A stretch of DNA of 64,000 bases from Bacillota bacterium (GTDB lineage Bacteria; Bacillota; Sulfobacillia; DUMF01), in contig JBNARI010000001.1 of the NCBI GenBank assembly GCA_049718765.1, forward strand, positions 109,697-173,696, in the 5' to 3' direction. Positions 1-64,000 of this stretch are shown piece after piece. Made by a program: the position numbers and the translations under genes. The number at the start of each line of letters is the position of its first letter. Position 1 is the stretch's first letter. The notes beneath the pieces are model-generated. The model ran no database searches and was not told the origin of the DNA. It worked only from the letters and a program-made list of their open reading frames with translations.

Positions 1-157
1 TGGTACTACCAGTCCCCTTAGACGCAATCACGTTGCCCATAGCGTCCGTGATTATGGTCACGCCCAACTCCTTCAACCTGCTAAGGATGACTTTCCTTAC
101 CTCTGCCTCTCTTCCCGACACTCCCGCAGCTAGCGCCAGTTCCTTTACTCCCAACAC
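1..157 (-). CDS. M42 family aminopeptidase, second tandem copy (N-terminal part only; gene runs off the window start)
   Basis: Reverse translation of 1..157 gives V/LLGVKELALAAGVSGREAEVRKVILSRLKELGVTIITDAMGNVIASKGTGST, a typical M42 (FrvX/YsdC) N-terminus. Candidate GTG start at 157, with GGAGGG 6 nt upstream, overlaps the stop of the upstream M42 gene by about 10 nt. Not in the supplied ORF track because it is truncated. Confidence 0.6.
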   Translation of the reverse strand, partial: MLGVKELALAAGVSGREAEVRKVILSRLKELGVTIITDAMGNVIASKGTGST

Positions 158-1197
158 GTCAGACCCTCCATGAACGGTGCATCCATGCGGGTTATTGCCT
201 CGGCAAGCAAAACTGCGCACCAGACCCCGTCCCTCAGGTCAAGGGTCTCGACGGAGGTGTGCATGTAGCGGAGCGGGATGCTCACCACTGCGGTGGCAAC
301 GCCTTCACCTGACACCTGCATGGCCCAAGCGTCCGTTCCGCTTCTGCCAGGGGCCACCTCGACTTGGTACTTCATGCCAAGGGAACCCGCAGCAGCGCAA
401 AGCAGATCGACCAACTTGGGGTGAGCGTTGGCGCCAACCAGGATGGCTGGTCCTCCTCCAAGCTTGCAAGAGTCGTGCTCTGGCAGGCCTGGCATATCCC
501 CGTGGGTGACGTCCACCGCAATTGCTACCCTGGGCTGGAGCCTGAAGCACGCCGTAGTTGCTCCTCTCAGCCCTTCTTCCTCTTGTACCGTGAGAATTGC
601 AACTACGTCAGGAGGGTGGCGTCGTTGGGACAGGAGCTCCATGGTGCGGCATACTGCGGCGGCTCCAGCGCGGTTGTCCAGGGCCTTGCCTGCCACCAAG
701 TGTGATTTGAGCCTCAGGAGCTTGCGCTTGAAACAGGCTACGTCTCCTACGCGAACCACTTCCTTTGCCTTTTCCCCAAGGCCCGTGTCTATGAAGAGAT
801 CGTCAATGGGTATTGACTTGCGGCGCTCTTCGTCCTTAACAAGGTGGGGCGGTTTCATGCCAATGATACCGTCCACTGTCCGTCTGCCGTACACAGTGAC
901 TTCCTGACCAACCAGCACCCTCTCGTCCATATCTCCCAAAAGTGCAAACCTCAAAAAGCCACGTTCGTCTACGTCTTTGATCACGAGGCCCACCTCGTCC
1001 ATGTGGGCGGCAAGCACCACTGTGCCCACATGTTTTCCACCTGACCCGGTTCCTGGTAGCCTTGCCATCACATTGCCCATCTGGTCTGTCCAAACCTCAG
1101 GGCAGCGCTGTTCAAGCCACCTTTGGGCTGCCGAAGCCACTGGGAACTCGGCGCCCGAAGGACCTGGCAGCTCCGATAGTTCTGCCAGCAGAGTCAT
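145..1197 (-). CDS. M42 family metallo-aminopeptidase (glutamyl aminopeptidase/FrvX/YsdC-like)
   Basis: The ORF 145..1230 translates to an M42 peptidase (N-terminal MTLLAELSELPGPSGAEF; Asp/His/Glu metal-ligand regions; 361 aa). The probable start is the in-frame ATG at 1197 (MTLLAEL), abutting the upstream radical-SAM stop. Family-level homology. Confidence 0.85.
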   Translation of the reverse strand: MTLLAELSELPGPSGAEFPVASAAQRWLEQRCPEVWTDQMGNVMARLPGTGSGGKHVGTVVLAAHMDEVGLVIKDVDERGFLRFALLGDMDERVLVGQEVTVYGRRTVDGIIGMKPPHLVKDEERRKSIPIDDLFIDTGLGEKAKEVVRVGDVACFKRKLLRLKSHLVAGKALDNRAGAAAVCRTMELLSQRRHPPDVVAILTVQEEEGLRGATTACFRLQPRVAIAVDVTHGDMPGLPEHDSCKLGGGPAILVGANAHPKLVDLLCAAAGSLGMKYQVEVAPGRSGTDAWAMQVSGEGVATAVVSIPLRYMHTSVETLDLRDGVWCAVLLAEAITRMDAPFMEGLTCWE

Positions 1198-2540
1198 ATA
1201 AGGATCGTCTCGCATCCCGTTTTCCGCCATAGCTCAGTGTATGACCTCCCGGTGATGTCCCTGCCCCTGGAGTCAAAGGCCTTGCTCGGCACAAGCAGCA
1301 AGCCCCGGGGGAAGCTGCGCCTGTCTTCCAACTCTTCCATGATATCACATACGGTGAGCAGTCCGGCACAACGTATTGAACCGCCAAAGAAGCGGTTTCT
1401 CACAGGCAGGACCTCCAGTTGCACTGGCGGGCTCCCTGCGATTCTAGCGCTTAGCTGTACCATTTGGGCAACGCAAAACTGCGCCAAAGTGGACGTGACC
1501 ACAACCACCCTGCAGTGGCGTTCCAGGTGCTGCGCCAGCGCAGCCAGGTTTTGGTAGGACACGTCATCGTACAGCACCAACCCGCTTTCCTCGTCCTGAC
1601 GTTTGACAAGGGTGACTTCCAAGGTGTGGGACTCCCTGCGCAGCATGAGCACTGGGTTCCTTGACTGGACGCACAACTGGAAGGCGTGGTTCCTGCTGAG
1701 CACTGTTTGGCCGTCTACGGCAAGCACCACATCGCCTCGCTGGACGCCAGCGGCTTCGGCAGGGGAACCAGGTAGGGTGCCCTCTACCACCGCTTCGAGC
1801 GAGGGGAGGCAGGGAGGCTCTAACAACACTGCCCTTTTCCAGGTTCGCGAGGCACGGTCGCAAACCTCCCGCAACCTCTCGCGAGCTTCCACTGGGTCTG
1901 CTGGCTGGAGCTCTGCAGGGGTTAGCCTGGTGAAGCCTGGTTCCATGACCCGCACCGTGCGCGCGCCAAGTTCCAACAAACAGGCGATGGATTCCTCCAC
2001 TTCATCCCAGCCTGTGAGGTGGGGCATTGCTACCACGCTTCCGTCGAACTGCAGCTGGTGGGCGCGAAGCTGCTCCAGCGCCTCAATGGGGCCACGAGTG
2101 TTGTCACCAAGCAGCTGCTTCCTTGCAGCTTGACCCCGAAAATTCAGGGATATCACGAAGCTTATGCCGCCCATTTCCGAAAGGCGCTCCACCGTCGCTT
2201 TGCTGAGGAGCAACCCATTGGTGGTGATTTGGATTTTGCACTGGGGGAACTTCGTGCGCAACAAGGAAACCACCTCGATGAACTGGGGGTGGGTAGTGGG
2301 CTCGCCTTCGATTATCCTGGTTGCTGATTCGCCGATCACGATCTTGCCCCGGGGCGGCAGCCACTCCAGGGTTGCTTCGATTTCCCGGAGGGGTCTTGGG
2401 GGTATCCTGAACACCTCTACCCCAGGGGGGTTAAACCTGTTGCTACAGAACTCGCAACTCAAGTTGCACGTGGATGTGAGGGGCAGGACCCCGGTTCTTT
2501 GGGCTTCGAATAGCGCCTGCCACAACATGGCTATCACCAC
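1194..2540 (-). CDS. radical SAM protein with an internal PDZ domain (DUF512-like architecture); function unknown
   Basis: 448-aa ORF with the N-terminal CxxxCxxC motif CNLSCEFC, a central PDZ-like stretch (GSPAEAAGVQRGDVVLAVDGQTV) and a C-terminal FFGGSIRCAGLLT region. Shares an operon with, and overlaps, the M42 peptidase genes. Exact start uncertain (MLWQAL alternative). Confidence 0.7.
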   Translation of the reverse strand: MVIAMLWQALFEAQRTGVLPLTSTCNLSCEFCSNRFNPPGVEVFRIPPRPLREIEATLEWLPPRGKIVIGESATRIIEGEPTTHPQFIEVVSLLRTKFPQCKIQITTNGLLLSKATVERLSEMGGISFVISLNFRGQAARKQLLGDNTRGPIEALEQLRAHQLQFDGSVVAMPHLTGWDEVEESIACLLELGARTVRVMEPGFTRLTPAELQPADPVEARERLREVCDRASRTWKRAVLLEPPCLPSLEAVVEGTLPGSPAEAAGVQRGDVVLAVDGQTVLSRNHAFQLCVQSRNPVLMLRRESHTLEVTLVKRQDEESGLVLYDDVSYQNLAALAQHLERHCRVVVVTSTLAQFCVAQMVQLSARIAGSPPVQLEVLPVRNRFFGGSIRCAGLLTVCDIMEELEDRRSFPRGLLLVPSKAFDSRGRDITGRSYTELWRKTGCETILI

Positions 2541-2576
2541 TCCAGCGTTGCGGTTCCCAGGCCCATTCGATCATAA

Positions 2577-4883
<2,307 letters not shown>

Positions 4884-4909
<26 letters not shown>

Positions 4910-6209
4910 CCTCGAGCACCTCCATAAATGCGTCGACCCTCGACCTCTGTTGGGCAGTACTCACGCACCTGGGGTCCACGCAATCTCCGTCGAGTTCCAG
5001 GAAGGGGATTCCTTCATCCCTTAGTGCCTGTCTTATTGCCCAAGCCATTCCAGTGGATTGCCTGCAGCCCCAATGGCTGAACTGAATGACGCCGTCCACT
5101 CGGTAATCGTTGACGAGCTTGAGCACCAACTGTACCCGCCTTTCCGCTGGGCCCCAACTGGGATGGTCCACCATCCTTTGGGCTAGGTATTGCCAGAAAG
5201 CCTCAGGACGGGGCGGTTGCCAGTGGACGTAGCTGTAGTCGTTAAAGGCGATGAGGGCTTTCCAGTTCAGCTCCAGGTGGTCCAGGACGTGGGAGTCAGT
5301 GTACGGCCGCAAGTGAAGCCAAAGCAACCTGAAACGTTCCCCTCCTGGCAAGGCCGCCCTTCCAGAGGCCACCCGTTTGGCAAGGCATACGGCCAGGGAT
5401 TCAAAGAACCTGGTCCCTTCCGGACAGCCCATTGCAAGCATTTCTACGGCAAAGTAGGACAGCGCTTCGGCTCCCCTCCATGGCCCAGGCACCTCTTGCC
5501 TGAGCTCGTTGACGCGCTGGCGATGAAGGGTGCAGGCCCTGGAGTGGGCAGCAGTACGGCTCAGCCAAAGGCTTGAGTCTGTGTGGTTGAGCAGCCTGCG
5601 GGGGTGGATCTCTCTTACGAGCCTTTGCCACAAGTCCTGGAGCTGGTGGGCAACGTAGTCCACCGCTTCTGTGCAGTAAGTGCTGCCAGGAGCCGTGACT
5701 GGCACGTCCAGGTTGTAGCACGGAACCCCAAGGGTATGGGCCAAGTTCTCAAACGCCCTAACGCCGCCGTCGCACAGGAGGTTTGTGGTGACAATTGCGT
5801 TGGGTTCAGGGAGCAGCCCGTTCCGCGCCATACCCACCATGCATCGGTGGAACCCACATAGGTCGCTGGAATATCCCTCGCCTTCTGCGCTGCAAAGCAT
5901 GGGCACGCCGAGTCCCAGTGAGGCGGCAACACCAGCTGCGAGTTCAGGGATGAAGGGGATTGCTCCAGCGGCATAACTCAGCTCGCTGGGCACAAAAGTG
6001 CTGGTCCACACTACAGGCCTTGCCTTAGTGTAAGCTGCCGCTGGCTGAAGGAGCGCAAAGCACAGCGCCTCCCGCTGGAACAGGCTGTACTGGTCAACGC
6101 GGGACAACTTGGTGATTGCCCTCGCGAGGAAATGGGCTGCCTTTGAACGCAAAAGCCATGGCACATAGGGGGAACGCAACCCCCGTTGAATCAGCCTTGC
6201 AGCCAACAA
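4884..6209 (-). CDS. 2-hydroxyacyl-CoA dehydratase family subunit (HgdA/HadB/BcrC-like, PF06050-type)
   Basis: 441 aa. Conserved Cys-containing segments (LLCDGG…, HWGCRQSTG) and the C-terminal GIPFLELDGDCVDPR motif typical of 2-hydroxyglutaryl-CoA dehydratase D-component proteins. Overlaps neighbours by 19–26 nt. Confidence 0.75.
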
Positions 6210-7273
6210 CTGGGGTCACTGTCCTTTCTAAGCATTTCAAGGAAAGCCTCTACCCTTGTTCGGGCCTGTCCGGTATTGCCCCAGCCGTACTCGATTTGTA
6301 CCAATAGGCAGGGCATTGAGCGTGACTCGAGCACCTTCTTGACCACGGCAGCTTCGTAGAGGCCTACGTCGCAGAACTTGGGAACCATGTGGATTACCCC
6401 TGTAGCTCCTGTTGCTCGGGCGCTGTCGTAAATGGACTGAGCCCTCACCGAAGCGGGGACCTCCCTCGGGCAGGGCTGCCTCGAAAGATATTCGCTGGCG
6501 AGTCGGCGGAGCAACCCGTCGAGGGATTGCCCGTCACTAGTGGGAGCAAGGGCGTTGGCCGGCGGGGATGCCCATCTGGTCCACAAACAGCTGTCCACGT
6601 CCGCCACGGAGCCGCCAGCTTCCTCTACCAGGGAAATGGCGCTGCCATCCAACAAGTTGGTACCGGTGAGGAGCACTGCTGCTCCACCCGGGTATACCCT
6701 ATTTGGATCAGGGCGGCGCGCCTTCAGCCAGGTGAGCGCCTCCTCGGGGGGCATGGTGAACGCAGCGACGGCGTAACGGTGGAGTTGGGAAAACCGGAGA
6801 TTTCGCGCTTGGGCTGCACCGTGGAGCATCCTGAGCTGTGCCCTAATATCAGCGTAAAGCTGTGCAGATTTCTGGATGGCGCCGATGGCCTCGCCTTCGG
6901 GAGGCACGGGCTTGCCAATGAGTTCGTGGAGCTGAAGCCAGAACCCCTTGAACTCCCACGCTAGGGCTGCTGCCTGGCGTTCGGGGTCGAGGGGTGGCGC
7001 CAGCCGTGGCACCCAGGTAATGGCCTTGAATGGTATTGCGTCCAGGAGTCGCCTCATGCAGTCGCACGACACAGCAGTTGCCACAGCTGTAGGTTTTTCA
7101 TCTAGCACTGCCCGCACGTACGGGCAAAAGCTCCTCGCCAGCAGGGCGTCTGCACCTGCTCCCCCTGCTCTGTCAGGGATCAACCTCAAGGGGGAAATAC
7201 CTGCCGCGTGGATCAGCTCAACTGGAGTGTACGAGCACAGCCAGCCAAGGGATTCAACGCTTTTCCCTGACAC
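6191..7273 (-). CDS. 2-hydroxyacyl-CoA dehydratase family subunit (HgdB-like)
   Basis: 360 aa. N-terminal LGWLCSYTPVELIHAAGISP (HgdB signature KIGYxCSYxPEEIIxAAG-like), FCPY and SCDC Cys clusters, and C-terminal KFCDVGLYEAAVVKKVLESRSMPCLLVQIEY. Overlaps the cca 3' end by 20 nt, which indicates co-transcription. Confidence 0.75.
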   Translation of the reverse strand: MSGKSVESLGWLCSYTPVELIHAAGISPLRLIPDRAGGAGADALLARSFCPYVRAVLDEKPTAVATAVSCDCMRRLLDAIPFKAITWVPRLAPPLDPERQAAALAWEFKGFWLQLHELIGKPVPPEGEAIGAIQKSAQLYADIRAQLRMLHGAAQARNLRFSQLHRYAVAAFTMPPEEALTWLKARRPDPNRVYPGGAAVLLTGTNLLDGSAISLVEEAGGSVADVDSCLWTRWASPPANALAPTSDGQSLDGLLRRLASEYLSRQPCPREVPASVRAQSIYDSARATGATGVIHMVPKFCDVGLYEAAVVKKVLESRSMPCLLVQIEYGWGNTGQARTRVEAFLEMLRKDSDPSCWLQG

Positions 7274-8639
7274 TTTGGTCCCTCCACCAGTCCCTGAGCA
7301 GCTCTAGCAACTTGCCTCTCTCGTTCTTGGCGGGGTCTTCCAGCACTTGCTCGAGGAGATATCCAAGTGCCCTGCCCACTGTGGGGCCTGGCTTGATCTG
7401 AAGTTCCGCCATGACATCGTGCCCTGATATTGCCAGATCGCACACGCTCAGGGGCTGCTTTTCTTCAATCACCTGGCGTATCCTCTGCTGCAGTTGGACG
7501 ATGGAGTCAAGGCCCCTTTCGTTTCCTGAAGCCAACATGTCAGCGCGCTTCAGCTCGAGCAAGTCCAGGGTTCCGTCTGGGCCTAGCTTGCGCAGGAGTC
7601 GCCTCAACGCTGCATCCCCCAGATCCGACACGGGCCTCATGTGCTCACGGACCAGCATGCAGGTGCGCTCCACCGTGGCATTGTCCAGCTTAAGCCTGCT
7701 CAGGATCTGGCGCGCTATTTGCTCTCCCGCTCTCTCATGACCGTAGAAACGCAACTGACCAGAGTCCACGCACACGCACGCGGGTTTGCCTATGTCATGG
7801 AGCAACGCGGCGTAGCGCAGGGGGAGCGTGGGCGGCACGAGCTCTACTGCTTCCAGGGAGTGGTCCACCACTGGCTTGTTGTGCAGCCTAACCCCACTAT
7901 CCATTGAGGCGAGCTGCTCAAGCTCTGGTATGACCACTTTCATGAGGCCGTTGTCAAGCATGAACTGCAGCCCTTTGGAAGCGTACTTGCCCAGGAGCAA
8001 CTTGTTGAGTTCGTCCCTAATCCGTTCCACGGAAACCAGGGCGAGCTTTTGGGCATTGGCTTGCACTGCCCGCCGGGTGTCGCGCTGTACGTCCCAACCG
8101 TACTCGGCGCTGAACCGGGCTGCCCTGAGCATTCTAAGGGCGTCCTCGGCAAACCTTTGGTTTGGGTCTCCAACGGTGCATATCACGCCCTGACGAAGGT
8201 GGTTAATGCCATCAAAGGGATCGAGCACGGCTCCCGAGGGCCAGTGCACCGCAATTGCGTTGACCGTGAAATCACGCCTTGCCAAGTCCCCCTCGATGTC
8301 AGGCAGGAAAGTCACCAGCGTTGGGTGGCGTCCATCGTGGTAGTCCTGTTCCCCCCTGAAGGTGGTCACCTGCACCACCTTGCCGTCCTTCACCACGCCC
8401 ACGGTACCAAACTTCTCCCCTGCCAGCACCAATCTGTCGGGCGGGAACAGTGCCTTGACTTGATCTGGGAGGGCAGATGTGGCCAGGTCCCAGTCTGAAG
8501 GCACGAGTCCCAACAGGAGGTCCCTGGGTGCCCCTCCAACCACAAACACCTGGTGGCCCTGCTGCAGCAGCTTGTGGGCCACCTCACCCACGTAGTCGGG
8601 TGCAAGCGTGACGATGTCCAGCTGGTTTGAAAGCTGCAT
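7254..8639 (-). CDS. cca: CCA-adding tRNA nucleotidyltransferase / poly(A)-polymerase-family protein with HD domain
   Basis: Head domain VVGGAPRDLLLG…DWDLATSALP (GGxxRD, DxD), an RRDFTVNAIA region and the HD-domain motif LLHDIGK. ATG at 8639 has GGGAG 5 nt upstream; the track ORF extends to a GTG at 8651. First gene of the minus-strand operon that continues into the Hgd-like genes. Confidence 0.85.
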   Translation of the reverse strand: MQLSNQLDIVTLAPDYVGEVAHKLLQQGHQVFVVGGAPRDLLLGLVPSDWDLATSALPDQVKALFPPDRLVLAGEKFGTVGVVKDGKVVQVTTFRGEQDYHDGRHPTLVTFLPDIEGDLARRDFTVNAIAVHWPSGAVLDPFDGINHLRQGVICTVGDPNQRFAEDALRMLRAARFSAEYGWDVQRDTRRAVQANAQKLALVSVERIRDELNKLLLGKYASKGLQFMLDNGLMKVVIPELEQLASMDSGVRLHNKPVVDHSLEAVELVPPTLPLRYAALLHDIGKPACVCVDSGQLRFYGHERAGEQIARQILSRLKLDNATVERTCMLVREHMRPVSDLGDAALRRLLRKLGPDGTLDLLELKRADMLASGNERGLDSIVQLQQRIRQVIEEKQPLSVCDLAISGHDVMAELQIKPGPTVGRALGYLLEQVLEDPAKNERGKLLELLRDWWRDQSVREKR

Positions 8640-8707
8640 GTTGACTCCCACTTCCTAGCAGAGATAAGCTAACAAAGTGGACGCCCAGGGAGGTGAAGGC
8701 AAGCCAA

Positions 8708-10453
8708 ATGCGCCGCCGCAAGAAGCCAATCGCGTTGCAGCTGACGATAGACCTGGTGTTGCTGTGCCTCGTGGGCGGCCTGATATACGCGTTGATGGCC
8801 GCGGGCAGGCCGGTTGCTGCAGAACCAGAGCATCTTGCGCTTGAGCTGCGACACTTGCCTGCATACGCAGTACGCTCCCTGACGCGGATGATAGTCGCTT
8901 ACATTATATCTCTGCTCTTTTCCCTGTCCTACGGATACGTTGCAGCCACGTACCCCGCAGCGGGGCGCATCATGATCCCGTTGCTGGATGTGTTGCAGTC
9001 CGTCCCGGTGCTCGGGTTTTTCCCGGCGGCAGTCTACTTCTTCGTGCAGCTTTTCCGGGGCTCCATCCTTGGAGTGGAACTAGCGTCCATCTTCTTGATA
9101 TTCACTGGACAGGCATGGAACATGACGTTTGGCGTTTACGAGTCCCTAACCACCATTCCCAAGGACCTGGTACAGGCGCTTCAAGCCCTCGGCGTCAAGG
9201 GCATGCTCGCATTCAAGAGGTTACACCTACCTGCCACCGTGAGCAAGCTAATTTACAACAGTATGCTCTCTTGGGCAGGAGGATGGTACTTCCTCATAGC
9301 GTGTGAAATCATTTCGTTTGGGCCGGTGCACCATACCCTGCCAGGGCTTGGCAGCTTTCTGATCAAGTCGGCGGAGCAAGGGCACTTGGGGCTCACCTTG
9401 GCGGGATTGCTGGTGCTGGTGACCGTGATAGTGCTGCTCAACGCCCTGGTTTGGGCTCCATTGCTGGTCTGGGGTGACAAGTACAAGTACGAGTTCACTG
9501 CGTACGGCGCAAGGCCCCAGTCCACTGTGCTGAGACTGCTTGAGGATTCGTACCTCGTTCCCAGGGTACTCCGACTTGGGCGCTGGGTTCAAGCGAGGGT
9601 AGTTGCTGCCCTGGAGGCCGCCCAGGAGAGGGCGCGCGCTGCGGCCCCACGGCCAGAGCGCAGGAGGATGGAAGGAGTGCCCAGGAACGCCCGTCTGGCA
9701 ATGTCCAGGATTGGTTGGATTGGATTTGCTGGGATCGCCCTGATTGGGGTTTGGAAACTGGCTTTGACGTTGGTTCCCTTGTTAAGGGGGCCTTGGCCCT
9801 CCGAAGTCAAACTGCTTCCCCTGGCGCTAGGTGCGTCCGCACTTAGGTTGGCAGTGGCCTACGTGATATCCATTGCTTGGACCTTGCCTGTGGCCGTCTG
9901 GGTGGGGTTGAACGAACGGGCGGAGGCCGTGTTGATGCCAGTGGCCCAAGTTCTTGCGTCGGTGCCGGCGACCGCCCTGTTCCCGGTGATCGTGGCGATC
10001 ATGCTCAACACCAGCGGAGGCATCGAAGTGGCTTCAGTGCTCCTTGTGCTCACCGGAATGCAATGGTACATACTGTTCAACCTGGTGGCCGGAGTGAAAG
10101 CTATCCCCGGGGACTTGCTTGCGGCGGCAAGGGCCTTCCAAGTCAAGGGGAAACTGTTCTTCCAAAAAGTACTACTGCCAGGCATGTTCCCTTCGTTGGT
10201 CACCGGTAGCATAACGGGCTGGGGTGGCGGTTGGAACGCTCTGATCGTTTCGGAATACGTGGTCTACGGGGGCAAGGCGTACAAAGCGTTTGGCATTGGT
10301 TCCATGCTGGACGTGGCCACGTACGAGACGGGTAACTTACAGGTGATGTGGTTCTCCCTTTTGAGTATGGTATTATTCATTACGGTAATGAACAGGCTGG
10401 TGTGGCGGCCATTGTACCAGCACGCGAGCAGGCGTTACAAGATTGAGTACTGA
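8708..10453 (+). CDS. ABC transporter permease, fused tandem duplication of a NitT/TauT (SsuC/TauC/NrtB)-type transmembrane domain
   Basis: About 580 aa with two repeats of the BPD-transporter EAA-loop region (TGQAWNMTFGVYESLTTIPKDLVQALQALGV and TGMQWYILFNLVAGVKAIPGDLLAAARAFQVKG). ATG at 8708 preceded by GGGAGGTGA. Confidence 0.8.
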   Translation: MRRRKKPIALQLTIDLVLLCLVGGLIYALMAAGRPVAAEPEHLALELRHLPAYAVRSLTRMIVAYIISLLFSLSYGYVAATYPAAGRIMIPLLDVLQSVPVLGFFPAAVYFFVQLFRGSILGVELASIFLIFTGQAWNMTFGVYESLTTIPKDLVQALQALGVKGMLAFKRLHLPATVSKLIYNSMLSWAGGWYFLIACEIISFGPVHHTLPGLGSFLIKSAEQGHLGLTLAGLLVLVTVIVLLNALVWAPLLVWGDKYKYEFTAYGARPQSTVLRLLEDSYLVPRVLRLGRWVQARVVAALEAAQERARAAAPRPERRRMEGVPRNARLAMSRIGWIGFAGIALIGVWKLALTLVPLLRGPWPSEVKLLPLALGASALRLAVAYVISIAWTLPVAVWVGLNERAEAVLMPVAQVLASVPATALFPVIVAIMLNTSGGIEVASVLLVLTGMQWYILFNLVAGVKAIPGDLLAAARAFQVKGKLFFQKVLLPGMFPSLVTGSITGWGGGWNALIVSEYVVYGGKAYKAFGIGSMLDVATYETGNLQVMWFSLLSMVLFITVMNRLVWRPLYQHASRRYKIEY

Positions 10454-10456
10454 CGG

Positions 10457-11218
10457 TTGGGGTGCAACGTGGAACTGCTGACGGTTCGCAACGTTTCCAA
10501 AATATACGCGGACGAGGGCCGGGTGGTGAAGGTCCTGGACGGCGTGTCCATAGATGTACACGAAGAGGAATTCGTGTGCCTGGTTGGGCCTTCTGGTTGC
10601 GGCAAATCCACCTTGCTCAAGATGGTGATTGGCCTGGACAGGCCCACTTCAGGGGAAGTGCTGTACAGGGCCAGACCAGTGGAGGAATTCCGGGACCGCA
10701 TTGCCATAGTGTTCCAGTCCTTTGCTCTCTTGCCCTGGCTCACGGTGAGCCAAAACGTAGAGCTGGGACTGGAAGCGAAGGGGCTGAGCAGGAAAGAGAG
10801 GCTGGCCATCGTAAATAAATACCTGGATAAGGTGGGCTTGGACGGCTTCGAGGAAGCATACCCAAGGGAGCTTTCCGGCGGAATGAAGCAAAGGGTGGGC
10901 ATTGCAAGGGCCCTGGCCATGGAACCGGAGTTGCTCCTGATGGACGAACCATTTTCCGCATTGGACGCCCTCACGGCGCAGAACTTGCGCGAGGAAGTGC
11001 TTGACCTTTGGGAAGACGAGTCCATGCCAGTCTCTTCGGTGATCATGGTGACACACTCCATTGACGAGGCAGTTTTCATGGCAGACAGGGTGATCGTGCT
11101 TTCTGCAAGACCGGGGAGGGTGCTAGGGGATGTGAGGATCGATTTGCCGAGGCCCAGGAATCCAAAGCATCAGGCGTTCCATGAGATGACAGATAGGATT
11201 TATTCACTGATCCTGTGA
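10457..11218 (+). CDS. ABC transporter ATP-binding protein, nitrate/sulfonate/bicarbonate (NitT/TauT) family
   Basis: Walker A (GPSGCGKST), Q-loop, signature LSGGMKQRVGIARAL, Walker B (LLLMDEPFSALD) and H-loop (VTHS). TTG start 4 nt after the permease stop. Confidence 0.9.
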   Translation: MGCNVELLTVRNVSKIYADEGRVVKVLDGVSIDVHEEEFVCLVGPSGCGKSTLLKMVIGLDRPTSGEVLYRARPVEEFRDRIAIVFQSFALLPWLTVSQNVELGLEAKGLSRKERLAIVNKYLDKVGLDGFEEAYPRELSGGMKQRVGIARALAMEPELLLMDEPFSALDALTAQNLREEVLDLWEDESMPVSSVIMVTHSIDEAVFMADRVIVLSARPGRVLGDVRIDLPRPRNPKHQAFHEMTDRIYSLIL

Positions 11219-11231
11219 GTTGCTGTATAAT
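11203..11231 (+). promoter_or_regulatory. candidate sigma-A promoter (TTCACT-17-TATAAT within GCTGTATAAT) for the 11263 gene
   Basis: -35-like TTCACT at 11203–11208, 17-nt spacer, and TATAAT at 11226–11231 embedded in TGCTGTATAAT. The same GCTGTATAAT string recurs at 11974–11984. Pattern only. Confidence 0.3.
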
Positions 11232-11262
11232 GGTTTTCGAGTCGCGGGGAGGTCTGTGATAA

Positions 11263-11757
11263 ATGGACGTAGACCCATTGCCGAGTAGTGCATTGGGTGC
11301 GGTAATAGGGTTGCTGGAATACCTTGACGATATTGGCGGTCAAGAGGACGTTTACCGCGTGGCCACAGCGCTCCGAATGGAGCTGGACGACCTGCTTCCT
11401 GTGCTTAATGCGGGGAAGGTCCTGGGGTTCTTCAACGTGAGCAAGGGCGACGTGGCCATGACTGAACTTGGTCGAGACTTCTTGATGAGCGATGTGAACG
11501 GCCGCAAGCGCATTGTTTGCAAGCAGCTCAAGAAGTTGCCTTTGTTTCAGGACATCACGGAAACCTTGAAGAAAAGGAGGAACAAACGCGCTCCCAAGGA
11601 CTACTTCCTGGAGCTATTCGAGAAAAAGCTCCCTGAAGACGAAGCGGAGCGGCTCCTGAAGACAGTTATCGACTGGGGCAGGTACGGCGAATTGATCGGA
11701 TATAACGAAGACGCAGACGAGCTTTACCTTGACGAAGAAGGGCAGCTCACTTGTTGA
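11263..11757 (+). CDS. small acidic protein resembling the stand-alone 'AAA-associated' C-terminal domain of NitT/TauT-type ABC ATPases
   Basis: 164 aa. The family assignment is from recall of domain architecture, not from a search. Lies immediately downstream of the ABC ATPase on the same strand. Confidence 0.45.
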   Translation: MDVDPLPSSALGAVIGLLEYLDDIGGQEDVYRVATALRMELDDLLPVLNAGKVLGFFNVSKGDVAMTELGRDFLMSDVNGRKRIVCKQLKKLPLFQDITETLKKRRNKRAPKDYFLELFEKKLPEDEAERLLKTVIDWGRYGELIGYNEDADELYLDEEGQLTC

Positions 11758-11771
11758 TTGGAGGAAAAAGT

Positions 11772-11879
11772 ATGGCGACCTGGAAATGCTCCAACTGCGG
11801 GTTTGAAAAAGATGCTAGGTGCAAACCCCAAAAATGTCCGCAGTGCGGGACCAAGGGAAGCTTCACCAAGAAGGAGTAG
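11772..11879 (+). CDS. 35-aa zinc-ribbon (rubredoxin-like 2x CxxC) mini-protein
   Basis: Hand translation gives ATG-…-TAG encoding MATWKCSNCGFEKDARCKPQKCPQCGTKGSFTKKE, with two CxxC pairs. GGAGG is 8 nt upstream of the ATG and an intrinsic terminator follows. Below the ORF-track cutoff. The overlapping 71-aa track ORF (11758..11973, another frame) lacks these signals. Confidence 0.45.
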   Translation: MATWKCSNCGFEKDARCKPQKCPQCGTKGSFTKKE

Positions 11880-11916
11880 GTCTGGCCTAGGGCCTCAAAA
11901 AGGCCAAGGGCACTTC

Positions 11917-11943
11917 TGGCGGCAGGATGATTGCCGCTTTTTC
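11917..11943 (+). terminator. rho-independent terminator after the ABC/zinc-ribbon operon
   Basis: GGCGGCAGG-atga-TTGCCGC stem-loop followed by TTTTTCATT. Confidence 0.5.
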
Positions 11944-12018
11944 ATTATGTTTGATCCAGGGGCTGTTATTTAGTGCTGTATAATATTGCCGTGACTTGAC
12001 AGACTGGGATCGCAGGCC

Positions 12019-15000
12019 TTGGGGGGAGGGAACATGGGGGAAGCGATTGCCAGTTTGAAGGCAACCCTTGAACAAGCGCGCCAACGCTGCTTGGAGGCTG
12101 AAAGGACAGCTGATGAACTGAGAAAGGCCATGCATGCTCTTGAAGGCCTGGTGAAGTCCCTGGCAACGGATTCCCTGACGAGCAGTGACGAAGTATGTAT
12201 TACAGTGCTTGACTGGGTGCTTGGGTGCCTGGGCTTGGAGATGGGAGCAGTGTGGCTTGGAGAGCGCTGGGCCCACAGGGGAATCTCAGAGCCGTTGAAA
12301 GTGATAGCCGCGATGGGCCAAGCCCCAGCGGTGCAAGTGGTAGCTGACTGGACCAAAGTGGAGCCAGAGTCGGCTGCGCTCTGGCCTGTGAGGCTCGCGA
12401 TGGAAGGCCTGGACATTCGGGCTTCGATTGGGGTAACAGTGGAGCACAAAGGGGCTTGGGGCGGCGTGGTTGTGTGCTCGAGGGAGCCTCGCCAGTGGAA
12501 GGAGGCGGAGGTGGCCCCTGTGGAAATGGCCGCTTCAGTGCTCGGGCTGGGTGCCTGGATTGAAAAAGTGGTTGGTCGCTGGTCCAGCGCTAACCGGGCC
12601 GCTCGCGTGCTAGCAAGGTGCGCCGAGTTGCTGGTGGGGGCAGAAGACGAAACCAGCTTGTTCCAGCAGGTGTGCGGCCTCTTGGTAGATGAGGGCGGCT
12701 ACAGGTTGGCTTGGGTGGGGCTCGCTGAACCCGAGCACAGGACCGTAGTTCCGGTAGCGTGGGCGGGGGAGGAAGGCGGCTACCTTAGGGGATTGCGGGT
12801 TACATGGGATGACTCGGAGTTGGGGCGCGGTCCTACCGGCACGGCCATCCGAACTGGAAAGCCCGTTTCCGTTAAGGACGTGGAAACACACCCAGAGTAT
12901 TCTCCATGGCGCCAAGAGGCCAGGAAACGAGGTTACGGTTCCTCAATTGCACTGCCGTTGAGCGTGGGCGGAGTTACGATAGGAGCCTTAAACGTTTACG
13001 CGGCCCGATCCGACGTCTTCTCTCCGGAAGAAACTGAACTGTTGGTTAGATTAGCGGACAACTTGTCCCTTGGCATTAGGGTTCTCCGGGACAAGCGGGC
13101 GCTTGACCAAAGCGAGCTGCGGTATCGGAAGCTGGTGGAGTAGTCATCCAGTTCGATCCTAGTGCTTGACATGACCGGGCGGGTACTTGACGCAAACCCC
13201 AGGGCTTGCGCCATGACAGGGCGTTCCCTGGAGGAAATAAGGCATGTGAACCTGTTCGAGCTGTTTTGCGGCGAGGCGCCAGACCCTGAGAAAGTCTTGG
13301 CACAGCTCAGGTCAGGGCAAGGGGTGAGCTTTGAGACTGAGATCAAAGCGCGGGACGGGGCGATCACCTTTGTGGAAGTGAATGCCGGACCGATTGACGG
13401 TGGCCTGTGGCACGCCGTACTGCGGGACATAACCCTGCGAAAGCAAATGGAAGGGGAAATCAGGTGGCAAGCGGCGCGGGCTGAGGCGCTCCTCAAGGTG
13501 GCCTCACGACTCGCTGCCCAGGTTGACCTTGAGCAAAGGCTGAAGGCTGTGTGCGAAGAGGTGTGCGAGGTGCTCAGGGTGCCTGTGAGCGCGGTGTTGC
13601 TTTACGACGAGGCGATGGATGGCTACCATGTAGCCTGGTGCAGTGGGCTGCCCAGTGGTTTCACAAGCCAACTTGGCCTTGTGCCCAGGGCGGAGTTCGA
13701 CGGTCTTGTGAAGGGGGCGGGTTCGCCAGTGGTGGTTGCGGATATGGGCAAGGCAATCACCGGGAGGGTTGCAGCTCTGTGCCAGGAATTGGGGCTTTAT
13801 AGCTGCGCGGTGGTGCGGATGGACAGGGGCGCAGTGCCAGTTGGAGCTTTGGCCGTTGCTTCTTTGGGCGCTCCTAGGGAGTTTGGGCCCATGGAGCTCA
13901 GCTTGCTTCAGGGCATTGCCGACCAGGCTGTCCAAGCGATAGTCAACGCCAAGCTTTACCACCAGTCCCAGCGCCAGTTACGCCAGCTTCAGGTGCTGCG
14001 CAGGATTGACATGGCCATCACTGGCAGCATGGACGTTCGGGTGGTGTTGGGCGTCATCCTGGACGAGGTTACCAGCTACCTGGGGCTGGAGCGGTGCTGC
14101 TCCTCAACCCACACACCCAGTTTCTCGAGTACTCTGCTTGGCGTGGATTCAAAACAGCCCTCCCAGAGAAAACTGGGGTGCGCCTGGGGGAGGAATACGC
14201 TGGTCAGGTCGCCCTCAGCCAGAGGCTGCTGTTTGCAGCCATCCCCACAGAGGCAAGGTCAAGTTCTCCCCAAGTAAAGGCGCTGGCCACCGAAGGGTTT
14301 TCCAGCTACCTGGGTGCGCCCCTCACCGCAAAGGGCAAAGTGGTCGGGGTGCTCGAGGTATTGAGCCGTCAGGTGCTTTCCCCAAACAGGTCTTGGATTG
14401 AATTCCTTGAGACCTTTGCCAGGCAAACTGCCATTGCCATAGACAATATGGTCATGTTCGAACAAGTGCAGAGGTCTCACAACGAGCTGATTGCGGCTTA
14501 CGAGGCTACCATCGAGGGTTGGGCCTATGCGCTGGACTTGCGGGACAGGGAAACTGAAGGCCACAGCAGAAGGGTCACTGAAATCACCGTGAGGCTTGCC
14601 CGCAAGATGGGCATGAGAGAGGACGAGCTGGTGCACGTTCGCCGTGGCGCTCTGCTCCACGACATCGGCAAACTGGGCGTTCCTGACAGCATTCTGCTGA
14701 AGCCTGGGCGCCTTAGCGAAGAGGAATGGCAAATCATGAGGAAGCACCCCCAGTTCGCCCGCGACATGCTCTGGAGCATAAGTTACCTGCGGCCTGCCCT
14801 GGACATCCCGTACTGCCACCACGAAAGGTGGGACGGCACGGGCTATCCCAGGGGGCTTCGGGGAGAGGAAATACCTCTTGCCGCAAGGATATTCGCCGTG
14901 GTTGATGTGTGGGACGCCTTGAGCTCCGATCGCCCCTACAGGAGCGCCTGGCCACGGGAACAGGTGAGGGATTACATCCTGAAACAGTCTGGTAAGCATT

Positions 15001-15050
15001 TTGATCCGCGGGTAGTCAGCTTGTTCTTGAAGGAGCTTGACCAGTTGTGA
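12019..15050 (+). pseudogene. disrupted multi-domain c-di-GMP phosphodiesterase gene (GAF-GAF / PAS-GAF / GAF-HD-GYP), broken by an in-frame TAG and a -1 frameshift
   Basis: Three ORF fragments (12019/12034..13143; 13162..14277; 14094..15050). The first two share a frame and are separated only by a TAG at 13141–13143 that falls inside a PAS N-terminus (…SELRYRKLVE*SSSSILVLDMTGRVLDANP). Around 14091–14096 the GAF continuity (…VTSYLGLER | VLLLNPHTQ…) requires a +1 G inserted in a short GG run. The C-terminal fragment carries HD-GYP motifs (HDIGK, HHERWDGTGYP). The intact paralogue lies immediately downstream. Confidence 0.55.
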
Positions 15051-17143
15051 GGAGCAAAGGATTGCCACGGGAGGTTCTCCGTGAAGGGCTGCAGCAAGTC
15101 CAGCAAAGCATGGCAAGGGCCCTCGGGATTTGGCTGGAGTTCGTTGGGCCCAACGGGGAATACATAACCGAAGTTTCCAACATGAGTGGGCTTTGCGCCA
15201 TGCTCCATCACGTAGCCGCTTGTGGGGCAAAGTGCGATTCCCTGCACAAAGAGTACGCTCTGGCCGCGGCGTCGGCTGGTGAGGTTGTGACTCGCCGGTG
15301 CTATGCGGGACTGACGTGCGTGGCGGTTCCCGTTCGCCTGTCTGGAGAAGTGGTGGCGGTAGCCGTGGGCGGAGGGATTGTGACCGGGGAAGGGTACGAC
15401 GGAGATTTGGAGGCACTTACCCGGGAGACAGGTTTGGACCCGGAAGGGCTTAGGGAAGCTTCAACCCGGGCTCCACGGATGGCCCACGAGAAGCTGAGGA
15501 TGGTGATGGGCATGGTGCAGGAGGTGAGCGGCACTGTTGTACAGCTGCTCAGGGCAAAGCACGAGTACGAGGGCAGAGAGAACCAGCTCAGGGCGTTGCT
15601 TGAGTTTGGCAAGAACGTTTCGAGCAGCCTGGATGTGGCTGAGGTGGCTCGCAGGGCCCTCGAGTCGGTGCTCAGCCTGACTGGTGCGAGCAGCGGCTCC
15701 GTTATGATGCTGAGCGAAGACTTGACAGGTACTCGCTTGTCCGAGCTGGCTGCGTCTGTGAGCTCTCCAGGCGAGGGGGACGTGGTGCCTTCGGGAGAGC
15801 TTGTGGCGGTCGTGGGGGAAAGGAGCTGCCCGGTAAGGTTCGATAGCCGGCCAGATGGTCCCACGCCCGAAGAGAGGAAGCCCGGGGTGGCATTGCCCTT
15901 GGTGGTGGGCGGACGCGTGACCGGCGTCATGACCTTGGCAGGCAAGCCCGGGGGAGCGAGCTTTGCTGACGACGAAGTGGATTTCCTGGGAACGCTGGGG
16001 ACGAGCCTTGGCTTAGCCCTTGAGAACGCGCGGCTGTTCCGCACCCTTGAGTCCAGAGCTGCTATGCTGGAACGCCTCATAGACGTGGGCAGGCTTGTGA
16101 GCAGGAGCCTTGACAAAGAGACAGTGGTCAGGTCTGCTTTGGAGAGCGTGAGGGATGTGCTTGGGGCTGAGCGTTGTGCGCTGTATCTGGTGGACGAAGT
16201 CACTGGAGAGCTTGTGCTTCAAGGCAGCCTTGGCCTGCAGAGGCCCGGGTCCCTTGCCACTAGGGTGAAGGCCAGAGGCGGCATAATTGCCAAGGTTATG
16301 GGTGCAGCCGAACCTGTGGTGATAATGGACTTGACTGGCGAAGAGGTCAAGCCCATTGCGCGCAGCGCTGGTGAAGCCCAGGGGCTGGCGCTGGTGCCCG
16401 TGCGCGCTGGTGGCAAAGTTCTGGGGATCCTGGTAGCTTCTTGCGCAACTCCACGCCAGTGGAGCAAAGAAGAGCTTGGCTACCTGCTGATAGTCGCCAA
16501 CCAGGCGGGTCTTGCCCTGGAGAACGCCCGCCTTTACAGCTCTTTGCGGGATTACTACTTTAGCGCAGTGCAGTCCCTTGCCACAGCGCTTGAAGCCAAG
16601 GACATGTACACAAGGGGACATTCCCAGAGGGTGGCGCTTTGGGCCCGAGCCTGCGCAAAGCAACTTGGGCTCAGCGCCGAAGAACAAGAGCAGGTGTTCA
16701 TAGCTGGGCTGCTCCACGACGTTGGCAAGATTGGGGTGCGTGAGGCAGTGCTGCAAAAAAGGGGTGCGCTGGATGGCCAGGAGCGCAGGGAAATGCAACA
16801 ACATCCCGTCATTGGAAGCCGCATCCTGGAACCTGCCAAGTTCCCGCCTCCAGTGGTTGCAGCGGTGAAGCACCACCATGAGGATTACGGGGGAGGCGGA
16901 TACCCAGAAGGCATTGCTGGTGAAAACATCCCTCTGCTTGCCCGGATCATAAGGGTGGCAGATGCTTACGATGCGATGACTTCAGCGAGGCCGTACCGCG
17001 CTGCTATGGACCCTGCAAAAGCCCGCCAGGAACTTGTGGCGGGGTCGGGCAAGCAATTTGACCCCCGGGTGGTAGAGGCTTTCCTCAACATCGATCCCGA
17101 GGAAATGTGGCGTATCGGTGCCATGCGGTGGCCTTCCCAGTGA
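15047..17143 (+). CDS. PocR-sensor / GAF-GAF / HD-GYP domain c-di-GMP phosphodiesterase
   Basis: 698 aa. The N-terminal PocR-type sensory domain has conserved Cys and RRCYAGLTCVAVPV…GGGIV. Two GAF domains. C-terminal HD-GYP: LLHDVGKIGV, HHEDYGGGGYP. GTG start overlaps the upstream stop (GTGA). Confidence 0.85.
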   Translation: MRSKGLPREVLREGLQQVQQSMARALGIWLEFVGPNGEYITEVSNMSGLCAMLHHVAACGAKCDSLHKEYALAAASAGEVVTRRCYAGLTCVAVPVRLSGEVVAVAVGGGIVTGEGYDGDLEALTRETGLDPEGLREASTRAPRMAHEKLRMVMGMVQEVSGTVVQLLRAKHEYEGRENQLRALLEFGKNVSSSLDVAEVARRALESVLSLTGASSGSVMMLSEDLTGTRLSELAASVSSPGEGDVVPSGELVAVVGERSCPVRFDSRPDGPTPEERKPGVALPLVVGGRVTGVMTLAGKPGGASFADDEVDFLGTLGTSLGLALENARLFRTLESRAAMLERLIDVGRLVSRSLDKETVVRSALESVRDVLGAERCALYLVDEVTGELVLQGSLGLQRPGSLATRVKARGGIIAKVMGAAEPVVIMDLTGEEVKPIARSAGEAQGLALVPVRAGGKVLGILVASCATPRQWSKEELGYLLIVANQAGLALENARLYSSLRDYYFSAVQSLATALEAKDMYTRGHSQRVALWARACAKQLGLSAEEQEQVFIAGLLHDVGKIGVREAVLQKRGALDGQERREMQQHPVIGSRILEPAKFPPPVVAAVKHHHEDYGGGGYPEGIAGENIPLLARIIRVADAYDAMTSARPYRAAMDPAKARQELVAGSGKQFDPRVVEAFLNIDPEEMWRIGAMRWPSQ

Positions 17144-17148
17144 AGTGC

Positions 17149-18417
17149 TCAGGCTTCTGGCTCCTCATGGCGGTCAAGGAGCTGCTCCAGCAAGATGCAA
17201 GAGATTGCTGCGACTATTACGGAAAACCTGCCTATTCCCAGGCCAGACAGCACGCTAAAGCCGATCACGATGGCCCTTCTTGAAGTGATGGGCGTTGCAC
17301 ACACTTCCTGCAAGGCCAGGGAAAACATGTTGCACATTGCTGCAAATGCCCCCGCGCTGGCAACCCCGACGGGGATAGTGGCTACTGCGGAGATCAGAGG
17401 CTTGAGGAGACCAAGCGCTGCAAGAAACACGCAGCCCAGCAAATAGGGCAACCGGGCTGCCACACCTGTCATGCGGATTATTGCTGCAGAAGCCGGCCAA
17501 CTCACGGTTCCTACGCCGCCCATCATCCCTGACAGGGACTGGGCAAGACCATTGACCATTATCCCCTTGGCCCAAAGGCCCATATCGGAACGGTCGAGAC
17601 CGATGGCCGATTCTACTACTGCCATGGAAACGATGGTGTTTGGGAGGAACACGAAGTAGCCAAGCACTAGCATCGCAGCTGTGTACGGCTCCAATGAGGG
17701 CAATCCCCAGCTGAAGAACAGCGGCTCAGCCTTAACCACTGAGGGCAGGGGTGCAGAGAGCCCGCAAACTATTGAAATCGCCCAGCCAGTGACCAGCCCA
17801 GTAAGGAGCGACAGGCTTTTGGCCAACCTGTTGCTGCACAGCGAAAGGGAAAACACAACGAACACAACCACCGAGGAAACCCCAGCTAATAGAGGATGGA
17901 AACGCCCGTCGGAACCTCTTGTCATGCTGTTCACAAGGGGTTGACACACCTGCAATACAGCCATCATCAGCACTACTCCGCGCACTGTTGGCGTAAACAA
18001 CCGGGCGATACGAGGACCAAGTCCTAGCAATGCGGCACCAGCGATCACAATGCCCGCAAGGATTAGGCCTCCCTGAATTTGAGCCATCAACTTTTGTACT
18101 GGCAGGCCAATTGCGCGGGCCCGTTCTGCCAGGGGGATAATGTAACCCCAGCAGAACACTGCTGAAGCCTCGATGGCAGGCAACTTGTGGCCTATGGTTG
18201 CCTGGGCCAAACTTGCCACTCCCGAGACCACCAGCAAACGCTGGAGAAACGCAACGGTTTGAGCAGGGCTAAGCTCTAAGACGGGACCAAGCACAAGGGC
18301 GGTAGAGAAGATAGGACCCACTGCGAACAGGAGCCACTGCACAGCGTATGCTAGCAACCTGGGGAACGGAGGACTGTCGTCTAGGGAGTAAAGCAACTGG
18401 TGTTTAGAGTTTTCCAT
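17149..18417 (-). CDS. polytopic membrane transporter, putatively NCS2 (xanthine/uracil permease)-like
   Basis: 422 aa, about 12 predicted transmembrane segments. Central NGLAQSLSGMMGGVGTVSW…TGVAARLPYLLG…IPVGVASAGAFAAM resembles the NCS2 core. Family call is tentative. Convergent with the HD-GYP gene, with only a 5-nt gap. Confidence 0.5.
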   Translation of the reverse strand: MENSKHQLLYSLDDSPPFPRLLAYAVQWLLFAVGPIFSTALVLGPVLELSPAQTVAFLQRLLVVSGVASLAQATIGHKLPAIEASAVFCWGYIIPLAERARAIGLPVQKLMAQIQGGLILAGIVIAGAALLGLGPRIARLFTPTVRGVVLMMAVLQVCQPLVNSMTRGSDGRFHPLLAGVSSVVVFVVFSLSLCSNRLAKSLSLLTGLVTGWAISIVCGLSAPLPSVVKAEPLFFSWGLPSLEPYTAAMLVLGYFVFLPNTIVSMAVVESAIGLDRSDMGLWAKGIMVNGLAQSLSGMMGGVGTVSWPASAAIIRMTGVAARLPYLLGCVFLAALGLLKPLISAVATIPVGVASAGAFAAMCNMFSLALQEVCATPITSRRAIVIGFSVLSGLGIGRFSVIVAAISCILLEQLLDRHEEPEA

Positions 18418-18609
18418 GACTTCGTTTCACCCACTCCACTTAATTTGAGTACAACCCTTGCGCCGAGTCAAGTCAGGCCTGGGTCGGGGTCAGCCCACAA
18501 GCACATCTTCCTGTTCCGGGATATGGGAAAATGGCAAAAGCAGGAAAAAACTAACAGATGTCTAAGATACTTGTTGGCTGGGAATGATGTACACTGGGGG
18601 TATTGTGAA

Positions 18610-19248
18610 ATGAGAGGGACGCGGTTGGTGCTTACTGTGGCAGTGGGGATCATGGTGACGTTATTGACCTTGGAGGGATCGCCTTCAAAGTCGTGGGCGG
18701 CCCACTTTGGATACAGGGAACTGGCAGAGGGCATGACGGGGGAAGACGTGTGCAACTTGCAAATCGTGCTGCAGCAGTTGGGCTACTACTCTGGGGAAGT
18801 GAGCGGTCGCATGGACGGCGCTACAAAGCAGGCAGTATTTCGATTCCAGCTGGAAAGCGGGCTGAAGCCCACTGGAAAGGTGGACGGGGAGTGCTTGAAG
18901 CTCCTGAGTCGTCTGTGGGAGGGATATTCCCTTGTCCTGGAAGGTTACCAGGTGAGCACTGGAGAAACGCTAGAAACAATCGCCAGAAACTGGCAGGTGC
19001 CTGTGGGACTGATCAAGCAGCTCAACCGCCTAGGCGATGAGGCCATTGTGGCAGGGCAGCGCCTTATCCTGCCTGTACCAGGGTTCGTGTTGTACCGGGT
19101 AGAAAAGGGAGACACGTTGTGGAAGATTGCCAGGAAATACGGGGTTTCTGTCGAAAACATAGTAAGGTGGAACAAGGTGCCCAACCCCAACAGGATCCTG
19201 GTTGGAGAACTCTTGCTCATATTCGCTGAAGACACGGAAGGGGGTTGA
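18610..19248 (+). CDS. secreted peptidoglycan-binding protein (PG_binding_1 domain plus two LysM domains)
   Basis: Signal-peptide-like N-terminus MRGTRLVLTVAVGIMVTLLTL. PG-binding repeat (VLQQLGYYSGEVSGRMDGATKQAVFRFQ) and two LysM motifs (YQVSTGETLETIARNWQV…, YRVEKGDTLWKIARKYGVS…). The longer track ORF from 18400 is an upstream extension. Confidence 0.8.
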   Translation: MRGTRLVLTVAVGIMVTLLTLEGSPSKSWAAHFGYRELAEGMTGEDVCNLQIVLQQLGYYSGEVSGRMDGATKQAVFRFQLESGLKPTGKVDGECLKLLSRLWEGYSLVLEGYQVSTGETLETIARNWQVPVGLIKQLNRLGDEAIVAGQRLILPVPGFVLYRVEKGDTLWKIARKYGVSVENIVRWNKVPNPNRILVGELLLIFAEDTEGG

Positions 19249-19252
19249 AAAG

Positions 19253-20506
19253 GTGCTGACGGTGGTTCCGCCCTGGCAAGCCCTGGAGCTGGTCATTCCC
19301 CATATAAAGGCCCTGGACAAGCAGCGTGAAGCAGAGGACGTTGAGGTTTCCCAAGCAGTGGGCAGGGTGATTGCCCAAGGGGTGGAATGCCCCAAGGACG
19401 TACCACATTTCACCAGGTCTTCGGTGGACGGGTACGCGGTGAGGGCTGCCGACACCTTTGGCGCAAGTGAGAGCGTGCCAGCGCTTCTCAGGCTTACTGG
19501 TCGGGTAGAAATGGGCAGGGCTGCAGGGTCAATTGAGCCAGGGTGCGCCCATGAGATTCCCACAGGTGGCATGTTGCCCCAAGGCGCAGATGCTGTGGTG
19601 ATGGTTGAACATTCGGAGCAGGTTGGGAGTGGAACTGTTGCTGTGTATTCCAGCGTTGCGCCTGGGGAAAACGTGCTGTGTATGGGAGAGGATTTTGCAG
19701 CCGGGCAGGCGGTGGTGCCCGAAGGGAGGCGCCTCAGGCCTGTTGATGTGGCTGCCATTGCTGCGTGTGGCATAGCCAGGGTGAAAGTGTACAGACCTCT
19801 CAGGGTGGCGGTGATTTCCACTGGGGACGAACTCCAACCTCCAGGAGGTGAGCTTTCAGCTGGCCAAGTGTATGATATTAATGGGTTTGCGTTATGTGCG
19901 ATGATACATAACGACCACATGGTGCCCGTTTTCCAGGGTATTGTGCGCGACTGTGCGGAGGCCATAGCCACGGAGCTCCGGAGGGCGCTTGAAGAGTGCG
20001 ACGGCGTGCTGGTGACCGGGGGTACATCTGCAGGCGCCAGGGATGTGCTGGCAGGAGTGATTGACGCACTTGGCGAGCCAGGTGTGATCGTGCACGGGCT
20101 TGCCATAAGGCCTGGCAAGCCCACGGTACTCGGGGCGGTGCAGGGGAAGCCCGTGCTTGGGCTGGCCGGGCATCCCGCGTCTGCCATGGTGGTGTACGAG
20201 GTAGTGGCGCGCCCGCTGCTGATGCACATGGCGGGGTGGAGGAAAGGATCGAACCCCGAAGTGCCCCGCTTGTTTGCCAGACTCACGCGCCCCATTTCCT
20301 CGCGGCCTGGTAGGGAAGATTACGTGCGCTGTTTGCTCCGGAGTGATGGCACGGAGGTACTTGCAGAACCCCTGTTGGGGAAATCGGGACTTGTAAGTAC
20401 CATGGTTGGGGCTTCGGCGTACATCAAGGTGCCTTTCGAAAAGGAGGGTTGTGCCGCCGGAGAAATGGTGGAAGTGATATTGTCCGCGGCGGCAACATGG
20501 CTATGA
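19253..20506 (+). CDS. moeA: molybdopterin molybdenumtransferase MoeA
   Basis: MoeA N- and C-terminal domains with the GTSAGARD…GLAIRPGKP…GLAGHPASA motifs. GTG at 19253 after GGAAGGGGG; the track ORF begins at an upstream TTG at 19202. Confidence 0.85.
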   Translation: MLTVVPPWQALELVIPHIKALDKQREAEDVEVSQAVGRVIAQGVECPKDVPHFTRSSVDGYAVRAADTFGASESVPALLRLTGRVEMGRAAGSIEPGCAHEIPTGGMLPQGADAVVMVEHSEQVGSGTVAVYSSVAPGENVLCMGEDFAAGQAVVPEGRRLRPVDVAAIAACGIARVKVYRPLRVAVISTGDELQPPGGELSAGQVYDINGFALCAMIHNDHMVPVFQGIVRDCAEAIATELRRALEECDGVLVTGGTSAGARDVLAGVIDALGEPGVIVHGLAIRPGKPTVLGAVQGKPVLGLAGHPASAMVVYEVVARPLLMHMAGWRKGSNPEVPRLFARLTRPISSRPGREDYVRCLLRSDGTEVLAEPLLGKSGLVSTMVGASAYIKVPFEKEGCAAGEMVEVILSAAATWL

Positions 20507-22455
20507 CGTCTGCAAGGGACAGATCAGTGTATCTAGAGACCGTAACGTGGGAAGAGGCCTTGGACAGGCTGCTAGCAGCGCTGGACGAGGTTGGCCTTAC
20601 AGTGCTGAGCGAAAAGGTTCCCGTGAGGGAGGCGCTTGGCAGGGTTACTGCAGAACCAGTATTTGCCGCAACCAGTTGTCCCCACTATCCGGCAGCAGCC
20701 ATGGACGGGTTTGCAGTTCAGGCCAAGGACACCTTTGGTGCTAGGGAGACTGCTCCTGTGCTTCTCAGGCTTGGGCAGCAGGCGATCTATGTGGACACGG
20801 GAGATCCTATCCCCGAAGGGTTCGACGCAGTGATTATGGTTGAAGAGGTGCACCAGCTCAAGGACGCAATTGAAGTGATATCCCCGGCTTACCCTGGTCA
20901 GCACGTGAGGCAGGTTGGAGAGGACATCGTGGCTTCGGAAATGCTATTGCCCCAAGGCCAGCAGCTTGGCCCGGCGGAGCTTGGAGCCATGCTTGCAGGC
21001 GGGGTCACCAGTGTGACCGTGGTAAGGAAACCGAGGGTGGCTATTATCCCCACTGGGGACGAGCTGCGCCAAGCCGGTTTGCCTTTAGCCCCCGGGGAAA
21101 TACCCGAGTTTAACTCCACAATGATCGCTGGAATGGTGCAGGAATGGGGAGGCCTTCCCATGGTGCAAGCACCAGTCCCTGATGACCTTGAACTGCTTGT
21201 GGAGAATGTGAAGCGCGCCGTTAACGTGGCTGACGTGGTGGTGGTGAACGCTGGTTCCTCCGCCGGATCCCAAGACTTCACTGCGAGGGTTGTGGAGGGG
21301 CTGGGGCGGTTGCTTGTGCACGGCGTGGCCATAAGACCGGGCAAACCAGTGGTGCTGGGCATGGTGGGCAGGGTGCCGTTCCTGGGTTTGCCTGGGTATC
21401 CCGTATCCTGCTGGTTGACTGCCGGGCTGTTCTTGAGGCCGCTGGTCTACAGGATGCAAGGGTTGCAGCCGCCTCGTGCCCCGAGGGTAGAAGCACGCCT
21501 TTCACGACGAGTAGTGAGCTTGGGCGGGGTCGAGGAGTTTGTTAGGGTGAAGCTGGGCAGGGTGAGGGGCGAAATGATTGCCACGCCACTGAGCAGGGGT
21601 GCGGGACTGATCAGCTCGGTGGTGAGGGCAGATGGCCTGTTGAGGATACGCAGGATGAGCGAAGGCTACATGGAAGGTGAAAGGGTCCAGGTGGAGTTGC
21701 TCCGACCAGAGTACGAGGTGGAAAACACCCTGATGCTGATTGGCAGCCACGACGTAGCCTTGGATCTGTTGGGCGGGATTATCAGCCGGTACAGCTCCGG
21801 TGCCCGCATTTCCTCGGTTAATGTAGGCAGCCTGGGGGGGCTCATGGCCATCAAGAGGGGAGAAGCCCACGCTGCTGGGGTGCATTTGCTTGACGAGGCC
21901 ACAGGGGAATACAACGTGCCCTATATCCTCAGGTACCTGCCTGAGTGCAAGGTGAGCCTGGTGACCGTGGCTCAAAGGGCTCAGGGGTTCATAGTGGCTA
22001 AGGGCAACCCCCTTGGAATCACAAGCGTGAAGGACCTGCGCAGACCAGAAGTGCGCTTCGTGAACAGGCAAAAAGGTGCCGGAACTCGGATCCTCCTGGA
22101 TTACCTCCTCAAGAAGGAGGGGGTGGAGCCAGGCGAGGTGAAGGGTTACGCAAACGAGCAGTTCACCCACATGGCGGTGGCGGCAGCAGTGGCGTCGGGC
22201 AGCGCTGACGTGGGATTGGGCATTCATGCGGCAGCGAGGGCCTTGGACCTGGATTTCGTGCCAGTTCACTGGGAACTTTACCAGCTCTGCATACCAGAGG
22301 AGACAAGGAATGATCCTCTGGTGGAGTGCATGCTTCAAGCGCTCAACTCTGACCAGTTCAAGTCCCAAATGGCTGCGCTTGGGGGCTACGACGTCACGAG
22401 GACTGGAGAGGAAACTGTCGTACTGGGAAGGAGCTGCGCACATCATGATACATGA
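20497..22455 (+). CDS. MoeA-like molybdopterin molybdotransferase fused to a C-terminal periplasmic-binding-protein-like (ModA/PBP-like) domain
   Basis: The N-terminal roughly 400 aa form a second MoeA (PHYPAAAMDGFAV…GSSAGSQD…GVAIRPGKP). The C-terminal roughly 240 aa resemble a PBP-like oxyanion-binding fold (LMLIGSHDVALDLLGG…VAKGNPLGITSV…) that commonly accompanies molybdenum-cofactor genes. Start ATG 20497 assumed; the track begins at TTG 20449. Confidence 0.75.
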   Translation: MAMTSARDRSVYLETVTWEEALDRLLAALDEVGLTVLSEKVPVREALGRVTAEPVFAATSCPHYPAAAMDGFAVQAKDTFGARETAPVLLRLGQQAIYVDTGDPIPEGFDAVIMVEEVHQLKDAIEVISPAYPGQHVRQVGEDIVASEMLLPQGQQLGPAELGAMLAGGVTSVTVVRKPRVAIIPTGDELRQAGLPLAPGEIPEFNSTMIAGMVQEWGGLPMVQAPVPDDLELLVENVKRAVNVADVVVVNAGSSAGSQDFTARVVEGLGRLLVHGVAIRPGKPVVLGMVGRVPFLGLPGYPVSCWLTAGLFLRPLVYRMQGLQPPRAPRVEARLSRRVVSLGGVEEFVRVKLGRVRGEMIATPLSRGAGLISSVVRADGLLRIRRMSEGYMEGERVQVELLRPEYEVENTLMLIGSHDVALDLLGGIISRYSSGARISSVNVGSLGGLMAIKRGEAHAAGVHLLDEATGEYNVPYILRYLPECKVSLVTVAQRAQGFIVAKGNPLGITSVKDLRRPEVRFVNRQKGAGTRILLDYLLKKEGVEPGEVKGYANEQFTHMAVAAAVASGSADVGLGIHAAARALDLDFVPVHWELYQLCIPEETRNDPLVECMLQALNSDQFKSQMAALGGYDVTRTGEETVVLGRSCAHHDT

Positions 22456-23428
22456 TGCTTTCGGGCGAAAGATTGACTACTTGAGAATATCGGTGACAGA
22501 TCGGTGCAACCTCAGGTGCATCTACTGCATGCCCGAAAGTGGTGTCGAGCTCCTGCGGCACCAAGATATGCTCAGCTACGAGGAAATCTTGAGAGTGGCT
22601 GCAGCCTGTGCCAAACTGGGCTTCAGGGCCTTCAGGATAACCGGAGGAGAGCCCCTGGTACGCAAGGGCATAGTCGAGTTCATCAGGGAGCTCAATCGAC
22701 TTGTGCCCTGGGCAGACATTAGCATGACCACGAACGGCACAATGCTCAAGCAGCTGGCTGCGAGTCTCAAGGAAGCCGGGCTCAAGCGGGTGAACGTGAG
22801 CCTGGATTCCCTGGATTCCGACACGTTCAGGCGGATCACCCGCGGAGGGGACCTGGAAGAGGTGCTGGAAGGCATCGATGAGGCCCTTAGGGTGGGCTTG
22901 GGCCCGGTTAAAACCAACACGGTGCTCATGAACGGGGTGAACTCCGAAGAAGTAGTGGCCTTTGCCCAATTAACCCTTTCCAAACCGATTCACGTGCGCT
23001 TCATAGAGCTCATGCCCCTTGGGGAGGCGTGCAGGCGCTGGCACTCGGGGGCGTTCGTGCCGGTCAACGAAGCTTTCCAACGTATTGCCAAAGCTTACCC
23101 ACTCGAGAGGGCAGAAGTTAGGGGTTCAGGCCCGGCCTCATACTGGAGAATTCCAGGTGCTGCTGGCAGCTTGGGGTTCATATCCGCAATCAGCAGCCAC
23201 TTTTGCGGCGCCTGCAACCGGGTTAGGCTCACCGCCAAGGGGGGGCTGTCCCTGTGCTTGGCCAGCACCAGCGAGGTAGACTTAAAGTGTGCCCTGAGAA
23301 ATGGTTGCTCCGATGAGGAACTGTGTCGGCTTATCGCAGAAGCGGTGTGGCAGAAACCAGCAGGCCACAACATGACCGGAGGCTCCGAGGAGCTTGGGGA
23401 AAGGAGAATGTTCAGCATTGGAGGGTGA
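22445..23428 (+). CDS. moaA: GTP 3',8-cyclase (radical SAM)
   Basis: [30 protein letters not shown] (CxxxCxxC), the GGEPL motif and the C-terminal second Fe-S Cys cluster ([13 protein letters not shown]). ATG at 22445 overlaps the upstream gene end. Confidence 0.9.
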
Positions 23429-23903
23429 AAGGAGACTCACCCACGTGGACCAAAGCGGCGCTGCGCGCATGGTAGACGTGGGGCACAAACCATCCACTGA
23501 AAGGATTGCGGTTGCCCGAGGGGAGGTGTGCATGCGCCCCGAAACCCTCTCTCTCATAAAAGCCAACGCCCTGGAAAAGGGGGACGTGCTGGGCGCTGCG
23601 AGACTGGCGGGGATCATGGCTGCAAAGCGGACCTGGGAGCTCATCCCCCTGTGTCATCCCTTGGAGTTGAGCCATTGCGCAGTGGAGATAACCCTGGACG
23701 AAGGCAGAAGTGTGGCCCAAGTGGAAGCCACTGTGAAGTGTACTGGCCAGACTGGGGTGGAAATGGAAGCCTTAACCGCTGTTGCTGTGGCGTGCCTGAC
23801 CATATACGATATGTGTAAGGCGGTGGAAAGGGGAATTAGGATTCAGAACATCAGGCTAGTGTACAAGGCGGGAGGTAAGAGTGGCGTATATGAAGGGTCT
23901 TAA
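23418..23903 (+). CDS. moaC: cyclic pyranopterin monophosphate synthase accessory protein MoaC
   Basis: [29 protein letters not shown]…ELIPLCHPL…[24 protein letters not shown], matching the MoaC signature. Start uncertain (TTG 23418, TTG 23394 or GTG 23445). Confidence 0.8.
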
Positions 23904-24417
23904 AGTTGGGATTCTCACCGCCAGCGATTCTGGGGCCAAGGGCGAGCGCGAGGACGCAAGCGGGGCAAAGATACGGGAGATCGTGGAAGCCCACGGTGGT
24001 ACAGTGATACACCACGTGATAGTGGCGGATGACAGAGACGTGATTGCCAGGGAACTCAGGGACATGGCGGACCACAGGGGAGCGGACGTGATTTTCACCA
24101 CTGGCGGCACGGGGCTTGGGCCCAGGGACAACACCCCAGAGGCCACTTACGAAGTGATCGAAAAGGAAGTACCAGGCATTGCCGAAGCCATGCGCTGGCA
24201 TAGCCTTAAGTTCACTCCCAGGGCAATGCTCTCCAGGGCAATCGCAGGTGTAAGGGGCACCACGTTGATTGTGAACATGCCAGGCAGCACAAAGGCAGTT
24301 GAGGAGTGCCTGCAGGTCGTCTTGCCAGCAATCCCCCACGCTGTGGCTGTGCTGCGAGGGGAAGTAAGGAACTGCGCTGCAGAAAGAGAGGTGGCGGGAG
24401 ATGCGGATCCTCATTGA
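23881..24417 (+). CDS. mogA: molybdenum cofactor biosynthesis protein MogA/MoaB (molybdopterin adenylyltransferase)
   Basis: [21 protein letters not shown]…[20 protein letters not shown]…[10 protein letters not shown], i.e. the MogA/MoaB fold motifs. GTG start with GGAGG 5 nt upstream. Confidence 0.85.
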
Positions 24418-24922
24418 GGAGAAGCGTATTCGGGAAAGGGTAAAGGAGCTTGCCGCTCAAATATCTGGGGACTACGACGGCCACGAGGTGCTATTGGTGG
24501 GCGTGCTCAAAGGCGCCGTCATGTTCATGGCCGACCTCGCCAGGCAGTTGAAGTGCCCTTGTTCCATGGATTTTATGGCAGTGTCCAGCTACGGAATGTC
24601 CACCCACTCATCGGGAGTGGTCAGGATCCTCAAGGACCTGGACAACACCATTGAAGGCAAACACGTACTGCTCGTTGAAGACATAGTTGACACTGGGCTT
24701 ACCCTGAACTACATATGCAGCGTGCTTCGAGCGCGCAAGCCAACTAGCCTGAAGGTTTGCGTGTTACTGGATAAGCCTTCGAGAAGGAAAGTTGATGTCC
24801 ACCTGGATTACGTGGGCTTCCAGATACCCGATGAGTTCGTCGTGGGTTACGGCCTGGATTACCAGGAGAAGTTCAGACAAATGCCATATGTGGCAGTGCT
24901 GGAAGGCGGAGACGTACATTGA
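24401..24922 (+). CDS. hpt: hypoxanthine-guanine phosphoribosyltransferase
   Basis: PRPP-binding motif [14 protein letters not shown] and the C-terminal [18 protein letters not shown]. Overlaps the mogA stop. Confidence 0.9.
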
Positions 24923-26457
24923 GGGAACTGGTGCTTGTTCTTGATTTCGGTGCTCAGTACGCTCAGCTCATAGCCAGGCGAGTGAGGGAGTGCAACGTTT
25001 ACTGCGAGATTGTGCCACACGACATTCCTCCAGACGCAATACTCCAGAGAGAAGCTCGAGCTCTCATCCTGAGCGGCGGGCCGGCGAGCGTTTACGAAGA
25101 GGAAGCTCCGGGCGTTCACAAGGGCGTGTATGAGCTTGGATTGCCAATACTGGGCATTTGCTACGGGATGCAGCTGCTTGCCAGGGACCTTGGAGGCAGG
25201 GTAGAGCCTCACGTGAGCCGGGAGTTCGGCAAATGCCAGGTTGAGCTCAGACCTTCCCCTTTGTTCGACGGGGTGAACTCGCCCGCCCAGGTATGGATGA
25301 GCCACGGGGACACAGTTGTGGAACCACCGCCGGGTTTCCGCGTGATCGCCAGTTCCAGAGGCACCCCGGTGGCTGCAATGGAAAACCCGGAGCGGCGGTT
25401 CTTCGGAGTGCAATTCCATCCCGAGGTGGTGCACACCCTCGAGGGGAGACGGGTCATCCGGAACTTCCTGTTCAACGTTGCTGGCTGTACTGGGGATTGG
25501 ACGCCAGAGTCCTTCATAGACCAGGCGATAAGGGGCATCAGGGAGCAGGTTGGTAGCGGACGAGCGGTGTGCGCCTTGAGCGGGGGCGTGGACAGTACAG
25601 TTGCCTCGGTGCTGGTTCATCGAGCTATTGGTGACGCCCTCGCATGCGTGTTTGTGGACCATGGGCTACTCAGAAAAGGCGAGGCCCAGGAAGTTGTGGA
25701 GACTCTGTCCACCAGGTTCGGGATGAAGCTAGTGACTGTGGACGCCAGTGAAAGGTTCCTCGCGAAACTGAAGGGTGTGGTTGACCCAGAACAGAAGAGG
25801 AAGCTGATTGGCGCTGAGTTCATTCGGGTTTTCGAGGAACAGGCAGCCCAAATAGAAGGGGTAAAGTTCCTGGTCCAGGGCACACTTTATCCCGACGTGA
25901 TCGAGAGCGGCACAGGGAGCGCAGCGGGCGCAGCAGCGGTCATAAAGAGCCACCACAACGTGGGAGGCCTTCCCAGGGACATGAAGCTAGAGCTGGTAGA
26001 GCCCCTGCGTTTGCTCTTCAAGGACGAGGTTAGGCGCATCGGCCTGGCCCTTGGATTGCCCGAGGAAGTAGTTTACAGGCAGCCTTTCCCAGGCCCTGGG
26101 CTTGCGGTGAGGATAATTGGGGAAGTGGACAAGGAAAAGCTTGCCGTATTGAGGGAAGCAGACAGCATTGTTCGCGAGGAAATCTTGAGGGCTGGGCTGT
26201 CCAGGGAAGTGTGGCAGTACTTTGCGGTGCTCACCGATCTCAAGAGCGTGGGCGTGATGGGTGACAAGCGTACCTACGGTCGAATGGTGGCGGTTAGGGC
26301 GGTGAGCAGCGAAGACGGTATGACTGCCGATTGGGCAAAACTCCCCCACGAGCTGCTGGAGCGAATTGCAGGCCGTATTGTGAACGAGGTGCCGGGCGTT
26401 AACCGGGTGGTGTATGACATAACGTCCAAACCACCTGCCACAATCGAATGGGAATAA
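24919..26457 (+). CDS. guaA: GMP synthase (glutamine-hydrolysing)
   Basis: N-terminal GATase ([18 protein letters not shown]…GICYGMQLL), a PP-loop ATP-pyrophosphatase ([12 protein letters not shown]) and the C-terminal dimerisation domain ending PATIEWE. TTG start overlaps the hpt stop. Confidence 0.95.
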
Positions 26458-27266
26458 GGCGGAAAGTTACATTGGTGCTCCTGGCCTCGTTCTTACTTTG
26501 GTCAGGAGCAATTGAACCTCGGCTGGTCAAGGTTGACCGGGTTGTGGTGGAAGTACCTGGCCTTCCAGAGGCCTTCGAAGGTTTCACTTTCCTTCACCTT
26601 TCCGACTTGCACAGCACCACTTTTGGCCCAGGGCAGGAACGGCTGCTGGGTTTGCTTCTTAAGGAGGACTTCGATGCGGTTGCGTTCACCGGCGACATGG
26701 TGGACAGCAGCACAGGAGACTCCAGGCCCCTGGTGGAGCTCTTGGCAGGTCTCCCAAGGCAGAAGCCCAAGTACTTCGTTCCAGGCAACCATGAGCTCAG
26801 CCTTGCACAGGAGGATCCCGAGTCTTGGGTGCGCCTTGAGAGGGAGATGGGGAGCTTCGGTGCTGAGGTGCTGGCTGACAGGATAGTGGGGATTTACCGT
26901 GATGGGGCCAGCCTCTTCATTGGGGGTGCGGTAGCAAAGCCAGGCGAACCTGTGGACCTGAAGCGCCTTTCTGGGAGCACCGTCTTGCTTTGCCACGTGC
27001 CCTTTGTGATGGACCAGGGAGCCGAGCTTGGAATAGCCGTGGTGTTGACTGGGCACACCCATGGTGGGCAGGTGAGGATACCCGGCTTGGGAGCGCTGTT
27101 TGTACCTGGGGATACTTTTCCGCCCAAGTACAGTGAGGGGCTGTACAAACTAAAGGGTACTTCCATGTACGTCAATCCCGGACTCGGCACTACCCGTATT
27201 GGGTTGCGCTTCAATTGCCCTCCAAGGGTGAGCCTTGTAACGTTGAGGGCTGCAGGGAGGGATTGA
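26448..27266 (+). CDS. calcineurin-like metallophosphoesterase (YkuE-like), membrane-anchored/secreted
   Basis: N-terminal hydrophobic anchor, then HLSDLH…AFTGDMVD…VPGNHE…GHTHGG metallophosphatase motifs. Confidence 0.75.
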
Positions 27267-27268
27267 GG

Positions 27269-28552
27269 GTGCGGTTGGCGCTGATTGGGCCGCCCGACTC
27301 AATTCGGCTCATTCGTGAGGTTGCGGTGGAGTTCGGCGAGGGCTTTAAGCTCGTGGAGAAGCCGTACCGCAGCTTCGAGGAGCTAAAGGACGTAAACGGC
27401 TTCTGCAAGGAACACGCAGTTGACGTTGTGCTTTTCAGCGGCCAGGTGCCCTACCACTGGGTCAAGCAGCAGGAGAACCTTGACTGCCCTGCGCTGTATA
27501 TCCCCCGGGATGGCACTTGCCTGTACCGTTCCCTCTTCGACGTTTATCGGGACGGTGTGGACATATCCGCATTGAGCTTTGACACTGTCAAGAAGGAGAC
27601 CATCATTGAGACCTACCAGGACCTGCGCCTGCCAATGGGAGAGGTGTATACCTTCGAATATGAGGGATATATCAACTACGAAGAAGTGACCAGGTATCAC
27701 CTGGAGCTGTGGAGCAGCGGCAAGACCGTGGCAGCTGTAACTGGACTAAACACGCCTTATTGGCAGCTCAAAGAAAAAGGGGTTCCCGTATACAGGATGT
27801 TCCCAACACGCTCCATCGTGCGGGAAAGCCTGAGAAAGGCCCTGCTGTATGGGGAGAGCGTAAGACTGAAGCACACCCAGCTAGCCCTGGTGCTTGTGAG
27901 GCCAGGGCTCAAGGAAGATGGCCTTGCCAACCTGGGCTACACGGCTCAACAATTGGTGCTGGATCTCCACAGGACCCTCGTCGAGTATGCCCAGCAAATT
28001 CAGGGACTGGTGGTGAAACTGCGGGACACCGAGTTTGCGATTGTGGCCACCAGAGGCAGCCTTGAGGAGGTCACCAACTGCTTCAGGGAGTTTCCCTTGT
28101 TGGATTCCATTGAAAGGAACTTGCCCATGAAGGTGGGCATTGGCATAGGATTGGGGCGCACTGCCCTGAGCGCTGAGGCCAACGCCAGGGAAGGTCTGAG
28201 ACTGGCCCTGACGGTTGGACGTCACAGCGCATGCTTCGTTGTGACTGATGACGGAAAGGTACTGGAACCAATTTACAGCAGGGGCAATTACCCTGGCGAG
28301 GACCTGGTGTCACTTTCAAGTAGCGTTGGTCTTAGGCCTACCACCCTGAGCAAGATCAAGCGTGCCCTTCAAAGGCTGGACAGAGAGCACATCACGTCTC
28401 AGGAGCTCGCGTCGGCAATGGGCATCAGCGAAAGGAGCGCCCGCCGAGTGCTGTCACGGCTCGAGGAAAAGGGCCTTGCCGAGGTGCTCGGGGGCAACCC
28501 TGTGAGGGACAAAGGCCGGCCCAGGCTGGTGTACAGGCTGATGCTAGAGTGA
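27269..28552 (+). CDS. transcriptional regulator with a degenerate GGDEF-like domain (RDTEF in place of GGDEF) and a C-terminal winged-helix HTH
   Basis: 428–445 aa. GLVVKLRDTEFAIVATRG…MKVGIGIGLG matches the GGDEF-domain core with the catalytic motif mutated. The C-terminus ITSQELASAMGISERSARRVLSRLEEKGL is an HTH. GTG at 27269 follows AGGGAGG and overlaps the upstream stop. Sits directly upstream of the abgT-like operon. Confidence 0.55.
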   Translation: MRLALIGPPDSIRLIREVAVEFGEGFKLVEKPYRSFEELKDVNGFCKEHAVDVVLFSGQVPYHWVKQQENLDCPALYIPRDGTCLYRSLFDVYRDGVDISALSFDTVKKETIIETYQDLRLPMGEVYTFEYEGYINYEEVTRYHLELWSSGKTVAAVTGLNTPYWQLKEKGVPVYRMFPTRSIVRESLRKALLYGESVRLKHTQLALVLVRPGLKEDGLANLGYTAQQLVLDLHRTLVEYAQQIQGLVVKLRDTEFAIVATRGSLEEVTNCFREFPLLDSIERNLPMKVGIGIGLGRTALSAEANAREGLRLALTVGRHSACFVVTDDGKVLEPIYSRGNYPGEDLVSLSSSVGLRPTTLSKIKRALQRLDREHITSQELASAMGISERSARRVLSRLEEKGLAEVLGGNPVRDKGRPRLVYRLMLE

Positions 28553-28665
28553 TGCTGTGGACAATCGTGATTGACGTCACAAAGAGGAAAACGGCCAACC
28601 TCAGTAGAATTATTGTACTAAAAACGGCCACATGACCGAAATGTGACCGAAAAGGAGGCTTAGAT

Positions 28666-30186
28666 ATGGGGGATAGGCAAAGCAGAAGTGGCCTGCAACG
28701 CTTCCTTGATTGGGTGGAGAGAGTTGGGAACAAGATACCACACCCCTTCATCCTGTTCTTGTACCTCATAATTGCGCTTATGATCATTTCCGCAATCCTG
28801 GCTTACGCCAACGTATCCGTGATCCATCCCACCACCAAGAAGCCAGTAGTAGCAAAGAGTTTGCTAACCGTAGAAGGGTTCCACTGGATGCTCCAGAACG
28901 CCCAGAAGAACTTCACTGACTTTGCACCCCTGGGACTGGTACTTACCATGCTGCTCGGAATAGGCTTGGCAGAACAGGTGGGGCTGCTTTCGGCTTTCAT
29001 GCGCAAGACCATTTACGGGGCACCAACTTGGGCGATCAGCCTTGCAGTGATGTTCATTGGCATTAACGGCAACATTGCATCTGACGCCTCTATTGTGGTG
29101 ATTCCTGCCCTTGCCGCTGGGGCTTACCTATCGCTCGGCAAGAACCCGCTGGTAGGCATTGCTGCTGCTTACGCTGCAACGTGCGCTGGCTTTTCCGCCA
29201 ATGTGCTCATTGTAGGCACGGACGCATTGCTTGCGGGCATAACTCAGGAGGCGGTTAAGATCATCGATCCCAAGTACCAGGTCAACCCTGCGGTGAACTG
29301 GTACTTCATGTTGGCATCCACGCTGCTGTTTACCGTCATTGGGGCCCTTATCACTGACAGGGTGATTGCACCCTGGCTTGGCAAGTATGAGGGCAAAGCC
29401 AAGCTGCGGGAGAACGATGAGCTTACACCGCTGGAACAAAGGGGACTGCGGAGCGCGGGAATTGCTGCCCTGGTGTTCCTGGTGATCCTTGGACTATTAG
29501 TGTTGCCCAAGGGCGCGATCCTCCGGGACCCCAAGAGCGGAACCATCATTCCGTCACCTTTCCTTTCAGGCATTGTGCCAATCATAATGCTCTTCTTCGT
29601 GACGGTTGGAGTGGCATACGGCAAGGCAGTTGGAGCTATCAAGACGGGAGCTGACGTACCCCGGCTTATGACTGAGGCCGTGAAGACCATGGCCGGGTAC
29701 ATTGTTCTGGTCTTCGTAATAGGTCAGTTCGTGGCATACTTCAACTGGACCAACATTGGGACCATCCTCGCTGTAAAGGGTGCCGAGTTCTTGAAGAACG
29801 CCGGCTTTACCGGATTCCCACTGGTGATCGGCATTATCTTGATTTCAACGTTCATAAACCTGTTCATCGGCAGTGGTTCTGCCAAGTGGTCGGTGCTCGC
29901 GCCAATATTCGTGCCCATGATGATGCTGTTGGGCTATTCGCCAGCTTTCACCCAAGTGGCATATAGGATTGGTGATTCGTCTACCAACCCTATCTCGCCC
30001 CTGTTCCCATACTTCCCAATCGTTCTGGCCCTTGCCCAGCAATACGACGAGAACGTTGGTGTGGGCACCATAATCTCTATGATGCTGCCTTATTCCCTTA
30101 TCTTCCTGGTGGTATGGATCCTGCAGCTTGGCGTGTGGATGGCCCTGAACCTGCCCCTGGGGCCAGGTGCAACGATCTTCATGTGA
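28666..30186 (+). CDS. AbgT family transporter (p-aminobenzoyl-glutamate / dipeptide-type uptake)
   Basis: 506 aa, polytopic, with AbgT-family blocks (FLDWVERVGNKIPHPFILFLYL…, GIAAAYAATCAGFSANVL…). ATG preceded by AAGGAGG. Confidence 0.85.
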   Translation: MGDRQSRSGLQRFLDWVERVGNKIPHPFILFLYLIIALMIISAILAYANVSVIHPTTKKPVVAKSLLTVEGFHWMLQNAQKNFTDFAPLGLVLTMLLGIGLAEQVGLLSAFMRKTIYGAPTWAISLAVMFIGINGNIASDASIVVIPALAAGAYLSLGKNPLVGIAAAYAATCAGFSANVLIVGTDALLAGITQEAVKIIDPKYQVNPAVNWYFMLASTLLFTVIGALITDRVIAPWLGKYEGKAKLRENDELTPLEQRGLRSAGIAALVFLVILGLLVLPKGAILRDPKSGTIIPSPFLSGIVPIIMLFFVTVGVAYGKAVGAIKTGADVPRLMTEAVKTMAGYIVLVFVIGQFVAYFNWTNIGTILAVKGAEFLKNAGFTGFPLVIGIILISTFINLFIGSGSAKWSVLAPIFVPMMMLLGYSPAFTQVAYRIGDSSTNPISPLFPYFPIVLALAQQYDENVGVGTIISMMLPYSLIFLVVWILQLGVWMALNLPLGPGATIFM

Positions 30187-30224
30187 TGGGGGACGAGTGA
30201 TTCCTAACTAGGATTTTGGCTAGC

Positions 30225-30258
30225 AAACGGCCACAGGAAACAACGCCTGTGGCCGTTT
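30225..30258 (+). terminator. strong hairpin (13-bp perfect stem) followed by TTTTA between abgT and the amidohydrolase genes; candidate intra-operon terminator/attenuator
   Basis: AAACGGCCACAGG-aaacaacg-CCTGTGGCCGTTT, then TTTTAAGGGAGGG (ribosome-binding site) and the ATG at 30274. The AAACGGCCAC half-site also occurs twice upstream of abgT. Confidence 0.5.
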
Positions 30259-30273
30259 TAAGGGAGGGCTCAC

Positions 30274-31467
30274 ATGGACCTGAAACGGCTGGTCGAGGAG
30301 TTTACGCCCCAAGCGATAGGGCTAAGGCGGGAGATCCATCGCCATCCAGAGCTGGGTTACGAGGAACACCGCACCTCTGCGCTGGTGGCGGAAAAGCTGG
30401 CTTTATGGGGGCTGAAAGTGCGGACTGGAGTTGCAAGTACTGGAGTGGTTGCAGACTTGGTGGGAGCAAAGCCTGGTGCCCACGTGCTTCTGCGGGCAGA
30501 CATGGATGCCCTTCCAATACAGGAGGAGACCGAACTGCCGTTCGCTTCCGAAGTACCTGGCAAAATGCACGCGTGTGGCCACGATCTGCACACAACCATA
30601 GTGCTTGGCGCGGCGTGGGTGCTCAGCGCGCTGAGGCAGCAGCTGACAGGAAGAGTTCGGTTCGTGTTTCAACCAGCAGAAGAGTGCAGTCCTACTGGTG
30701 GGGCAAAGCTCATGGTGGAGCAAGGCGTACTTCGAGACCCTCCGGTGGACTACGCGCTAGCGTTGCATGTTTGGCCAGAATTGAAAGTGGGGGAGTTCGG
30801 AATACGCCCTGGCACAGTGTCTGCGCAGTCGGACCGGCTGTTCATCAAGGTGAAAGGTAAGGGGGGTCATGCTTCTGCGCCCCACCAGGGAATTGACGCC
30901 ATCGTGGCTGCAGCTCAGGTAATATGTACTTTGCAGACTGTGGTTTCCCGGCGGGTGGATCCTAGAGATAGCGTGGTAATAACGATTGGCAAGATCCAGG
31001 GGGGAGAACGGTACAACGTAATTTGTGACTTGGTGGAGATGGAAGGGACTGTGAGGATCCTTTCGGGCGCCTACGGGGATAAGCTCCCGGCAATGATTCA
31101 GGAAGTGGCGGGCAATGCAGCCAAGGCGTGCGGAGCAGACGCGGAAGTGGAATATGTGCGGGGCTACCCAATGACCGTGAACCACCCAGGCCTTGCTGCT
31201 TGGGCTGCCCAGGTGATTTCAAGACAGTTTGGGCCGGAAGCGGTGCGGGAGATCCAGGCGGATGCTGGGGGAGAGGACTTCGCATTCATTGCCCAAAGGG
31301 TGCCTTCGCTTTACATCAAACTTGGCGCTGCCCCCGAGGAAAGCGTAGGGGAGATGTATCCGCTGCACCACAGCAAGGTGGTGTTTGATGAGCGGTGCAT
31401 TCCCGTGGGCATCAAAACCTTGTGCCTTCTAGTCCTTGGGCTTGGAGAGGCGGGATGCCGGATATGA
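30274..31467 (+). CDS. M20D family amidohydrolase (AbgA / hippurate-hydrolase-like)
   Basis: EIHRHPELGYEEHRTSALVAE…LRADMDALPIQE…MHACGHDLHTTI…, the M20D signature. Confidence 0.85.
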   Translation: MDLKRLVEEFTPQAIGLRREIHRHPELGYEEHRTSALVAEKLALWGLKVRTGVASTGVVADLVGAKPGAHVLLRADMDALPIQEETELPFASEVPGKMHACGHDLHTTIVLGAAWVLSALRQQLTGRVRFVFQPAEECSPTGGAKLMVEQGVLRDPPVDYALALHVWPELKVGEFGIRPGTVSAQSDRLFIKVKGKGGHASAPHQGIDAIVAAAQVICTLQTVVSRRVDPRDSVVITIGKIQGGERYNVICDLVEMEGTVRILSGAYGDKLPAMIQEVAGNAAKACGADAEVEYVRGYPMTVNHPGLAAWAAQVISRQFGPEAVREIQADAGGEDFAFIAQRVPSLYIKLGAAPEESVGEMYPLHHSKVVFDERCIPVGIKTLCLLVLGLGEAGCRI

Positions 31468-32768
31468 CTGATTTGTTGGCCAGGTGTACGGATTTTGCAC
31501 CCGAACTGATTGAACTCAGGCGGGAGATTCACCGCTATCCGGAACTGGGCTGGCTCGAGTTCAGGACAACAGATCGCGTGGCTCGGGTGTTGGAAGCCCT
31601 TGGCTACCAAGTGCTGCTAGGGGAGAAGGTGGTAAGAAGGGAGGCGGCGATGGGGGCACCAAGCCAGGAAGAATTGGCGCAAAACATACGGCGGGCTATC
31701 TCAGAGGGCGCTAGGGAACACGTGATCCACCAAATGAGGGGACTTACGGGCGTGGTTGGGGTGCTGGACACTCATGTTGATGGGCCAACAATTGCTTTCC
31801 GGGTGGACATGGATGCCCTGCCCCTGCAGGAAGCTGAAACCCAATCCCACAGGCCCTACAGAGAAGGTTTTTCTTCGTTGCACCAGGGGGTGATGCACGC
31901 ATGCGGCCATGACGGTCATGTGGCTGTAGGCGTTGGGCTGGCGCGGCTGCTGGCGGAGATCAGAGCTGAGCTCAAGGGAAAGGTCAAGCTCATCTTCCAG
32001 CCCGCCGAGGAGGGAGTTCGGGGAGCAAGGGCAATGGTTGAAGCTGGCATAGCCGACGACGTGGACTATTTCCTAGCTTTCCACTTGGGCCTTACTCCCA
32101 CCGACCAACTGGGGGTGGTTTGTAGGAGCAAGGGGTTCCTCTCAACCACCAAGATAGATGCCAGGTTCTTGGGCAAGGCGGCGCATGCGGGGGTCGCTCC
32201 GGAACAAGGGAGGAACGCGCTACTGGCTGCTGCCACTGCTGTGCTCAACGTTCACGCCATTGCTCCAAGCTCCCAGGGTGTGACCAGGGTGAACGTGGGC
32301 TACATGGAAGCTGGCTCCGGAAGGAATATTGTTCCAGATAAGGCGGTGCTGAAGCTAGAGACTCGAGGTGCAACTGACCAGCTTAACGAGTACGTGAGGG
32401 AGCGCGCGATTCAGGTGCTTGAAGCCAGTGCCCGAATGTACGGGGTCAGGTGCGAACTCGAGGAAGTGGGTCAATCGGGCAGCGCTGAAGGGGACGTGGA
32501 GCTGGCAGTCCTTGTGGGTAAGGTTGCCAGGGCAGTGGGTATCGAACTTATAGTGGATGAGGCGGAGGTGGGTGGCAGCGAAGACGCCACGCTTTTCATG
32601 AGCCGGGTGCAGAGAAGGGGCGGCAAGGCGTTATACTACCAGGTGCTCACACCCCTTGCCGCCGACCACCATAACAACCTATTCGACTTCGATGAGCGGG
32701 CGATCCCCCTGGCAGTGGCAATTGCGGGCGGCATGGTAAGGGAGATCGCCAGCATGTCACGTGTTTAG
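31455..32768 (+). CDS. M20 family amidohydrolase (AbgB-like)
   Basis: EIHRYPELGWLEFRTTDRVARVLE…FRVDMDALPLQE…MHACGHDGHVAVGVG…. ATG at 31455 follows GGAGAGG; the track ORF starts upstream at 31395. Confidence 0.8.
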   Translation: MPDMTDLLARCTDFAPELIELRREIHRYPELGWLEFRTTDRVARVLEALGYQVLLGEKVVRREAAMGAPSQEELAQNIRRAISEGAREHVIHQMRGLTGVVGVLDTHVDGPTIAFRVDMDALPLQEAETQSHRPYREGFSSLHQGVMHACGHDGHVAVGVGLARLLAEIRAELKGKVKLIFQPAEEGVRGARAMVEAGIADDVDYFLAFHLGLTPTDQLGVVCRSKGFLSTTKIDARFLGKAAHAGVAPEQGRNALLAAATAVLNVHAIAPSSQGVTRVNVGYMEAGSGRNIVPDKAVLKLETRGATDQLNEYVRERAIQVLEASARMYGVRCELEEVGQSGSAEGDVELAVLVGKVARAVGIELIVDEAEVGGSEDATLFMSRVQRRGGKALYYQVLTPLAADHHNNLFDFDERAIPLAVAIAGGMVREIASMSRV

Positions 32769-32778
32769 GCAATGGGCG

Positions 32779-33825
32779 TCACGGGCGAGCTACCTCCATA
32801 ACAACTCTAAACACGCTCTCGTCGTGGCTGGCTGCAAGCTCGAAGCCACGAACGGCTTCGGCCATGGTTACCACATGGGTTACCATGGGCCTTACCTTGA
32901 CCTTGCCAGAGCTTAGCAGGTCCACAGCGGTGCTGTAAGCCCCAGTGCCTGCCCGAGAACCCTCGATGGATATTTCCTTGTAATAGAGCTCCTCAAGGGG
33001 CACCCCTGAAGCTTTTTCCTTATACGTGCTGAAGACCACCACTTTCCCTCCAGGTTTGACTATGTTGATGGCTAAGGGTAACGCAGAGGTGTCTCCTGAC
33101 GCTTCCACAACTACGTCGAACCCTCCTGGGGCTACGGTGCTGAGCCTTTCCTGGAGTTGTTCACTTGACGAGCTGATTGCGAGGTCGCACCCAAGCTGTT
33201 CGGCCAGGGAGAGCCTGGATTGCCTTCTGCCTCCAACCAGAGCAACCTTGCCTGCACCTGCGGCCCTAAGCACTTGCGCGACTAGCAGCGCCGAATGTCC
33301 AGAACCCACTACGGCGGCTCTCTTGCCAATCATGGTTCCACAGCGGCTTACTGCCCTTACGGCACACGCGACTGCTACCAGAGACTGGGCTTCCAGCAAG
33401 TCCACGCCTTGCCCGACGGGGTGCACGATTTCTGCAGGCACAACCACGTACTCCGCCATTGCTCCGTCTCGGGTGCGCCCCAAAGCTATGCGGTTCCTGC
33501 AAAACTCGGCGTGCTCCGAAAGGCAAAGGTCACATTTGTGGCAAGGGTAGCTTGCTTCAGCCACCACCGTGTCCCCACATGTCACGTTGCTGACCCCTTC
33601 GCCAAGGGCGTCCACCTTACCCGAGAACTCATGACCTGGCACCACAGGGTAAGCCGCTCTGTGCTTTCCCTGCCATACCGTCACGTCTGTTCCACAGTAC
33701 CCCACGTAGCACACTTTGATACGCACCTCATTTGGGCCTGGTTGAGGCAGCGGCCTGTCTTCCAGTGCCACTTGAAGGGGTGCAGCTATGACCACAGCTT
33801 TCAAGACTTCCGCCTCCCGACTCAA
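32779..33825 (-). CDS. Zn-dependent medium-chain dehydrogenase (polyol / L-threonine-3-dehydrogenase-like)
   Basis: VCYVGYCGTDVTVWQGKH…PVVPGHEFSGKV (zinc-ADH signature), a second Zn site CHKCDLCLSEHAEFC, and a Rossmann GxGxxG motif (AVVGSGHSALL). Last gene of the GntR-headed minus-strand cluster. Confidence 0.8.
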   Translation of the reverse strand: MSREAEVLKAVVIAAPLQVALEDRPLPQPGPNEVRIKVCYVGYCGTDVTVWQGKHRAAYPVVPGHEFSGKVDALGEGVSNVTCGDTVVAEASYPCHKCDLCLSEHAEFCRNRIALGRTRDGAMAEYVVVPAEIVHPVGQGVDLLEAQSLVAVACAVRAVSRCGTMIGKRAAVVGSGHSALLVAQVLRAAGAGKVALVGGRRQSRLSLAEQLGCDLAISSSSEQLQERLSTVAPGGFDVVVEASGDTSALPLAINIVKPGGKVVVFSTYKEKASGVPLEELYYKEISIEGSRAGTGAYSTAVDLLSSGKVKVRPMVTHVVTMAEAVRGFELAASHDESVFRVVMEVARP

Positions 33826-33828
33826 AAA

Positions 33829-34842
33829 CTAGCAGATTCTCAGTACTGCCCTGCCTGTGACCCTGCCTGCGTGTAAGTCTTCCAGGGCAAGGTTGGCTTC
33901 GTGCAATGGGTATTCCTTGCCAATGACAGGCGTAATAGCCCGCCTGGCTATGAGGTCGAGGGCTTCGACGACACTTTGTTTGGAGCATCCCCTTGATCCC
34001 TTCACGCAGATTTGTCGGCGCACGAGTTCCGGCGTGGGAATGATTGCGCTGCTTTGGCTAGAGTAGCCAAGCACGACAATGGTGCCTTCGGCTTTGACGA
34101 GCTGCCTTGCGAGCCCAATGGAACTTTCAGACCCTACGGTATCGATCACGGCATGAAACTGCTTGAAATGATTGGTGCCAAGTTCCGTGGTGAGGAAGCA
34201 TTCACCTATGCCCAATTTGCGCGCTTGCTCTAGCTTGGGTTGGACGGATTCGATTCCGGTAACCCATGCTCCGCTCAGTCTTGCTATTTGAGCTGCGTGG
34301 ATTCCCAGCCCCCCTAGTCCGACTACAGCTACTCGCTGGCACAGCCCAACTCCGCCTGTGCGCTTCACTGCTTCAAGGCTGGTGGCAATAGCATCTGCTG
34401 CAATTGCAGCCTCGGGGAAATCTACCGTATCGGGCACCTGGATTACGTTTGCGGCGGGTACAGCCACAAACTCGGCGTACCCGCCATGGCTGGTAAATCC
34501 AATCTGTGAAACCATGTTTTCGCACAGCTGTTGCTTGCCTGTACGGCAATGTTCGCAGGTGCCGCAGCCCACGTAAAAGTAGACCACCACTTTCGTACCC
34601 TTCTTCAAACTGGTTACTGCTTGACCCAAGTCTTCGATAGTGCCCGCAATCTCGTGGCCGAGCACATGGGGCAGGCTTGGGAGCCTTTCAGGGGGCAACC
34701 AGCCGTTAGCAAGCTTTACGTCGCTGTGACACACGCCGCAGCTGTATACTTTCACGAGCACCTGGTCGCTGCCAAGATGTGGGACTGGCATTTCTTCCAG
34801 GCGCAAGGGCTTTCCAAACGAGCGCAATACCATTGCCCTCAT
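33829..34842 (-). CDS. Zn-dependent alcohol dehydrogenase (AdhP-like)
   Basis: SCGVCHSDVKLANGW…LGHEIAGTIEDLG, structural-Zn Cys cluster (CGTCEHCRTGKQQLC) and VAVVGLGGLGIHA. Confidence 0.85.
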   Translation of the reverse strand: MRAMVLRSFGKPLRLEEMPVPHLGSDQVLVKVYSCGVCHSDVKLANGWLPPERLPSLPHVLGHEIAGTIEDLGQAVTSLKKGTKVVVYFYVGCGTCEHCRTGKQQLCENMVSQIGFTSHGGYAEFVAVPAANVIQVPDTVDFPEAAIAADAIATSLEAVKRTGGVGLCQRVAVVGLGGLGIHAAQIARLSGAWVTGIESVQPKLEQARKLGIGECFLTTELGTNHFKQFHAVIDTVGSESSIGLARQLVKAEGTIVVLGYSSQSSAIIPTPELVRRQICVKGSRGCSKQSVVEALDLIARRAITPVIGKEYPLHEANLALEDLHAGRVTGRAVLRIC

Positions 34843-34845
34843 AGC

Positions 34846-36045
34846 TCATACCTTCCCAAGGATGTCCAGGAACTCCTCATCGGTTAGGCAACGTTTTTTC
34901 TCCGTCGAGAGCTTTTTCACTTCTTCAACTACTACATCCAGTTTGTGGTCGGGCACAGTCACACCGAGTTCTGCTGCCTTGACCTTAACGGATTCCTTAC
35001 CGCTCTTCTTGCCTAGCACCACTCGGATTTGCTGGCCCACAAGTCCAGGTTTGTACGGGAATATGGCCAGGGGCATGCTGTACACGGCTTCCATACCCAG
35101 TCCTATTTCCCGCATGAAGGCAGATTCGCCTACTATGGGCTTGTTGCGGGCAGGCTTGATTCCGCTTAGCTCTTCAAGCATCTTTGACAACTGCACCAGT
35201 TTATCGAGTTTAATGCCAGTGCGATATCCGTAGAGCAGTTCCAAGGCAAGGCAGACTTCATCCAGTGCTGCGTTTCCTGTACGCTCGCCCAGGCCGTTCA
35301 CGCAAACGTGTACTGACTGGGCTCCTGCTTCGAGACCTGCCAGGGATGTGGCAGTGGCTAAGCCAAGGTCGTTGTGGGTGTGAATCTCCAGGGGCAAATC
35401 TGTCCACTGGCGGACCCGCGTGACCAGGTACCTTATCGCAGCGGGCGTGGCGCAGCCTGTGGTGTCTATAATCGCAATGCTGTCTGGGCGCGCATTTGCC
35501 ACAACGGTGGTTATGAGCTGCCTCAAGAAGTTGATGTCGGCCCTGGTGGTGTCAAAGGGGAAGAAACACACGTTTAGCCCTTTGGACTTGGCATAGGCTA
35601 CCGCTTCCACGGCTCTGTCAAGGGCCTGCTGTTCGGTCCACTTGAGTTGGTACTTGATTTTAGGCTCTCCGCTGGGGCTTTCAATCACCACGTGCTGCAC
35701 TCCGCAATCCACAGCCTTATCGATGTCTCCCTTGGTGGCCCTGCAGAAAGCGTATATCTTGGCGGGAAGTTTCAACTCAATTATCTTGCGAATCGCAGAA
35801 GCGTCTTCTTGGGAAACTGCTGGCATCCCCGCCTCTATCCTCTGGACGCCTACTTCTGCAAGCATCTCAGCAATAGCGATCTTTTCCTTTTCCCGAAACA
35901 CCACTCCGGGGCTTTGTTCGCCGTCGCGCAGAGTGGCGTCATGAAACTCGATGCCCCTTGGAAGTTGTGGCAGCACTTCCTTCTCGAAGTTGAAAGGGCT
36001 TACCCACCAGTTGTCGGTTTTCCATTCGCCGTTCATGCTTGGCAC
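34846..36045 (-). CDS. HMGL-like DRE-TIM metallolyase: homocitrate / citramalate / 2-isopropylmalate synthase-family protein
   Basis: 399 aa. LRDGEQSPGV, HTHNDLGLATA and the LGERTGNAALDEV motifs of the alpha-IPM/homocitrate synthase family. No LeuA regulatory domain. Confidence 0.75.
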   Translation of the reverse strand: MPSMNGEWKTDNWWVSPFNFEKEVLPQLPRGIEFHDATLRDGEQSPGVVFREKEKIAIAEMLAEVGVQRIEAGMPAVSQEDASAIRKIIELKLPAKIYAFCRATKGDIDKAVDCGVQHVVIESPSGEPKIKYQLKWTEQQALDRAVEAVAYAKSKGLNVCFFPFDTTRADINFLRQLITTVVANARPDSIAIIDTTGCATPAAIRYLVTRVRQWTDLPLEIHTHNDLGLATATSLAGLEAGAQSVHVCVNGLGERTGNAALDEVCLALELLYGYRTGIKLDKLVQLSKMLEELSGIKPARNKPIVGESAFMREIGLGMEAVYSMPLAIFPYKPGLVGQQIRVVLGKKSGKESVKVKAAELGVTVPDHKLDVVVEEVKKLSTEKKRCLTDEEFLDILGKV

Positions 36046-36059
36046 CTCCTCAGAAGCTT

Positions 36060-37022
36060 TCAGTCTACGTTGACCGGATGAAGCGGTTTTCCTCTTAGCA
36101 CGACTTCAACTACGTTTCTTGCGGCCACCATGCTGGTGCGCGCCGCAGATTCGTAAGTGTATGCGCCCATGTGGGGGGTGAGCACCACGTTGGGCATTTT
36201 CAAGAGAGGGTTGCCCGGCTCAGGAGGCTCGGTGGACAAAACGTCTAAGCCTGCGGCGGCTATCCATCCCTGTTGCAGGGCCTCGCAGAGGGCTTCCTGA
36301 TCCACTACTTCCCCCCTTGAGGTGTTGATCAGGATTGCGGTGGGCTTCATCTTTCTGAGCTCCTCTCTGCCTATTAGCCCTCTCGTGTGGGGGGTGAGGG
36401 GTACGTGCAAACTCACCACGTCGCTCTGCTTCAAGCACGTGTCCATGTCCACCTGACGGGCGCCCTTGGAAACCAGGGCGGGCGCTAGCTTGCTTTCCTG
36501 GATGTCATGGCCAAGCACGTTCATACCAAAGGCCAGTGCAATTTCGGCCAGGGATGACCCTATAGCTCCAGTGCCGATGACCCCCAGGGTCTTGCCCTTG
36601 AGCTCGAACCCAAATATGGGGCCCCAATTGCCTGCCCTGACTGCCTTGTCTGCTGACACCACGTTCCTGGCGCAAGCCAGCATCAAGGCAAATGCCAGTT
36701 CGGCAACTGCCCTTGCGCTCTCGTGAGGCACGTTGGTCACTGTGATACCTCGCTGCCGTGCGGCTGCAACGTCTATGTTGTCCACTCCAACTCCGTGTTT
36801 GGAGATTACTTTGAGTTTGATCGCATGGTTCAGCAGCTTCGTGTCGATACGCTCAAGGCCCACGATTACTGCGTCCACGTCCTGAATGAGCTGTTGGATT
36901 TCCTCGGTCTTGGCAGGGTACCGAGACAACCTCACCACCGAGAAGCCATTTTGCTCCAGGTACGTTACGGGCTCCGGATCGTATTTTGCAAAGGTTGGTG
37001 TGGTTATCAACACTTTATACAT
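36060..37022 (-). CDS. D-isomer-specific 2-hydroxyacid dehydrogenase (glyoxylate / hydroxypyruvate reductase or PGDH-like)
   Basis: NAD-binding GVIGTGAIGSSLAEIALAFGMNVLGHD and the catalytic R/E/H region (…TSRGEVVDQEAL…LDVLSTEPP…LTPHMGAYT). Confidence 0.85.
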   Translation of the reverse strand: MYKVLITTPTFAKYDPEPVTYLEQNGFSVVRLSRYPAKTEEIQQLIQDVDAVIVGLERIDTKLLNHAIKLKVISKHGVGVDNIDVAAARQRGITVTNVPHESARAVAELAFALMLACARNVVSADKAVRAGNWGPIFGFELKGKTLGVIGTGAIGSSLAEIALAFGMNVLGHDIQESKLAPALVSKGARQVDMDTCLKQSDVVSLHVPLTPHTRGLIGREELRKMKPTAILINTSRGEVVDQEALCEALQQGWIAAAGLDVLSTEPPEPGNPLLKMPNVVLTPHMGAYTYESAARTSMVAARNVVEVVLRGKPLHPVNVD

Positions 37023-37025
37023 GCG

Positions 37026-38954
37026 TCATGCACTCCTTGTATCGGTCGTCGTGGGATGGCCTTGCTTACTGCCGAAGTAGTGCCAGAGCATGCCGCCGCC
37101 AAGCAGGCCAAAGCCGAGCACGTCAGTTGCAGGCTCGGGTATCATTAAGCAGATTCCTGATGCGAGCAACAACAGGCGAATCCAAGTGTTCACAGGAGCC
37201 TGGAACCACCCGGACAATGCCACCGAAAGGGCAAACACCCCAACGAGGGAAGTCACGCATGACCACAGCACCCAGGTCCATTTCCCTACCAGCAACAGCG
37301 CTGGACTATAGACGAACATGAAGGGCACCAGGAAGCCCACAATTCCCAGCCTTGCCGCTGTGAGCGCTACCTTTACGGGGTTAGTTTTGGCAATGGCCGC
37401 AGCAGGATAAGCCACCAGTGCCACTGGAGGCGTAATTCCGCTTATGCAGGCATAGTAGAACACGAAAAGGTGTGCTTGTAGCGGCGAAATGCCCATCTTT
37501 GTGAGCGCTGGTGCCATGACTGCTGCGGAAATCAAATAACACGCGGTCGTGGGCAGACCCATACTCAGGATTACCACGATGAGTGCCACCAACACTAAGG
37601 CTAGCAGCAGGGAACCCGACGCCAAACTCACAACGGCCGCCGAAAGCTTCAAGCCCACGCCTGTTAGGGATATCATGGCAACCACTATGCCCGCACACGC
37701 GCACGAGGCGATCACCTCGAGGCACCCCTTTGTACCGTTTGCCAGGGCCTCAACGAACTTGTTCCAACTCAGGCGGGTGTCTTTTTTTAGGAAGGATACC
37801 AGCACTGCGGTGTAAAGGGAGAACAGGGCCGCCCTAATTGCAGTAGTTTGGACCACCAGCAGCTCGTAGAGGAGGACCAATATCGGGATTAGCAGGTGGC
37901 CCCTTTCCCTGATAACCGACCTGGCTAGGGGCAGTTGGGAAGGTGGCAATCCTTTAAGGTTAGTTCTGCCTGCTTCGAAGTCGATCATAAAATAGACTGC
38001 TAGGAAGTAAAGGATAGCTGGCAACGCTGCGGATATGGCAATTGTGGAGTAGGGTTTTGAGATCATTTCCGCCATGAGGAAGGCACCAGCACCCATGATG
38101 GGAGGCATGATTTGACCTCCCGTAGAAGCCACCGCTTCCACTGCGCCTGCAAAGTGGGGAGCAAACCCGGTGCTCTTCATTAGTGGGATGGTGAAAGTGC
38201 CCGTGGCAACCACGTTTGCGATGCCGCTCCCGGAAATGGTGCCAAAAAGCGCACTTGCCAGTACTGCCACTTTCGCTGGACCACCCCTGAACCTACCAGC
38301 AATAGAATAAGCCAAGTCAGTGTAAAACTTGCCAGTTCCAGTGGCGCTCAGCATTGCACCGAAGAGTATGAAGAGCAATACATACGTAGATGAAGCGCCC
38401 AGGGGGATCCCATATATTCCATCGATGCTGAAGGCCTGGGAGATGATGCGGGCAAGGGGATAGCTCTTAGCCCGCAAGGGCCCTGGGAAAAGCGACGCAA
38501 ACCTCGAGTACACCATGAGCACTACTGTTAGGATCACCAGAGGCAAACCTACCAGACGACGTACCATTTCCAAAACCAAGAGTATGGCGAGGAGACCGAA
38601 CACTATGTCCAGGGGAGTAGGAGCAACTCCAGCCCTTAGCACAAAGGCATCTCCTTGGGTGAACACGTAAACGGTGACAGCCAGCCCCACAATGGGCAAG
38701 AGCCAATCAATGACTGTTGGGCGGTCTCTCCATCGCTGGCCAGGTGCGTAAACTAAGGGTACTAGCACGAACGCAGCCAGGAGGTGAAGTAGCCGAAGTT
38801 CCAGGACTGAGGTTGCCTTCACTCCAAGGGCAATCACGTGGTAGACGCTGGCTGCGGCGGCCAAGTAGTTGACTGCTGTGAAAAGTGGTGGTTTTAGATG
38901 TCGTCTCAAGCTCTCAGAAGGTTCTTCCAACGTGTTCTTACGGCTTGCTGGCAT
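37026..38954 (-). CDS. TRAP transporter fused permease (DctQ-like 4TM plus DctM-like 12TM; TAXI-type)
   Basis: 642 aa, very hydrophobic, with TRAP large-permease blocks (FGTISGSGIANVVATGTFTIPLMK…MPPIMGAGAFLMAEM). Adjacent to the TAXI receptor gene. Confidence 0.85.
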   Translation of the reverse strand: MPASRKNTLEEPSESLRRHLKPPLFTAVNYLAAAASVYHVIALGVKATSVLELRLLHLLAAFVLVPLVYAPGQRWRDRPTVIDWLLPIVGLAVTVYVFTQGDAFVLRAGVAPTPLDIVFGLLAILLVLEMVRRLVGLPLVILTVVLMVYSRFASLFPGPLRAKSYPLARIISQAFSIDGIYGIPLGASSTYVLLFILFGAMLSATGTGKFYTDLAYSIAGRFRGGPAKVAVLASALFGTISGSGIANVVATGTFTIPLMKSTGFAPHFAGAVEAVASTGGQIMPPIMGAGAFLMAEMISKPYSTIAISAALPAILYFLAVYFMIDFEAGRTNLKGLPPSQLPLARSVIRERGHLLIPILVLLYELLVVQTTAIRAALFSLYTAVLVSFLKKDTRLSWNKFVEALANGTKGCLEVIASCACAGIVVAMISLTGVGLKLSAAVVSLASGSLLLALVLVALIVVILSMGLPTTACYLISAAVMAPALTKMGISPLQAHLFVFYYACISGITPPVALVAYPAAAIAKTNPVKVALTAARLGIVGFLVPFMFVYSPALLLVGKWTWVLWSCVTSLVGVFALSVALSGWFQAPVNTWIRLLLLASGICLMIPEPATDVLGFGLLGGGMLWHYFGSKQGHPTTTDTRSA

Positions 38955-39019
38955 GGGCGATCCTCCTTATGACGCTGGTTGGTCTCCGCCATGACGGCGG
39001 AGACCAACGTGTTCCAACA

Positions 39020-40069
39020 CTATTTCTTCGGCGGTGGTGGTAGGACCGGAAGCTTGACACCCTTCTCCTTGTAGTACTTTTCCGCGCCCGAGTGGAGAGG
39101 CAAGTTCATGTACTGGACGTTTTCCAAAGTGCATTGCTTGAAGCTTGCATGGGCGTTATGGATTATGGACGGATTGTCGAACACTGCCTTCACCGCGTTG
39201 TAGATGAAGTCCTCGGGCAAGCTAGGTGAGCAAATTATGAAGTTCCAGCCCTGGAACACCTTGATGTCCTTGGTGAGGCCCTTGTACGTGCCGGCCCGCA
39301 GCGTACCAACGCTGTAATATGGATATGCTTCCTGGAACTTGTTAAGGTCTGCCTCGGACATTTCTATGAACCTGAGTTTGTGCTGGGTCTCTAGCTCCTG
39401 GATAAAGCCTGCGGGATGGCCTGCCAGGTAGAAAACTGCATCTACCAGACCGTCACGCACCATGCCTCCAGTGTCTTCCCAGCTTGCATTTACGATCTTC
39501 TTGGGGTTGATCTTGAAGAACTCCAGGATTTGCCTTCCAGTGACGTCACTTCCCCCGCCAGCGTAACCGAGAGCCACGATCTTGCCGTTGAGGTCGTATA
39601 TCGACTTTATGGGGGAGTTGTCTTTCACGAACCAGACGCCCTCATAGGAATACGATGGAATCAGGGAAGCCACGTTCTTGTATTCTGTTCCCTTTGCCCA
39701 GGAGAGTCCGTAGTACCCGGGGTAGGTCTGAAGCGTGGAGCTTATGCCGAATTCCACCTGGCCGTTGTGTACCAGCTGCATGTTCTGGGAGGAGCCGCCT
39801 GGCTCGACGTTCATTTGCAGCCCGTCGAAGGCTTTCATCATTGTCTCTGCGAAGGCGGCGCAGAAGTTCACGAACAAGCTGCCTGCAGGGCCGCTTGCCA
39901 CCGACATGAGGGACTTGGGTGGCTTGGGCTTAGCAGGCTGCTGTTGGCCTGCTTCCTTCTTCTCTTGGGCCGGTTGCTGCGGAGCAGCCTGTTGGGTGCT
40001 GCACCCTACAATGGATACCATCAGAAGCAGCGCCAGCAACACCACCAAAACCTTGTTTGGCCTAAGCAT
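39020..40069 (-). CDS. TAXI-family TRAP transporter solute receptor lipoprotein
   Basis: Signal peptide plus lipobox (LLMVSIVGCST), a Q/P/K-rich linker and the TAXI core (SVASGPAGSLFVNF…VALGYAGGGSDVTGRQILEFF). Confidence 0.8.
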   Translation of the reverse strand: MLRPNKVLVVLLALLLMVSIVGCSTQQAAPQQPAQEKKEAGQQQPAKPKPPKSLMSVASGPAGSLFVNFCAAFAETMMKAFDGLQMNVEPGGSSQNMQLVHNGQVEFGISSTLQTYPGYYGLSWAKGTEYKNVASLIPSYSYEGVWFVKDNSPIKSIYDLNGKIVALGYAGGGSDVTGRQILEFFKINPKKIVNASWEDTGGMVRDGLVDAVFYLAGHPAGFIQELETQHKLRFIEMSEADLNKFQEAYPYYSVGTLRAGTYKGLTKDIKVFQGWNFIICSPSLPEDFIYNAVKAVFDNPSIIHNAHASFKQCTLENVQYMNLPLHSGAEKYYKEKGVKLPVLPPPPKK

Positions 40070-40095
40070 TTTTTAGGGATCCCTCCTTTTGATGC

Positions 40096-41304
40096 TCACC
40101 CAAGGAGCTGTTCGTCATAGGGGAACTTGGTCAAGATCTCGTTTCCGTTTTCGGTGACCAGGATAGTGTCCTCGAGCCTCACACCTCCTCCACCCGGAAC
40201 GCCGGGCACCAAGATTGCCGGTTCGCAGGAGAAAACCATTCCTGGCTGGAACTCGTACACTTTCTCTCCCGTTGCTGCAAGCTCGCCGATTAGAGGCGCT
40301 TCGAAGCCAGAAATTCCAATTCCATGGCCCAGAATCCCCAGGAAACCGTACTCGCCGAAACCGTGCTTCTTTATCACGTCACGCGCAGCCTTGCTCAGCT
40401 CCTCGTTGGTATGTCCCGGTTTGAGTAGCTCATGCACGACCATCATTTCCTCATAGACCGCATTGTAGATTCGCTTCTGCATGTCGTTGGGTTTGCCGAA
40501 GATCACGGTCCTCGTGAAGTCCGAGAAGTACCCGTTGAAGCAGCCGCCGAGGTCCATGAACACAAGGTCTCCGCGCCTGATCATTTTGTCGGAGGCAAAG
40601 CGGTGGAGCGGTGCGGTGTTCTCGCCAGAGGTGACGATAAGGTTGCACTGAGGTACTTCCATGCCGAGGGAGTAGAACACCTTCATCACTTCGCCCAAGA
40701 TCTCGCATTCCCTGGCACCAGCGCGTATGGACTTGACCGCTGTTTCCATGCCTACCTCTGCGCACTGGGACGAGATCTTCATGAGCTTTATCTCTTCAGG
40801 GTTCTTTATTGCCTTTGCTTCCTTAACGCATTCGTCGCCATCCACAATGGTGGCGTTGGGAAGGTGTCTCTTGAGGGCGTACAGCATGTCGATGGTTGCA
40901 GCGTCTACGCCTATCCGGCCATTTGCCACGCCCAAGTCCGAGAGTGTCCTAGCGAATTCCTTCACCATGGTATCCGTGACGCCCGGGTCTTCCATGGAAG
41001 CGCACGGACGAATGTTTTCTGGCGGCAGCCAATGCATTGTGGCACGGCAGCGGGCCCAGTCGCCGCTGGTAACGTACAGAATGGGATCGCCCTTGAGCGC
41101 CATGATTGAAGCATTGCGGGTGATGAACGTAATTGGCCACCACAGGGGACGCATGCCCGTCATGTACCTGATGTTTTCGGCACGGAAGGTGATGAGGGCA
41201 TCTAGCTCGTGTTTCTTCATCATCTCCCTGAGCCGGTTGACGCGCCCTTCCCTTAGGGTTTTGAAATCGACTCTTGTGTCCGTCCAGTCAACTGCGAAGT
41301 ACAT
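40096..41304 (-). CDS. M24 family metallopeptidase (creatinase / Xaa-Pro peptidase / ectoine-hydrolase-like; specificity unknown)
   Basis: Creatinase/prolidase N-terminal domain plus the M24 catalytic domain (DLVFMDLGGCFNGYFSD…LGHGIGISGFE…). Confidence 0.8.
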   Translation of the reverse strand: MYFAVDWTDTRVDFKTLREGRVNRLREMMKKHELDALITFRAENIRYMTGMRPLWWPITFITRNASIMALKGDPILYVTSGDWARCRATMHWLPPENIRPCASMEDPGVTDTMVKEFARTLSDLGVANGRIGVDAATIDMLYALKRHLPNATIVDGDECVKEAKAIKNPEEIKLMKISSQCAEVGMETAVKSIRAGARECEILGEVMKVFYSLGMEVPQCNLIVTSGENTAPLHRFASDKMIRRGDLVFMDLGGCFNGYFSDFTRTVIFGKPNDMQKRIYNAVYEEMMVVHELLKPGHTNEELSKAARDVIKKHGFGEYGFLGILGHGIGISGFEAPLIGELAATGEKVYEFQPGMVFSCEPAILVPGVPGGGGVRLEDTILVTENGNEILTKFPYDEQLLG

Positions 41305-41343
41305 TGAGATGCCTCCTCTTCCACAAAAGTTGCGTTGGTCAAG

Positions 41344-42012
41344 CTAAATGGAATTGCGGTTCTTGCCGACAAAGTCCTCTACTTCAATGCTCACCCTAAT
41401 CTTTTGATCGCTCACCACCTTTGCCAGAAGGTCATAGTCACGCTTGAGCACTGCCTCCAGCATTTGACGGTGTTCTTGGAGGGATTGCTCAGCTGAAAGC
41501 GTCATCACATTGAAAATTGCCCTGGCTCTTTCGGACCGGTTCCAAAGTTCTTCAATGAGGCGCAGCAGCTTGCTGTTGTTACATCTACTGTACAGGAGCG
41601 AGTGGAATTCCCTATCTGCCTTGGAATAGTCCCAGAATCTGCGCTGGGTCTTGCATTCTTCCATGTGAGCCAGCAGCTCTCGAAGGCGATCGATATCTGC
41701 TTCCGTAAGAGCAGGTGCAGACAAGCGGGCTGCAAGTGCCTCGAGCGCACTGCGGATGACCATTGTTTCCTTTAAGTCTTGGATAGAAGGGGAGCTGACC
41801 ACTGTTCCAACATAAGGGGTGCTCACGACGAGCCCCTCGGATTCCAGTCTCTTCATGGCTTCTCTAACGGGTATTTCGCTGACGTCAAACCTGGAAGCTA
41901 CCTCTCGAATGACAACTCTTGCACCGGGGGGAAGGGTCCCACTGATGATTTCACTGCGCAATGCCTCGTAAACCTCTTCGGCCTTGGTCTTATGAACCTC
42001 GTTTGGTCTCAT
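41344..42012 (-). CDS. GntR-family transcriptional regulator (FadR/FCD subfamily)
   Basis: N-terminal wHTH (GTLPPGARVVIREVASRFDVSEIPVREAMKRLESEGLV) and the C-terminal FCD ligand-binding domain. First gene of the minus-strand catabolic cluster. Confidence 0.85.
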   Translation of the reverse strand: MRPNEVHKTKAEEVYEALRSEIISGTLPPGARVVIREVASRFDVSEIPVREAMKRLESEGLVVSTPYVGTVVSSPSIQDLKETMVIRSALEALAARLSAPALTEADIDRLRELLAHMEECKTQRRFWDYSKADREFHSLLYSRCNNSKLLRLIEELWNRSERARAIFNVMTLSAEQSLQEHRQMLEAVLKRDYDLLAKVVSDQKIRVSIEVEDFVGKNRNSI

Positions 42013-42040
42013 TTAGCCAACCTGCCCTGCCTCAAGTCTT

Positions 42041-42120
42041 ATCGAATATCCAATTGGGTATCACACATCATATATTCGATTCCCGAACCCAAATTCCTGC
42101 AAGTTGGGTTCGTTTGAATT
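42041..42120 (+). promoter_or_regulatory. two palindromic elements in the divergent GntR / binding-protein intergenic region (candidate operator and hairpin)
   Basis: ATCGAATAT (42041–42049) and ATATTCGAT (42072–42080) are inverted repeats flanking CCAATTGG. CGAACCCAA (42084–42092) and TTGGGTTCG (42104–42112) form a perfect 9-bp stem followed by TTTGAATT. Confidence 0.3.
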
Positions 42121-42215
42121 GAGCAGAATTTCAGGTGGTCGGAAAAGAGGATATCATACAATCTGCGTCGTAATGGTTATGCAGGCCAAAATCTTCTGGA
42201 GGATGGATGGGGTAA

Positions 42216-43457
42216 ATGAAGAGTTCACACAGGTTTTTGGCTTGGGTGCTGTTCCTGATAATAATGCTTGTTAGCTTATCCGGGTGCAGTGCAGGCGTGC
42301 AGCAAGAAAAGACCCTGAAAGTGGGATTGCTTGGGCCGCTAACTGGTACCTTTGCAGCGCTGGGCCTGGACATGCGGGACGGGATGATGCTCTACCTTGA
42401 AGAGAGAGGGAACAAGATTGGGGACTATAAGGTAGAGGTTGTAGTGGAGGACGACACGAACGACCCGGCAACCTCACTGACCAAGGCGAGAAAACTTGTG
42501 GAAAAAGACAAGGTAGATCTTATTGTCGGACCAATATCGGCGGCGTGTGGTCTTGCCGTGGCAGAATACTGTAATAACAACAAGGTGCCCCTCCTCATGC
42601 CAGTTACATCAGCAGAAGACCTAACTCAACGTAAGCGAAGTGAGTACGTCATTAGGACAGGATGGACAAGTGCACAGCCTATGCATCCTTTTGGGGAGTA
42701 TGCCTTCAAGGAACTCGGATTAAGGAAGATAACCGCGATTGGGCACGATTATGCATTTGGGCACGAGGTGATTGCTGGGTTCCAGCGCACTTTTGAAGAG
42801 GCCGGTGGCAAGATCTTGAAGAAAATCTGGGTTCCCAGTGGCACTCCAGATTTCGGCCCGTATCTCGCGCAGGTATCCTCGGACAGCGATGCGGTTGTTG
42901 CGTGCTTCTCTGGAAGCGATGCCATACGTTTTGTAAAGCAGTACAAGGAGTTTGGGTTAGGTGGCAAGGTTCAGCTGCTGGGCGTTGGAACCTTGACAGA
43001 CGAACACGTATTATATTCCATGGGGGATGAGGCTATAGGCATCATTACGGCACTCCACTACAGCCCTACCCTGCCATATCCGGAAACCAAGAAGCTGGTT
43101 GACGGATTCTCCAAGAAGACAGGTAGAATTCCGTCATACTACGTTGACGGTTCCTATACTGCCATGACGTTCCTTGAGGCAGGACTCAAGGCTGCTGGAA
43201 GTCTCAAGGACGTGCGGGCTTTCAGTAAGCCCCTTCAGAACCTTGTTGTGAATTCGGCAAGGGGTCCGGTTAAGCTTGACCAGTACAACAATCCGATTCA
43301 GAACATTTACATACGCAAAGTGGAGAAAGTAAATGGCAAACTGCAAAACACGGTGATCAAGACGTATGAAGGCGTAAGCCAGTTCTGGAAGTACAACCCT
43401 GAGGAGTTTCTCAAGAATCCTGTTTACTCACGGGATTATCCGCCTCTGAAGAACTAA
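42216..43457 (+). CDS. ABC transporter substrate-binding lipoprotein, branched-chain amino acid / amide (LivJ/Peripla_BP_6) type; orphan (no cognate permease adjacent)
   Basis: Signal peptide plus lipobox (LSGCSAG) and a type-I periplasmic binding-protein fold (KVGLLGPLTGTFAALG…). Confidence 0.8.
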   Translation: MKSSHRFLAWVLFLIIMLVSLSGCSAGVQQEKTLKVGLLGPLTGTFAALGLDMRDGMMLYLEERGNKIGDYKVEVVVEDDTNDPATSLTKARKLVEKDKVDLIVGPISAACGLAVAEYCNNNKVPLLMPVTSAEDLTQRKRSEYVIRTGWTSAQPMHPFGEYAFKELGLRKITAIGHDYAFGHEVIAGFQRTFEEAGGKILKKIWVPSGTPDFGPYLAQVSSDSDAVVACFSGSDAIRFVKQYKEFGLGGKVQLLGVGTLTDEHVLYSMGDEAIGIITALHYSPTLPYPETKKLVDGFSKKTGRIPSYYVDGSYTAMTFLEAGLKAAGSLKDVRAFSKPLQNLVVNSARGPVKLDQYNNPIQNIYIRKVEKVNGKLQNTVIKTYEGVSQFWKYNPEEFLKNPVYSRDYPPLKN

Positions 43458-43481
43458 TGCCGGTAAGCCCAAGATAGAGGT

Positions 43482-43521
43482 AGGCCTGGTCGAAGGCTCC
43501 CGCAGCCATACGGCCAGGCCT
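43482..43521 (+). terminator. candidate terminator hairpin after the binding-protein gene
   Basis: GGCCTGGTCG…CGGCCAGGCC imperfect 10-bp stem with a long loop. The tail TTCGATTCTG is only weakly U-rich. Confidence 0.3.
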
Positions 43522-43532
43522 TCGATTCTGCA

Positions 43533-43627
43533 AATCCGAACAATCCTGCGTCAGAACGACCAAGATACGCCCACCCAACTGGAATGAATACGAATGCTGT
43601 AGTAAAATCGGATTAGATCGTTCGGAT
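43533..43627 (+). promoter_or_regulatory. PurBox-like operator elements (Firmicutes PurR sites) upstream of the permease-pur operon
   Basis: AAATCCGAACAAT (43533–43545) matches the B. subtilis PurBox consensus AWWWCCGAACWWT exactly. Inverted partial copies CGTTCGGAT (43619–43627) and ATACGAATG (43588–43596) also occur. The inter-box spacing is longer than the canonical about 16–17 bp. Confidence 0.35.
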
Positions 43628-43650
43628 CAAGACTAGCAGAACCTAGCAGA

Positions 43651-44970
43651 ATGGAGGGCATGGCGTTGTTAGAGAAGTTGTTCAAGTTAAGCCAAAACGG
43701 TACTGACGTCAAGACTGAGGTCATTGCAGGAGTCACAACGTTCATGACAATGGCCTACATAATCTTCGTCAACCCAAGCATATTGAGCAAGGCCGGAATG
43801 GACTTCGGCGCTGTGATGACCGCTACGGTGCTGTCTGCAGCGTTCACCACCTTGCTCAACGGCCTCTTCGCCAACATTCCCTTTGCTCTGGCAAGCGGCA
43901 TGGGGCTAAACGCTTTCTTTGCCTTCGTGGTCGCAAAGCAGGTTGGCTGGCAAGCTGCGCTTGGCTGCGTGTTCATCGAAGGAATTGCCTTCCTTGTGCT
44001 GGCTCTCACAGGAGTGCTCAGTGCAGCTGATGCAGCCGTTCCGGCCAGCCTGAAGCGAGCAGTCTCCGTTGGGATCGGCTTGTTCATCGCGCTGATTGGT
44101 ATGCGCAGTGCTGGTCTGGTGGTAGGCCATCCGGAAACTCTCATTACCATGGGTGATTTTGCAAAACCAGGTCCTGCACTGTCGTTGATAGGTCTGGTAA
44201 TAACTGCTGCGCTGATGGCGCTCAGGGTTAGAGGGGCAATCTTGCTCGGTATTTTGATCACCACGGTGATCGGTATCCCAATGGGGGTAACTAAAGTTGC
44301 GGGGTCCATAGTTGGGAAACCGGCCTCCTTGGCGCCTGTGTTCATGAAGATGGACATTGCGGGTGCCCTTTCAGCTGGACTTATGACCATTTTTGCCTTC
44401 GGCTTCGTGGACATTTTCGACACCATGGGAACTCTGGTGGGCACTGCGGCGAGGGCGGGGCTCCTGGATGAAAAGGGCAGGTATCCGAAGACCAAGCCTG
44501 CCATGATAGTTGATGCCATCGGTACCATACTTGGAGCCGTCCTTGGTACAAGCACTGTCACCACGTACGTGGAGAGTTCTGCAGGCATTGCTGAGGGTGG
44601 CCGCACTGGGCTCACGTCAGTGGTTGTTGCTCTGTTATTCCTGCTGAGCTTGGTGTTCAGCCCCCTCGCAGGCATGATACCTGCAGAAGCGACTGCGCCT
44701 GCTCTGGTGATCGTGGGAGTGCTCATGATGGGTGCCGTGGTGAAGATCAACTTCGAGGACTTCACTGAGGCCTTCCCTGCGTTCATGACCATAGCAGTGA
44801 TGCCCTTCACTGGAAGCATCGCGTCAGGTATAGCGGCAGGGTTTGTCACATATCCTCTTGTCAAGCTGTTTGCGGGGAGAGCCCGTGAAGTGCACTGGGC
44901 GGTATGGGTGTTGGGAGTACTTTCCTTCCTGCACTTCGTGCCGTCGCTTGCCAAGGCGCTTGGGCTGTGA
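43651..44970 (+). CDS. pbuG: NCS2/AzgA-family purine (guanine/hypoxanthine/adenine) permease
   Basis: N-terminal LFKLSQNGTDVKTEVIAGVTTFMTMAYIIFVNPSIL is the hallmark AzgA/PbuG N-terminus. About 13 transmembrane segments. Immediately upstream of purE. Confidence 0.8.
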   Translation: MEGMALLEKLFKLSQNGTDVKTEVIAGVTTFMTMAYIIFVNPSILSKAGMDFGAVMTATVLSAAFTTLLNGLFANIPFALASGMGLNAFFAFVVAKQVGWQAALGCVFIEGIAFLVLALTGVLSAADAAVPASLKRAVSVGIGLFIALIGMRSAGLVVGHPETLITMGDFAKPGPALSLIGLVITAALMALRVRGAILLGILITTVIGIPMGVTKVAGSIVGKPASLAPVFMKMDIAGALSAGLMTIFAFGFVDIFDTMGTLVGTAARAGLLDEKGRYPKTKPAMIVDAIGTILGAVLGTSTVTTYVESSAGIAEGGRTGLTSVVVALLFLLSLVFSPLAGMIPAEATAPALVIVGVLMMGAVVKINFEDFTEAFPAFMTIAVMPFTGSIASGIAAGFVTYPLVKLFAGRAREVHWAVWVLGVLSFLHFVPSLAKALGL

Positions 44971-44980
44971 GGTGTAGCCA

Positions 44981-45499
44981 ATGGACAGGCCGGTTGTGGG
45001 AATAGTGATGGGGAGCGATTCTGACCTCCCCATCCTTTCAGAAGCGGTCCGTGTTCTGGACATGTTGGGCATAAGGTATGAGCTTACAATTGCTTCTGCC
45101 CACCGCACCCCTGAGAAGGTGCTCGAGTACGCCAGGACCGCGCGGGCAAGGGGGCTGAAAGTGATAATTGCGGCTGCAGGGCTCGCGGCACACCTGCCGG
45201 GTTTCATTGCAGCAAACACTGTGCTACCGGTGGTGGGGGTCCCAATAGCGGCTGGGCCGCTCAACGGCGTGGACGCGCTGTACTCCATCGTGCAGATGCC
45301 TCCTGGCGTTCCAGTGGCTTGTGTGGGCATTTCTGCGGCGCGAAATGCAGCGCTGCTTGCTGCCCAAATCCTTGCAGTTGCCGACGAAACCCTCATGGGT
45401 AAACTCGAGACTTTGAGGCGGGCAATGGCGGAAGAGGTGGCTGCCAAGGCCAGACGCCTTGAGCAGTCCAGGTCAACCCAGGAGGGCGGAGGACAATGA
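44981..45499 (+). CDS. purE: N5-carboxyaminoimidazole ribonucleotide mutase (class I PurE)
   Basis: VVGIVMGSDSDLPIL…IASAHRTPEKV (the class I SAHR motif)…AGLAAHLPGFIAANTVLPVVGVP. Confidence 0.9.
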   Translation: MDRPVVGIVMGSDSDLPILSEAVRVLDMLGIRYELTIASAHRTPEKVLEYARTARARGLKVIIAAAGLAAHLPGFIAANTVLPVVGVPIAAGPLNGVDALYSIVQMPPGVPVACVGISAARNAALLAAQILAVADETLMGKLETLRRAMAEEVAAKARRLEQSRSTQEGGGQ

Positions 45500-46794
45500 T
45501 CGGTAGGTACACGAGGCCGCCAATGAGGGAACTTTGGAGCGAGGAAAACAAGTACCGAACATGGTTAGAAGTGGAGATCCTTGCAGCGGAGGCCTGGGCT
45601 CAGCTAGGGGAGATACCGCCCGAAGCACCTGGGCTAATAAGGCAAAAGGCGAGGGTAGACCCTGCCAGGATTGCCCAGATTGAGGCTGAGGTCAAACACG
45701 ACGTGATTGCCTTCGTTAGCGCCGTTGCCGAAACGGTTGGGGAATACGGCAAATACGTGCATTACGGCCTTACTTCCTACGACGTGGTGGATACTGCCCT
45801 GGCTGTTCTGACCATCCGTGCCACTGATATGGTTCTGGAAGGCGCTCGGGCGCTTGCGGAGTCCTTGAAAGGCGCCGCCAGGAAGTACAAGCTGACCCCA
45901 ATGATTGGGCGCACCCACGGCGTTCACGCTGAGCCAATTACTCTTGGTCTGAAGTTCGCGGTTTGGTACCAGGAGACCCTGAGGAACATCGATCGCCTTG
46001 AGCATGCAAGGGAAAACGTGCGGGTGGGCAAACTCTCCGGGGCTGTTGGAACTTACGCCCACGTACCCCCTTTCGTGGAAGAGTACGTGTGTGAGAAGTT
46101 GGGCTTGAAGCCAGCGCCAGCTTCCACCCAGGTAGTTCAGAGGGACCGCCACGCGGAGCTTGTGTGTGCCCTTGCCCAGCTTGCCACTTCCATTGAGAAG
46201 TTCGCGACTGAGGTGCGGGCCCTGCAGCGCACCGAAATCGGGGAGTTGGAAGAGCCTTTTGCCAAGGGGCAAAAGGGGAGCTCCGCCATGCCCCACAAGA
46301 GGAATCCGGTGGTGTGCGAGCAGCTTTGCGGGCTCGCACGGGTAATGCGGGGCTATGCCCTTGCTGCTATGGAGAATCAGGTGCTTTGGGGGGAAAGGGA
46401 CATATCCAACTCCTCCGTGGAGAGGATAGTGCTTGTGGACGCCACCACGCTGGCTGACTACATGGTCAGCCGATTTGCTTGGGTGATAGATAACCTGAGG
46501 GTACGCCAGGAACGGCTCAGGGAAAACCTTGAATTGACCAAGGGCTTGGTGTTTTCCGAAGACCTGCTGCTTGCGTTGATCAAAAAGGGGCTACAAAGGG
46601 AAGAGGCATACTCTTGGGTACAGGGACTAGCGATGGACGCGTGGGAAAAGGGTGGCGACTTTAAGGCCATGGTGTTGCAGGACCTAAGGATCAGGAGTTT
46701 GTTGAGCCAGGAGGAAATAGAGGCGTGTTTTGCGCCTGAGAACCATTTCAAATGGGTGGACATGATTTTCAAGAGGTGTGGAATCCAAAAGTGA
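45496..46794 (+). CDS. purB: adenylosuccinate lyase
   Basis: MIGRYTRPPMRELWSEENKYRTWLEVEILAAEAW…, the fumarate-lyase signature GSSAMPHKRNP. ATGA overlap with purE. Confidence 0.95.
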   Translation: MIGRYTRPPMRELWSEENKYRTWLEVEILAAEAWAQLGEIPPEAPGLIRQKARVDPARIAQIEAEVKHDVIAFVSAVAETVGEYGKYVHYGLTSYDVVDTALAVLTIRATDMVLEGARALAESLKGAARKYKLTPMIGRTHGVHAEPITLGLKFAVWYQETLRNIDRLEHARENVRVGKLSGAVGTYAHVPPFVEEYVCEKLGLKPAPASTQVVQRDRHAELVCALAQLATSIEKFATEVRALQRTEIGELEEPFAKGQKGSSAMPHKRNPVVCEQLCGLARVMRGYALAAMENQVLWGERDISNSSVERIVLVDATTLADYMVSRFAWVIDNLRVRQERLRENLELTKGLVFSEDLLLALIKKGLQREEAYSWVQGLAMDAWEKGGDFKAMVLQDLRIRSLLSQEEIEACFAPENHFKWVDMIFKRCGIQK

Positions 46795-47510
46795 CGGAGG
46801 GGTGGGCCGTGGTTAAGGGCGAAAAGCTGTACGAGGGCAAGGCCAAGGTGGTTTACTCCACCGACGATCCAGGCAAGCTGTGGATGCATTTCAAGGATGA
46901 GGCTACTGCTTTTGATGGCAAGAAGAAAGGCATAATCCAAAACAAGGGGTACCTGAACGCTCAAATTTCCGCGAAGCTCTTCGGCGTGCTGTCCAGAAGC
47001 GGGATCCCAACCCATTTCCTGCACCTGGAGGGGCCACAGGACATGATCGTCAAGAAAGTGGAGATCGTTCCTGTGGAAGTAGTGGTGCGCAACGTTGTGG
47101 CAGGCAGCATGGCCAAACGCCTGGGCATGGAAGAAGGGTACAAGCTTCCCAAACCAGTACTGGAGTTCTACTACAAAAGCGACCCACTGGGGGACCCCTG
47201 GGTGAACGAGTACCACATAGAGGCGTTTGGCTGGGCAACGGCTGACGAGATCGAGACGATCAAGCACACTGCGCTTGCGGTGAACCAGGTGCTTGCAGAG
47301 CACTTCCGCAGGGTGGGGATAATGCTGGTTGATTTCAAGCTCGAGTTCGGTAGGGCAGATGGGCAAGTTATCGTGGCAGACGAGATATCCCCTGACACCT
47401 GCCGCCTGTGGGATGCCCGGTCAGGAGAGAAGCTGGACAAGGATAGGTTTAGGCGGGACATGGGCGGAGTGGAGGACGCTTACGAGGAAGTGCTGCGGCG
47501 GCTGAGCTAG
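46791..47510 (+). CDS. purC: SAICAR synthetase
   Basis: VVKGEKLYEGKAKVVYSTDDP… GTG start overlapping the purB stop (GTGA). The track ORF begins further upstream at 46752. Confidence 0.9.
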   Translation: MTEGWAVVKGEKLYEGKAKVVYSTDDPGKLWMHFKDEATAFDGKKKGIIQNKGYLNAQISAKLFGVLSRSGIPTHFLHLEGPQDMIVKKVEIVPVEVVVRNVVAGSMAKRLGMEEGYKLPKPVLEFYYKSDPLGDPWVNEYHIEAFGWATADEIETIKHTALAVNQVLAEHFRRVGIMLVDFKLEFGRADGQVIVADEISPDTCRLWDARSGEKLDKDRFRRDMGGVEDAYEEVLRRLS

Positions 47511-47537
47511 GCTTGCTGGAATCGTGGGGGTGGTAGC

Positions 47538-47792
47538 TTGGAGTTTGAAGCCCGCATTGAAATCATGCTGAAGGACACCGTCTCGGACCCCCAGGGCCAG
47601 GCGGTGTGTTCCGCATTGAGGAACATGGGGTTTTCTGGTACCCGAGAAGTGAGGGTGGGCAAGCTCATACGGCTGAGGCTCGAAGCTGAAAACGAAGGGA
47701 TTGCCCACGCCATTGTGGACGAGATGTGCCGGAAACTGCTGGCAAACCCCGTGATCGAAAATTACGGGTTCGAGCTGGGGGTGTGCAAGTGA
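47538..47792 (+). CDS. purS: FGAM synthase PurS subunit
   Basis: 84 aa; [20 protein letters not shown]…VIENYGFEL. Confidence 0.9.
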
Positions 47793-48466
47793 AATTCGGC
47801 GTAGTAGTTTTCCCCGGATCGAACTGCGACTCCGACTGTTATCACGCGCTCAAAGACGTGTTGGGGGTTGACGTTGATTACATTTGGCACAAGTCTGGTG
47901 ACGTTTCTGGGTACGACTGCATTGTGCTACCTGGTGGCTTTTCCTATGGCGACTACTTGCGCGCTGGGGCCATCGCCAGGTTTTCACCTGTAATGCGGGC
48001 GGTGGAGAAGTATGCAAGAGCTGGTGGGCTTGTGCTGGGAATCTGTAACGGCTTCCAAATACTGCTCGAGGCTGGCCTTTTGCCCGGGGCAATGCGACGC
48101 AATGACTGTCTGCAGTTCAGGTGCGAGTACGTGGAGATCGTTGTGGAGAACTGCCATACTCCCTTCACCCGTGAGTGTAAAGCTGGACAAGTGCTTCGGA
48201 TGCCCATTGCCCACGGCGAGGGCAACTACTATGTGGAGCCGGAAACCCTCAGGAAGTTGGAGCGTAATGGCCAAATAGTGCTCAGGTACGGGCAAAACCC
48301 AAACGGCTCTGTGAGCAGCGTTGCTGCCGTAGCAAACCAAGAGGGCAACGTGCTCGGAATGATGCCCCATCCCGAGCGATGCTGCGAGAACGTGCTTGGG
48401 GGAACTGATGGGCGGCTGATCTTCGAGTCGGTGATCGGCTACCTGGGCTCGGTGAGGTGGTCCTGA
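47789..48466 (+). CDS. purQ: FGAM synthase glutamine amidotransferase subunit
   Basis: [20 protein letters not shown]…[10 protein letters not shown]…MPHPER. GTG overlaps the purS stop (GTGA). Confidence 0.9.
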
Positions 48467-48467
48467 C

Positions 48468-50693
48468 GTGGAGCATGAAGCGTGGAGAAGGCTTGGCCTG
48501 AAAGAGGGCGAGTACCAGAAGATAGTGGACGAGCTCGGGAGGGAACCCAACTGGACCGAGCTGGGGATGTTTTCCGTTCTCTGGTCTGAACACTGCGCTT
48601 ACAAGCATTCCAAGCGCACGTTGAAGCAGCTGCCCACTTCGGGCCCGCGAGTGCTGGTGGGGCCAGGGGAGAACGCTGGGGTGATCGACTTCGGGGACGG
48701 GCTTGCCCTGGTTATGAAAATTGAAAGCCACAATCACCCGGTGGCTGTGGAGCCATACCAAGGCGCTGCAACTGGGGTTGGCGGCATTGTGCGTGACGTC
48801 CTTGCCATGGGAGCCAGACCGGTGGCCCTACTGGATTCCCTGCGCTTTGGTCCTCTAAATGAGGCGCGCAATAAGTTTTTGTTTGGGGGCACGGTAGCTG
48901 GGATTGCGGCCTATGGCAACTGCATTGGGGTACCAACCGTTGGTGGAGAAATCTACTTCGAAGAGGCCTATTCCCTGAACCCCCTTTGCAACGTTATGTG
49001 TGTGGGCATTGTGCAGAAACACAGGGTGCAGCGGGGCGTTGCCTCTGGGGTGGGCAATTCGGTGATCCTGGTAGGGAATACCACCGGGAGGGACGGCATC
49101 CACGGATGCACCTTCGCCTCAGAGGAGTTGGGAGAAGAGACTGAGGCCAAGCGCCCAAACGTTCAGGTGGGGGACCCGTTTACCGAGAAGCTGTTGCTCG
49201 AGGCATGCCTGGAACTAATTGAGACAGGAGCGGTAGTTGGCATTCAGGACATGGGTGCGGCAGGCATCACTTCTTCGTGTGCTGAGACTGCTGCCAGGGC
49301 TGGCACCGGGATTGAGCTGTACGTGGACAGGGTGCCCCTGCGCGAAGCAGGCATGACCCCATACGAGATCATGCTGTCTGAGTCCCAGGAGCGGATGTTG
49401 CTCATCGTTAGGAAGGGCATGGAAGAAGTAGTCTACCGGGTTTGCGAGAAGTGGGGCCTCAATGCAGCCAGGATTGGCGTGGTCACTGGGGACGGCATGC
49501 TCAGGGTAAAGCATTTAGGAGAGACCGTAGCTGAAGTACCGGCGAAGCTGCTCGCTGAGGGTGCCCCTTCCTATTGCCCTGAATCGGTTGAGCCTGGCTA
49601 CCTAAGGGAGACTAGAAGGCTGGAAGCGAGTGAGGTTTACGAGCCTGATGATTTAGGCACGTGTTTGAAAACGCTGCTTTCATCGCCTTCGGTAGCTTCC
49701 AAGCGATACGTTTACAGGCAGTACGACCACATGGTGCGCACGGACACTGTCGTGCTCCCGGGCGCGGACGCGGCAGTCCTGAGGGTGAAAGGCACGGGCA
49801 AAGGATTTGCGGTTTGTACCGATGGCAACGGCAGGTACTGCTACCTAGACCCCAAGACCGGAGCAATGCTTGCTGTGGCAGAAGCAGCGCGCAACGTGTG
49901 CTGCGTTGGTGCAGAGCCTGTAGCCATAACAAATTGCCTCAATTTTGGCAACCCCGAGAAGCCAGAGGTGTTCTGGCAGTTCTCCCAGGTAGTGGAAGGA
50001 ATGAAACTGGCGTGCCAGGCTCTAGGCACGCCTGTAACAGGTGGGAACGTGAGCTTCTATAACGAAACTAGCGGCAAGCCCATATACCCAACGCCGGTCA
50101 TCGGGATGCTGGGACTTCTCCAGGAGGTGCAGGCAACCTGTACTGCTGAGTTCAAAGTGGAAGGGGACCTGATCGGGCTGTTGGGCCCTCTTGCGCCAAC
50201 CAAGGTTGGGGGCTGGCTTGGAGGTTCGGAATACCTGTGCAGGGTACACGGCATGGTAAAAGGTATTCCTGCGGGGATAGATTTGGCCCTGGAGAAGAAA
50301 GTGCAGAAAGCGGTAGTGGAAGCAATAAGGAAGGGCTGGATTAACTCCGCCCACGACGTTTCCGACGGCGGGCTTGCCGTGACGATTGCAGAATGTTGTT
50401 TTGGCAGCGGTGTGCTGGCTCCCATTGGCGCTCGGGTGGAGCTTCCCTGCGTTGAGCGGCGGGACGAACTGTTGTTTGGGGAGGCCCCGTCCAGGGTGGT
50501 GATCTCTTTCGATCCTTCGAGGCTTGGAGACCTACAGGAGTTGGCCCTGAGTCACGGTGTGCCCTTCAGCGTAATTGGACAGGTGGGAGGAAGGGAGCTA
50601 ACGATTCTTTCTGGCGGCACGAAGTTAGTCGAGGAAGAAGTGTTCAGTCTGCTGGAACTCTGGCAGGAGGCGATTCCATGCCTTATGGGCTGA
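48468..50693 (+). CDS. purL: FGAM synthase II (PurL large subunit)
   Basis: EAWRRLGLKEGEYQKIVDELGREPNWTELGMFSVLWSEHCAYKHSK…; tandem AIRS-like domains. Confidence 0.95.
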   Translation: MEHEAWRRLGLKEGEYQKIVDELGREPNWTELGMFSVLWSEHCAYKHSKRTLKQLPTSGPRVLVGPGENAGVIDFGDGLALVMKIESHNHPVAVEPYQGAATGVGGIVRDVLAMGARPVALLDSLRFGPLNEARNKFLFGGTVAGIAAYGNCIGVPTVGGEIYFEEAYSLNPLCNVMCVGIVQKHRVQRGVASGVGNSVILVGNTTGRDGIHGCTFASEELGEETEAKRPNVQVGDPFTEKLLLEACLELIETGAVVGIQDMGAAGITSSCAETAARAGTGIELYVDRVPLREAGMTPYEIMLSESQERMLLIVRKGMEEVVYRVCEKWGLNAARIGVVTGDGMLRVKHLGETVAEVPAKLLAEGAPSYCPESVEPGYLRETRRLEASEVYEPDDLGTCLKTLLSSPSVASKRYVYRQYDHMVRTDTVVLPGADAAVLRVKGTGKGFAVCTDGNGRYCYLDPKTGAMLAVAEAARNVCCVGAEPVAITNCLNFGNPEKPEVFWQFSQVVEGMKLACQALGTPVTGGNVSFYNETSGKPIYPTPVIGMLGLLQEVQATCTAEFKVEGDLIGLLGPLAPTKVGGWLGGSEYLCRVHGMVKGIPAGIDLALEKKVQKAVVEAIRKGWINSAHDVSDGGLAVTIAECCFGSGVLAPIGARVELPCVERRDELLFGEAPSRVVISFDPSRLGDLQELALSHGVPFSVIGQVGGRELTILSGGTKLVEEEVFSLLELWQEAIPCLMG

Positions 50694-52087
50694 GGGAAGA
50701 GTGCGGCGTGTTTGGGGTGTTCGGCTGCGAGGACGCTGCGGTCGTGACCAAGCACGCACTCTTGGCTTTGCAGCACAGGGGTCAGGAGAGCGCCGGCATA
50801 GCTTCATCTGACGGCCATCGCCTTCGCGCACACAAGGGTATGGGGCTTGTGAGCGAGGTGTTCGGCGGTGGGAAGGAGCTACAACTGCCCGGCACGAGCG
50901 CCATTGGACACGTGCGCTATTCCACCACAGGGGCCAGCAGCATTTCCAATGCCCAACCTCTGTTGGTAAGGTACTGCGGCGGTGAGCTCGCTGTTGCTCA
51001 CAACGGCAACCTTGTGAACGCTGCTGCCATTAGGAGGGAGTTGGAAGCCCAGGGCTCCATATTCCAGACCACTATGGATACAGAGGTAATCGCCCACTTG
51101 GTGGCAAGGGAAGGCAACGTGGATTTCCTGGAGGCTCTGGGCGTTTGCTTGCGGAAGCTGAGGGGGGCATACGCCCTGGTTTTCCTCCAACCATCCAGGA
51201 TGTTTGCGGTGCGCGACCCCACGGGCATCAGACCTTTGTCCGTTGGGCGCCTTGGAGCTGGTTGGGTGGTCGCGTCGGAAAGCTGTGCTTTCGACGCCAT
51301 AGGGGCAGAATTCGTGAGGGACGTGGCGCCTGGGGAAGCCCTTGTATTCGAAGAAGGCCACATGCGCGCTGTGCAGCTTTTGCCTGGAAGTCCCGGGAGG
51401 CTTTGCTCCTTTGAATACATTTACTTTGCCAGACCCGACTCTGACCTTGAGGGGATCAACGTCCATTCGGCCAGGAAAAGGATGGGCCGGGCATTGGCGA
51501 GGAACTGCCCTGTGGAGGCGGACTTGGTGGTGGGAGTTCCCGATTCCAGCATATCCGCTGCGTCGGGGTTCGCAGAAGAAGCTGGGATCCCCTACGAGAT
51601 GGGTCTAGTCAAAAACAGGTACATTGGGAGGACTTTCATTCAGCCTGACCAGCGCCTTCGTGAAGCAAGCGTGAGATTGAAGCTCAACCCCCTTCGCCGG
51701 GTGATAGAAGGAAAGAGGGTTGTGCTTGTGGACGACTCTATCGTGAGGGGAACCACCATGAAACGCATAGTGGGCCTCCTAAGGGAAGCGGGGGCGCGGG
51801 AAGTGCACGTGCGTGTGAGTTCGCCGCCATACAGGTTCCCCTGCTTCTATGGGATTGACACTTCGGCGGAAGGGGAGCTTGTGGCAGCCCGGATGTGCGT
51901 GGAGGAAATAAGGCGCTTGGTGGACGCGGATTCGTTATACTACCTTTCGGAAGAAGCCCTTGCCAGCGCAATAGGTAGGCCGGCGGAACGCCTGTGTACC
52001 GCGTGTTTTAACGGTTCGTATCCTGTGCCAATTGAAGGCGCTGAGGGGAAGTTTGCCCTAGAGGGCCATGAGGATAGGCGGTGGTGA
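50678..52087 (+). CDS. purF: amidophosphoribosyltransferase
   Basis: N-terminal nucleophile CGVFGVFG after the initiator region, a PRTase domain and C-terminal Fe-S Cys ligands (CTACFNGSYP). GGCAGGAGG ribosome-binding site. Confidence 0.95.
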   Translation: MPYGLREECGVFGVFGCEDAAVVTKHALLALQHRGQESAGIASSDGHRLRAHKGMGLVSEVFGGGKELQLPGTSAIGHVRYSTTGASSISNAQPLLVRYCGGELAVAHNGNLVNAAAIRRELEAQGSIFQTTMDTEVIAHLVAREGNVDFLEALGVCLRKLRGAYALVFLQPSRMFAVRDPTGIRPLSVGRLGAGWVVASESCAFDAIGAEFVRDVAPGEALVFEEGHMRAVQLLPGSPGRLCSFEYIYFARPDSDLEGINVHSARKRMGRALARNCPVEADLVVGVPDSSISAASGFAEEAGIPYEMGLVKNRYIGRTFIQPDQRLREASVRLKLNPLRRVIEGKRVVLVDDSIVRGTTMKRIVGLLREAGAREVHVRVSSPPYRFPCFYGIDTSAEGELVAARMCVEEIRRLVDADSLYYLSEEALASAIGRPAERLCTACFNGSYPVPIEGAEGKFALEGHEDRRW

Positions 52088-52089
52088 CC

Positions 52090-53175
52090 ATGGAAGGCAA
52101 AGCCAAGGGCTCCCATGCCTTAGGAAGTTCCCAAGCGTATGCTCGGGCGGGCGTTGACATAGACGCTGCTGGTAGACTTGCACCAATACTGGAATCCATT
52201 GCGCGGGGCACTTACACAAGTGGAGTGCTGTCTGGCGTAGGGGGATTTGCAGGCTTGTTTGAACTGGACAGCAGCGCTGCAACTCGCCCTGTGCTGGCGG
52301 CCAGTTGCGATGGGGTTGGAACCAAGCTCAAGGTAGCCCAAATGCTAGGCGTGAACCACACAGTTGGCATTGACTGTGTGGCCATGAACGTGGACGACGT
52401 GGTGTGTACAGGGGCCAAGCCCCTTTTCTTCTTGGACTACATTGCGGTGGGTCGTCACAATCCAGAGCTCATCCAGGATGTGGTTGCTGGAGTGGCCGAA
52501 GGCTGCCGCCTGGCGGGATGTGCTCTCCTGGGCGGAGAGACGGCTCAAATGCCTGGTTTTTACGACGAAGGTGAATATGAGCTCGCCGGGTTTGCGGTGG
52601 GAGTGGTCGACAGGGAAAAGCTTATCGACGGTAGCGCTGTTTCCCCCGGGGATGCCCTGGTGGGTTTGCACTCCTCAGGACTTCATTCCAACGGTTACAG
52701 CCTGGTGAGGAAAGTTTTGCTGGAAGATGCCAAGATGCGTCTCGAGGACCATGTGCCAGAGCTGGGCAGGACCCTGGGCGAGGAGCTGCTCGAACCCACT
52801 CGCATTTACGCGCCGGCAGTAGTGCAAAGCTTGTGCCAGTTCCAAGTGCATGGAGTGGCACACATCACTGGTGGAGGTCTATACGAGAACTTGCCTCGGG
52901 TATTGCCAATGGGATGCCGGGCGCTTGTACGCCGGGGCAGTTGGCCAGAGCCAGCAGTATTCCACCTGATCAAGGAAAAGGGTGGTTTGCCCTGGAGGGA
53001 GATGTTCCGCACATTCAACATGGGCATAGGAATGGTGCTCATTGTGGGAGAGGATCAGGCAGAGGAGTGTGCAAGGTGGTTTAGGACCCAAGGCATTGGG
53101 GCAAGCCTCGTGGGCGAGGTAGTTGCCTCGACGCCTGGCGAAGTGCCCAGCGTGGAAGTGGAGGGGTTGAATTGA
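52090..53175 (+). CDS. purM: AIR synthetase
   Basis: YARAGVDIDAAGRLA…AASCDGVGTKLKVAQ… Start at ATG 52090 (track GTG 52081). Confidence 0.9.
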   Translation: MEGKAKGSHALGSSQAYARAGVDIDAAGRLAPILESIARGTYTSGVLSGVGGFAGLFELDSSAATRPVLAASCDGVGTKLKVAQMLGVNHTVGIDCVAMNVDDVVCTGAKPLFFLDYIAVGRHNPELIQDVVAGVAEGCRLAGCALLGGETAQMPGFYDEGEYELAGFAVGVVDREKLIDGSAVSPGDALVGLHSSGLHSNGYSLVRKVLLEDAKMRLEDHVPELGRTLGEELLEPTRIYAPAVVQSLCQFQVHGVAHITGGGLYENLPRVLPMGCRALVRRGSWPEPAVFHLIKEKGGLPWREMFRTFNMGIGMVLIVGEDQAEECARWFRTQGIGASLVGEVVASTPGEVPSVEVEGLN

Positions 53176-53798
53176 AGGAGCCTCTGCGAATTGGCGTGCT
53201 GGCCTCCGGGAGGGGAAGCAACCTTCAGGCGTTGATGGACGCCTGCAGGAGCGGATTCATACCTGGGGAAATAGTGGTGGTGATAAGTGACAGGCCAAGC
53301 GCGCTAGCGTTGGAACGCGCGCGTTGTGCCGGGATAGAAGCAGTTGGGATTGATCCCTCCAAAGTGGGCGGGATGGCCGGGTTTGAGAGAGAAGCGGCCA
53401 GGATCCTCAAGGATAGGCAGGCTGGCCTGGTATGCCTGGCGGGATTCATGCGGGTGCTCAGTCCGGCTTTCTTGAAGGAATTCCCCAACCGCGTATTGAA
53501 TATACATCCTTCGTTGCTTCCTTCGTTCCCAGGATTGGAAGCACAGCGCCAGGCACTGGAATACGGGGTGAAAATCACCGGGTGCACAGTGCATTTTGTG
53601 GACGAACAGGTGGACCACGGGCCAATTGTGATCCAAGCCGCAGTGCCTGTGCTGGAGGACGACACTGTGGAATCCCTGTCCGAGAGGATCCTGAGGGAAG
53701 AACACAGGATTTACCCAGAGGCTGTGCGGCTTTTTGCCACTGGCCGCCTTAACATTGTTGGCAGGCGCGTTCGCGTCTTGCCAGAAGGCGACGAGTAA
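53172..53798 (+). CDS. purN: GAR formyltransferase
   Basis: LRIGVLASGRGSNLQAL…NIHPSLLPSFPG…TGCTVHFVDEQVDHGPII. TTG start overlaps the purM stop. Confidence 0.9.
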   Translation: MKEPLRIGVLASGRGSNLQALMDACRSGFIPGEIVVVISDRPSALALERARCAGIEAVGIDPSKVGGMAGFEREAARILKDRQAGLVCLAGFMRVLSPAFLKEFPNRVLNIHPSLLPSFPGLEAQRQALEYGVKITGCTVHFVDEQVDHGPIVIQAAVPVLEDDTVESLSERILREEHRIYPEAVRLFATGRLNIVGRRVRVLPEGDE

Positions 53799-53810
53799 GG
53801 GGGTATCCGC

Positions 53811-55349
53811 TTGGGGAACATCGCAGTGATAAGCGTCTATGACAAGCAAGGAGTTGTGGAATTTGCAACGGGCCTCACCCAACTGGGTTATGAGATCGTG
53901 TCCACTGGGGGCACTGCAAAGGCACTGAGGGAGGGCGGAGTGCAAGTAACAGAAGTCTCCGACCTAACCGGTTTCCCCGAAATACTGGACGGGAGGGTCA
54001 AGACCCTTAATCCTGTGATCTTTGCTGGCATCTTGGCCCGGCGTGCAGTTGGCCAACACATGGCTGAGCTTGAGAAACGGGGGATTAAGCCCGTTGACGT
54101 TGTAGCCGTGAACTTGTACCCCTTTGAGGACACGGTGAAGAAGCCAGGGGTGACCATGGATGAGGCGGTGGAGAACATCGACATAGGGGGACCGTCCCTG
54201 CTTAGGGCTGCGGCCAAGAACCACGAGGACGTGGCAGTGGTGTGCGATCCATCTGACTATTCCTGGGTGCTTGAAGCCCTGCAAAACGGTACCTTGAACG
54301 GGGACCGCAGGCGGCAGCTTGCGGCCAAGGCGTTCTACCTCACGGCTTGTTACGACTCGCTGATTGCTTCGTTCATGGCCAAGAAGGCAGGGGTCGACCT
54401 GCAGCAGTTCCCCGAAAGGCTGACGCTTCACTTCCAAAAGAAGATGGACCTCAGGTACGGTGAGAACCCCCATCAGAGGGCGGCCTTCTACGTTGAACCC
54501 TTCTCCCAAGAGGTGACTATTGCAGGGGCTCGCCAATTGCAGGGGAAGGAGCTGTCCTTCAACAACATCCTCGATGCCGATGCGGCGCTAAACATTGTCA
54601 AGGAGTTCGACCAGCCCGCGGCAGTTGTGGTGAAGCACACCAACCCTTGCGGCTGCGCGGTGGGTGAGACCCTTTCCGAGGCGTTCCGGAAGGCATACGA
54701 AAGTGATCCTGTGTCCATTTTCGGAGGCATAGTGGCCTTCAACAGGAAACTGGACCCTGAGACAGCCAGGCGTCTGGCTGATATATTCCTTGAAATCGTA
54801 ATTGCACCTGAGTTCGACGACGAGGCCCTTGAAGTCTTGAGCAAAAAGACCAACCTGCGGGTGCTTGCAACCGGACACTGGCTTGGGCACCCGTCCCAGG
54901 GCAGGGACTTGCGCAAAGTGCGCGGCGGCCTGCTCCTGCAGGACGCCGACACTCAGGATGCGGAGCATTGGCGAGTGGTGACAGACAAGGAACCCACGCC
55001 TGAGCAACTGGCAGACTTGCGATTTGCGTGGAAAGTGGTGAAGCACGTCAAGTCTAACGCAGTGGTGCTTGCCAAAGGCAGGCAAACCATGGGCATTGGC
55101 GCTGGACAAATGAACAGGATAGACGCTGCCAAGATTGCCATTGCCCACGCTGGGGAGGCTGCTGTTGGATGCGTGCTTGCGTCTGACGGTTTCTTCCCCT
55201 TCCCAGATGTGGTTGAGGCTGCCACCAACGCTGGCATAGTTGCAATTGTGCAGCCTGGTGGCTCCATTAGGGACAACGAGTCCATTGCGATGGCAAACCA
55301 AAAGGGGATTGCAATGCTGTTTACGGGAGTGCGCCACTTCAAGCATTGA
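53811..55349 (+). CDS. purH: bifunctional AICAR transformylase / IMP cyclohydrolase
   Basis: NIAVISVYDKQGVVEFA…GGTAKAL…; MGS-like plus AICARFT domains. TTG start after TAAGGGGGT. Confidence 0.95.
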   Translation: MGNIAVISVYDKQGVVEFATGLTQLGYEIVSTGGTAKALREGGVQVTEVSDLTGFPEILDGRVKTLNPVIFAGILARRAVGQHMAELEKRGIKPVDVVAVNLYPFEDTVKKPGVTMDEAVENIDIGGPSLLRAAAKNHEDVAVVCDPSDYSWVLEALQNGTLNGDRRRQLAAKAFYLTACYDSLIASFMAKKAGVDLQQFPERLTLHFQKKMDLRYGENPHQRAAFYVEPFSQEVTIAGARQLQGKELSFNNILDADAALNIVKEFDQPAAVVVKHTNPCGCAVGETLSEAFRKAYESDPVSIFGGIVAFNRKLDPETARRLADIFLEIVIAPEFDDEALEVLSKKTNLRVLATGHWLGHPSQGRDLRKVRGGLLLQDADTQDAEHWRVVTDKEPTPEQLADLRFAWKVVKHVKSNAVVLAKGRQTMGIGAGQMNRIDAAKIAIAHAGEAAVGCVLASDGFFPFPDVVEAATNAGIVAIVQPGGSIRDNESIAMANQKGIAMLFTGVRHFKH

Positions 55350-55363
55350 GGGGGAGCAACGGG

Positions 55364-56626
55364 GTGAAGGTACTGATAGTAGGCTCGGGAGGAAGGGAGC
55401 ACGCCATTGCGTGGGCAGTCTCCAGGAGCAGTAGGGTGGAGCAGATATATGCGGCACCGGGGAATGCTGGGATTGCGGAGATTGCGGAATGTGTGCCTAT
55501 CCAGGCAAACCAAGTGAGAGCCTTGGCCGAATTCGCCCATGACAAAGGCATAGACTTGACTGTGGTTGGACCGGAGCTGCCACTAGCAATGGGTATTGTA
55601 GATGGATTTGCTGCTCGAGGGCTGAAGTGTTTTGGCCCGACGGCGGCAGCTGCAAGGATTGAGAGCAGTAAGATATGGGCAAAACAGTTCATGAAGAGGC
55701 ACGGAATACCCACCGCAGCGTTTCAGTGGTTTGATTCGATTGAACCAGCTCTCAGTTACGTTCGTGCACAGAAGGGTGGCGTAGTAATTAAAGCGGATGG
55801 GCTGGCTGCGGGTAAGGGGGCTGTTGTGGTTGGGGACTCCGGGGAAGCAGAACAGGTACTCAAGGCATTCATGGAGAAGCGAGCCCTAGGGGATGCGGGT
55901 GCCAGGGTAGTAATCGAGGAACGGCTGCAAGGCCCAGAGGTTTCGGTTATGGCGCTTTGCGACGGCGAGCGCGTTGTACCCCTCGCACCAGCGCAGGACT
56001 ACAAACGGGCCTACGATTGCGACCAGGGACCCAACACGGGTGGCATGGGTGCCTACTCTCCTGTGCCCTTGCTGGATACAGTTACAATGGAGCGGATATA
56101 CTCGCAGATATTAGTTCCCACAGTAAGGGGTCTTAAGTCTGAGGGCATTGAGTACGTTGGGGTACTCTACGCAGGACTGATGCTTACAGACGAAGGGCCC
56201 AAGGTACTCGAATTCAACTGCCGCTTCGGTGACCCCGAGACCCAAGTGGTACTTCCTAGACTTGAAAGCGATTTAGTTTCATTGCTGGAAGCTTGTGTCG
56301 ACCGCAGGTTGGGGAGTGTACCCGTTAAATGGAGTCCCAGCGCTTGTGTGTGCGTGGTCGTAGCGTCACAGGGGTACCCAGGGGAGTACAGTAAGGGTAT
56401 GCCCATCACAGGTATGGAAGAGGCAAAGAAGACTGAGGGCGTGATGCTGTTCCACGCGGGCACTGCCGTGGAAAACGGTAGAGTGGTGACTGCGGGCGGG
56501 CGAGTGATGGGAGTGACTGCTGTGGACACTGACATCGGCAGGGCAAGGGCAAAAGCGTACGAGGCGGTCAGCAAGATCAAGTTCGGGGGGATGTTTTACA
56601 GGCGTGACATTGCAGCGAAGCACTGA
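55364..56626 (+). CDS. purD: GAR synthetase
   Basis: VKVLIVGSGGREHAIAWA…, an ATP-grasp fold. GTG at 55364 lies 6 nt after GAGGGGGAG; the track ORF starts at an upstream TTG at 55346. Confidence 0.9.
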   Translation: MKVLIVGSGGREHAIAWAVSRSSRVEQIYAAPGNAGIAEIAECVPIQANQVRALAEFAHDKGIDLTVVGPELPLAMGIVDGFAARGLKCFGPTAAAARIESSKIWAKQFMKRHGIPTAAFQWFDSIEPALSYVRAQKGGVVIKADGLAAGKGAVVVGDSGEAEQVLKAFMEKRALGDAGARVVIEERLQGPEVSVMALCDGERVVPLAPAQDYKRAYDCDQGPNTGGMGAYSPVPLLDTVTMERIYSQILVPTVRGLKSEGIEYVGVLYAGLMLTDEGPKVLEFNCRFGDPETQVVLPRLESDLVSLLEACVDRRLGSVPVKWSPSACVCVVVASQGYPGEYSKGMPITGMEEAKKTEGVMLFHAGTAVENGRVVTAGGRVMGVTAVDTDIGRARAKAYEAVSKIKFGGMFYRRDIAAKH

Positions 56627-57110
56627 ACTGAAGGGTGTCCGGTATCTTGCGAAGGTGGCGGTAATCGCTTCGTTGTATGCGTTGTTTACCGTGTTGCCCC
56701 CCTTCAACAGCCTGAGTTATGGTCCTGTGCAAGTAAGGATATCTGAAGCGCTCACAGTTTTGCCATACCTTACAGGTGCTGCTGTGCCTGGGTTAGTGCT
56801 GGGTTGCCTCCTGGGTAATCTTGGAAGCCCATTCCTGGTGTGGGATCTCACGGTAGGTGTTGGTGCTACCGCGCTTGCGGCCTTTCTCACTCGTCGTGTG
56901 TCCAAAGTGTGGCTGGCGCCCCTTCCGCCGGTAGTAGTCAATAGTTTGTTGGTCTCGACGTATGTGAGCACCCTTACCCAAACCCCTTACATCCTCACTG
57001 CGTGCTATATTGGACTGGGAGAGGTAGTGTCCTGCTACTTAGTTGGCCTGCCGCTGCTCATTTCGATACGCAGAAATAGGAGGCTGGTGGACCTGCTGCG
57101 GGAAGGTTAA
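56604..57110 (+). CDS. QueT-like small membrane protein (putative queuosine-precursor / ECF S-component-type transporter)
   Basis: 168 aa, 5–6 transmembrane segments. N-terminal VAVIASLYALFTVLPPFNSLSYGPVQVRISEALTVLPYL resembles the QueT-family (PF06177) N-terminus. GTG start overlaps the purD end by about 23 nt. No upstream riboswitch is possible. Confidence 0.5.
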   Translation: MTLQRSTELKGVRYLAKVAVIASLYALFTVLPPFNSLSYGPVQVRISEALTVLPYLTGAAVPGLVLGCLLGNLGSPFLVWDLTVGVGATALAAFLTRRVSKVWLAPLPPVVVNSLLVSTYVSTLTQTPYILTACYIGLGEVVSCYLVGLPLLISIRRNRRLVDLLREG

Positions 57111-57174
57111 TGGGCTCACGTCACAGATTGTGCTGGAACTCACCATAAAAGGAGCGGATAATTAGGAATAAGGG

Positions 57175-58656
57175 ATGGCCAGAGGACTTGGCTCTGTGCC
57201 AAGGGGGGTGGAGTGGGTGAGCCTTCCCCAGACAGACTACAGACTCCTCTTTGAATCCATGTTGACCCATTTGAAGCAAGGAGTGCTCGTGGTAGATGAC
57301 GGGGCAAATGTAGTGTTTTATAACGAGCCCGTTACAGAGATTGCAGGGATCGAACCAGAAAAGGCAATAGGCAAGAACATTCTTGAAGTGTTTCCTGATT
57401 TGACTCCAGAGACGAGCACGTTCTACTACGTGCTGAGAACAGGCAGGCCACTCATCGACCACGTTCAAACATATGTGAATTCCCGCGGTAAACAGGTGAC
57501 CATAGTCAGTTCCACCATGCCGTTGACAAAGAACGGCAAGGTTGTTGGCGCTTTCGAGCTTTACAGGGATTTCTCCAGCGCGCGGGAACTTTCCGACAAG
57601 ATCCTTTCACTGCAAAGGGAGCTGTACAAGAAGACTCCATGGGAAAAAGCTTGGCGGGACAACCGGGCGGTGTATACCTTCGAGGACATAGTGTACCAGA
57701 GCAGCGTAATGATCGATCTGATTAACAAGGCAAGGAAAGTTGCAGACAGTCCATCGCCGCTATTGGTGTGGGGTGAGACTGGTACAGGTAAGGAGCTGCT
57801 GGTCCAGGCCATACACAATGCAAGCAGAAGACGGGACAAGCCTTTCATTGCGCAAAACTGCGCAGCTCTGCCCAAGACGCTACTAGAAGGAATTCTTTTC
57901 GGTACCACTGCTGGCAGCTTCACTGGTGCCAAGGACAGACCAGGTCTTTTCGAGCTGGCTGATGGGGGGACGCTTTTTCTGGACGAAATCAATGCGATGG
58001 ATGTGGAACTCCAGGCGAAGCTGCTGCGCGCAGTTCAAGATGGGGTGATACGCAGGATAGGAGGCCTTAGATGCAGAGTGGTTGATGTAAGGGTTATAGC
58101 CTCTGCCAATGAGGATCCGGTAAAGGCGATGAAGAACAGGTCCCTGAGAGAGGATCTTTATTACAGGCTCAGCGTGATCGGTTTAGCGGTACCGCCTCTC
58201 AGGGACAGGAAAGAGGACATACCTCTACTAGTTGAGCATTTTATAGGGATGTACAACAAGCAACTGGGCAAGAAGGTGAGGGGCGTTTCTCGTGACGCAA
58301 TGCAAGTGCTGATTAACTACTACTGGCCGGGAAATGTGCGGCAACTGAAGTCCACCGTAGAAAGCATCATGACTTTCATCGAAGCCGACGTTGAAACTGT
58401 AGAGGCGAAGCACCTTCCTGCAAGTATCCTTTGTTGCTCCTCTCAGGAAGAGGAGTACCGCAATTTTAGCCCTGAATTCTCGTCTAACGCTCCTTCTTTG
58501 GCCGAGGCAGTGGACACGTTTGAGAGGAATATGATTATGAATGCTCTGCTCAAGGCTAAGGGCAATTGTGCTGAAGCAGCCCGGATTTTGAGGGTCCCAC
58601 GGCAGACGCTTCATAACAAAATGAAAAAGCACGCCATAACCAAACCACAACTCTGA
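57175..58656 (+). CDS. sigma-54-dependent transcriptional activator with N-terminal PAS sensor and C-terminal Fis-type HTH
   Basis: PAS domain (residues about 20–130). AAA+ sigma-54 interaction domain: Walker A GETGTGKE, GAFTGA-type loop GSFTGA, Walker B LFLDE, and R-finger region. C-terminal AARILRVPRQTLHNKMKKH. Confidence 0.85.
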   Translation: MARGLGSVPRGVEWVSLPQTDYRLLFESMLTHLKQGVLVVDDGANVVFYNEPVTEIAGIEPEKAIGKNILEVFPDLTPETSTFYYVLRTGRPLIDHVQTYVNSRGKQVTIVSSTMPLTKNGKVVGAFELYRDFSSARELSDKILSLQRELYKKTPWEKAWRDNRAVYTFEDIVYQSSVMIDLINKARKVADSPSPLLVWGETGTGKELLVQAIHNASRRRDKPFIAQNCAALPKTLLEGILFGTTAGSFTGAKDRPGLFELADGGTLFLDEINAMDVELQAKLLRAVQDGVIRRIGGLRCRVVDVRVIASANEDPVKAMKNRSLREDLYYRLSVIGLAVPPLRDRKEDIPLLVEHFIGMYNKQLGKKVRGVSRDAMQVLINYYWPGNVRQLKSTVESIMTFIEADVETVEAKHLPASILCCSSQEEEYRNFSPEFSSNAPSLAEAVDTFERNMIMNALLKAKGNCAEAARILRVPRQTLHNKMKKHAITKPQL

Positions 58657-58783
58657 GCCGGGCTTTCTCTGTCCCAAAAACGGGCTAACGATGTCCGAAT
58701 AATGGGACAGGCGCTGCCGTTCAGCGGGCCTCCATTCATCGTAAGACCAGCTAAGCATAGGGTTTTGCACTGGGGAGGCAAAA

Positions 58784-58799
58784 CGGCACGGGTATTGCT
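58784..58799 (+). promoter_or_regulatory. candidate sigma-54 (-24/-12) promoter for the SSS-transporter operon
   Basis: CGGCACGggtaTTGCT matches TGGCACG-N4-TTGCW with correct GG/GC spacing, about 130 nt upstream of the TTG start at 58932. It is immediately preceded by the palindrome GTTTTGCactggggagGCAAAAC (58762–58784). Confidence 0.45.
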
Positions 58800-58931
58800 A
58801 GCGCTTAAAAAGCAGGTACAAACGACTGTTGGCAGGGGGGTGGGAACGTCGTTGACCCAATTGTGATCTTTGCTCGGGTATGTGGGCTTCAAGGAGTTGC
58901 GAACAAGTTATCCACTTAGGGGGGAAGGGGT

Positions 58932-60323
58932 TTGCTGCATTTTGTAGCATTGATTGGTTACCTGGTGGGTATGTCCCTCGTCGCGTCTTATTACTCAAAG
59001 TTCATCAAGACTGAAGAGGACTTTTTACTGGCAGGTCGCCGCCTGGGTGCTGTGGTTCTAGCAGGTACAATGATGGCTACTTGGATGGGTTCGGGAACTG
59101 TGGTCGGTGGTACCAACTCGCTGGGCTATCAATACGGGCCGTGGGTGGCAGTGATCTTCGGAATTGCATCACCCATAGGTATTCTGTTGCTGGTGTTCCT
59201 GTCTAAGAGGATCAAAGCCATGCAAGCCCGAAGCGTGCCGGATGTGTTCGAACTTGCGTATGGACCAGCTGCCCGGGCAATCGTTAGCGTCATAGTCATG
59301 ATTGCTTACCTTGCGATTACCTCTTACCAGTTCACTGGGACTGGATTTGTTCTCAACGCAATACTTGGAATACCTACCAGCGTGGCAACCCTGATCAGCG
59401 CTGTGGCGATAACTGCCATGACTGTTACTGGTGGTCTGGTGTCTGTAGCGTACACTGACTTCATCAGCGCCGTACTGATGTTGACTGGGCTGTTGTTGGG
59501 AGTACCGGCGGCGATCATCAGAGCGGGTGGGTGGTCGAGCATTGCTGCCAAGCTGCCTCCACAAAACCTCCGACTTGGCGGGATCACGTGGCTCAAGATC
59601 CTGGGCTACTTCTTGCCAACTTTCTTGCTGGTAATAGGGGATCAAAACATGTACCAAAGGTTGTTCGCCGCGAAGGATGCCACACATGCGAGGATGGGTT
59701 CCATTGGATGGTTCATCGGTGTTGCACTGGTAATGCCTCTGGTGGCGTTTGGAGCTACTGCCTCGCGAGCGTTGCACCCGAACATTCCTGCTGGTCAAGC
59801 TCTCATAACGTTGGCCGTCAAGGACATGCCTGCGGTGCTTGGAATGCTCTGTATTATTGCCATATCTGCCTTCATAGTGACCACTGGCGACTCGTTCCTT
59901 CTCACTTGCTCCACGAACCTAGGTTGGGACCTCTATTTTCGCTACATAAACCCGAAGGCTTCCGAGCGGCAGCGATTGGTCTTCTACAGGGCTGCAGTGA
60001 TTGTCCTGGCAGCGATTGCGTACGTGATCGTTCAGTTCTTCCCCACTGTGCTGGCAGTGCAAATGTATGCATACACGATGTACGGCGCCGCAGTAACGCC
60101 GCCCCTGTTGGCAGCAGTGATATGGCCTGGCACCACCAAGGCTGCTGGGATCTCTTCCATGCTTGTGGGAGCGGTGACTACCTTAACGTGGGAGATTATG
60201 AAGAAGCCCTTTGGCATTGACACGGTGCTCGTGGCAGCCCCCCTGTCCGTTGCGGTGCTAGTGATAGTGAATCTGTTGACGAGGGGAAAGAAGGTTCCTT
60301 CTCAGGTGAGCAAGGCGGTTTGA
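58932..60323 (+). CDS. sodium:solute symporter (SSS) family transporter, PutP/OpuE-like
   Basis: 463 aa, about 13 transmembrane segments. N-terminal SSS core (…LAGRRLGAVVLAGTMMATWMGSGTVVGG…). TTG start after GGGGGGAAGGGG. Confidence 0.85.
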   Translation: MLHFVALIGYLVGMSLVASYYSKFIKTEEDFLLAGRRLGAVVLAGTMMATWMGSGTVVGGTNSLGYQYGPWVAVIFGIASPIGILLLVFLSKRIKAMQARSVPDVFELAYGPAARAIVSVIVMIAYLAITSYQFTGTGFVLNAILGIPTSVATLISAVAITAMTVTGGLVSVAYTDFISAVLMLTGLLLGVPAAIIRAGGWSSIAAKLPPQNLRLGGITWLKILGYFLPTFLLVIGDQNMYQRLFAAKDATHARMGSIGWFIGVALVMPLVAFGATASRALHPNIPAGQALITLAVKDMPAVLGMLCIIAISAFIVTTGDSFLLTCSTNLGWDLYFRYINPKASERQRLVFYRAAVIVLAAIAYVIVQFFPTVLAVQMYAYTMYGAAVTPPLLAAVIWPGTTKAAGISSMLVGAVTTLTWEIMKKPFGIDTVLVAAPLSVAVLVIVNLLTRGKKVPSQVSKAV

Positions 60324-60353
60324 TGGGACGAAACGACGTCAATTGGGAGAACC

Positions 60354-61511
60354 GTGGAAGAGGAGGTATGGGCTGTGGGTGTAAAGGAACGTGTTGACCG
60401 CCTCAGAACATTCATGCAGGAGAAGGGCATAGACGCTTGCGTAGTTGTTGATCCGCTCAACCAGTATTACCTAACAGGGTTCTACGCCATTACTTACAGC
60501 AGGCCCATAATCACTGTGATCTTGCCAGACAAGGTAGAGCTCATAGTGCCTGCTCTCGAAGAGCTGCATGCTGCGGAAAGTGCAAAGGTGGACTGCCTAC
60601 GGGTATACTACGAGCACCCTGAGAAAGCCAGTAGCGCAAAGAGCGCCTGGGAACTCCTGCACGACGTGGTTAAGGCTCATAATGTCCATTGCGTCGGCGT
60701 GGAAATGGACGTGATCCCCGCCGCTCTGGCCAACCGAATAGCTTCTGCGGTACCCAAGGCGCTGGAGGACTGTGGCCCAGTGATAGCCAAAATGCGATTG
60801 GTAAAGGACAGCCAGGAACTGGAGCTGATTAGGAATGCTGCCGTGCTGGCCGACACTGGTGTGTTAACCACCATCAAGAACAGCCTTCCTGGGGTCACTG
60901 AACTAGAAATCGACGCGGTTGGAAACGCAGAAATATTGAAAGCCGCCGCCCAGAGATTCCCGGGCTGCAGAGTTGACTTATTTGCCATGTCGCCTTCAGG
61001 AGCGGAGCGAACCGTGCTTCCACACGTTTTTTCCATTCCGCGGCGTCTCGTAAAAGGAGACGTGGTCATCCATAGTCGTCAGGTGGCGCTTGACGGTTAC
61101 CGCGCCGAGTCAGAACGGACATATTTCGTGGGCGAAGCTTCCAGTGAATACGAGCGGCTATTCAAGGTAATGTTGGAGGCACAGACCGCAGGAATCAACG
61201 CAATTAGGGCAGGTGTAACATGTAGAGAAGTAGATCAGGCTGCGCGGCGGGTGATACAGGAAGCGGGCTTTGGTGAGCACTTCATACACCGAACAGGTCA
61301 CGGTCTCGGGTTAGGCTTGCACGAACCTCCATACCTCCGCTTTGACAACGACGAGGTGCTGGTAGAGGGAATGGTGGTGAGCGTCGAACCCGCCTTCTTT
61401 GTGCCCGGGAAGGGTGGCTTCAGACACTCTGACACGGTTATCGTAACGGCAACCGGTGCGGAAGTGGTCACGAAAGCCCCAAGGAAGTTCGAAGAGTTAG
61501 TGGTCGGATAA
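60354..61511 (+). CDS. M24B Xaa-Pro dipeptidase / aminopeptidase (prolidase-like)
   Basis: Creatinase-N-like N-domain plus M24 catalytic motifs (…HRTGHGLGLGLHEPPY…, VVSVEPAFFVPGKGGFRHSD). Confidence 0.8.
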   Translation: MEEEVWAVGVKERVDRLRTFMQEKGIDACVVVDPLNQYYLTGFYAITYSRPIITVILPDKVELIVPALEELHAAESAKVDCLRVYYEHPEKASSAKSAWELLHDVVKAHNVHCVGVEMDVIPAALANRIASAVPKALEDCGPVIAKMRLVKDSQELELIRNAAVLADTGVLTTIKNSLPGVTELEIDAVGNAEILKAAAQRFPGCRVDLFAMSPSGAERTVLPHVFSIPRRLVKGDVVIHSRQVALDGYRAESERTYFVGEASSEYERLFKVMLEAQTAGINAIRAGVTCREVDQAARRVIQEAGFGEHFIHRTGHGLGLGLHEPPYLRFDNDEVLVEGMVVSVEPAFFVPGKGGFRHSDTVIVTATGAEVVTKAPRKFEELVVG

Positions 61512-61524
61512 CTGGTTGGAGCCT

Positions 61525-61566
61525 TTTTGACGGTTATGCAGCCAGGAGAATCTGCAAACCTGGCTG
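61525..61566 (+). other. 13-bp perfect inverted repeat (hairpin) between the peptidase and the glycyl-radical-enzyme gene, overlapping a sigma-54-like TGGC…TGCT motif
   Basis: TTATGCAGCCAGG-agaatctgcaaa-CCTGGCTGCATAA. Downstream, TGGCTGCataaCTGCT has GG/GC at the sigma-54 spacing. No U-tract follows, so terminator and operator roles are both possible. Confidence 0.35.
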
Positions 61567-61763
61567 CATAACTGCTTAATGGTTCTTAACGTAGCGTGAC
61601 AGCGGGTGGGATGGAGTAAACGCTGCCTGGTTTCTATGCGTTTGCCGGGCATACAGCTACACCGACGATTGGGTGGGGCTTTTCCCGGGAAACGTTTTGG
61701 GTTAGGGCGGCTACTGCTCCGAGGATGCCAAATTCCAGGAGGCGAGCAACTGTGTCAGGGTGC

Positions 61764-64000
61764 ATGCTGCCGGCTCAAGGAATCGAGCGCGAGCTGCAGA
61801 GAAGGAGGGGCGCCATCAAGCCCATTAATGCCAGGATTGCCAGACTCAGACAGGAAAGCGTGCAGGCAGAAGTAAGGGTCAGTGGGGAAAGGGCCAAACT
61901 GGTGACTGAATTCTACACACAGGGGAGTTCTCCGGGTATTTCCGTCCCCGTTCAGCGAGCAATGGCCTTCAAATACCTCATGGAGCGTGTGAGCATACCT
62001 GTAGAGGAGGGCCAGCTCATCGTAGGGCTCAGGGGCACCGGCCCTCAGCAGGTGCCCACATACCCCGAGATCTGCGTGCACAGTCTGGAAGATCTTGAGG
62101 TGTTGCACTCGCGGGAGAACATGCCTTATAAGGTGGACGAAGAAACAAGACAGCTGTACCAAACCGAGGTCATTCCGTTTTGGAAGGGCAAGGCGATGAG
62201 GGACCTGATGTTCCAGAGCTTGCCTCAGCAGTGGCTGGCGGCATACCAAGCAGGTGTGTGGACCGAGTTCATGGAACAGAGAGCTCCAGGCCATACTGCT
62301 GGGGGTATCAGGATATTCCAAAAGGGACTCTTGGACATCAAGGATGAAATCAGACAGGTCATGCATTCCCTGGAGCCGCATGACCCGCAGTACTACGACA
62401 AGATCGAAGAGCTTAAGGCGATGGACGTTGTGGCCGACGCGCTTCTCATTTACGCCAACAGGTACGCCCTTAAACTGGAGGAAATGGCAAGCACGGAGTC
62501 GGACCCAGGCCGGAAAGAGGAGCTCACTCAAATGGCCGAGATTTGCAGGTGGGTTCCGGCCCGGGCGCCTCGCACGTTCTGGGAAGCGCTGCAGCATTAC
62601 TGGTTCGTGCATGTGGGCGTGGCATATGAGGCCAACCCCTGGGATTCGTTCAATCCGGGACGAATAGACCAGCACTTGTACCCCTTCTACAAGAGGGATG
62701 TGGACGAGGGCAGGTTGACCAGAGAACGTGCTAAGGAGCTCCTGCAAGCTTTTTGGATCAAGTTCAACAATCAGCCTGCTGTGCCGAAAGTTGGCGTCAC
62801 CGTGGAAGAGAGCTTCACGTATAACGACTTTGCCAAGCTTAATGTGGGAGGGCTCAAAGAGGACGGTTCGGACGGAGTCAATGAGCTGTCCTACCTGATT
62901 CTGGAAGTGCTGGACGAAATGCGAACCCTCCAACCTAACACTGCAGCGCTCCTGAGCAACAAAAACCCGGATCGTTTCCTCATGAAAGCGCTGCAAGTGG
63001 TGGGACCTGGGTTTGGAGAACCACCCATGTTTAACTTCGACGGCGTTGTGGTGAAGATGTTGAGACAAGGAAAGACCCTTGAGGATGCGAGGGCTTCTGG
63101 GGTAAGCGGATGCGTTGAGACTGGCGCGTTCGGTAAGGAATGTTACATTCTCACAGGATACCTCAATCTCCCCAAGATACTCGAGATCACTCTGAACAAC
63201 GGCACTGACCCTCTTACTGGAAAGAGGATCGGGATTGAGACTGGGGATCCCAGGACCTTCTGCAACTTCGAGGATTTGTGGGAGGCTTTCGAAAAACAGC
63301 TTGCCTATTTCATCGAAATTAAGATGAAGGGCAATGACATCATTGAGGCTCTCTATGCCAAACAGTTGCCAGTACCGTTCCTCTCTCTGTGGATTGAAGA
63401 CTGTGTGCGCAAGGGGAAGGACTACAACGCTGGAGGAGCACGTTACAACACCCAGTACATTCAAGCCGTTGGGCTTGGCACCCTCGCGTACAGCCTTGCA
63501 GCCATCCGCTACCACGTATTTGAGAGACAGGCCGTATCCATGGAGAGGCTGCTGCAGGCCATGGCTAACAATTTTGAAGGGCAGCACGAACTGCTCAGGC
63601 AGGTTATACTGAGCAGGACTCCAAGATATGGAGAGGACGACGACTTCGCAGACTCGATTGCGGTTAGGATCGTTGACAGCCTCGTGCGGATTGTGGAAAG
63701 TTTTCCGCCGTCGCCGATCCGGAGAGCCTCCCGAAGAGTTTACTTCCTGCCGACCACCGCGCACGTGTATTTTGGAAAGATGACCGGTGCTACTCCAGAT
63801 GGGAGGAAGGCAGGTTTCCCGGTATCGGAGGGGGTATCCCCAGTTCAAGGCAGCGACAGGAAGGGGATCGCCCCGGTTTTTAGGTCCGTGGCAAAGTGCG
63901 ACTGGGATAAGACTGGTGGGGCCTTGCTCAACCAAAGATTGACCCCCGACTTGCTTGAAGGCGAGGAAAACATGAAGAAGTTAGGTCACCTGATTAGAGT
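61764..64000 (+). CDS. glycyl radical enzyme, PFL2 / glycerol-dehydratase (eliminase) family; 3' end beyond the window. HypD-like trans-4-hydroxy-L-proline dehydratase is a candidate identity
   Basis: Hand translation from ATG 61764 gives MLPAQGIERELQRRRGAIKPINARIARLRQESVQAEVRVSGERAKLVTEFYTQG…TYPEICVHSLEDLEVLH…EFMEQRAPGHT…WFVHVGV…FNNQPAVPKVG…SGCVETGAFGKECYILTGYLN…YNTQYIQAVGLGT…TPRYGEDDDFAD…LPTTAHVYFG…KTGGALLNQRL. GRE-eliminase hallmarks include the single catalytic Cys in the GCVE motif. The Gly-radical motif lies off the window. Alternative in-frame starts at 61725 and 61752. The 726-aa minus-strand track ORF (61755..63935) is its antisense shadow. Confidence 0.85.
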   Translation, partial: MLPAQGIERELQRRRGAIKPINARIARLRQESVQAEVRVSGERAKLVTEFYTQGSSPGISVPVQRAMAFKYLMERVSIPVEEGQLIVGLRGTGPQQVPTYPEICVHSLEDLEVLHSRENMPYKVDEETRQLYQTEVIPFWKGKAMRDLMFQSLPQQWLAAYQAGVWTEFMEQRAPGHTAGGIRIFQKGLLDIKDEIRQVMHSLEPHDPQYYDKIEELKAMDVVADALLIYANRYALKLEEMASTESDPGRKEELTQMAEICRWVPARAPRTFWEALQHYWFVHVGVAYEANPWDSFNPGRIDQHLYPFYKRDVDEGRLTRERAKELLQAFWIKFNNQPAVPKVGVTVEESFTYNDFAKLNVGGLKEDGSDGVNELSYLILEVLDEMRTLQPNTAALLSNKNPDRFLMKALQVVGPGFGEPPMFNFDGVVVKMLRQGKTLEDARASGVSGCVETGAFGKECYILTGYLNLPKILEITLNNGTDPLTGKRIGIETGDPRTFCNFEDLWEAFEKQLAYFIEIKMKGNDIIEALYAKQLPVPFLSLWIEDCVRKGKDYNAGGARYNTQYIQAVGLGTLAYSLAAIRYHVFERQAVSMERLLQAMANNFEGQHELLRQVILSRTPRYGEDDDFADSIAVRIVDSLVRIVESFPPSPIRRASRRVYFLPTTAHVYFGKMTGATPDGRKAGFPVSEGVSPVQGSDRKGIAPVFRSVAKCDWDKTGGALLNQRLTPDLLEGEENMKKLGHLIR

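What the first reader, a model, noticed from the sequence alone, without database searches (positions are those of the whole stretch)
12019..15050. Large GAF-PAS-GAF-HD-GYP signalling gene split by an in-frame TAG (13141–13143) and a -1 frameshift in a G run (about 14091–14096), beside an intact PocR-HD-GYP paralogue
Seen in sequence: fragments 1 and 2 share a reading frame and are separated only by a TAG that sits where a PAS domain begins (…ELRYRKLVE*SSSSILVLDMTGRVLDANPRA…). Protein continuity from fragment 2 into fragment 3 (…VTSYLGLER/VLLLNPHTQFLEY…, a GAF start) needs one extra G in GAGCGGTGCTG.

Inference: this is either a recently decaying paralogue, two sequencing/assembly errors, or (less likely) recoding.

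Established knowledge: HD-GYP domains hydrolyse c-di-GMP. Whether this organism has one or two such enzymes here changes the predicted signalling capacity.
Basis: seen in the sequence. Interest (0 to 1): 0.5.

Follow-up and report, generated by a model that had tools for sequence, protein, structure and literature searches.

The report
Broken c-di-GMP sensor phosphodiesterase gene
A roughly 1,000-residue signalling-enzyme gene in an uncultured heat-loving Firmicute has been knocked out by one stop-codon mutation and one 7-base deletion, which makes it an ordinary, recently dead gene rather than an example of unusual decoding.

Summary
Three ORFs at 12034-15050 together encode one NTD-GAF-PAS-GAF-GAF-HD-GYP protein. 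It is interrupted by an in-frame TAG (13141-13143) and by a frame change near 14088-14094. Intact proteins of 987-1125 aa, about 50% identical, align continuously across both lesions. The TAG replaces a CAG/CAA (Gln) codon found in all six homologue DNAs, so it is a C>T nonsense mutation. The frame change is a net 7-nt loss relative to all six homologue DNAs, not a slip in a G run.

All other checked ORFs in the window (about 55) look intact. TAG ends 6 of 47 intact genes, and TAG stops swap with TGA/TAA at the same residue in a syntenic relative. There is no slippery site and no unusual RNA structure.

The only syntenic relative found (L041) has the same gene cut by a different in-frame TAG. 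A Moorella thermoacetica homologue is split by IS66.

Best reading: a real, recent pseudogene in a dispensable, repeatedly lost sensor gene. The intact PocR-HD-GYP gene is then the only working enzyme at this locus. Assembly error is unlikely but cannot be excluded without reads. Recoding is very unlikely. Interest is low.

The parts
11918..11938 (+). Terminator-like hairpin followed by a T-run. It probably ends the upstream ABC-transporter/AAA_assoc_C operon.
   Evidence: consensus scan only
12025..12036 (+). Ribosome-binding site GGAGG (12025-12029) and ATG start (12034-12036) of the disrupted gene.
   Evidence: Sequence. The public 369-aa product MGB9866405.1 starts at this ATG.
12034..13140 (+). 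Fragment A, frame 1. It holds an N-terminal domain of about 200 aa with no Pfam match, followed by a complete GAF domain (about 12643-13077).
13141..13143 (+). Premature stop codon TAG. It replaces a CAG/CAA (Gln) codon present in all six homologue DNAs, and Gln occupies this column in 9 of 11 aligned homologues.
13144..14091 (+). Fragment B, frame 1. It holds PAS (about 13150-13434), a complete GAF (about 13522-13941) and the first helix of the next GAF. No protein record was found for it in the public annotation.
14088..14094 (+). Frame-change junction, from frame 1 to frame 3. The window reads CTGGAG|CGGTG where homologues read CTGGAC-GCN-GCN-GCN-ATC, a net loss of 7 nt (two Ala codons plus one base).
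14092..14277 (+). Out-of-frame tail of ORF B in frame 1, ending in TAA at 14275-14277. Its codon-usage score is negative, so it is not coding.
14092..15050 (+). Fragment C, frame 3. It holds the rest of the third GAF (to about 14444) and the HD-GYP domain (about 14532-15014), with the HD and GYP motifs intact. The stop is TGA at 15048-15050.
   Evidence: The public 318-aa product MGB9866406.1 starts at GTG 14094.
15047..17143 (+). Intact neighbouring PocR-GAF-GAF-HD-GYP gene. Its GTG start overlaps the stop of fragment C (GTGA). It is conserved next to the broken gene in the syntenic relative L041.

Best explanation
This is a genuine, recently inactivated gene (pseudogene). It once encoded a cytoplasmic multi-sensor HD-GYP phosphodiesterase of about 1,007 residues, with the architecture N-terminal domain-GAF-PAS-GAF-GAF-HD-GYP. 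Two independent DNA lesions destroyed the reading frame. One is a C>T transition that turned a Gln codon (CAG) into TAG at 13141. The other is a net 7-nt deletion in an Ala-rich stretch (LG-L-E/D-A-A-A-V-L-L) at about 14088-14094, at the start of the third GAF domain.

Translation from the intact start (RBS GGAGG, ATG 12034) should stop at the TAG. That would yield at most a 369-residue sensor stub without a catalytic domain. The HD-GYP part has no usable ribosome-binding site and a truncated GAF, so it is probably not made.

Shown: the lesions, their nature, the intactness of homologues and of neighbouring genes, the use of TAG as a stop codon, and independent disruptions in relatives. Inferred: that the lesions exist in the cells rather than only in the assembly, that the HD-GYP moiety is not expressed, and that the loss is recent.
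For: - Eleven homologues align without a break across both lesion sites. The top seven (987-1024 aa) cover 94% of the reconstruction.
- The window reads GAG-TAG-TCA where six homologue DNAs read GAR-CAG/CAA-GCC.
- The window is 7 nt shorter than all six homologue DNAs at the frame change, and no homopolymer is involved.
- All other checked ORFs in the window (about 55) have full-length Pfam matches, so both lesions fall in a single gene.
- TAG terminates 6 of 47 intact window genes.
- In the syntenic relative L041, TAG stops of the permease-component gene and of guaA correspond to TGA and TAA at the same residue in the window.
- The frame-specific codon-usage signal is still strong in all three fragments.
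- All metal-binding and GYP motif columns, and 194 of the 221 columns invariant in the 11 homologues, are retained.
- dN/dS against L041 is 0.18 or less where it could be computed, for fragment A. Most divergence therefore accrued under selection, and the inactivation is recent.
- The same gene is independently broken in relatives. L041, with flanking genes 74-96% identical, has TAG replacing an invariant Ser. The M. thermoacetica homologue is split by IS66 with an 8-bp target duplication.
- A further relative (L037) lacks both HD-GYP genes at this syntenic spot, so the gene is dispensable.
- The region contains no repeats or composition anomaly that would provoke misassembly.
Against: - The sequence is a metagenome-assembled genome. 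No reads were available, so consensus or strain-mixing artefacts cannot be excluded.
- No relative closer than about 50-56% identity exists for this gene, so the timing of the lesions cannot be measured.
- dS is saturated.
- The window copy sits on a long branch. It differs at 27 of the 221 columns invariant in the other 11 sequences, against 2-14 in leave-one-out counts for the others. This could also reflect lineage-specific adaptation.
- The public annotation treats fragments A and C as proteins.
Confidence: 0.8

Rival explanations
1. Sequencing or assembly artefact. The organism has an intact gene, and both lesions were introduced by consensus or polishing errors or by mixing strains in the MAG.
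For: The source is a MAG contig of 225 kb, and the technology and coverage are unknown. A G4 run lies 3-9 nt upstream of the frame change. The coding signal and catalytic motifs are undecayed.
Against: - About 55.6 kb of other coding sequence in the window shows no frameshift or premature stop. Two random errors landing in the same 3-kb gene has a chance of roughly 3-5%.
- The indel is a net 7 nt relative to six homologues, not a homopolymer +/-1.
- There are no repeats to confuse assembly.
- Independent, unquestionably real disruption of the same gene family occurs elsewhere, through IS66 in an isolate genome.
Confidence: 0.08
2. The lesions are real but the pieces still work. In this gene-fission reading, fragment A and/or fragment C, and possibly B by re-initiation at GTG 13162 or ATG 13171, are made as separate polypeptides. 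The HD-GYP enzyme would then persist without its sensors.
For: - HD and GYP motifs are intact in fragment C.
- PGAP calls A and C as proteins.
- Start codons lie 18-27 nt after the TAG.
- In L041 the gene caller also produces two proteins.
- Shorter family variants exist, such as P0010.
Against: - Fragment C begins inside a GAF domain, with 28 model positions missing.
- Its only upstream Shine-Dalgarno-like GGAG is 2 nt from GTG 14094, and there is no promoter-like site.
- Fragment B has no SD.
- No homologue is split at these positions, and the L041 and Moorella breaks lie elsewhere.
Confidence: 0.08
3. Recoding. UAG would be read through (as pyrrolysine or by a suppressor tRNA) and the frame restored by programmed -1 ribosomal frameshifting, giving a full-length protein.
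For: - Two syntenic orthologues each carry an in-frame TAG rather than TGA or TAA.
- From my own knowledge, some relatives of this lineage (e.g. Thermacetogenium) encode the Pyl system.
- A -1 shift at GAG|CGG would give LGLEAVLLLNP.
Against: - The two TAGs are at different, non-homologous positions, each one mutation away from the sense codon of the homologues.
- TAG is a normal terminator and is interchangeable with TGA/TAA at orthologous stops.
- There are no other in-frame TAGs in about 73 genes of the window plus L041.
- No pyl genes or tRNA are present in the window.
- There is no X XXY YYZ slippery heptamer, and downstream folding is not unusual (z -1.26 and -0.77).
- Even after a -1 shift, the product lacks two residues that all homologues have.
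Confidence: 0.02

Closest known systems
HD-GYP domain c-di-GMP phosphodiesterases (Pfam HD_5 / PF13487; RpfG-type catalytic domain) with GAF/PAS sensor modules
   Same: HD_5 matches at E=9.5e-37. The HD...HDIGK...HHERWDGTGYPRGL motifs are intact. The GAF and PAS input domains sit N-terminal to the catalytic domain, as in hundreds of database proteins.
   Different: The reading frame is broken twice, so no full-length enzyme is encoded. The N-terminal domain of about 200 residues has no significant Pfam match. No receiver domain is present, unlike RpfG itself.
Uncharacterised NTD-GAF-PAS-GAF-GAF-HD-GYP family of spore-forming thermophilic Bacillota (P0001-P0009, the L041 orthologue, the Moorella thermoacetica homologue)
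   Same: Same domain order and length, with 48-56% identity over 81-95% of the length. The syntenic position next to a PocR-HD-GYP gene matches L041.
   Different: The window copy is the most divergent member (about 50% identity, against 66-81% among the others). It lacks the optional extra PAS seen in P0003 and L041, and it carries two lesions. Contexts of the other intact members are not syntenic.
Ordinary bacterial pseudogenes (nonsense plus small-deletion class)
   Same: Multiple disabling lesions are confined to one non-essential gene. Homologues are intact. The relatives checked show independent disruptions or absence of the gene at this site.
   Different: Nothing of note. The public annotation does not flag it as a pseudogene but lists two separate proteins.

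Membership tests
HD-GYP phosphodiesterase (PF13487 HD_5) | HD_5 profile match above the gathering threshold | tested here: met
   126.8 bits against a cut-off of 27.2, covering model positions 7-170 of 170
HD-GYP phosphodiesterase (PF13487 HD_5) | Catalytic H-D dyad and G-Y-P motif present | tested here: met
   …LLHDIGK… and …HHERWDGTGYPRGL… lie in frame 3. These columns are invariant in alignment A1.
HD-GYP phosphodiesterase (PF13487 HD_5) | An uninterrupted ORF linking the sensor domains to the catalytic domain, as in homologues | tested here: not met
   TAG at 13141-13143 and a frame change at 14088-14094
HD-GYP phosphodiesterase (PF13487 HD_5) | c-di-GMP hydrolysis activity | not testable with these tools
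   This needs an enzyme assay. No family member here has been characterised.
Pseudogene | Disabling lesions relative to intact homologues | tested here: met
   Eleven homologues are continuous across both sites.
Pseudogene | Lesions are present in the organism's DNA and not only in the assembly | not testable with these tools
   No reads are available. Indirect support comes from the clean remainder of the window and the 7-nt size of the indel.
Pseudogene | Gene is dispensable in the lineage | tested here: met
   The gene is independently broken in L041 (TAG) and in M. thermoacetica (IS66), and it is absent from the syntenic site in L037.
Pyrrolysine-encoding gene | In-frame UAG conserved at the same position among orthologues | tested here: not met
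   Homologues have CAG/CAA there. The L041 UAG is at a different residue.
Pyrrolysine-encoding gene | pylT and pylSBCD present in the genome | not testable with these tools
   None are in the 64-kb window: no tRNA, no Rfam hit and no Pyl-type Pfam domains. The rest of the MAG could not be retrieved.
Programmed -1 ribosomal frameshift | Slippery heptamer X XXY YYZ at the shift site | tested here: not met
   The sequence C CTG GGG CTG GAG CGG contains no such heptamer in frame 1.
Programmed -1 ribosomal frameshift | Stimulatory downstream structure, and conservation of the shift in homologues | tested here: not met
   The fold z-score is -0.77. All homologues are in a single frame.

The most novel reading that the evidence does not exclude
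Knock-out of this particular multi-GAF HD-GYP sensor gene may be recurrent and possibly selected in Moorella-like thermophilic Bacillota. The independent events seen are TAG plus a 7-nt deletion here, a different TAG in the syntenic relative L041, an IS66 insertion in M. thermoacetica, and a probable frameshift in P0013. If selected, loss of one c-di-GMP phosphodiesterase would be an adaptive way to raise c-di-GMP levels rather than neutral decay. A less likely variant is that the two in-frame TAGs are tolerated because this lineage partially reads through UAG.
Probability: 0.12. Interest if true: 0.45.

Novelty: new member of a known kind. Interest (0 to 1): 0.15.

Why it matters
The finding mainly matters for annotation and for counting signalling genes. 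This locus should be scored as one working HD-GYP enzyme (the PocR-type neighbour) plus one pseudogene. The public record instead lists two extra proteins, a 'GAF domain-containing protein' and an 'HD-GYP domain-containing protein'. The finding also shows that an in-frame TAG in a Moorella-related MAG need not signal pyrrolysine. The repeated, independent disruption of the same sensor gene in relatives is a small hint that this c-di-GMP phosphodiesterase is dispensable or counter-selected in these organisms. On present evidence it is an ordinary pseudogene.

Tried and rejected
- Exact-sequence look-ups of window proteins in the contig index found nothing on record. The rest of the 225-kb contig or MAG, and therefore any pyl genes, could not be examined.
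- Genome contigs and metagenome-contig scans with the reconstructed protein found no relative above 59% identity and not the source itself.
- The contexts of the best intact homologues P0001, P0003, P0004 and P0006 are not syntenic. Two further PocR homologues, P0248 and P0249, as well as P0252, are not syntenic either.
- The leave-one-out count of deviations at otherwise invariant columns (27 of 221 for the window) is uninterpretable because the window copy sits on a long branch.
- dN/dS against L041 is uninformative about recent relaxation because dS is saturated at more than 1.1. The fragment-B pairing in that script was also mis-specified.
- RNA folding downstream of the TAG and of the shift site showed nothing unusual.
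- The promoter scan found no sigma-70-type site upstream of any fragment.
- tRNA and Rfam scans of the window were empty.
- The repeat and composition scans found nothing that would explain a misassembly.
- A literature search for pyrrolysine in related Bacillota gave nothing usable.
- One Pfam call failed because of a wrong-frame purS coordinate.

Full report
**What is in the sequence**

Three ORFs lie head to tail on the + strand.
- ORF A runs from 12019 (probable start ATG 12034, preceded by GGAGG at 12025-12029) to 13143 and ends in TAG.
- ORF B runs 13144-14277 in the same frame.
- ORF C runs 14010/14094-15050, one base back in frame.

Pfam gives the following domains.
- A has about 200 residues with no match, followed by a complete GAF.
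- B has a PAS that begins three residues after the TAG, followed by a complete GAF.
- C has a GAF lacking its first 28 model positions, followed by a full HD_5 (HD-GYP) domain.

A codon-usage score trained on 47 intact genes of the window is positive in frame 1 up to about 14000 and in frame 3 from about 14060 onwards. The 3' tail of ORF B scores negative.

**Is the continuity real?**

A 1005-residue reconstruction (X at the TAG, frames joined at 14088) finds intact proteins of 987-1024 residues at 48-52% identity over 94-95% of its length, with E=0. In the alignment of eleven homologues every sequence runs uninterrupted through both lesion sites.

At the TAG column, nine of eleven homologues have Gln (…LVEQASDGIF…). 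At the DNA level six homologues read GAR-CAG/CAA-GCC where the window reads GAG-TAG-TCA, which is a single C>T transition.

At the frame change all six homologue DNAs read CTGGAC-GCN-GCN-GCN-ATC-CTG (LG[MLV]DAAAILL). The window reads CTGGAG-CGGTG-CTG and is 7 nt shorter. The simplest history is GAG|GCNGCNG|CGGTG, a 7-nt deletion that removed two Ala codons plus one base. A 6-nt in-frame loss followed by a 1-nt loss is equally compatible.

Positions 14091-14096 are GCGGTG, not a G run.

**Source and quality of the surrounding sequence**

Exact look-ups show the window belongs to a 225-kb contig of an NCBI MAG labelled 'Bacillota bacterium'. Fragment A is MGB9866405.1 ('GAF domain-containing protein', 369 aa) and fragment C is MGB9866406.1 ('HD-GYP domain-containing protein', 318 aa). 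These are consecutive accessions, and the one fragment-B translation tried (ATG 13171 start) is not in the collection.

I scanned every other sizeable ORF of the window against Pfam. They include guaB, 2-hydroxyacyl-CoA dehydratase subunits, the CCA-adding enzyme, an ABC transporter, Moco biosynthesis genes, hpt, guaA, the pur operon, peptidases, transporters and a glycyl-radical enzyme. All have full-length domain matches and none is split.

TAG ends 6 of the 47 intact genes used for the codon table, each with complete C-terminal domain coverage. There are no DNA repeats or compositional breaks in 11.7-17.3 kb.

**Relatives**

Scans of genome and metagenome collections found nothing closer than 49-59% identity for this gene. 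GuaA places the MAG near Moorella, Thermanaeromonas and Ammonifex at 64-67% identity, with two uncultured relatives at about 80%.

One of these, GCA_012840015.1 (L037), is syntenic from the permease through the pur operon. It has an AsnC regulator where the window has the two HD-GYP genes.

Searching with the intact neighbour (PocR-GAF-GAF-HD-GYP) led to L041, a 117-kb Logan contig. It is fully syntenic, with the order HGD-D, CCA enzyme, ABC permease, ABC ATPase, AAA_assoc_C, the sensor HD-GYP gene, PocR-HD-GYP, permease, LysM, moeA … guaA. Most flanking proteins are 74-96% identical to the window's; the HGD-D subunit and the LysM protein are lower, at 59-63%. PocR-HD-GYP is 59% identical and the sensor gene 33-69%, depending on the domain.

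In L041 the orthologue is also interrupted, by a single in-frame TAG at L041 8170-8172 (…EALVRIA*RLNAQLDLD…). Every homologue, including the window, has Ser (TCN) at that position. This position differs from both window lesions.

In the same locus, TAG terminates the ABC permease gene and guaA at exactly the residues where the window uses TGA and TAA. TAG is therefore an ordinary stop codon in this lineage.

A third case is the Moorella thermoacetica homologue (GCA_001875325.1, L047). It is split into a 659-aa and a 518-aa ORF by an IS66 element (tnpA/B/C) flanked by an 8-bp duplication, AAATGGAC. Two further database members look damaged: P0013 has an out-of-frame-looking tail, and P0021 stops in the middle of a GAF domain. 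I could not retrieve their DNA.

**Interpretation**

The evidence fits a real and recent pseudogene.
- Two different kinds of lesion are confined to one gene, in an otherwise clean window.
- Each lesion is one simple mutational step from the homologues' sequence.
- The indel is of a size that consensus errors rarely produce.
- The same gene is independently knocked out or absent in relatives.

The inactivation is recent because the codon-usage signal, the HD and GYP motifs, and 194 of the 221 columns invariant in the other homologues are preserved. In addition, dN/dS against L041 is 0.18 or less for fragment A. That value is only a loose bound because dS is saturated.

Functionally, translation from ATG 12034 should end at 13141. 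Fragment C starts inside a GAF domain, and its only SD-like GGAG lies 2 nt from GTG 14094, so the catalytic domain is probably not made. The locus then contributes one working HD-GYP enzyme, the PocR-type neighbour.

**Rivals**

- *Assembly error (about 8%).* It cannot be excluded for a MAG without reads, but the clustering of the lesions, the 7-nt size of the indel and the clean remainder of the window argue against it.
- *Functional fission (about 8%).* The split positions are not shared with any homologue, and fragments B and C lack translation signals.
- *Recoding (about 2%).* Several observations argue against it. TAG is a normal stop. The two TAGs in the window and in L041 are at different positions. 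No other in-frame TAG occurs in about 73 genes. The window holds no pyl genes, no tRNA and no Rfam element. There is no slippery heptamer, and downstream folding is unremarkable (z -1.26 and -0.77). A -1 shift would still leave a 2-residue gap.

**Comparison with known families, and novelty**

The catalytic domain is a standard HD-GYP (PF13487) and the sensors are standard GAF and PAS domains. The family with this exact architecture is uncharacterised but common in spore-forming thermophilic Bacillota.

This is a new, broken member of a known kind. The one mildly interesting point is the repeated, independent disruption of the same sensor gene. I have not tested whether these losses are selected or merely reflect dispensability. 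Interest is low.

Noticed in passing
L041 8170-8172 (Logan SRR6986904 contig, syntenic with window 6191-26457): The syntenic orthologue of the broken gene carries its own in-frame TAG (…EALVRIA*RLNAQ…). It replaces a Ser that is invariant in homologues, and the frame is the same on both sides. It is called as two genes of 635 and 504 aa.
   Followed up: yes
L047 9980-12440 (Moorella thermoacetica GCA_001875325.1, MDDC01000014.1): The homologue of the same gene is split by an IS66 element (tnpA, tnpB and tnpC on the minus strand) with an 8-bp target-site duplication AAATGGAC. The N-terminal piece is annotated 'sporulation kinase E'.
   Followed up: yes
Proteins P0013 (796 aa) and P0021 (732 aa): P0013 ends in an Arg/Ser/Cys-rich tail that looks like out-of-frame translation within the HD-GYP region, and it lacks the PAS segment. 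P0021 is 82% identical to P0004 and stops in the middle of the last GAF domain.
   Followed up: partly
window 12034-15050 (public annotation): The NCBI annotation of the MAG lists fragment A (MGB9866405.1) and fragment C (MGB9866406.1) as separate proteins with consecutive accessions, and no protein record was found for fragment B. The locus is better described as a single pseudogene.
   Followed up: partly
window 26448-43457 compared with L037 11557-11713: In the relative GCA_012840015.1, guaA is followed directly by the xanthine/uracil permease and purE. The window has about 17 kb inserted between them, carrying a metallophosphoesterase, an AbgT transporter, M20 peptidases, two Zn-ADHs, an HMGL-like gene, TRAP-type transporter genes, an M24 peptidase, a GntR regulator and a periplasmic binding protein.
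   Followed up: no
window 12019-17143 compared with L037 1710-2232: Both HD-GYP genes are absent from the corresponding site in GCA_012840015.1, where an AsnC-type regulator sits next to the permease. The HD-GYP pair lies at a synteny breakpoint.
   Followed up: partly
window 14259-15416 (-) and 61755-63935 (-): These are long antisense ORFs of 385 and 726 aa opposite the HD-GYP domain and opposite the glycyl-radical enzyme gene. Neither has a Pfam match. They are probably shadow ORFs of GC-rich coding sequence.
   Followed up: partly
window 11979-12001: A perfect TATAAT (11979-11984) and a perfect TTGACA (11996-12001) lie upstream of the gene, but in the wrong order for a sigma-70 promoter. 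The consensus scan called no promoter here.
   Followed up: no

Follow-up and report, generated by a model that had tools for sequence, protein, structure and literature searches.

A predicted sigma-54-dependent hydroxyproline locus carrying a non-canonical M24 protein in an uncultured Bacillota bacterium

Results

Genes and regulatory elements of the locus

The window, which is the whole 64,000-nucleotide stretch of DNA that was analysed, ends with four genes on one strand and three shorter sequence elements between them (Table 1). All five features claimed in the preliminary description were found where it had placed them. The activator start at 57175 is provisional, with 57259 considered as an alternative; the proteins read from these two starts had no exact sequence on record. 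The SSS protein (463 aa, TTG start) is identical to GenBank MGB9866445.1 and the M24 protein to MGB9866446.1, whose start at 60375 was adopted rather than 60354. The hypD gene starts at 61764, or at a GTG at 61752, and runs off the window; its full-length source protein is MGB9866447.1 (P0001).

Table 1. Positions of genes and predicted elements in the window
Feature	Position	Strand	Basis
Sigma-54 enhancer-binding activator	57175..58656	+	PAS sensor, AAA+ with GSFTGA loop, HTH_8
Candidate upstream activator site	58670..58709	+	40-nt block alike in L010
Sigma-54 type -24/-12 promoter (predicted), CGGCACGGGTATTGCT	58784..58799	+	Sequence match
Sodium:solute symporter (SSS) family transporter; first gene of SSS-M24 cassette	58932..60323	+	Pfam SSF, 118 bits
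Non-canonical M24 (pita-bread fold) hydrolase (predicted), x-E-H-E-S clade	60375..61511	+	Pfam Creatinase_N + Peptidase_M24
Strong hairpin	61531..61574	+	Inverted repeat 61533-61546 / 61559-61572
hypD, trans-4-hydroxy-L-proline dehydratase, first 745 of 809 codons	61764..64000	+	NCBIfam NF043068, residues, motif

The glycyl radical enzyme is a predicted HypD

P0001 scored 1122.1 bits against the HypD equivalog model NF043068, passing its cut-off of 1100; the window-truncated product (749 aa) scored 1011 bits on the same model. The next family scored 628 bits. Among structures, the glycyl radical enzyme (GRE) matched C. difficile HypD (6vxc) best with 848 bits, followed by CutC with 407; HplG gave 327. 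All 13 HypD active-site residues (F152, R156, H160, W277, D278, K326, S334, D339, F340, C434, E436, Y450 and T645), whose substrate, acid-base and catalytic roles were taken from PMC7077986, are kept in P0001; the 11 of them other than C434 and E436 are also identical in 119 of 119 nearest homologs. The Cys loop GCVE (Cys434/Glu436) at 63108-63119 confirmed the earlier report of a GCVE-bearing GRE running off the window, and the C-terminal RVxG[YF] motif expected of such an enzyme is present as RVAGY at residues 781-785 of P0001, outside the window. Active-site comparison, family score and C-terminal motif agree, and the GRE is predicted to be trans-4-hydroxy-L-proline dehydratase HypD, not a new eliminase.

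A GRE-activating radical-SAM enzyme had been predicted just downstream, and MGB9866448.1 is indeed the next accession after HypD on the contig. The accessions of the M24 protein (MGB9866446), HypD (447) and the activase (448) are consecutive on one 225,232-bp contig, from which the adjacency of hypD and activase genes was inferred. MGB9866448.1 was the fourth-best database match to the HypD activase of a neighbouring clade; its best family is NF043069 (HypD activase) at 355 bits, below the cut-off of 425, and it passed TIGR02494. The activase gene lies directly downstream of hypD in all close-clade loci.

The enzyme shares with the C. difficile HypD/HypD-AE system (6VXC; PMC7077986, PMC6219649) the PFL2-type GRE fold, GCVE, RVAGY, all Hyp residues and an adjacent dedicated activase. 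It is a member of a thermophile/archaeal clade that PMC6219649 had pointed out. The locus differs from that of C. difficile in its upstream genes, here those of the activator, the SSS transporter and the atypical M24 protein. proC is the usual Clostridial neighbour of hypD (PMC6219649); no P5C reductase gene was seen beside hypD in this window, nor in loci of the close clade.

A sigma-54 activator, a predicted promoter and a candidate site precede the SSS gene

The preliminary description of a PAS-containing sigma-54 activator was borne out by domains and motifs. Pfam identified PAS, Sigma54_activat (PF00158, 201.8 bits), AAA_lid_14 (PF25601) and HTH_8 (PF02954); Walker A is GETGTGKE at residue 200, and the GAFTGA-type loop is GSFTGA at residue 247. 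The predicted product has the full set of features that mark bacterial enhancer-binding proteins. Of the named families, PrdR scored best; in C. difficile it is the sigma-54 activator that responds to proline and controls the D-proline reductase operon (PMC6615313). PrdR membership was rejected, with 371.5 bits on NF041552 against an equivalog cut-off of 795 and a match covering profile positions 132-575 only. The two proteins have in common the AAA+/HTH_8 architecture, a TGT-N10-12-ACA type of site (here a candidate) and a function in imino-acid catabolism (here a putative one), whereas the activator here lacks the first ~130 profile positions and the target genes are not alike. Activator genes adjoin hypD in 7 of 82 hypD loci, and none was present in the 51 M24-clade loci of the context survey (L083-L133), so the activator travels with hypD and not with the SSS-M24 cassette.

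The -24/-12 element reported upstream of the SSS gene is present, with one mismatch to the consensus TGGCAC-N5-TTGCW and with the GG and GC doublets. A search of both strands of the 64 kb gave a single copy of its core, GGCACG-N4-TTGC, where 0.23 were expected. At least one core match appeared in 21 of 100 shuffles, so that the match, taken by itself, does not reach statistical significance. Its position carries weight: it lies in the 275-bp gap right after the activator gene, on the correct strand and 133 nt before the SSS start. It is the best plus-strand sigma-54 site in the gap between activator and SSS genes, and no sigma-70-like site was found in either intergenic gap.

Some 85 bp separate the candidate activator site from the -24 element downstream of it. 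This 40-nt block overlaps two tandem 22-nt repeats (58659-58702) and contains a TGT-N12-ACA palindrome, TGTCCGAATAATGGGACA, at 58692-58709; activators of the PrdR group are reported to have motifs of the TGT-N10-12-ACA type (PMC6615313). A similar block was found at positions 2533-2572 of L010, a Tepidanaerobacteraceae MAG contig (JANLFP010000010.1), by blastn (80% identity over 40 nt, E = 0.003) and by hand alignment (33/40 identical). There it stands before a sigma-54 promoter, TGGCATAGTATTTGCA, and a prolidase-OppABCDF-hypD-activase operon. TGTCC-N8-GGACA occurred four times in the 1.84 Mb of sequence compared, three of them in hypD loci. As L010 has no activator gene within 22 kb, orthology of the regulator stays hypothetical. 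The predicted promoter and candidate site resemble those before the operon of this related HypD clade member. Since the core is unique in 64 kb and the block is common to the L010 operon, the regulated-module logic of the preliminary description is supported.

A structured leader separates the M24 and hypD genes

The hairpin begins 20 nt past the M24 stop codon and consists of a perfect 14-nt inverted repeat, extending to 16 pairs, around a 12-nt loop. A T tract is lacking after the stem, and a terminator scan did not call it as an intrinsic terminator. The 256-nt hypD leader, to which the hairpin belongs, is highly structured (fold of 61505-61760, z = -4.5); it had no Rfam match, and no conservation of hairpin or leader was found in related loci. 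Neither a sigma-70-like nor a good sigma-54-like site was found in 61512-61763. Read-through into hypD was inferred because no other promoter-like site precedes the gene. Against an operon, a 16-pair hairpin between the M24 and hypD genes could terminate transcription.

The M24 protein lacks three of five canonical metal ligands

The protein had been described as an M24B Xaa-Pro dipeptidase. Membership in the M24 family held, with both Pfam domains passed, but the prolidase label was not supported. Its ligand positions read Ser234, Glu245, His309, Glu338 and Ser352 (S-E-H-E-S against the canonical D-D-H-E-E); aligned with the prolidases of P. furiosus and B. anthracis, the protein shows D209S, D220E and E327S. 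With three of the five canonical ligands replaced, the sequence therefore does not show an Xaa-Pro dipeptidase. These prolidases (1PV9 and 3Q6D) share with it Creatinase_N and pita-bread domains over ~375 aa; it differs in Asp to Ser and Glu to Ser changes at the second metal site and in a bridging Asp changed to Glu. The equivalents of His192, His284, His291, Glu313 and Arg325 are kept. The second metal site has lost both of its specific ligands, and the enzyme therefore probably works with one metal ion, bound by Glu245, His309 and Glu338.

The protein scored 194.6 bits against PepQ_Arch (cut-off 630), 144.9 against YpdF (393), 103 against DoeA_2 (575) and 75 against DoeA (613). Creatinase (1CHM), a metal-independent M24 homolog, matched at 98.7 bits, below the prolidases (174 bits), and membership in the creatinases or ectoine hydrolases was rejected, so the protein fits no characterised branch. 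The S/T-E-H-E-S signature is present in 120 of 120 nearest homologs, and of 150 representatives clustered at 50%, ~60 carry x-E-H-E-S; none of ten other clade representatives reached a named-family cut-off. In sequence comparison, the x-E-H-E-S proteins are a large uncharacterised clade separate from the prolidases.

The SSS-M24 pair is a cassette usually found without hypD

The transporter had been called an SSS (PutP-like) protein. SSS stands and PutP-like does not: it passes Pfam SSF only, falls below the cut-off for the sss superfamily model, and scores alike on PutP and PanF (~103 bits each). PutP was rejected at 103.3 bits on TIGR02121 (cut-off 515.5) and 74.8 on NF011948 (955), and PanF was below cut-off at 102.7 bits (328).

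The SSS-M24 pair recurs as a conserved unit in 15 loci or more, nearly all of them lacking hypD. In L083-L086, L091, L096-L098, L101, L102, L117, L122, L125 and L138, the gene just before the M24 ortholog encodes an SSS homolog (41-63% identity). Cassette-bearing loci, some of them from aerobic Bacilli or from archaea, show no hypD within the sequence examined there, and their regulators are diverse (LysR, GntR/FCD, IclR). The usual substrate therefore need not contain Hyp. Other M24-clade relatives adjoin peptide ABC transporters, AbgT, the 5-oxoprolinase genes pxpABC, an aminotransferase or a CN-hydrolase. None of 80 genome hypD loci (L003-L082) carried an x-E-H-E-S M24 gene; a second, independent adjacency of the two was found in L095.

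Canonical DDHEE prolidases flank hypD in L005, L010, L012, L023, L025, L028 and L035, and sigma-54-type promoters also precede hypD in L001/L002, L003, L010 and L012. In the closest HypD clade, hypD repeatedly has M24 peptidase and peptide transporter genes as neighbours, along with sigma-54 promoters or activators, in line with the sigma-54 context first described. L010 and L001 (activator-hypD-activase-activator-Opp-M24) share with our locus the HypD clade (74-85% identity), sigma-54 type promoters, the 33/40 block with TGT-N12-ACA and a scheme of import, hydrolase and HypD in turn. They differ in having canonical prolidases and an ABC peptide importer where our locus has SSS and an x-E-H-E-S M24 protein, and our locus also has the activator gene alongside. 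In gene order, the putative SSS-M24 pair fills the place of the canonical prolidase and Opp-type ABC importer of these relatives.

Discussion

Hydroxyproline (Hyp) is a collagen amino acid. We consider it reasonably probable that the region is a sigma-54-dependent Hyp-utilisation operon of an uncultured Bacillota bacterium, comprising activator, site and promoter, SSS, non-canonical M24, hypD and, just past the end of the window, the radical-SAM activase. The PAS domain would sense Hyp, Pro or a conjugate; the activator would bind the TGT-N12-ACA site and then open the sigma-54 promoter, and transcription would pass through the post-M24 hairpin into hypD. What SSS imports would be free Hyp or a small conjugate containing it; Hyp would be released by the M24 enzyme and dehydrated to P5C by HypD.

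Several other readings were weighed. That the GRE acts on a new substrate, as the preliminary description had allowed, would fit the many PFL2-type eliminases without assigned function and the action of HplG, a related GRE, on a Hyp isomer. We regard it as highly improbable in view of the equivalog score (1122 bits against 1100), the margin of HypD (848 bits) over HplG (327) and CutC (407), and the retention of 13/13 substrate and catalytic residues, including all that bind Hyp. The pair could also be what it was first called, an ordinary dinuclear Xaa-Pro/Xaa-Hyp dipeptidase with a PutP-type proline/dipeptide carrier. The best PDB and NCBIfam matches of the M24 protein are prolidases, and it retains the His192, His291 and Arg325 equivalents; yet Ser, Glu and Ser replace Asp209, Asp220 and Glu327 invariantly in 120/120 homologs, 194.6 bits is far from the 630-bit PepQ cut-off, and SSS scores PutP and PanF equally, both far under cut-off. 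This literal reading is improbable.

A more serious alternative, though still an unlikely one, is that the cassette is an unrelated neighbour serving another small solute, which landed between activator and hypD, with Hyp arriving by another route or SSS carrying free Hyp/Pro. It would explain a cassette conserved alone in at least 15 loci under diverse regulators without hypD, and clade members beside pxpABC, AbgT, aminotransferase and CN-hydrolase genes. SSS carriers are known to take up small solutes rather than dipeptides, and import of ordinary dipeptides by such a carrier would be without known precedent. Against it stand the sole promoter-like element for four genes, which lies upstream of SSS, the cassette's position in the slot of the L010 prolidase and Opp genes behind a near-identical upstream block, and the second hypD/M24-clade adjacency in L095. 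The hairpin raises a further doubt: were it to terminate, the activator would control SSS-M24 only, and hypD would have its own unrecognised promoter or RNA-level leader control. The perfect 14-nt repeat just past the M24 stop codon and the leader fold (z = -4.5) speak for such an arrangement; the stem without T tract, the silent terminator scan, the lack of promoter-like sites in 61512-61763 and a leader with neither Rfam match nor conservation elsewhere make it rather unlikely.

The core of the predicted operon is a known pathway (HypD) in a variant arrangement, and its sole unusual part is the "prolidase", which comes from an unstudied family branch and lacks three of five usual metal-binding residues. 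The M24 protein is a testable lead on a new activity. In canonical M24B enzymes the second metal site binds the N-terminal amine; in the x-E-H-E-S clade this site would have been lost. Tentatively, the M24 proteins of this clade, together with the SSS (or ABC/AbgT) importers that accompany them, may be a new class within the pita-bread fold. They would be mononuclear or metal-free hydrolases acting on small conjugates in which the alpha-amino group is not free as usual; examples would be pyroglutamyl- or prolyl-(hydroxy)proline. If so, the M24 enzyme would here draw on collagen fragments that resist prolidase, such as Pro-Hyp, to supply HypD with Hyp, and in other genomes enzymes of its clade would feed the 5-oxoprolinase PxpABC.

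Identity of the glycyl radical enzyme and its activase

ORF listing and translation placed four co-directional genes 3′ of a purine-biosynthesis block that is followed by a QueT transporter gene. The regulator, SSS transporter, M24 protein and glycyl radical enzyme (GRE) listed in the preliminary description were all recovered as ORFs with matching Pfam domains. In the GenBank annotation the SSS (MGB9866445.1), M24 (446) and HypD (447) genes and an activase gene (MGB9866448.1) are consecutive by accession number.

Genes of the hydroxyproline (Hyp) locus in the window
Feature	Position	Strand	Pfam domains
Regulator	57175-58656	+	PAS, Sigma54_activat, AAA_lid_14, HTH_8
SSS transporter	58932-60323	+	SSF
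M24 protein	60375-61511	+	Creatinase_N + Peptidase_M24
Glycyl radical enzyme	from 61764 (or GTG 61752) past window end	+	PFL-like + Gly_radical start

The purine block (43651-57107) forms the upstream boundary of the Hyp module, to which it is unrelated. It holds a xanthine/uracil-family permease followed by a complete operon (purE, purB, purC, purQ, purL, purF, purM, purN, purH, purD), and the QueT gene overlaps the end of purD. The window also encodes two proteins of unusual domain combination, a PocR-GAF-HD(HD_5) sensor (15047-17143) and a fusion of MoeA with a periplasmic-binding-protein-like domain (20449-22455).

The substrate of the GRE had been thought possibly new. Even truncated by the window, the enzyme scored 1011 bits on the NCBI HypD equivalog model, against 534 on the generic PFL2 model and 412 on CutC; its best match among solved structures was C. 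difficile HypD (6VXC) at 848 bits, ahead of a second one at 407. The full-length protein P0001 (MGB9866447.1, 809 aa, on a 225,232-bp contig) reached 1122.1 bits, past the equivalog cut-off of 1100, and carries the expected glycyl-radical motif, RVAGY, at its C-terminal end; GenBank names it 'trans-4-hydroxy-L-proline dehydratase [Bacillota bacterium]'. The Hyp-binding and acid-base residues of HypD are listed in the structure paper (PMC7077986), and all thirteen active-site residues are identical in P0001 and its 119 nearest homologs. By model score and active-site residues, the GRE is HypD and no new eliminase.

An activase had been predicted just downstream. When the activase from the nearest locus served as query, the fourth-best database match was MGB9866448.1, a protein of 300 aa named 'glycyl-radical enzyme activating protein [Bacillota bacterium]'. 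It is encoded on the same contig, bears the accession following that of HypD and has the HypD activase model as its best family. The activase gene lies 3′ of hypD in all close-clade loci (70-85% identity) and 5′ of it in the 55-60% clade. The central reading, that of a regulated module for Hyp use whose activase is encoded downstream, is supported; since the pathway is known and this HypD already correctly annotated, the locus itself is a variant.

Proposed sigma-54 control of the locus

The regulator has a Walker A motif (GETGTGKE), and its sigma-54-contacting loop reads GSFTGA. The promoter core GGCACG-N4-TTGC occurs once in the 64 kb (58785-58798) against 0.23 expected, which alone is not significant. 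It lies in the 275-bp gap that directly follows the activator gene, in the right orientation and 133 nt 5′ of the SSS start. A perfect sigma-54 consensus, TGGCACAAGCTTTGCA, which outscores this intergenic site at 58784, lies antisense within purM (52823-52838, - strand); it is probably a chance match, and the motif alone is therefore weak evidence.

Two tandem 22-nt repeats and a palindrome, TGTCCGAATAATGGGACA (TGT-N12-ACA), precede the promoter; sites of this kind are reported for activators of the group of PrdR, the proline-responsive sigma-54 activator (PMC6615313). A 40-nt block of this region (58670-58709) matched positions 2533-2572 of L010, a contig of a Tepidanaerobacteraceae MAG, at 33/40 positions by hand alignment (blastn E = 0.003). 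The HypD of this MAG is 74% identical, and the base composition of the MAG is very unlike that of the window's genome. There the block lies ∼120 nt 5′ of TGGCATAGTATTTGCA, and the operon behind it encodes a canonical prolidase, an SBP_bac_5/OppBCDF importer, HypD and the activase. Sigma-54-type promoters were also found 5′ of hypD in L001/L002, L003 and L012. Of the 82 hypD loci, 7 have an activator gene beside hypD, and none of the 51 loci with M24-clade homologs (L083-L133) has one, indicating that the activator belongs with hypD. We found no report of sigma-54 control of hypD in the literature. A sigma-54 circuit common to the thermophile HypD clade is one of two points worth follow-up.

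Two further sites were observed. A full-consensus promoter, TGGCACGGCCCTTGCT, lies 241 nt 5′ of hypD in L014 (9760-9775), a contig labelled as archaeal (Ca. Terraquivivens). To our knowledge archaea lack sigma-54, so this site is either a chance match or part of a mis-binned or transferred bacterial segment. In L020 (20790-20910), a composite site, TGTCC-N5-GAAAACGG-N6-TGTCCCGGTATCGGGACA, followed by GGGCATGGTTTTTGCG stands ahead of an acyl-CoA synthetase-like gene; hypD and the gene of a 698-aa activator lie 8.5 kb further 5′. Sites of the TGTCC-N8-GGACA type may thus be used by a broader family of activators and not in Hyp operons alone.

Between the M24 gene and hypD (61512-61763) we detected no sigma-70-like and no good sigma-54-like site; the best sigma-54-like candidate for a second promoter, TGGCTGCATAACTGCT, is weak, overlaps a hairpin and was rejected. 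This 16-pair hairpin has no T tract and sits inside a strongly structured leader (61505-61760, 256 nt; fold z = -4.5, with 0/200 shuffles equally stable). An Rfam scan of 56500-64000 matched no RNA family, and the leader has no counterpart in related loci; its role may be attenuation, processing or stabilisation. On the simplest reading of this gap, transcription from the 58784 promoter would read through the hairpin into hypD.

An M24 clade with altered metal ligands

The M24 protein had been described as an M24B prolidase. Alignment with P. furiosus and B. anthracis prolidases placed Ser, Glu, His, Glu and Ser at Asp209, Asp220, His284, Glu313 and Glu327, so that three canonical dinuclear-metal ligands are replaced, and the clade members tested reached no NCBIfam equivalog. 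Creatinase and ectoine-hydrolase identities were ruled out by scores. Loss of the ligands through decay is argued against by the nearest homologs, 120/120 of which read S/T-E-H-E-S, and by the 150 top-ranking representatives of a 50% clustering, ∼60 of which are x-E-H-E-S proteins versus 71 canonical DDHEE ones. Every hypD-flanking prolidase from another genome is of the DDHEE type, with just 27-32% identity to the M24 protein. No structure has been solved for the x-E-H-E-S clade, and we found neither a characterised member nor an M24 pyroglutamyl-proline peptidase in the literature. In M24 enzymes the first Asp is a ligand of the second metal alone, and the last Glu forms a bridge between the two. 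Since the Glu, His and Glu that remain could suffice for a single metal, and the equivalents of His192, His291 and Arg325 are kept, a mononuclear hydrolase is our preferred reading of the residues.

The 'PutP-like' label of the SSS transporter could not be upheld: it scored 103 bits for PutP and the same for PanF, far under either cut-off. SSS homologs (41-63% identity) lie directly 5′ of M24 orthologs (45-61%) in at least 15 loci, including the nearest relative L138 (archaeal), L083, L084 and L085 (Lysinibacillus), with regulators that differ among loci (LysR, GntR/FCD, IclR) and no hypD seen at any of them. Judged by gene order, these two genes travel as a mobile SSS-M24 cassette. Other importers also adjoin M24-clade genes, namely SBP_bac_5 ABC systems in 7 loci and AbgT carriers in 5 human-gut contigs. 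PanF and AbgT transport N-acyl amino acids, which lack a free amine. This cargo and the loss of the second metal site suggest, as a hypothesis only, that the clade acts on a conjugate whose N-terminus is blocked or an imino group, for example pGlu- or Pro-(hydroxy)proline. In six loci (L088, L092-L095, L120), pxpB-pxpC-pxpA (5-oxoprolinase) and a DUF3798 binding protein lie 3′ of the x-E-H-E-S gene, the pxp genes passing NCBIfam cut-offs (e.g., L088 598-5907); L107, L108 and L120 additionally carry a CN-hydrolase. These neighbourhoods suggest that 5-oxoproline can be a product or co-product of the clade.

One of these loci, L095, is a low-GC metagenome contig reading hypD C-terminus, GntR, M24 (SEHES), pxpB, pxpC (2-3481). 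Its hypD 3′ end has HypD as best family (195 bits). The contig is a second, independent hypD/M24-clade adjacency. No further one was found: P0190/P0031 are not adjacent on their single 436,865-bp contig, and P0200/P0077 are unrelated.

Other neighbourhoods of the clade were recorded. Human-gut loci L110-L115 share a cluster (∼8330-13830) of genes for an AbgT-family transporter, an x-E-H-E-S M24, a 244-aa protein matching no family, a PCC-domain protein and a class I/II aminotransferase. In L099 (1047-4644) and L100 (124-3373), a two-subunit aconitase X (AcnX large + swivel) lies directly 5′ of an x-E-H-E-S M24 and a Dpp-type ABC system. It may be a cis-3-hydroxyproline dehydratase or of the mevalonate-pathway type; the two-subunit form has been assigned to mevalonate-5-phosphate dehydratase (PMC8184944). 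As a second hydroxyproline link it was rejected, being of this type and scoring far under the LhpI cut-off.

Significance

HypD is a known and abundant anaerobic route for collagen-derived hydroxyproline; far less defined are the release of Hyp from peptides and the regulation of hypD. On regulation, this region and related loci suggest that a sigma-54/activator circuit, marked by an upstream site that can be recognised, recurs among thermophilic Firmicutes. The uncharacterised x-E-H-E-S clade with dedicated importers is the second point worth follow-up: a large, unnamed M24 group whose metal centre is remodelled and whose genes travel with those of its importers. Pro-Hyp, the main urinary Hyp peptide, is inefficiently cleaved by host peptidases (PMC6219649). 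If the clade cleaves such prolidase-resistant conjugates, this would close a gap in the pathway by which collagen is degraded anaerobically and correct a widespread mis-annotation as 'Xaa-Pro dipeptidase'.
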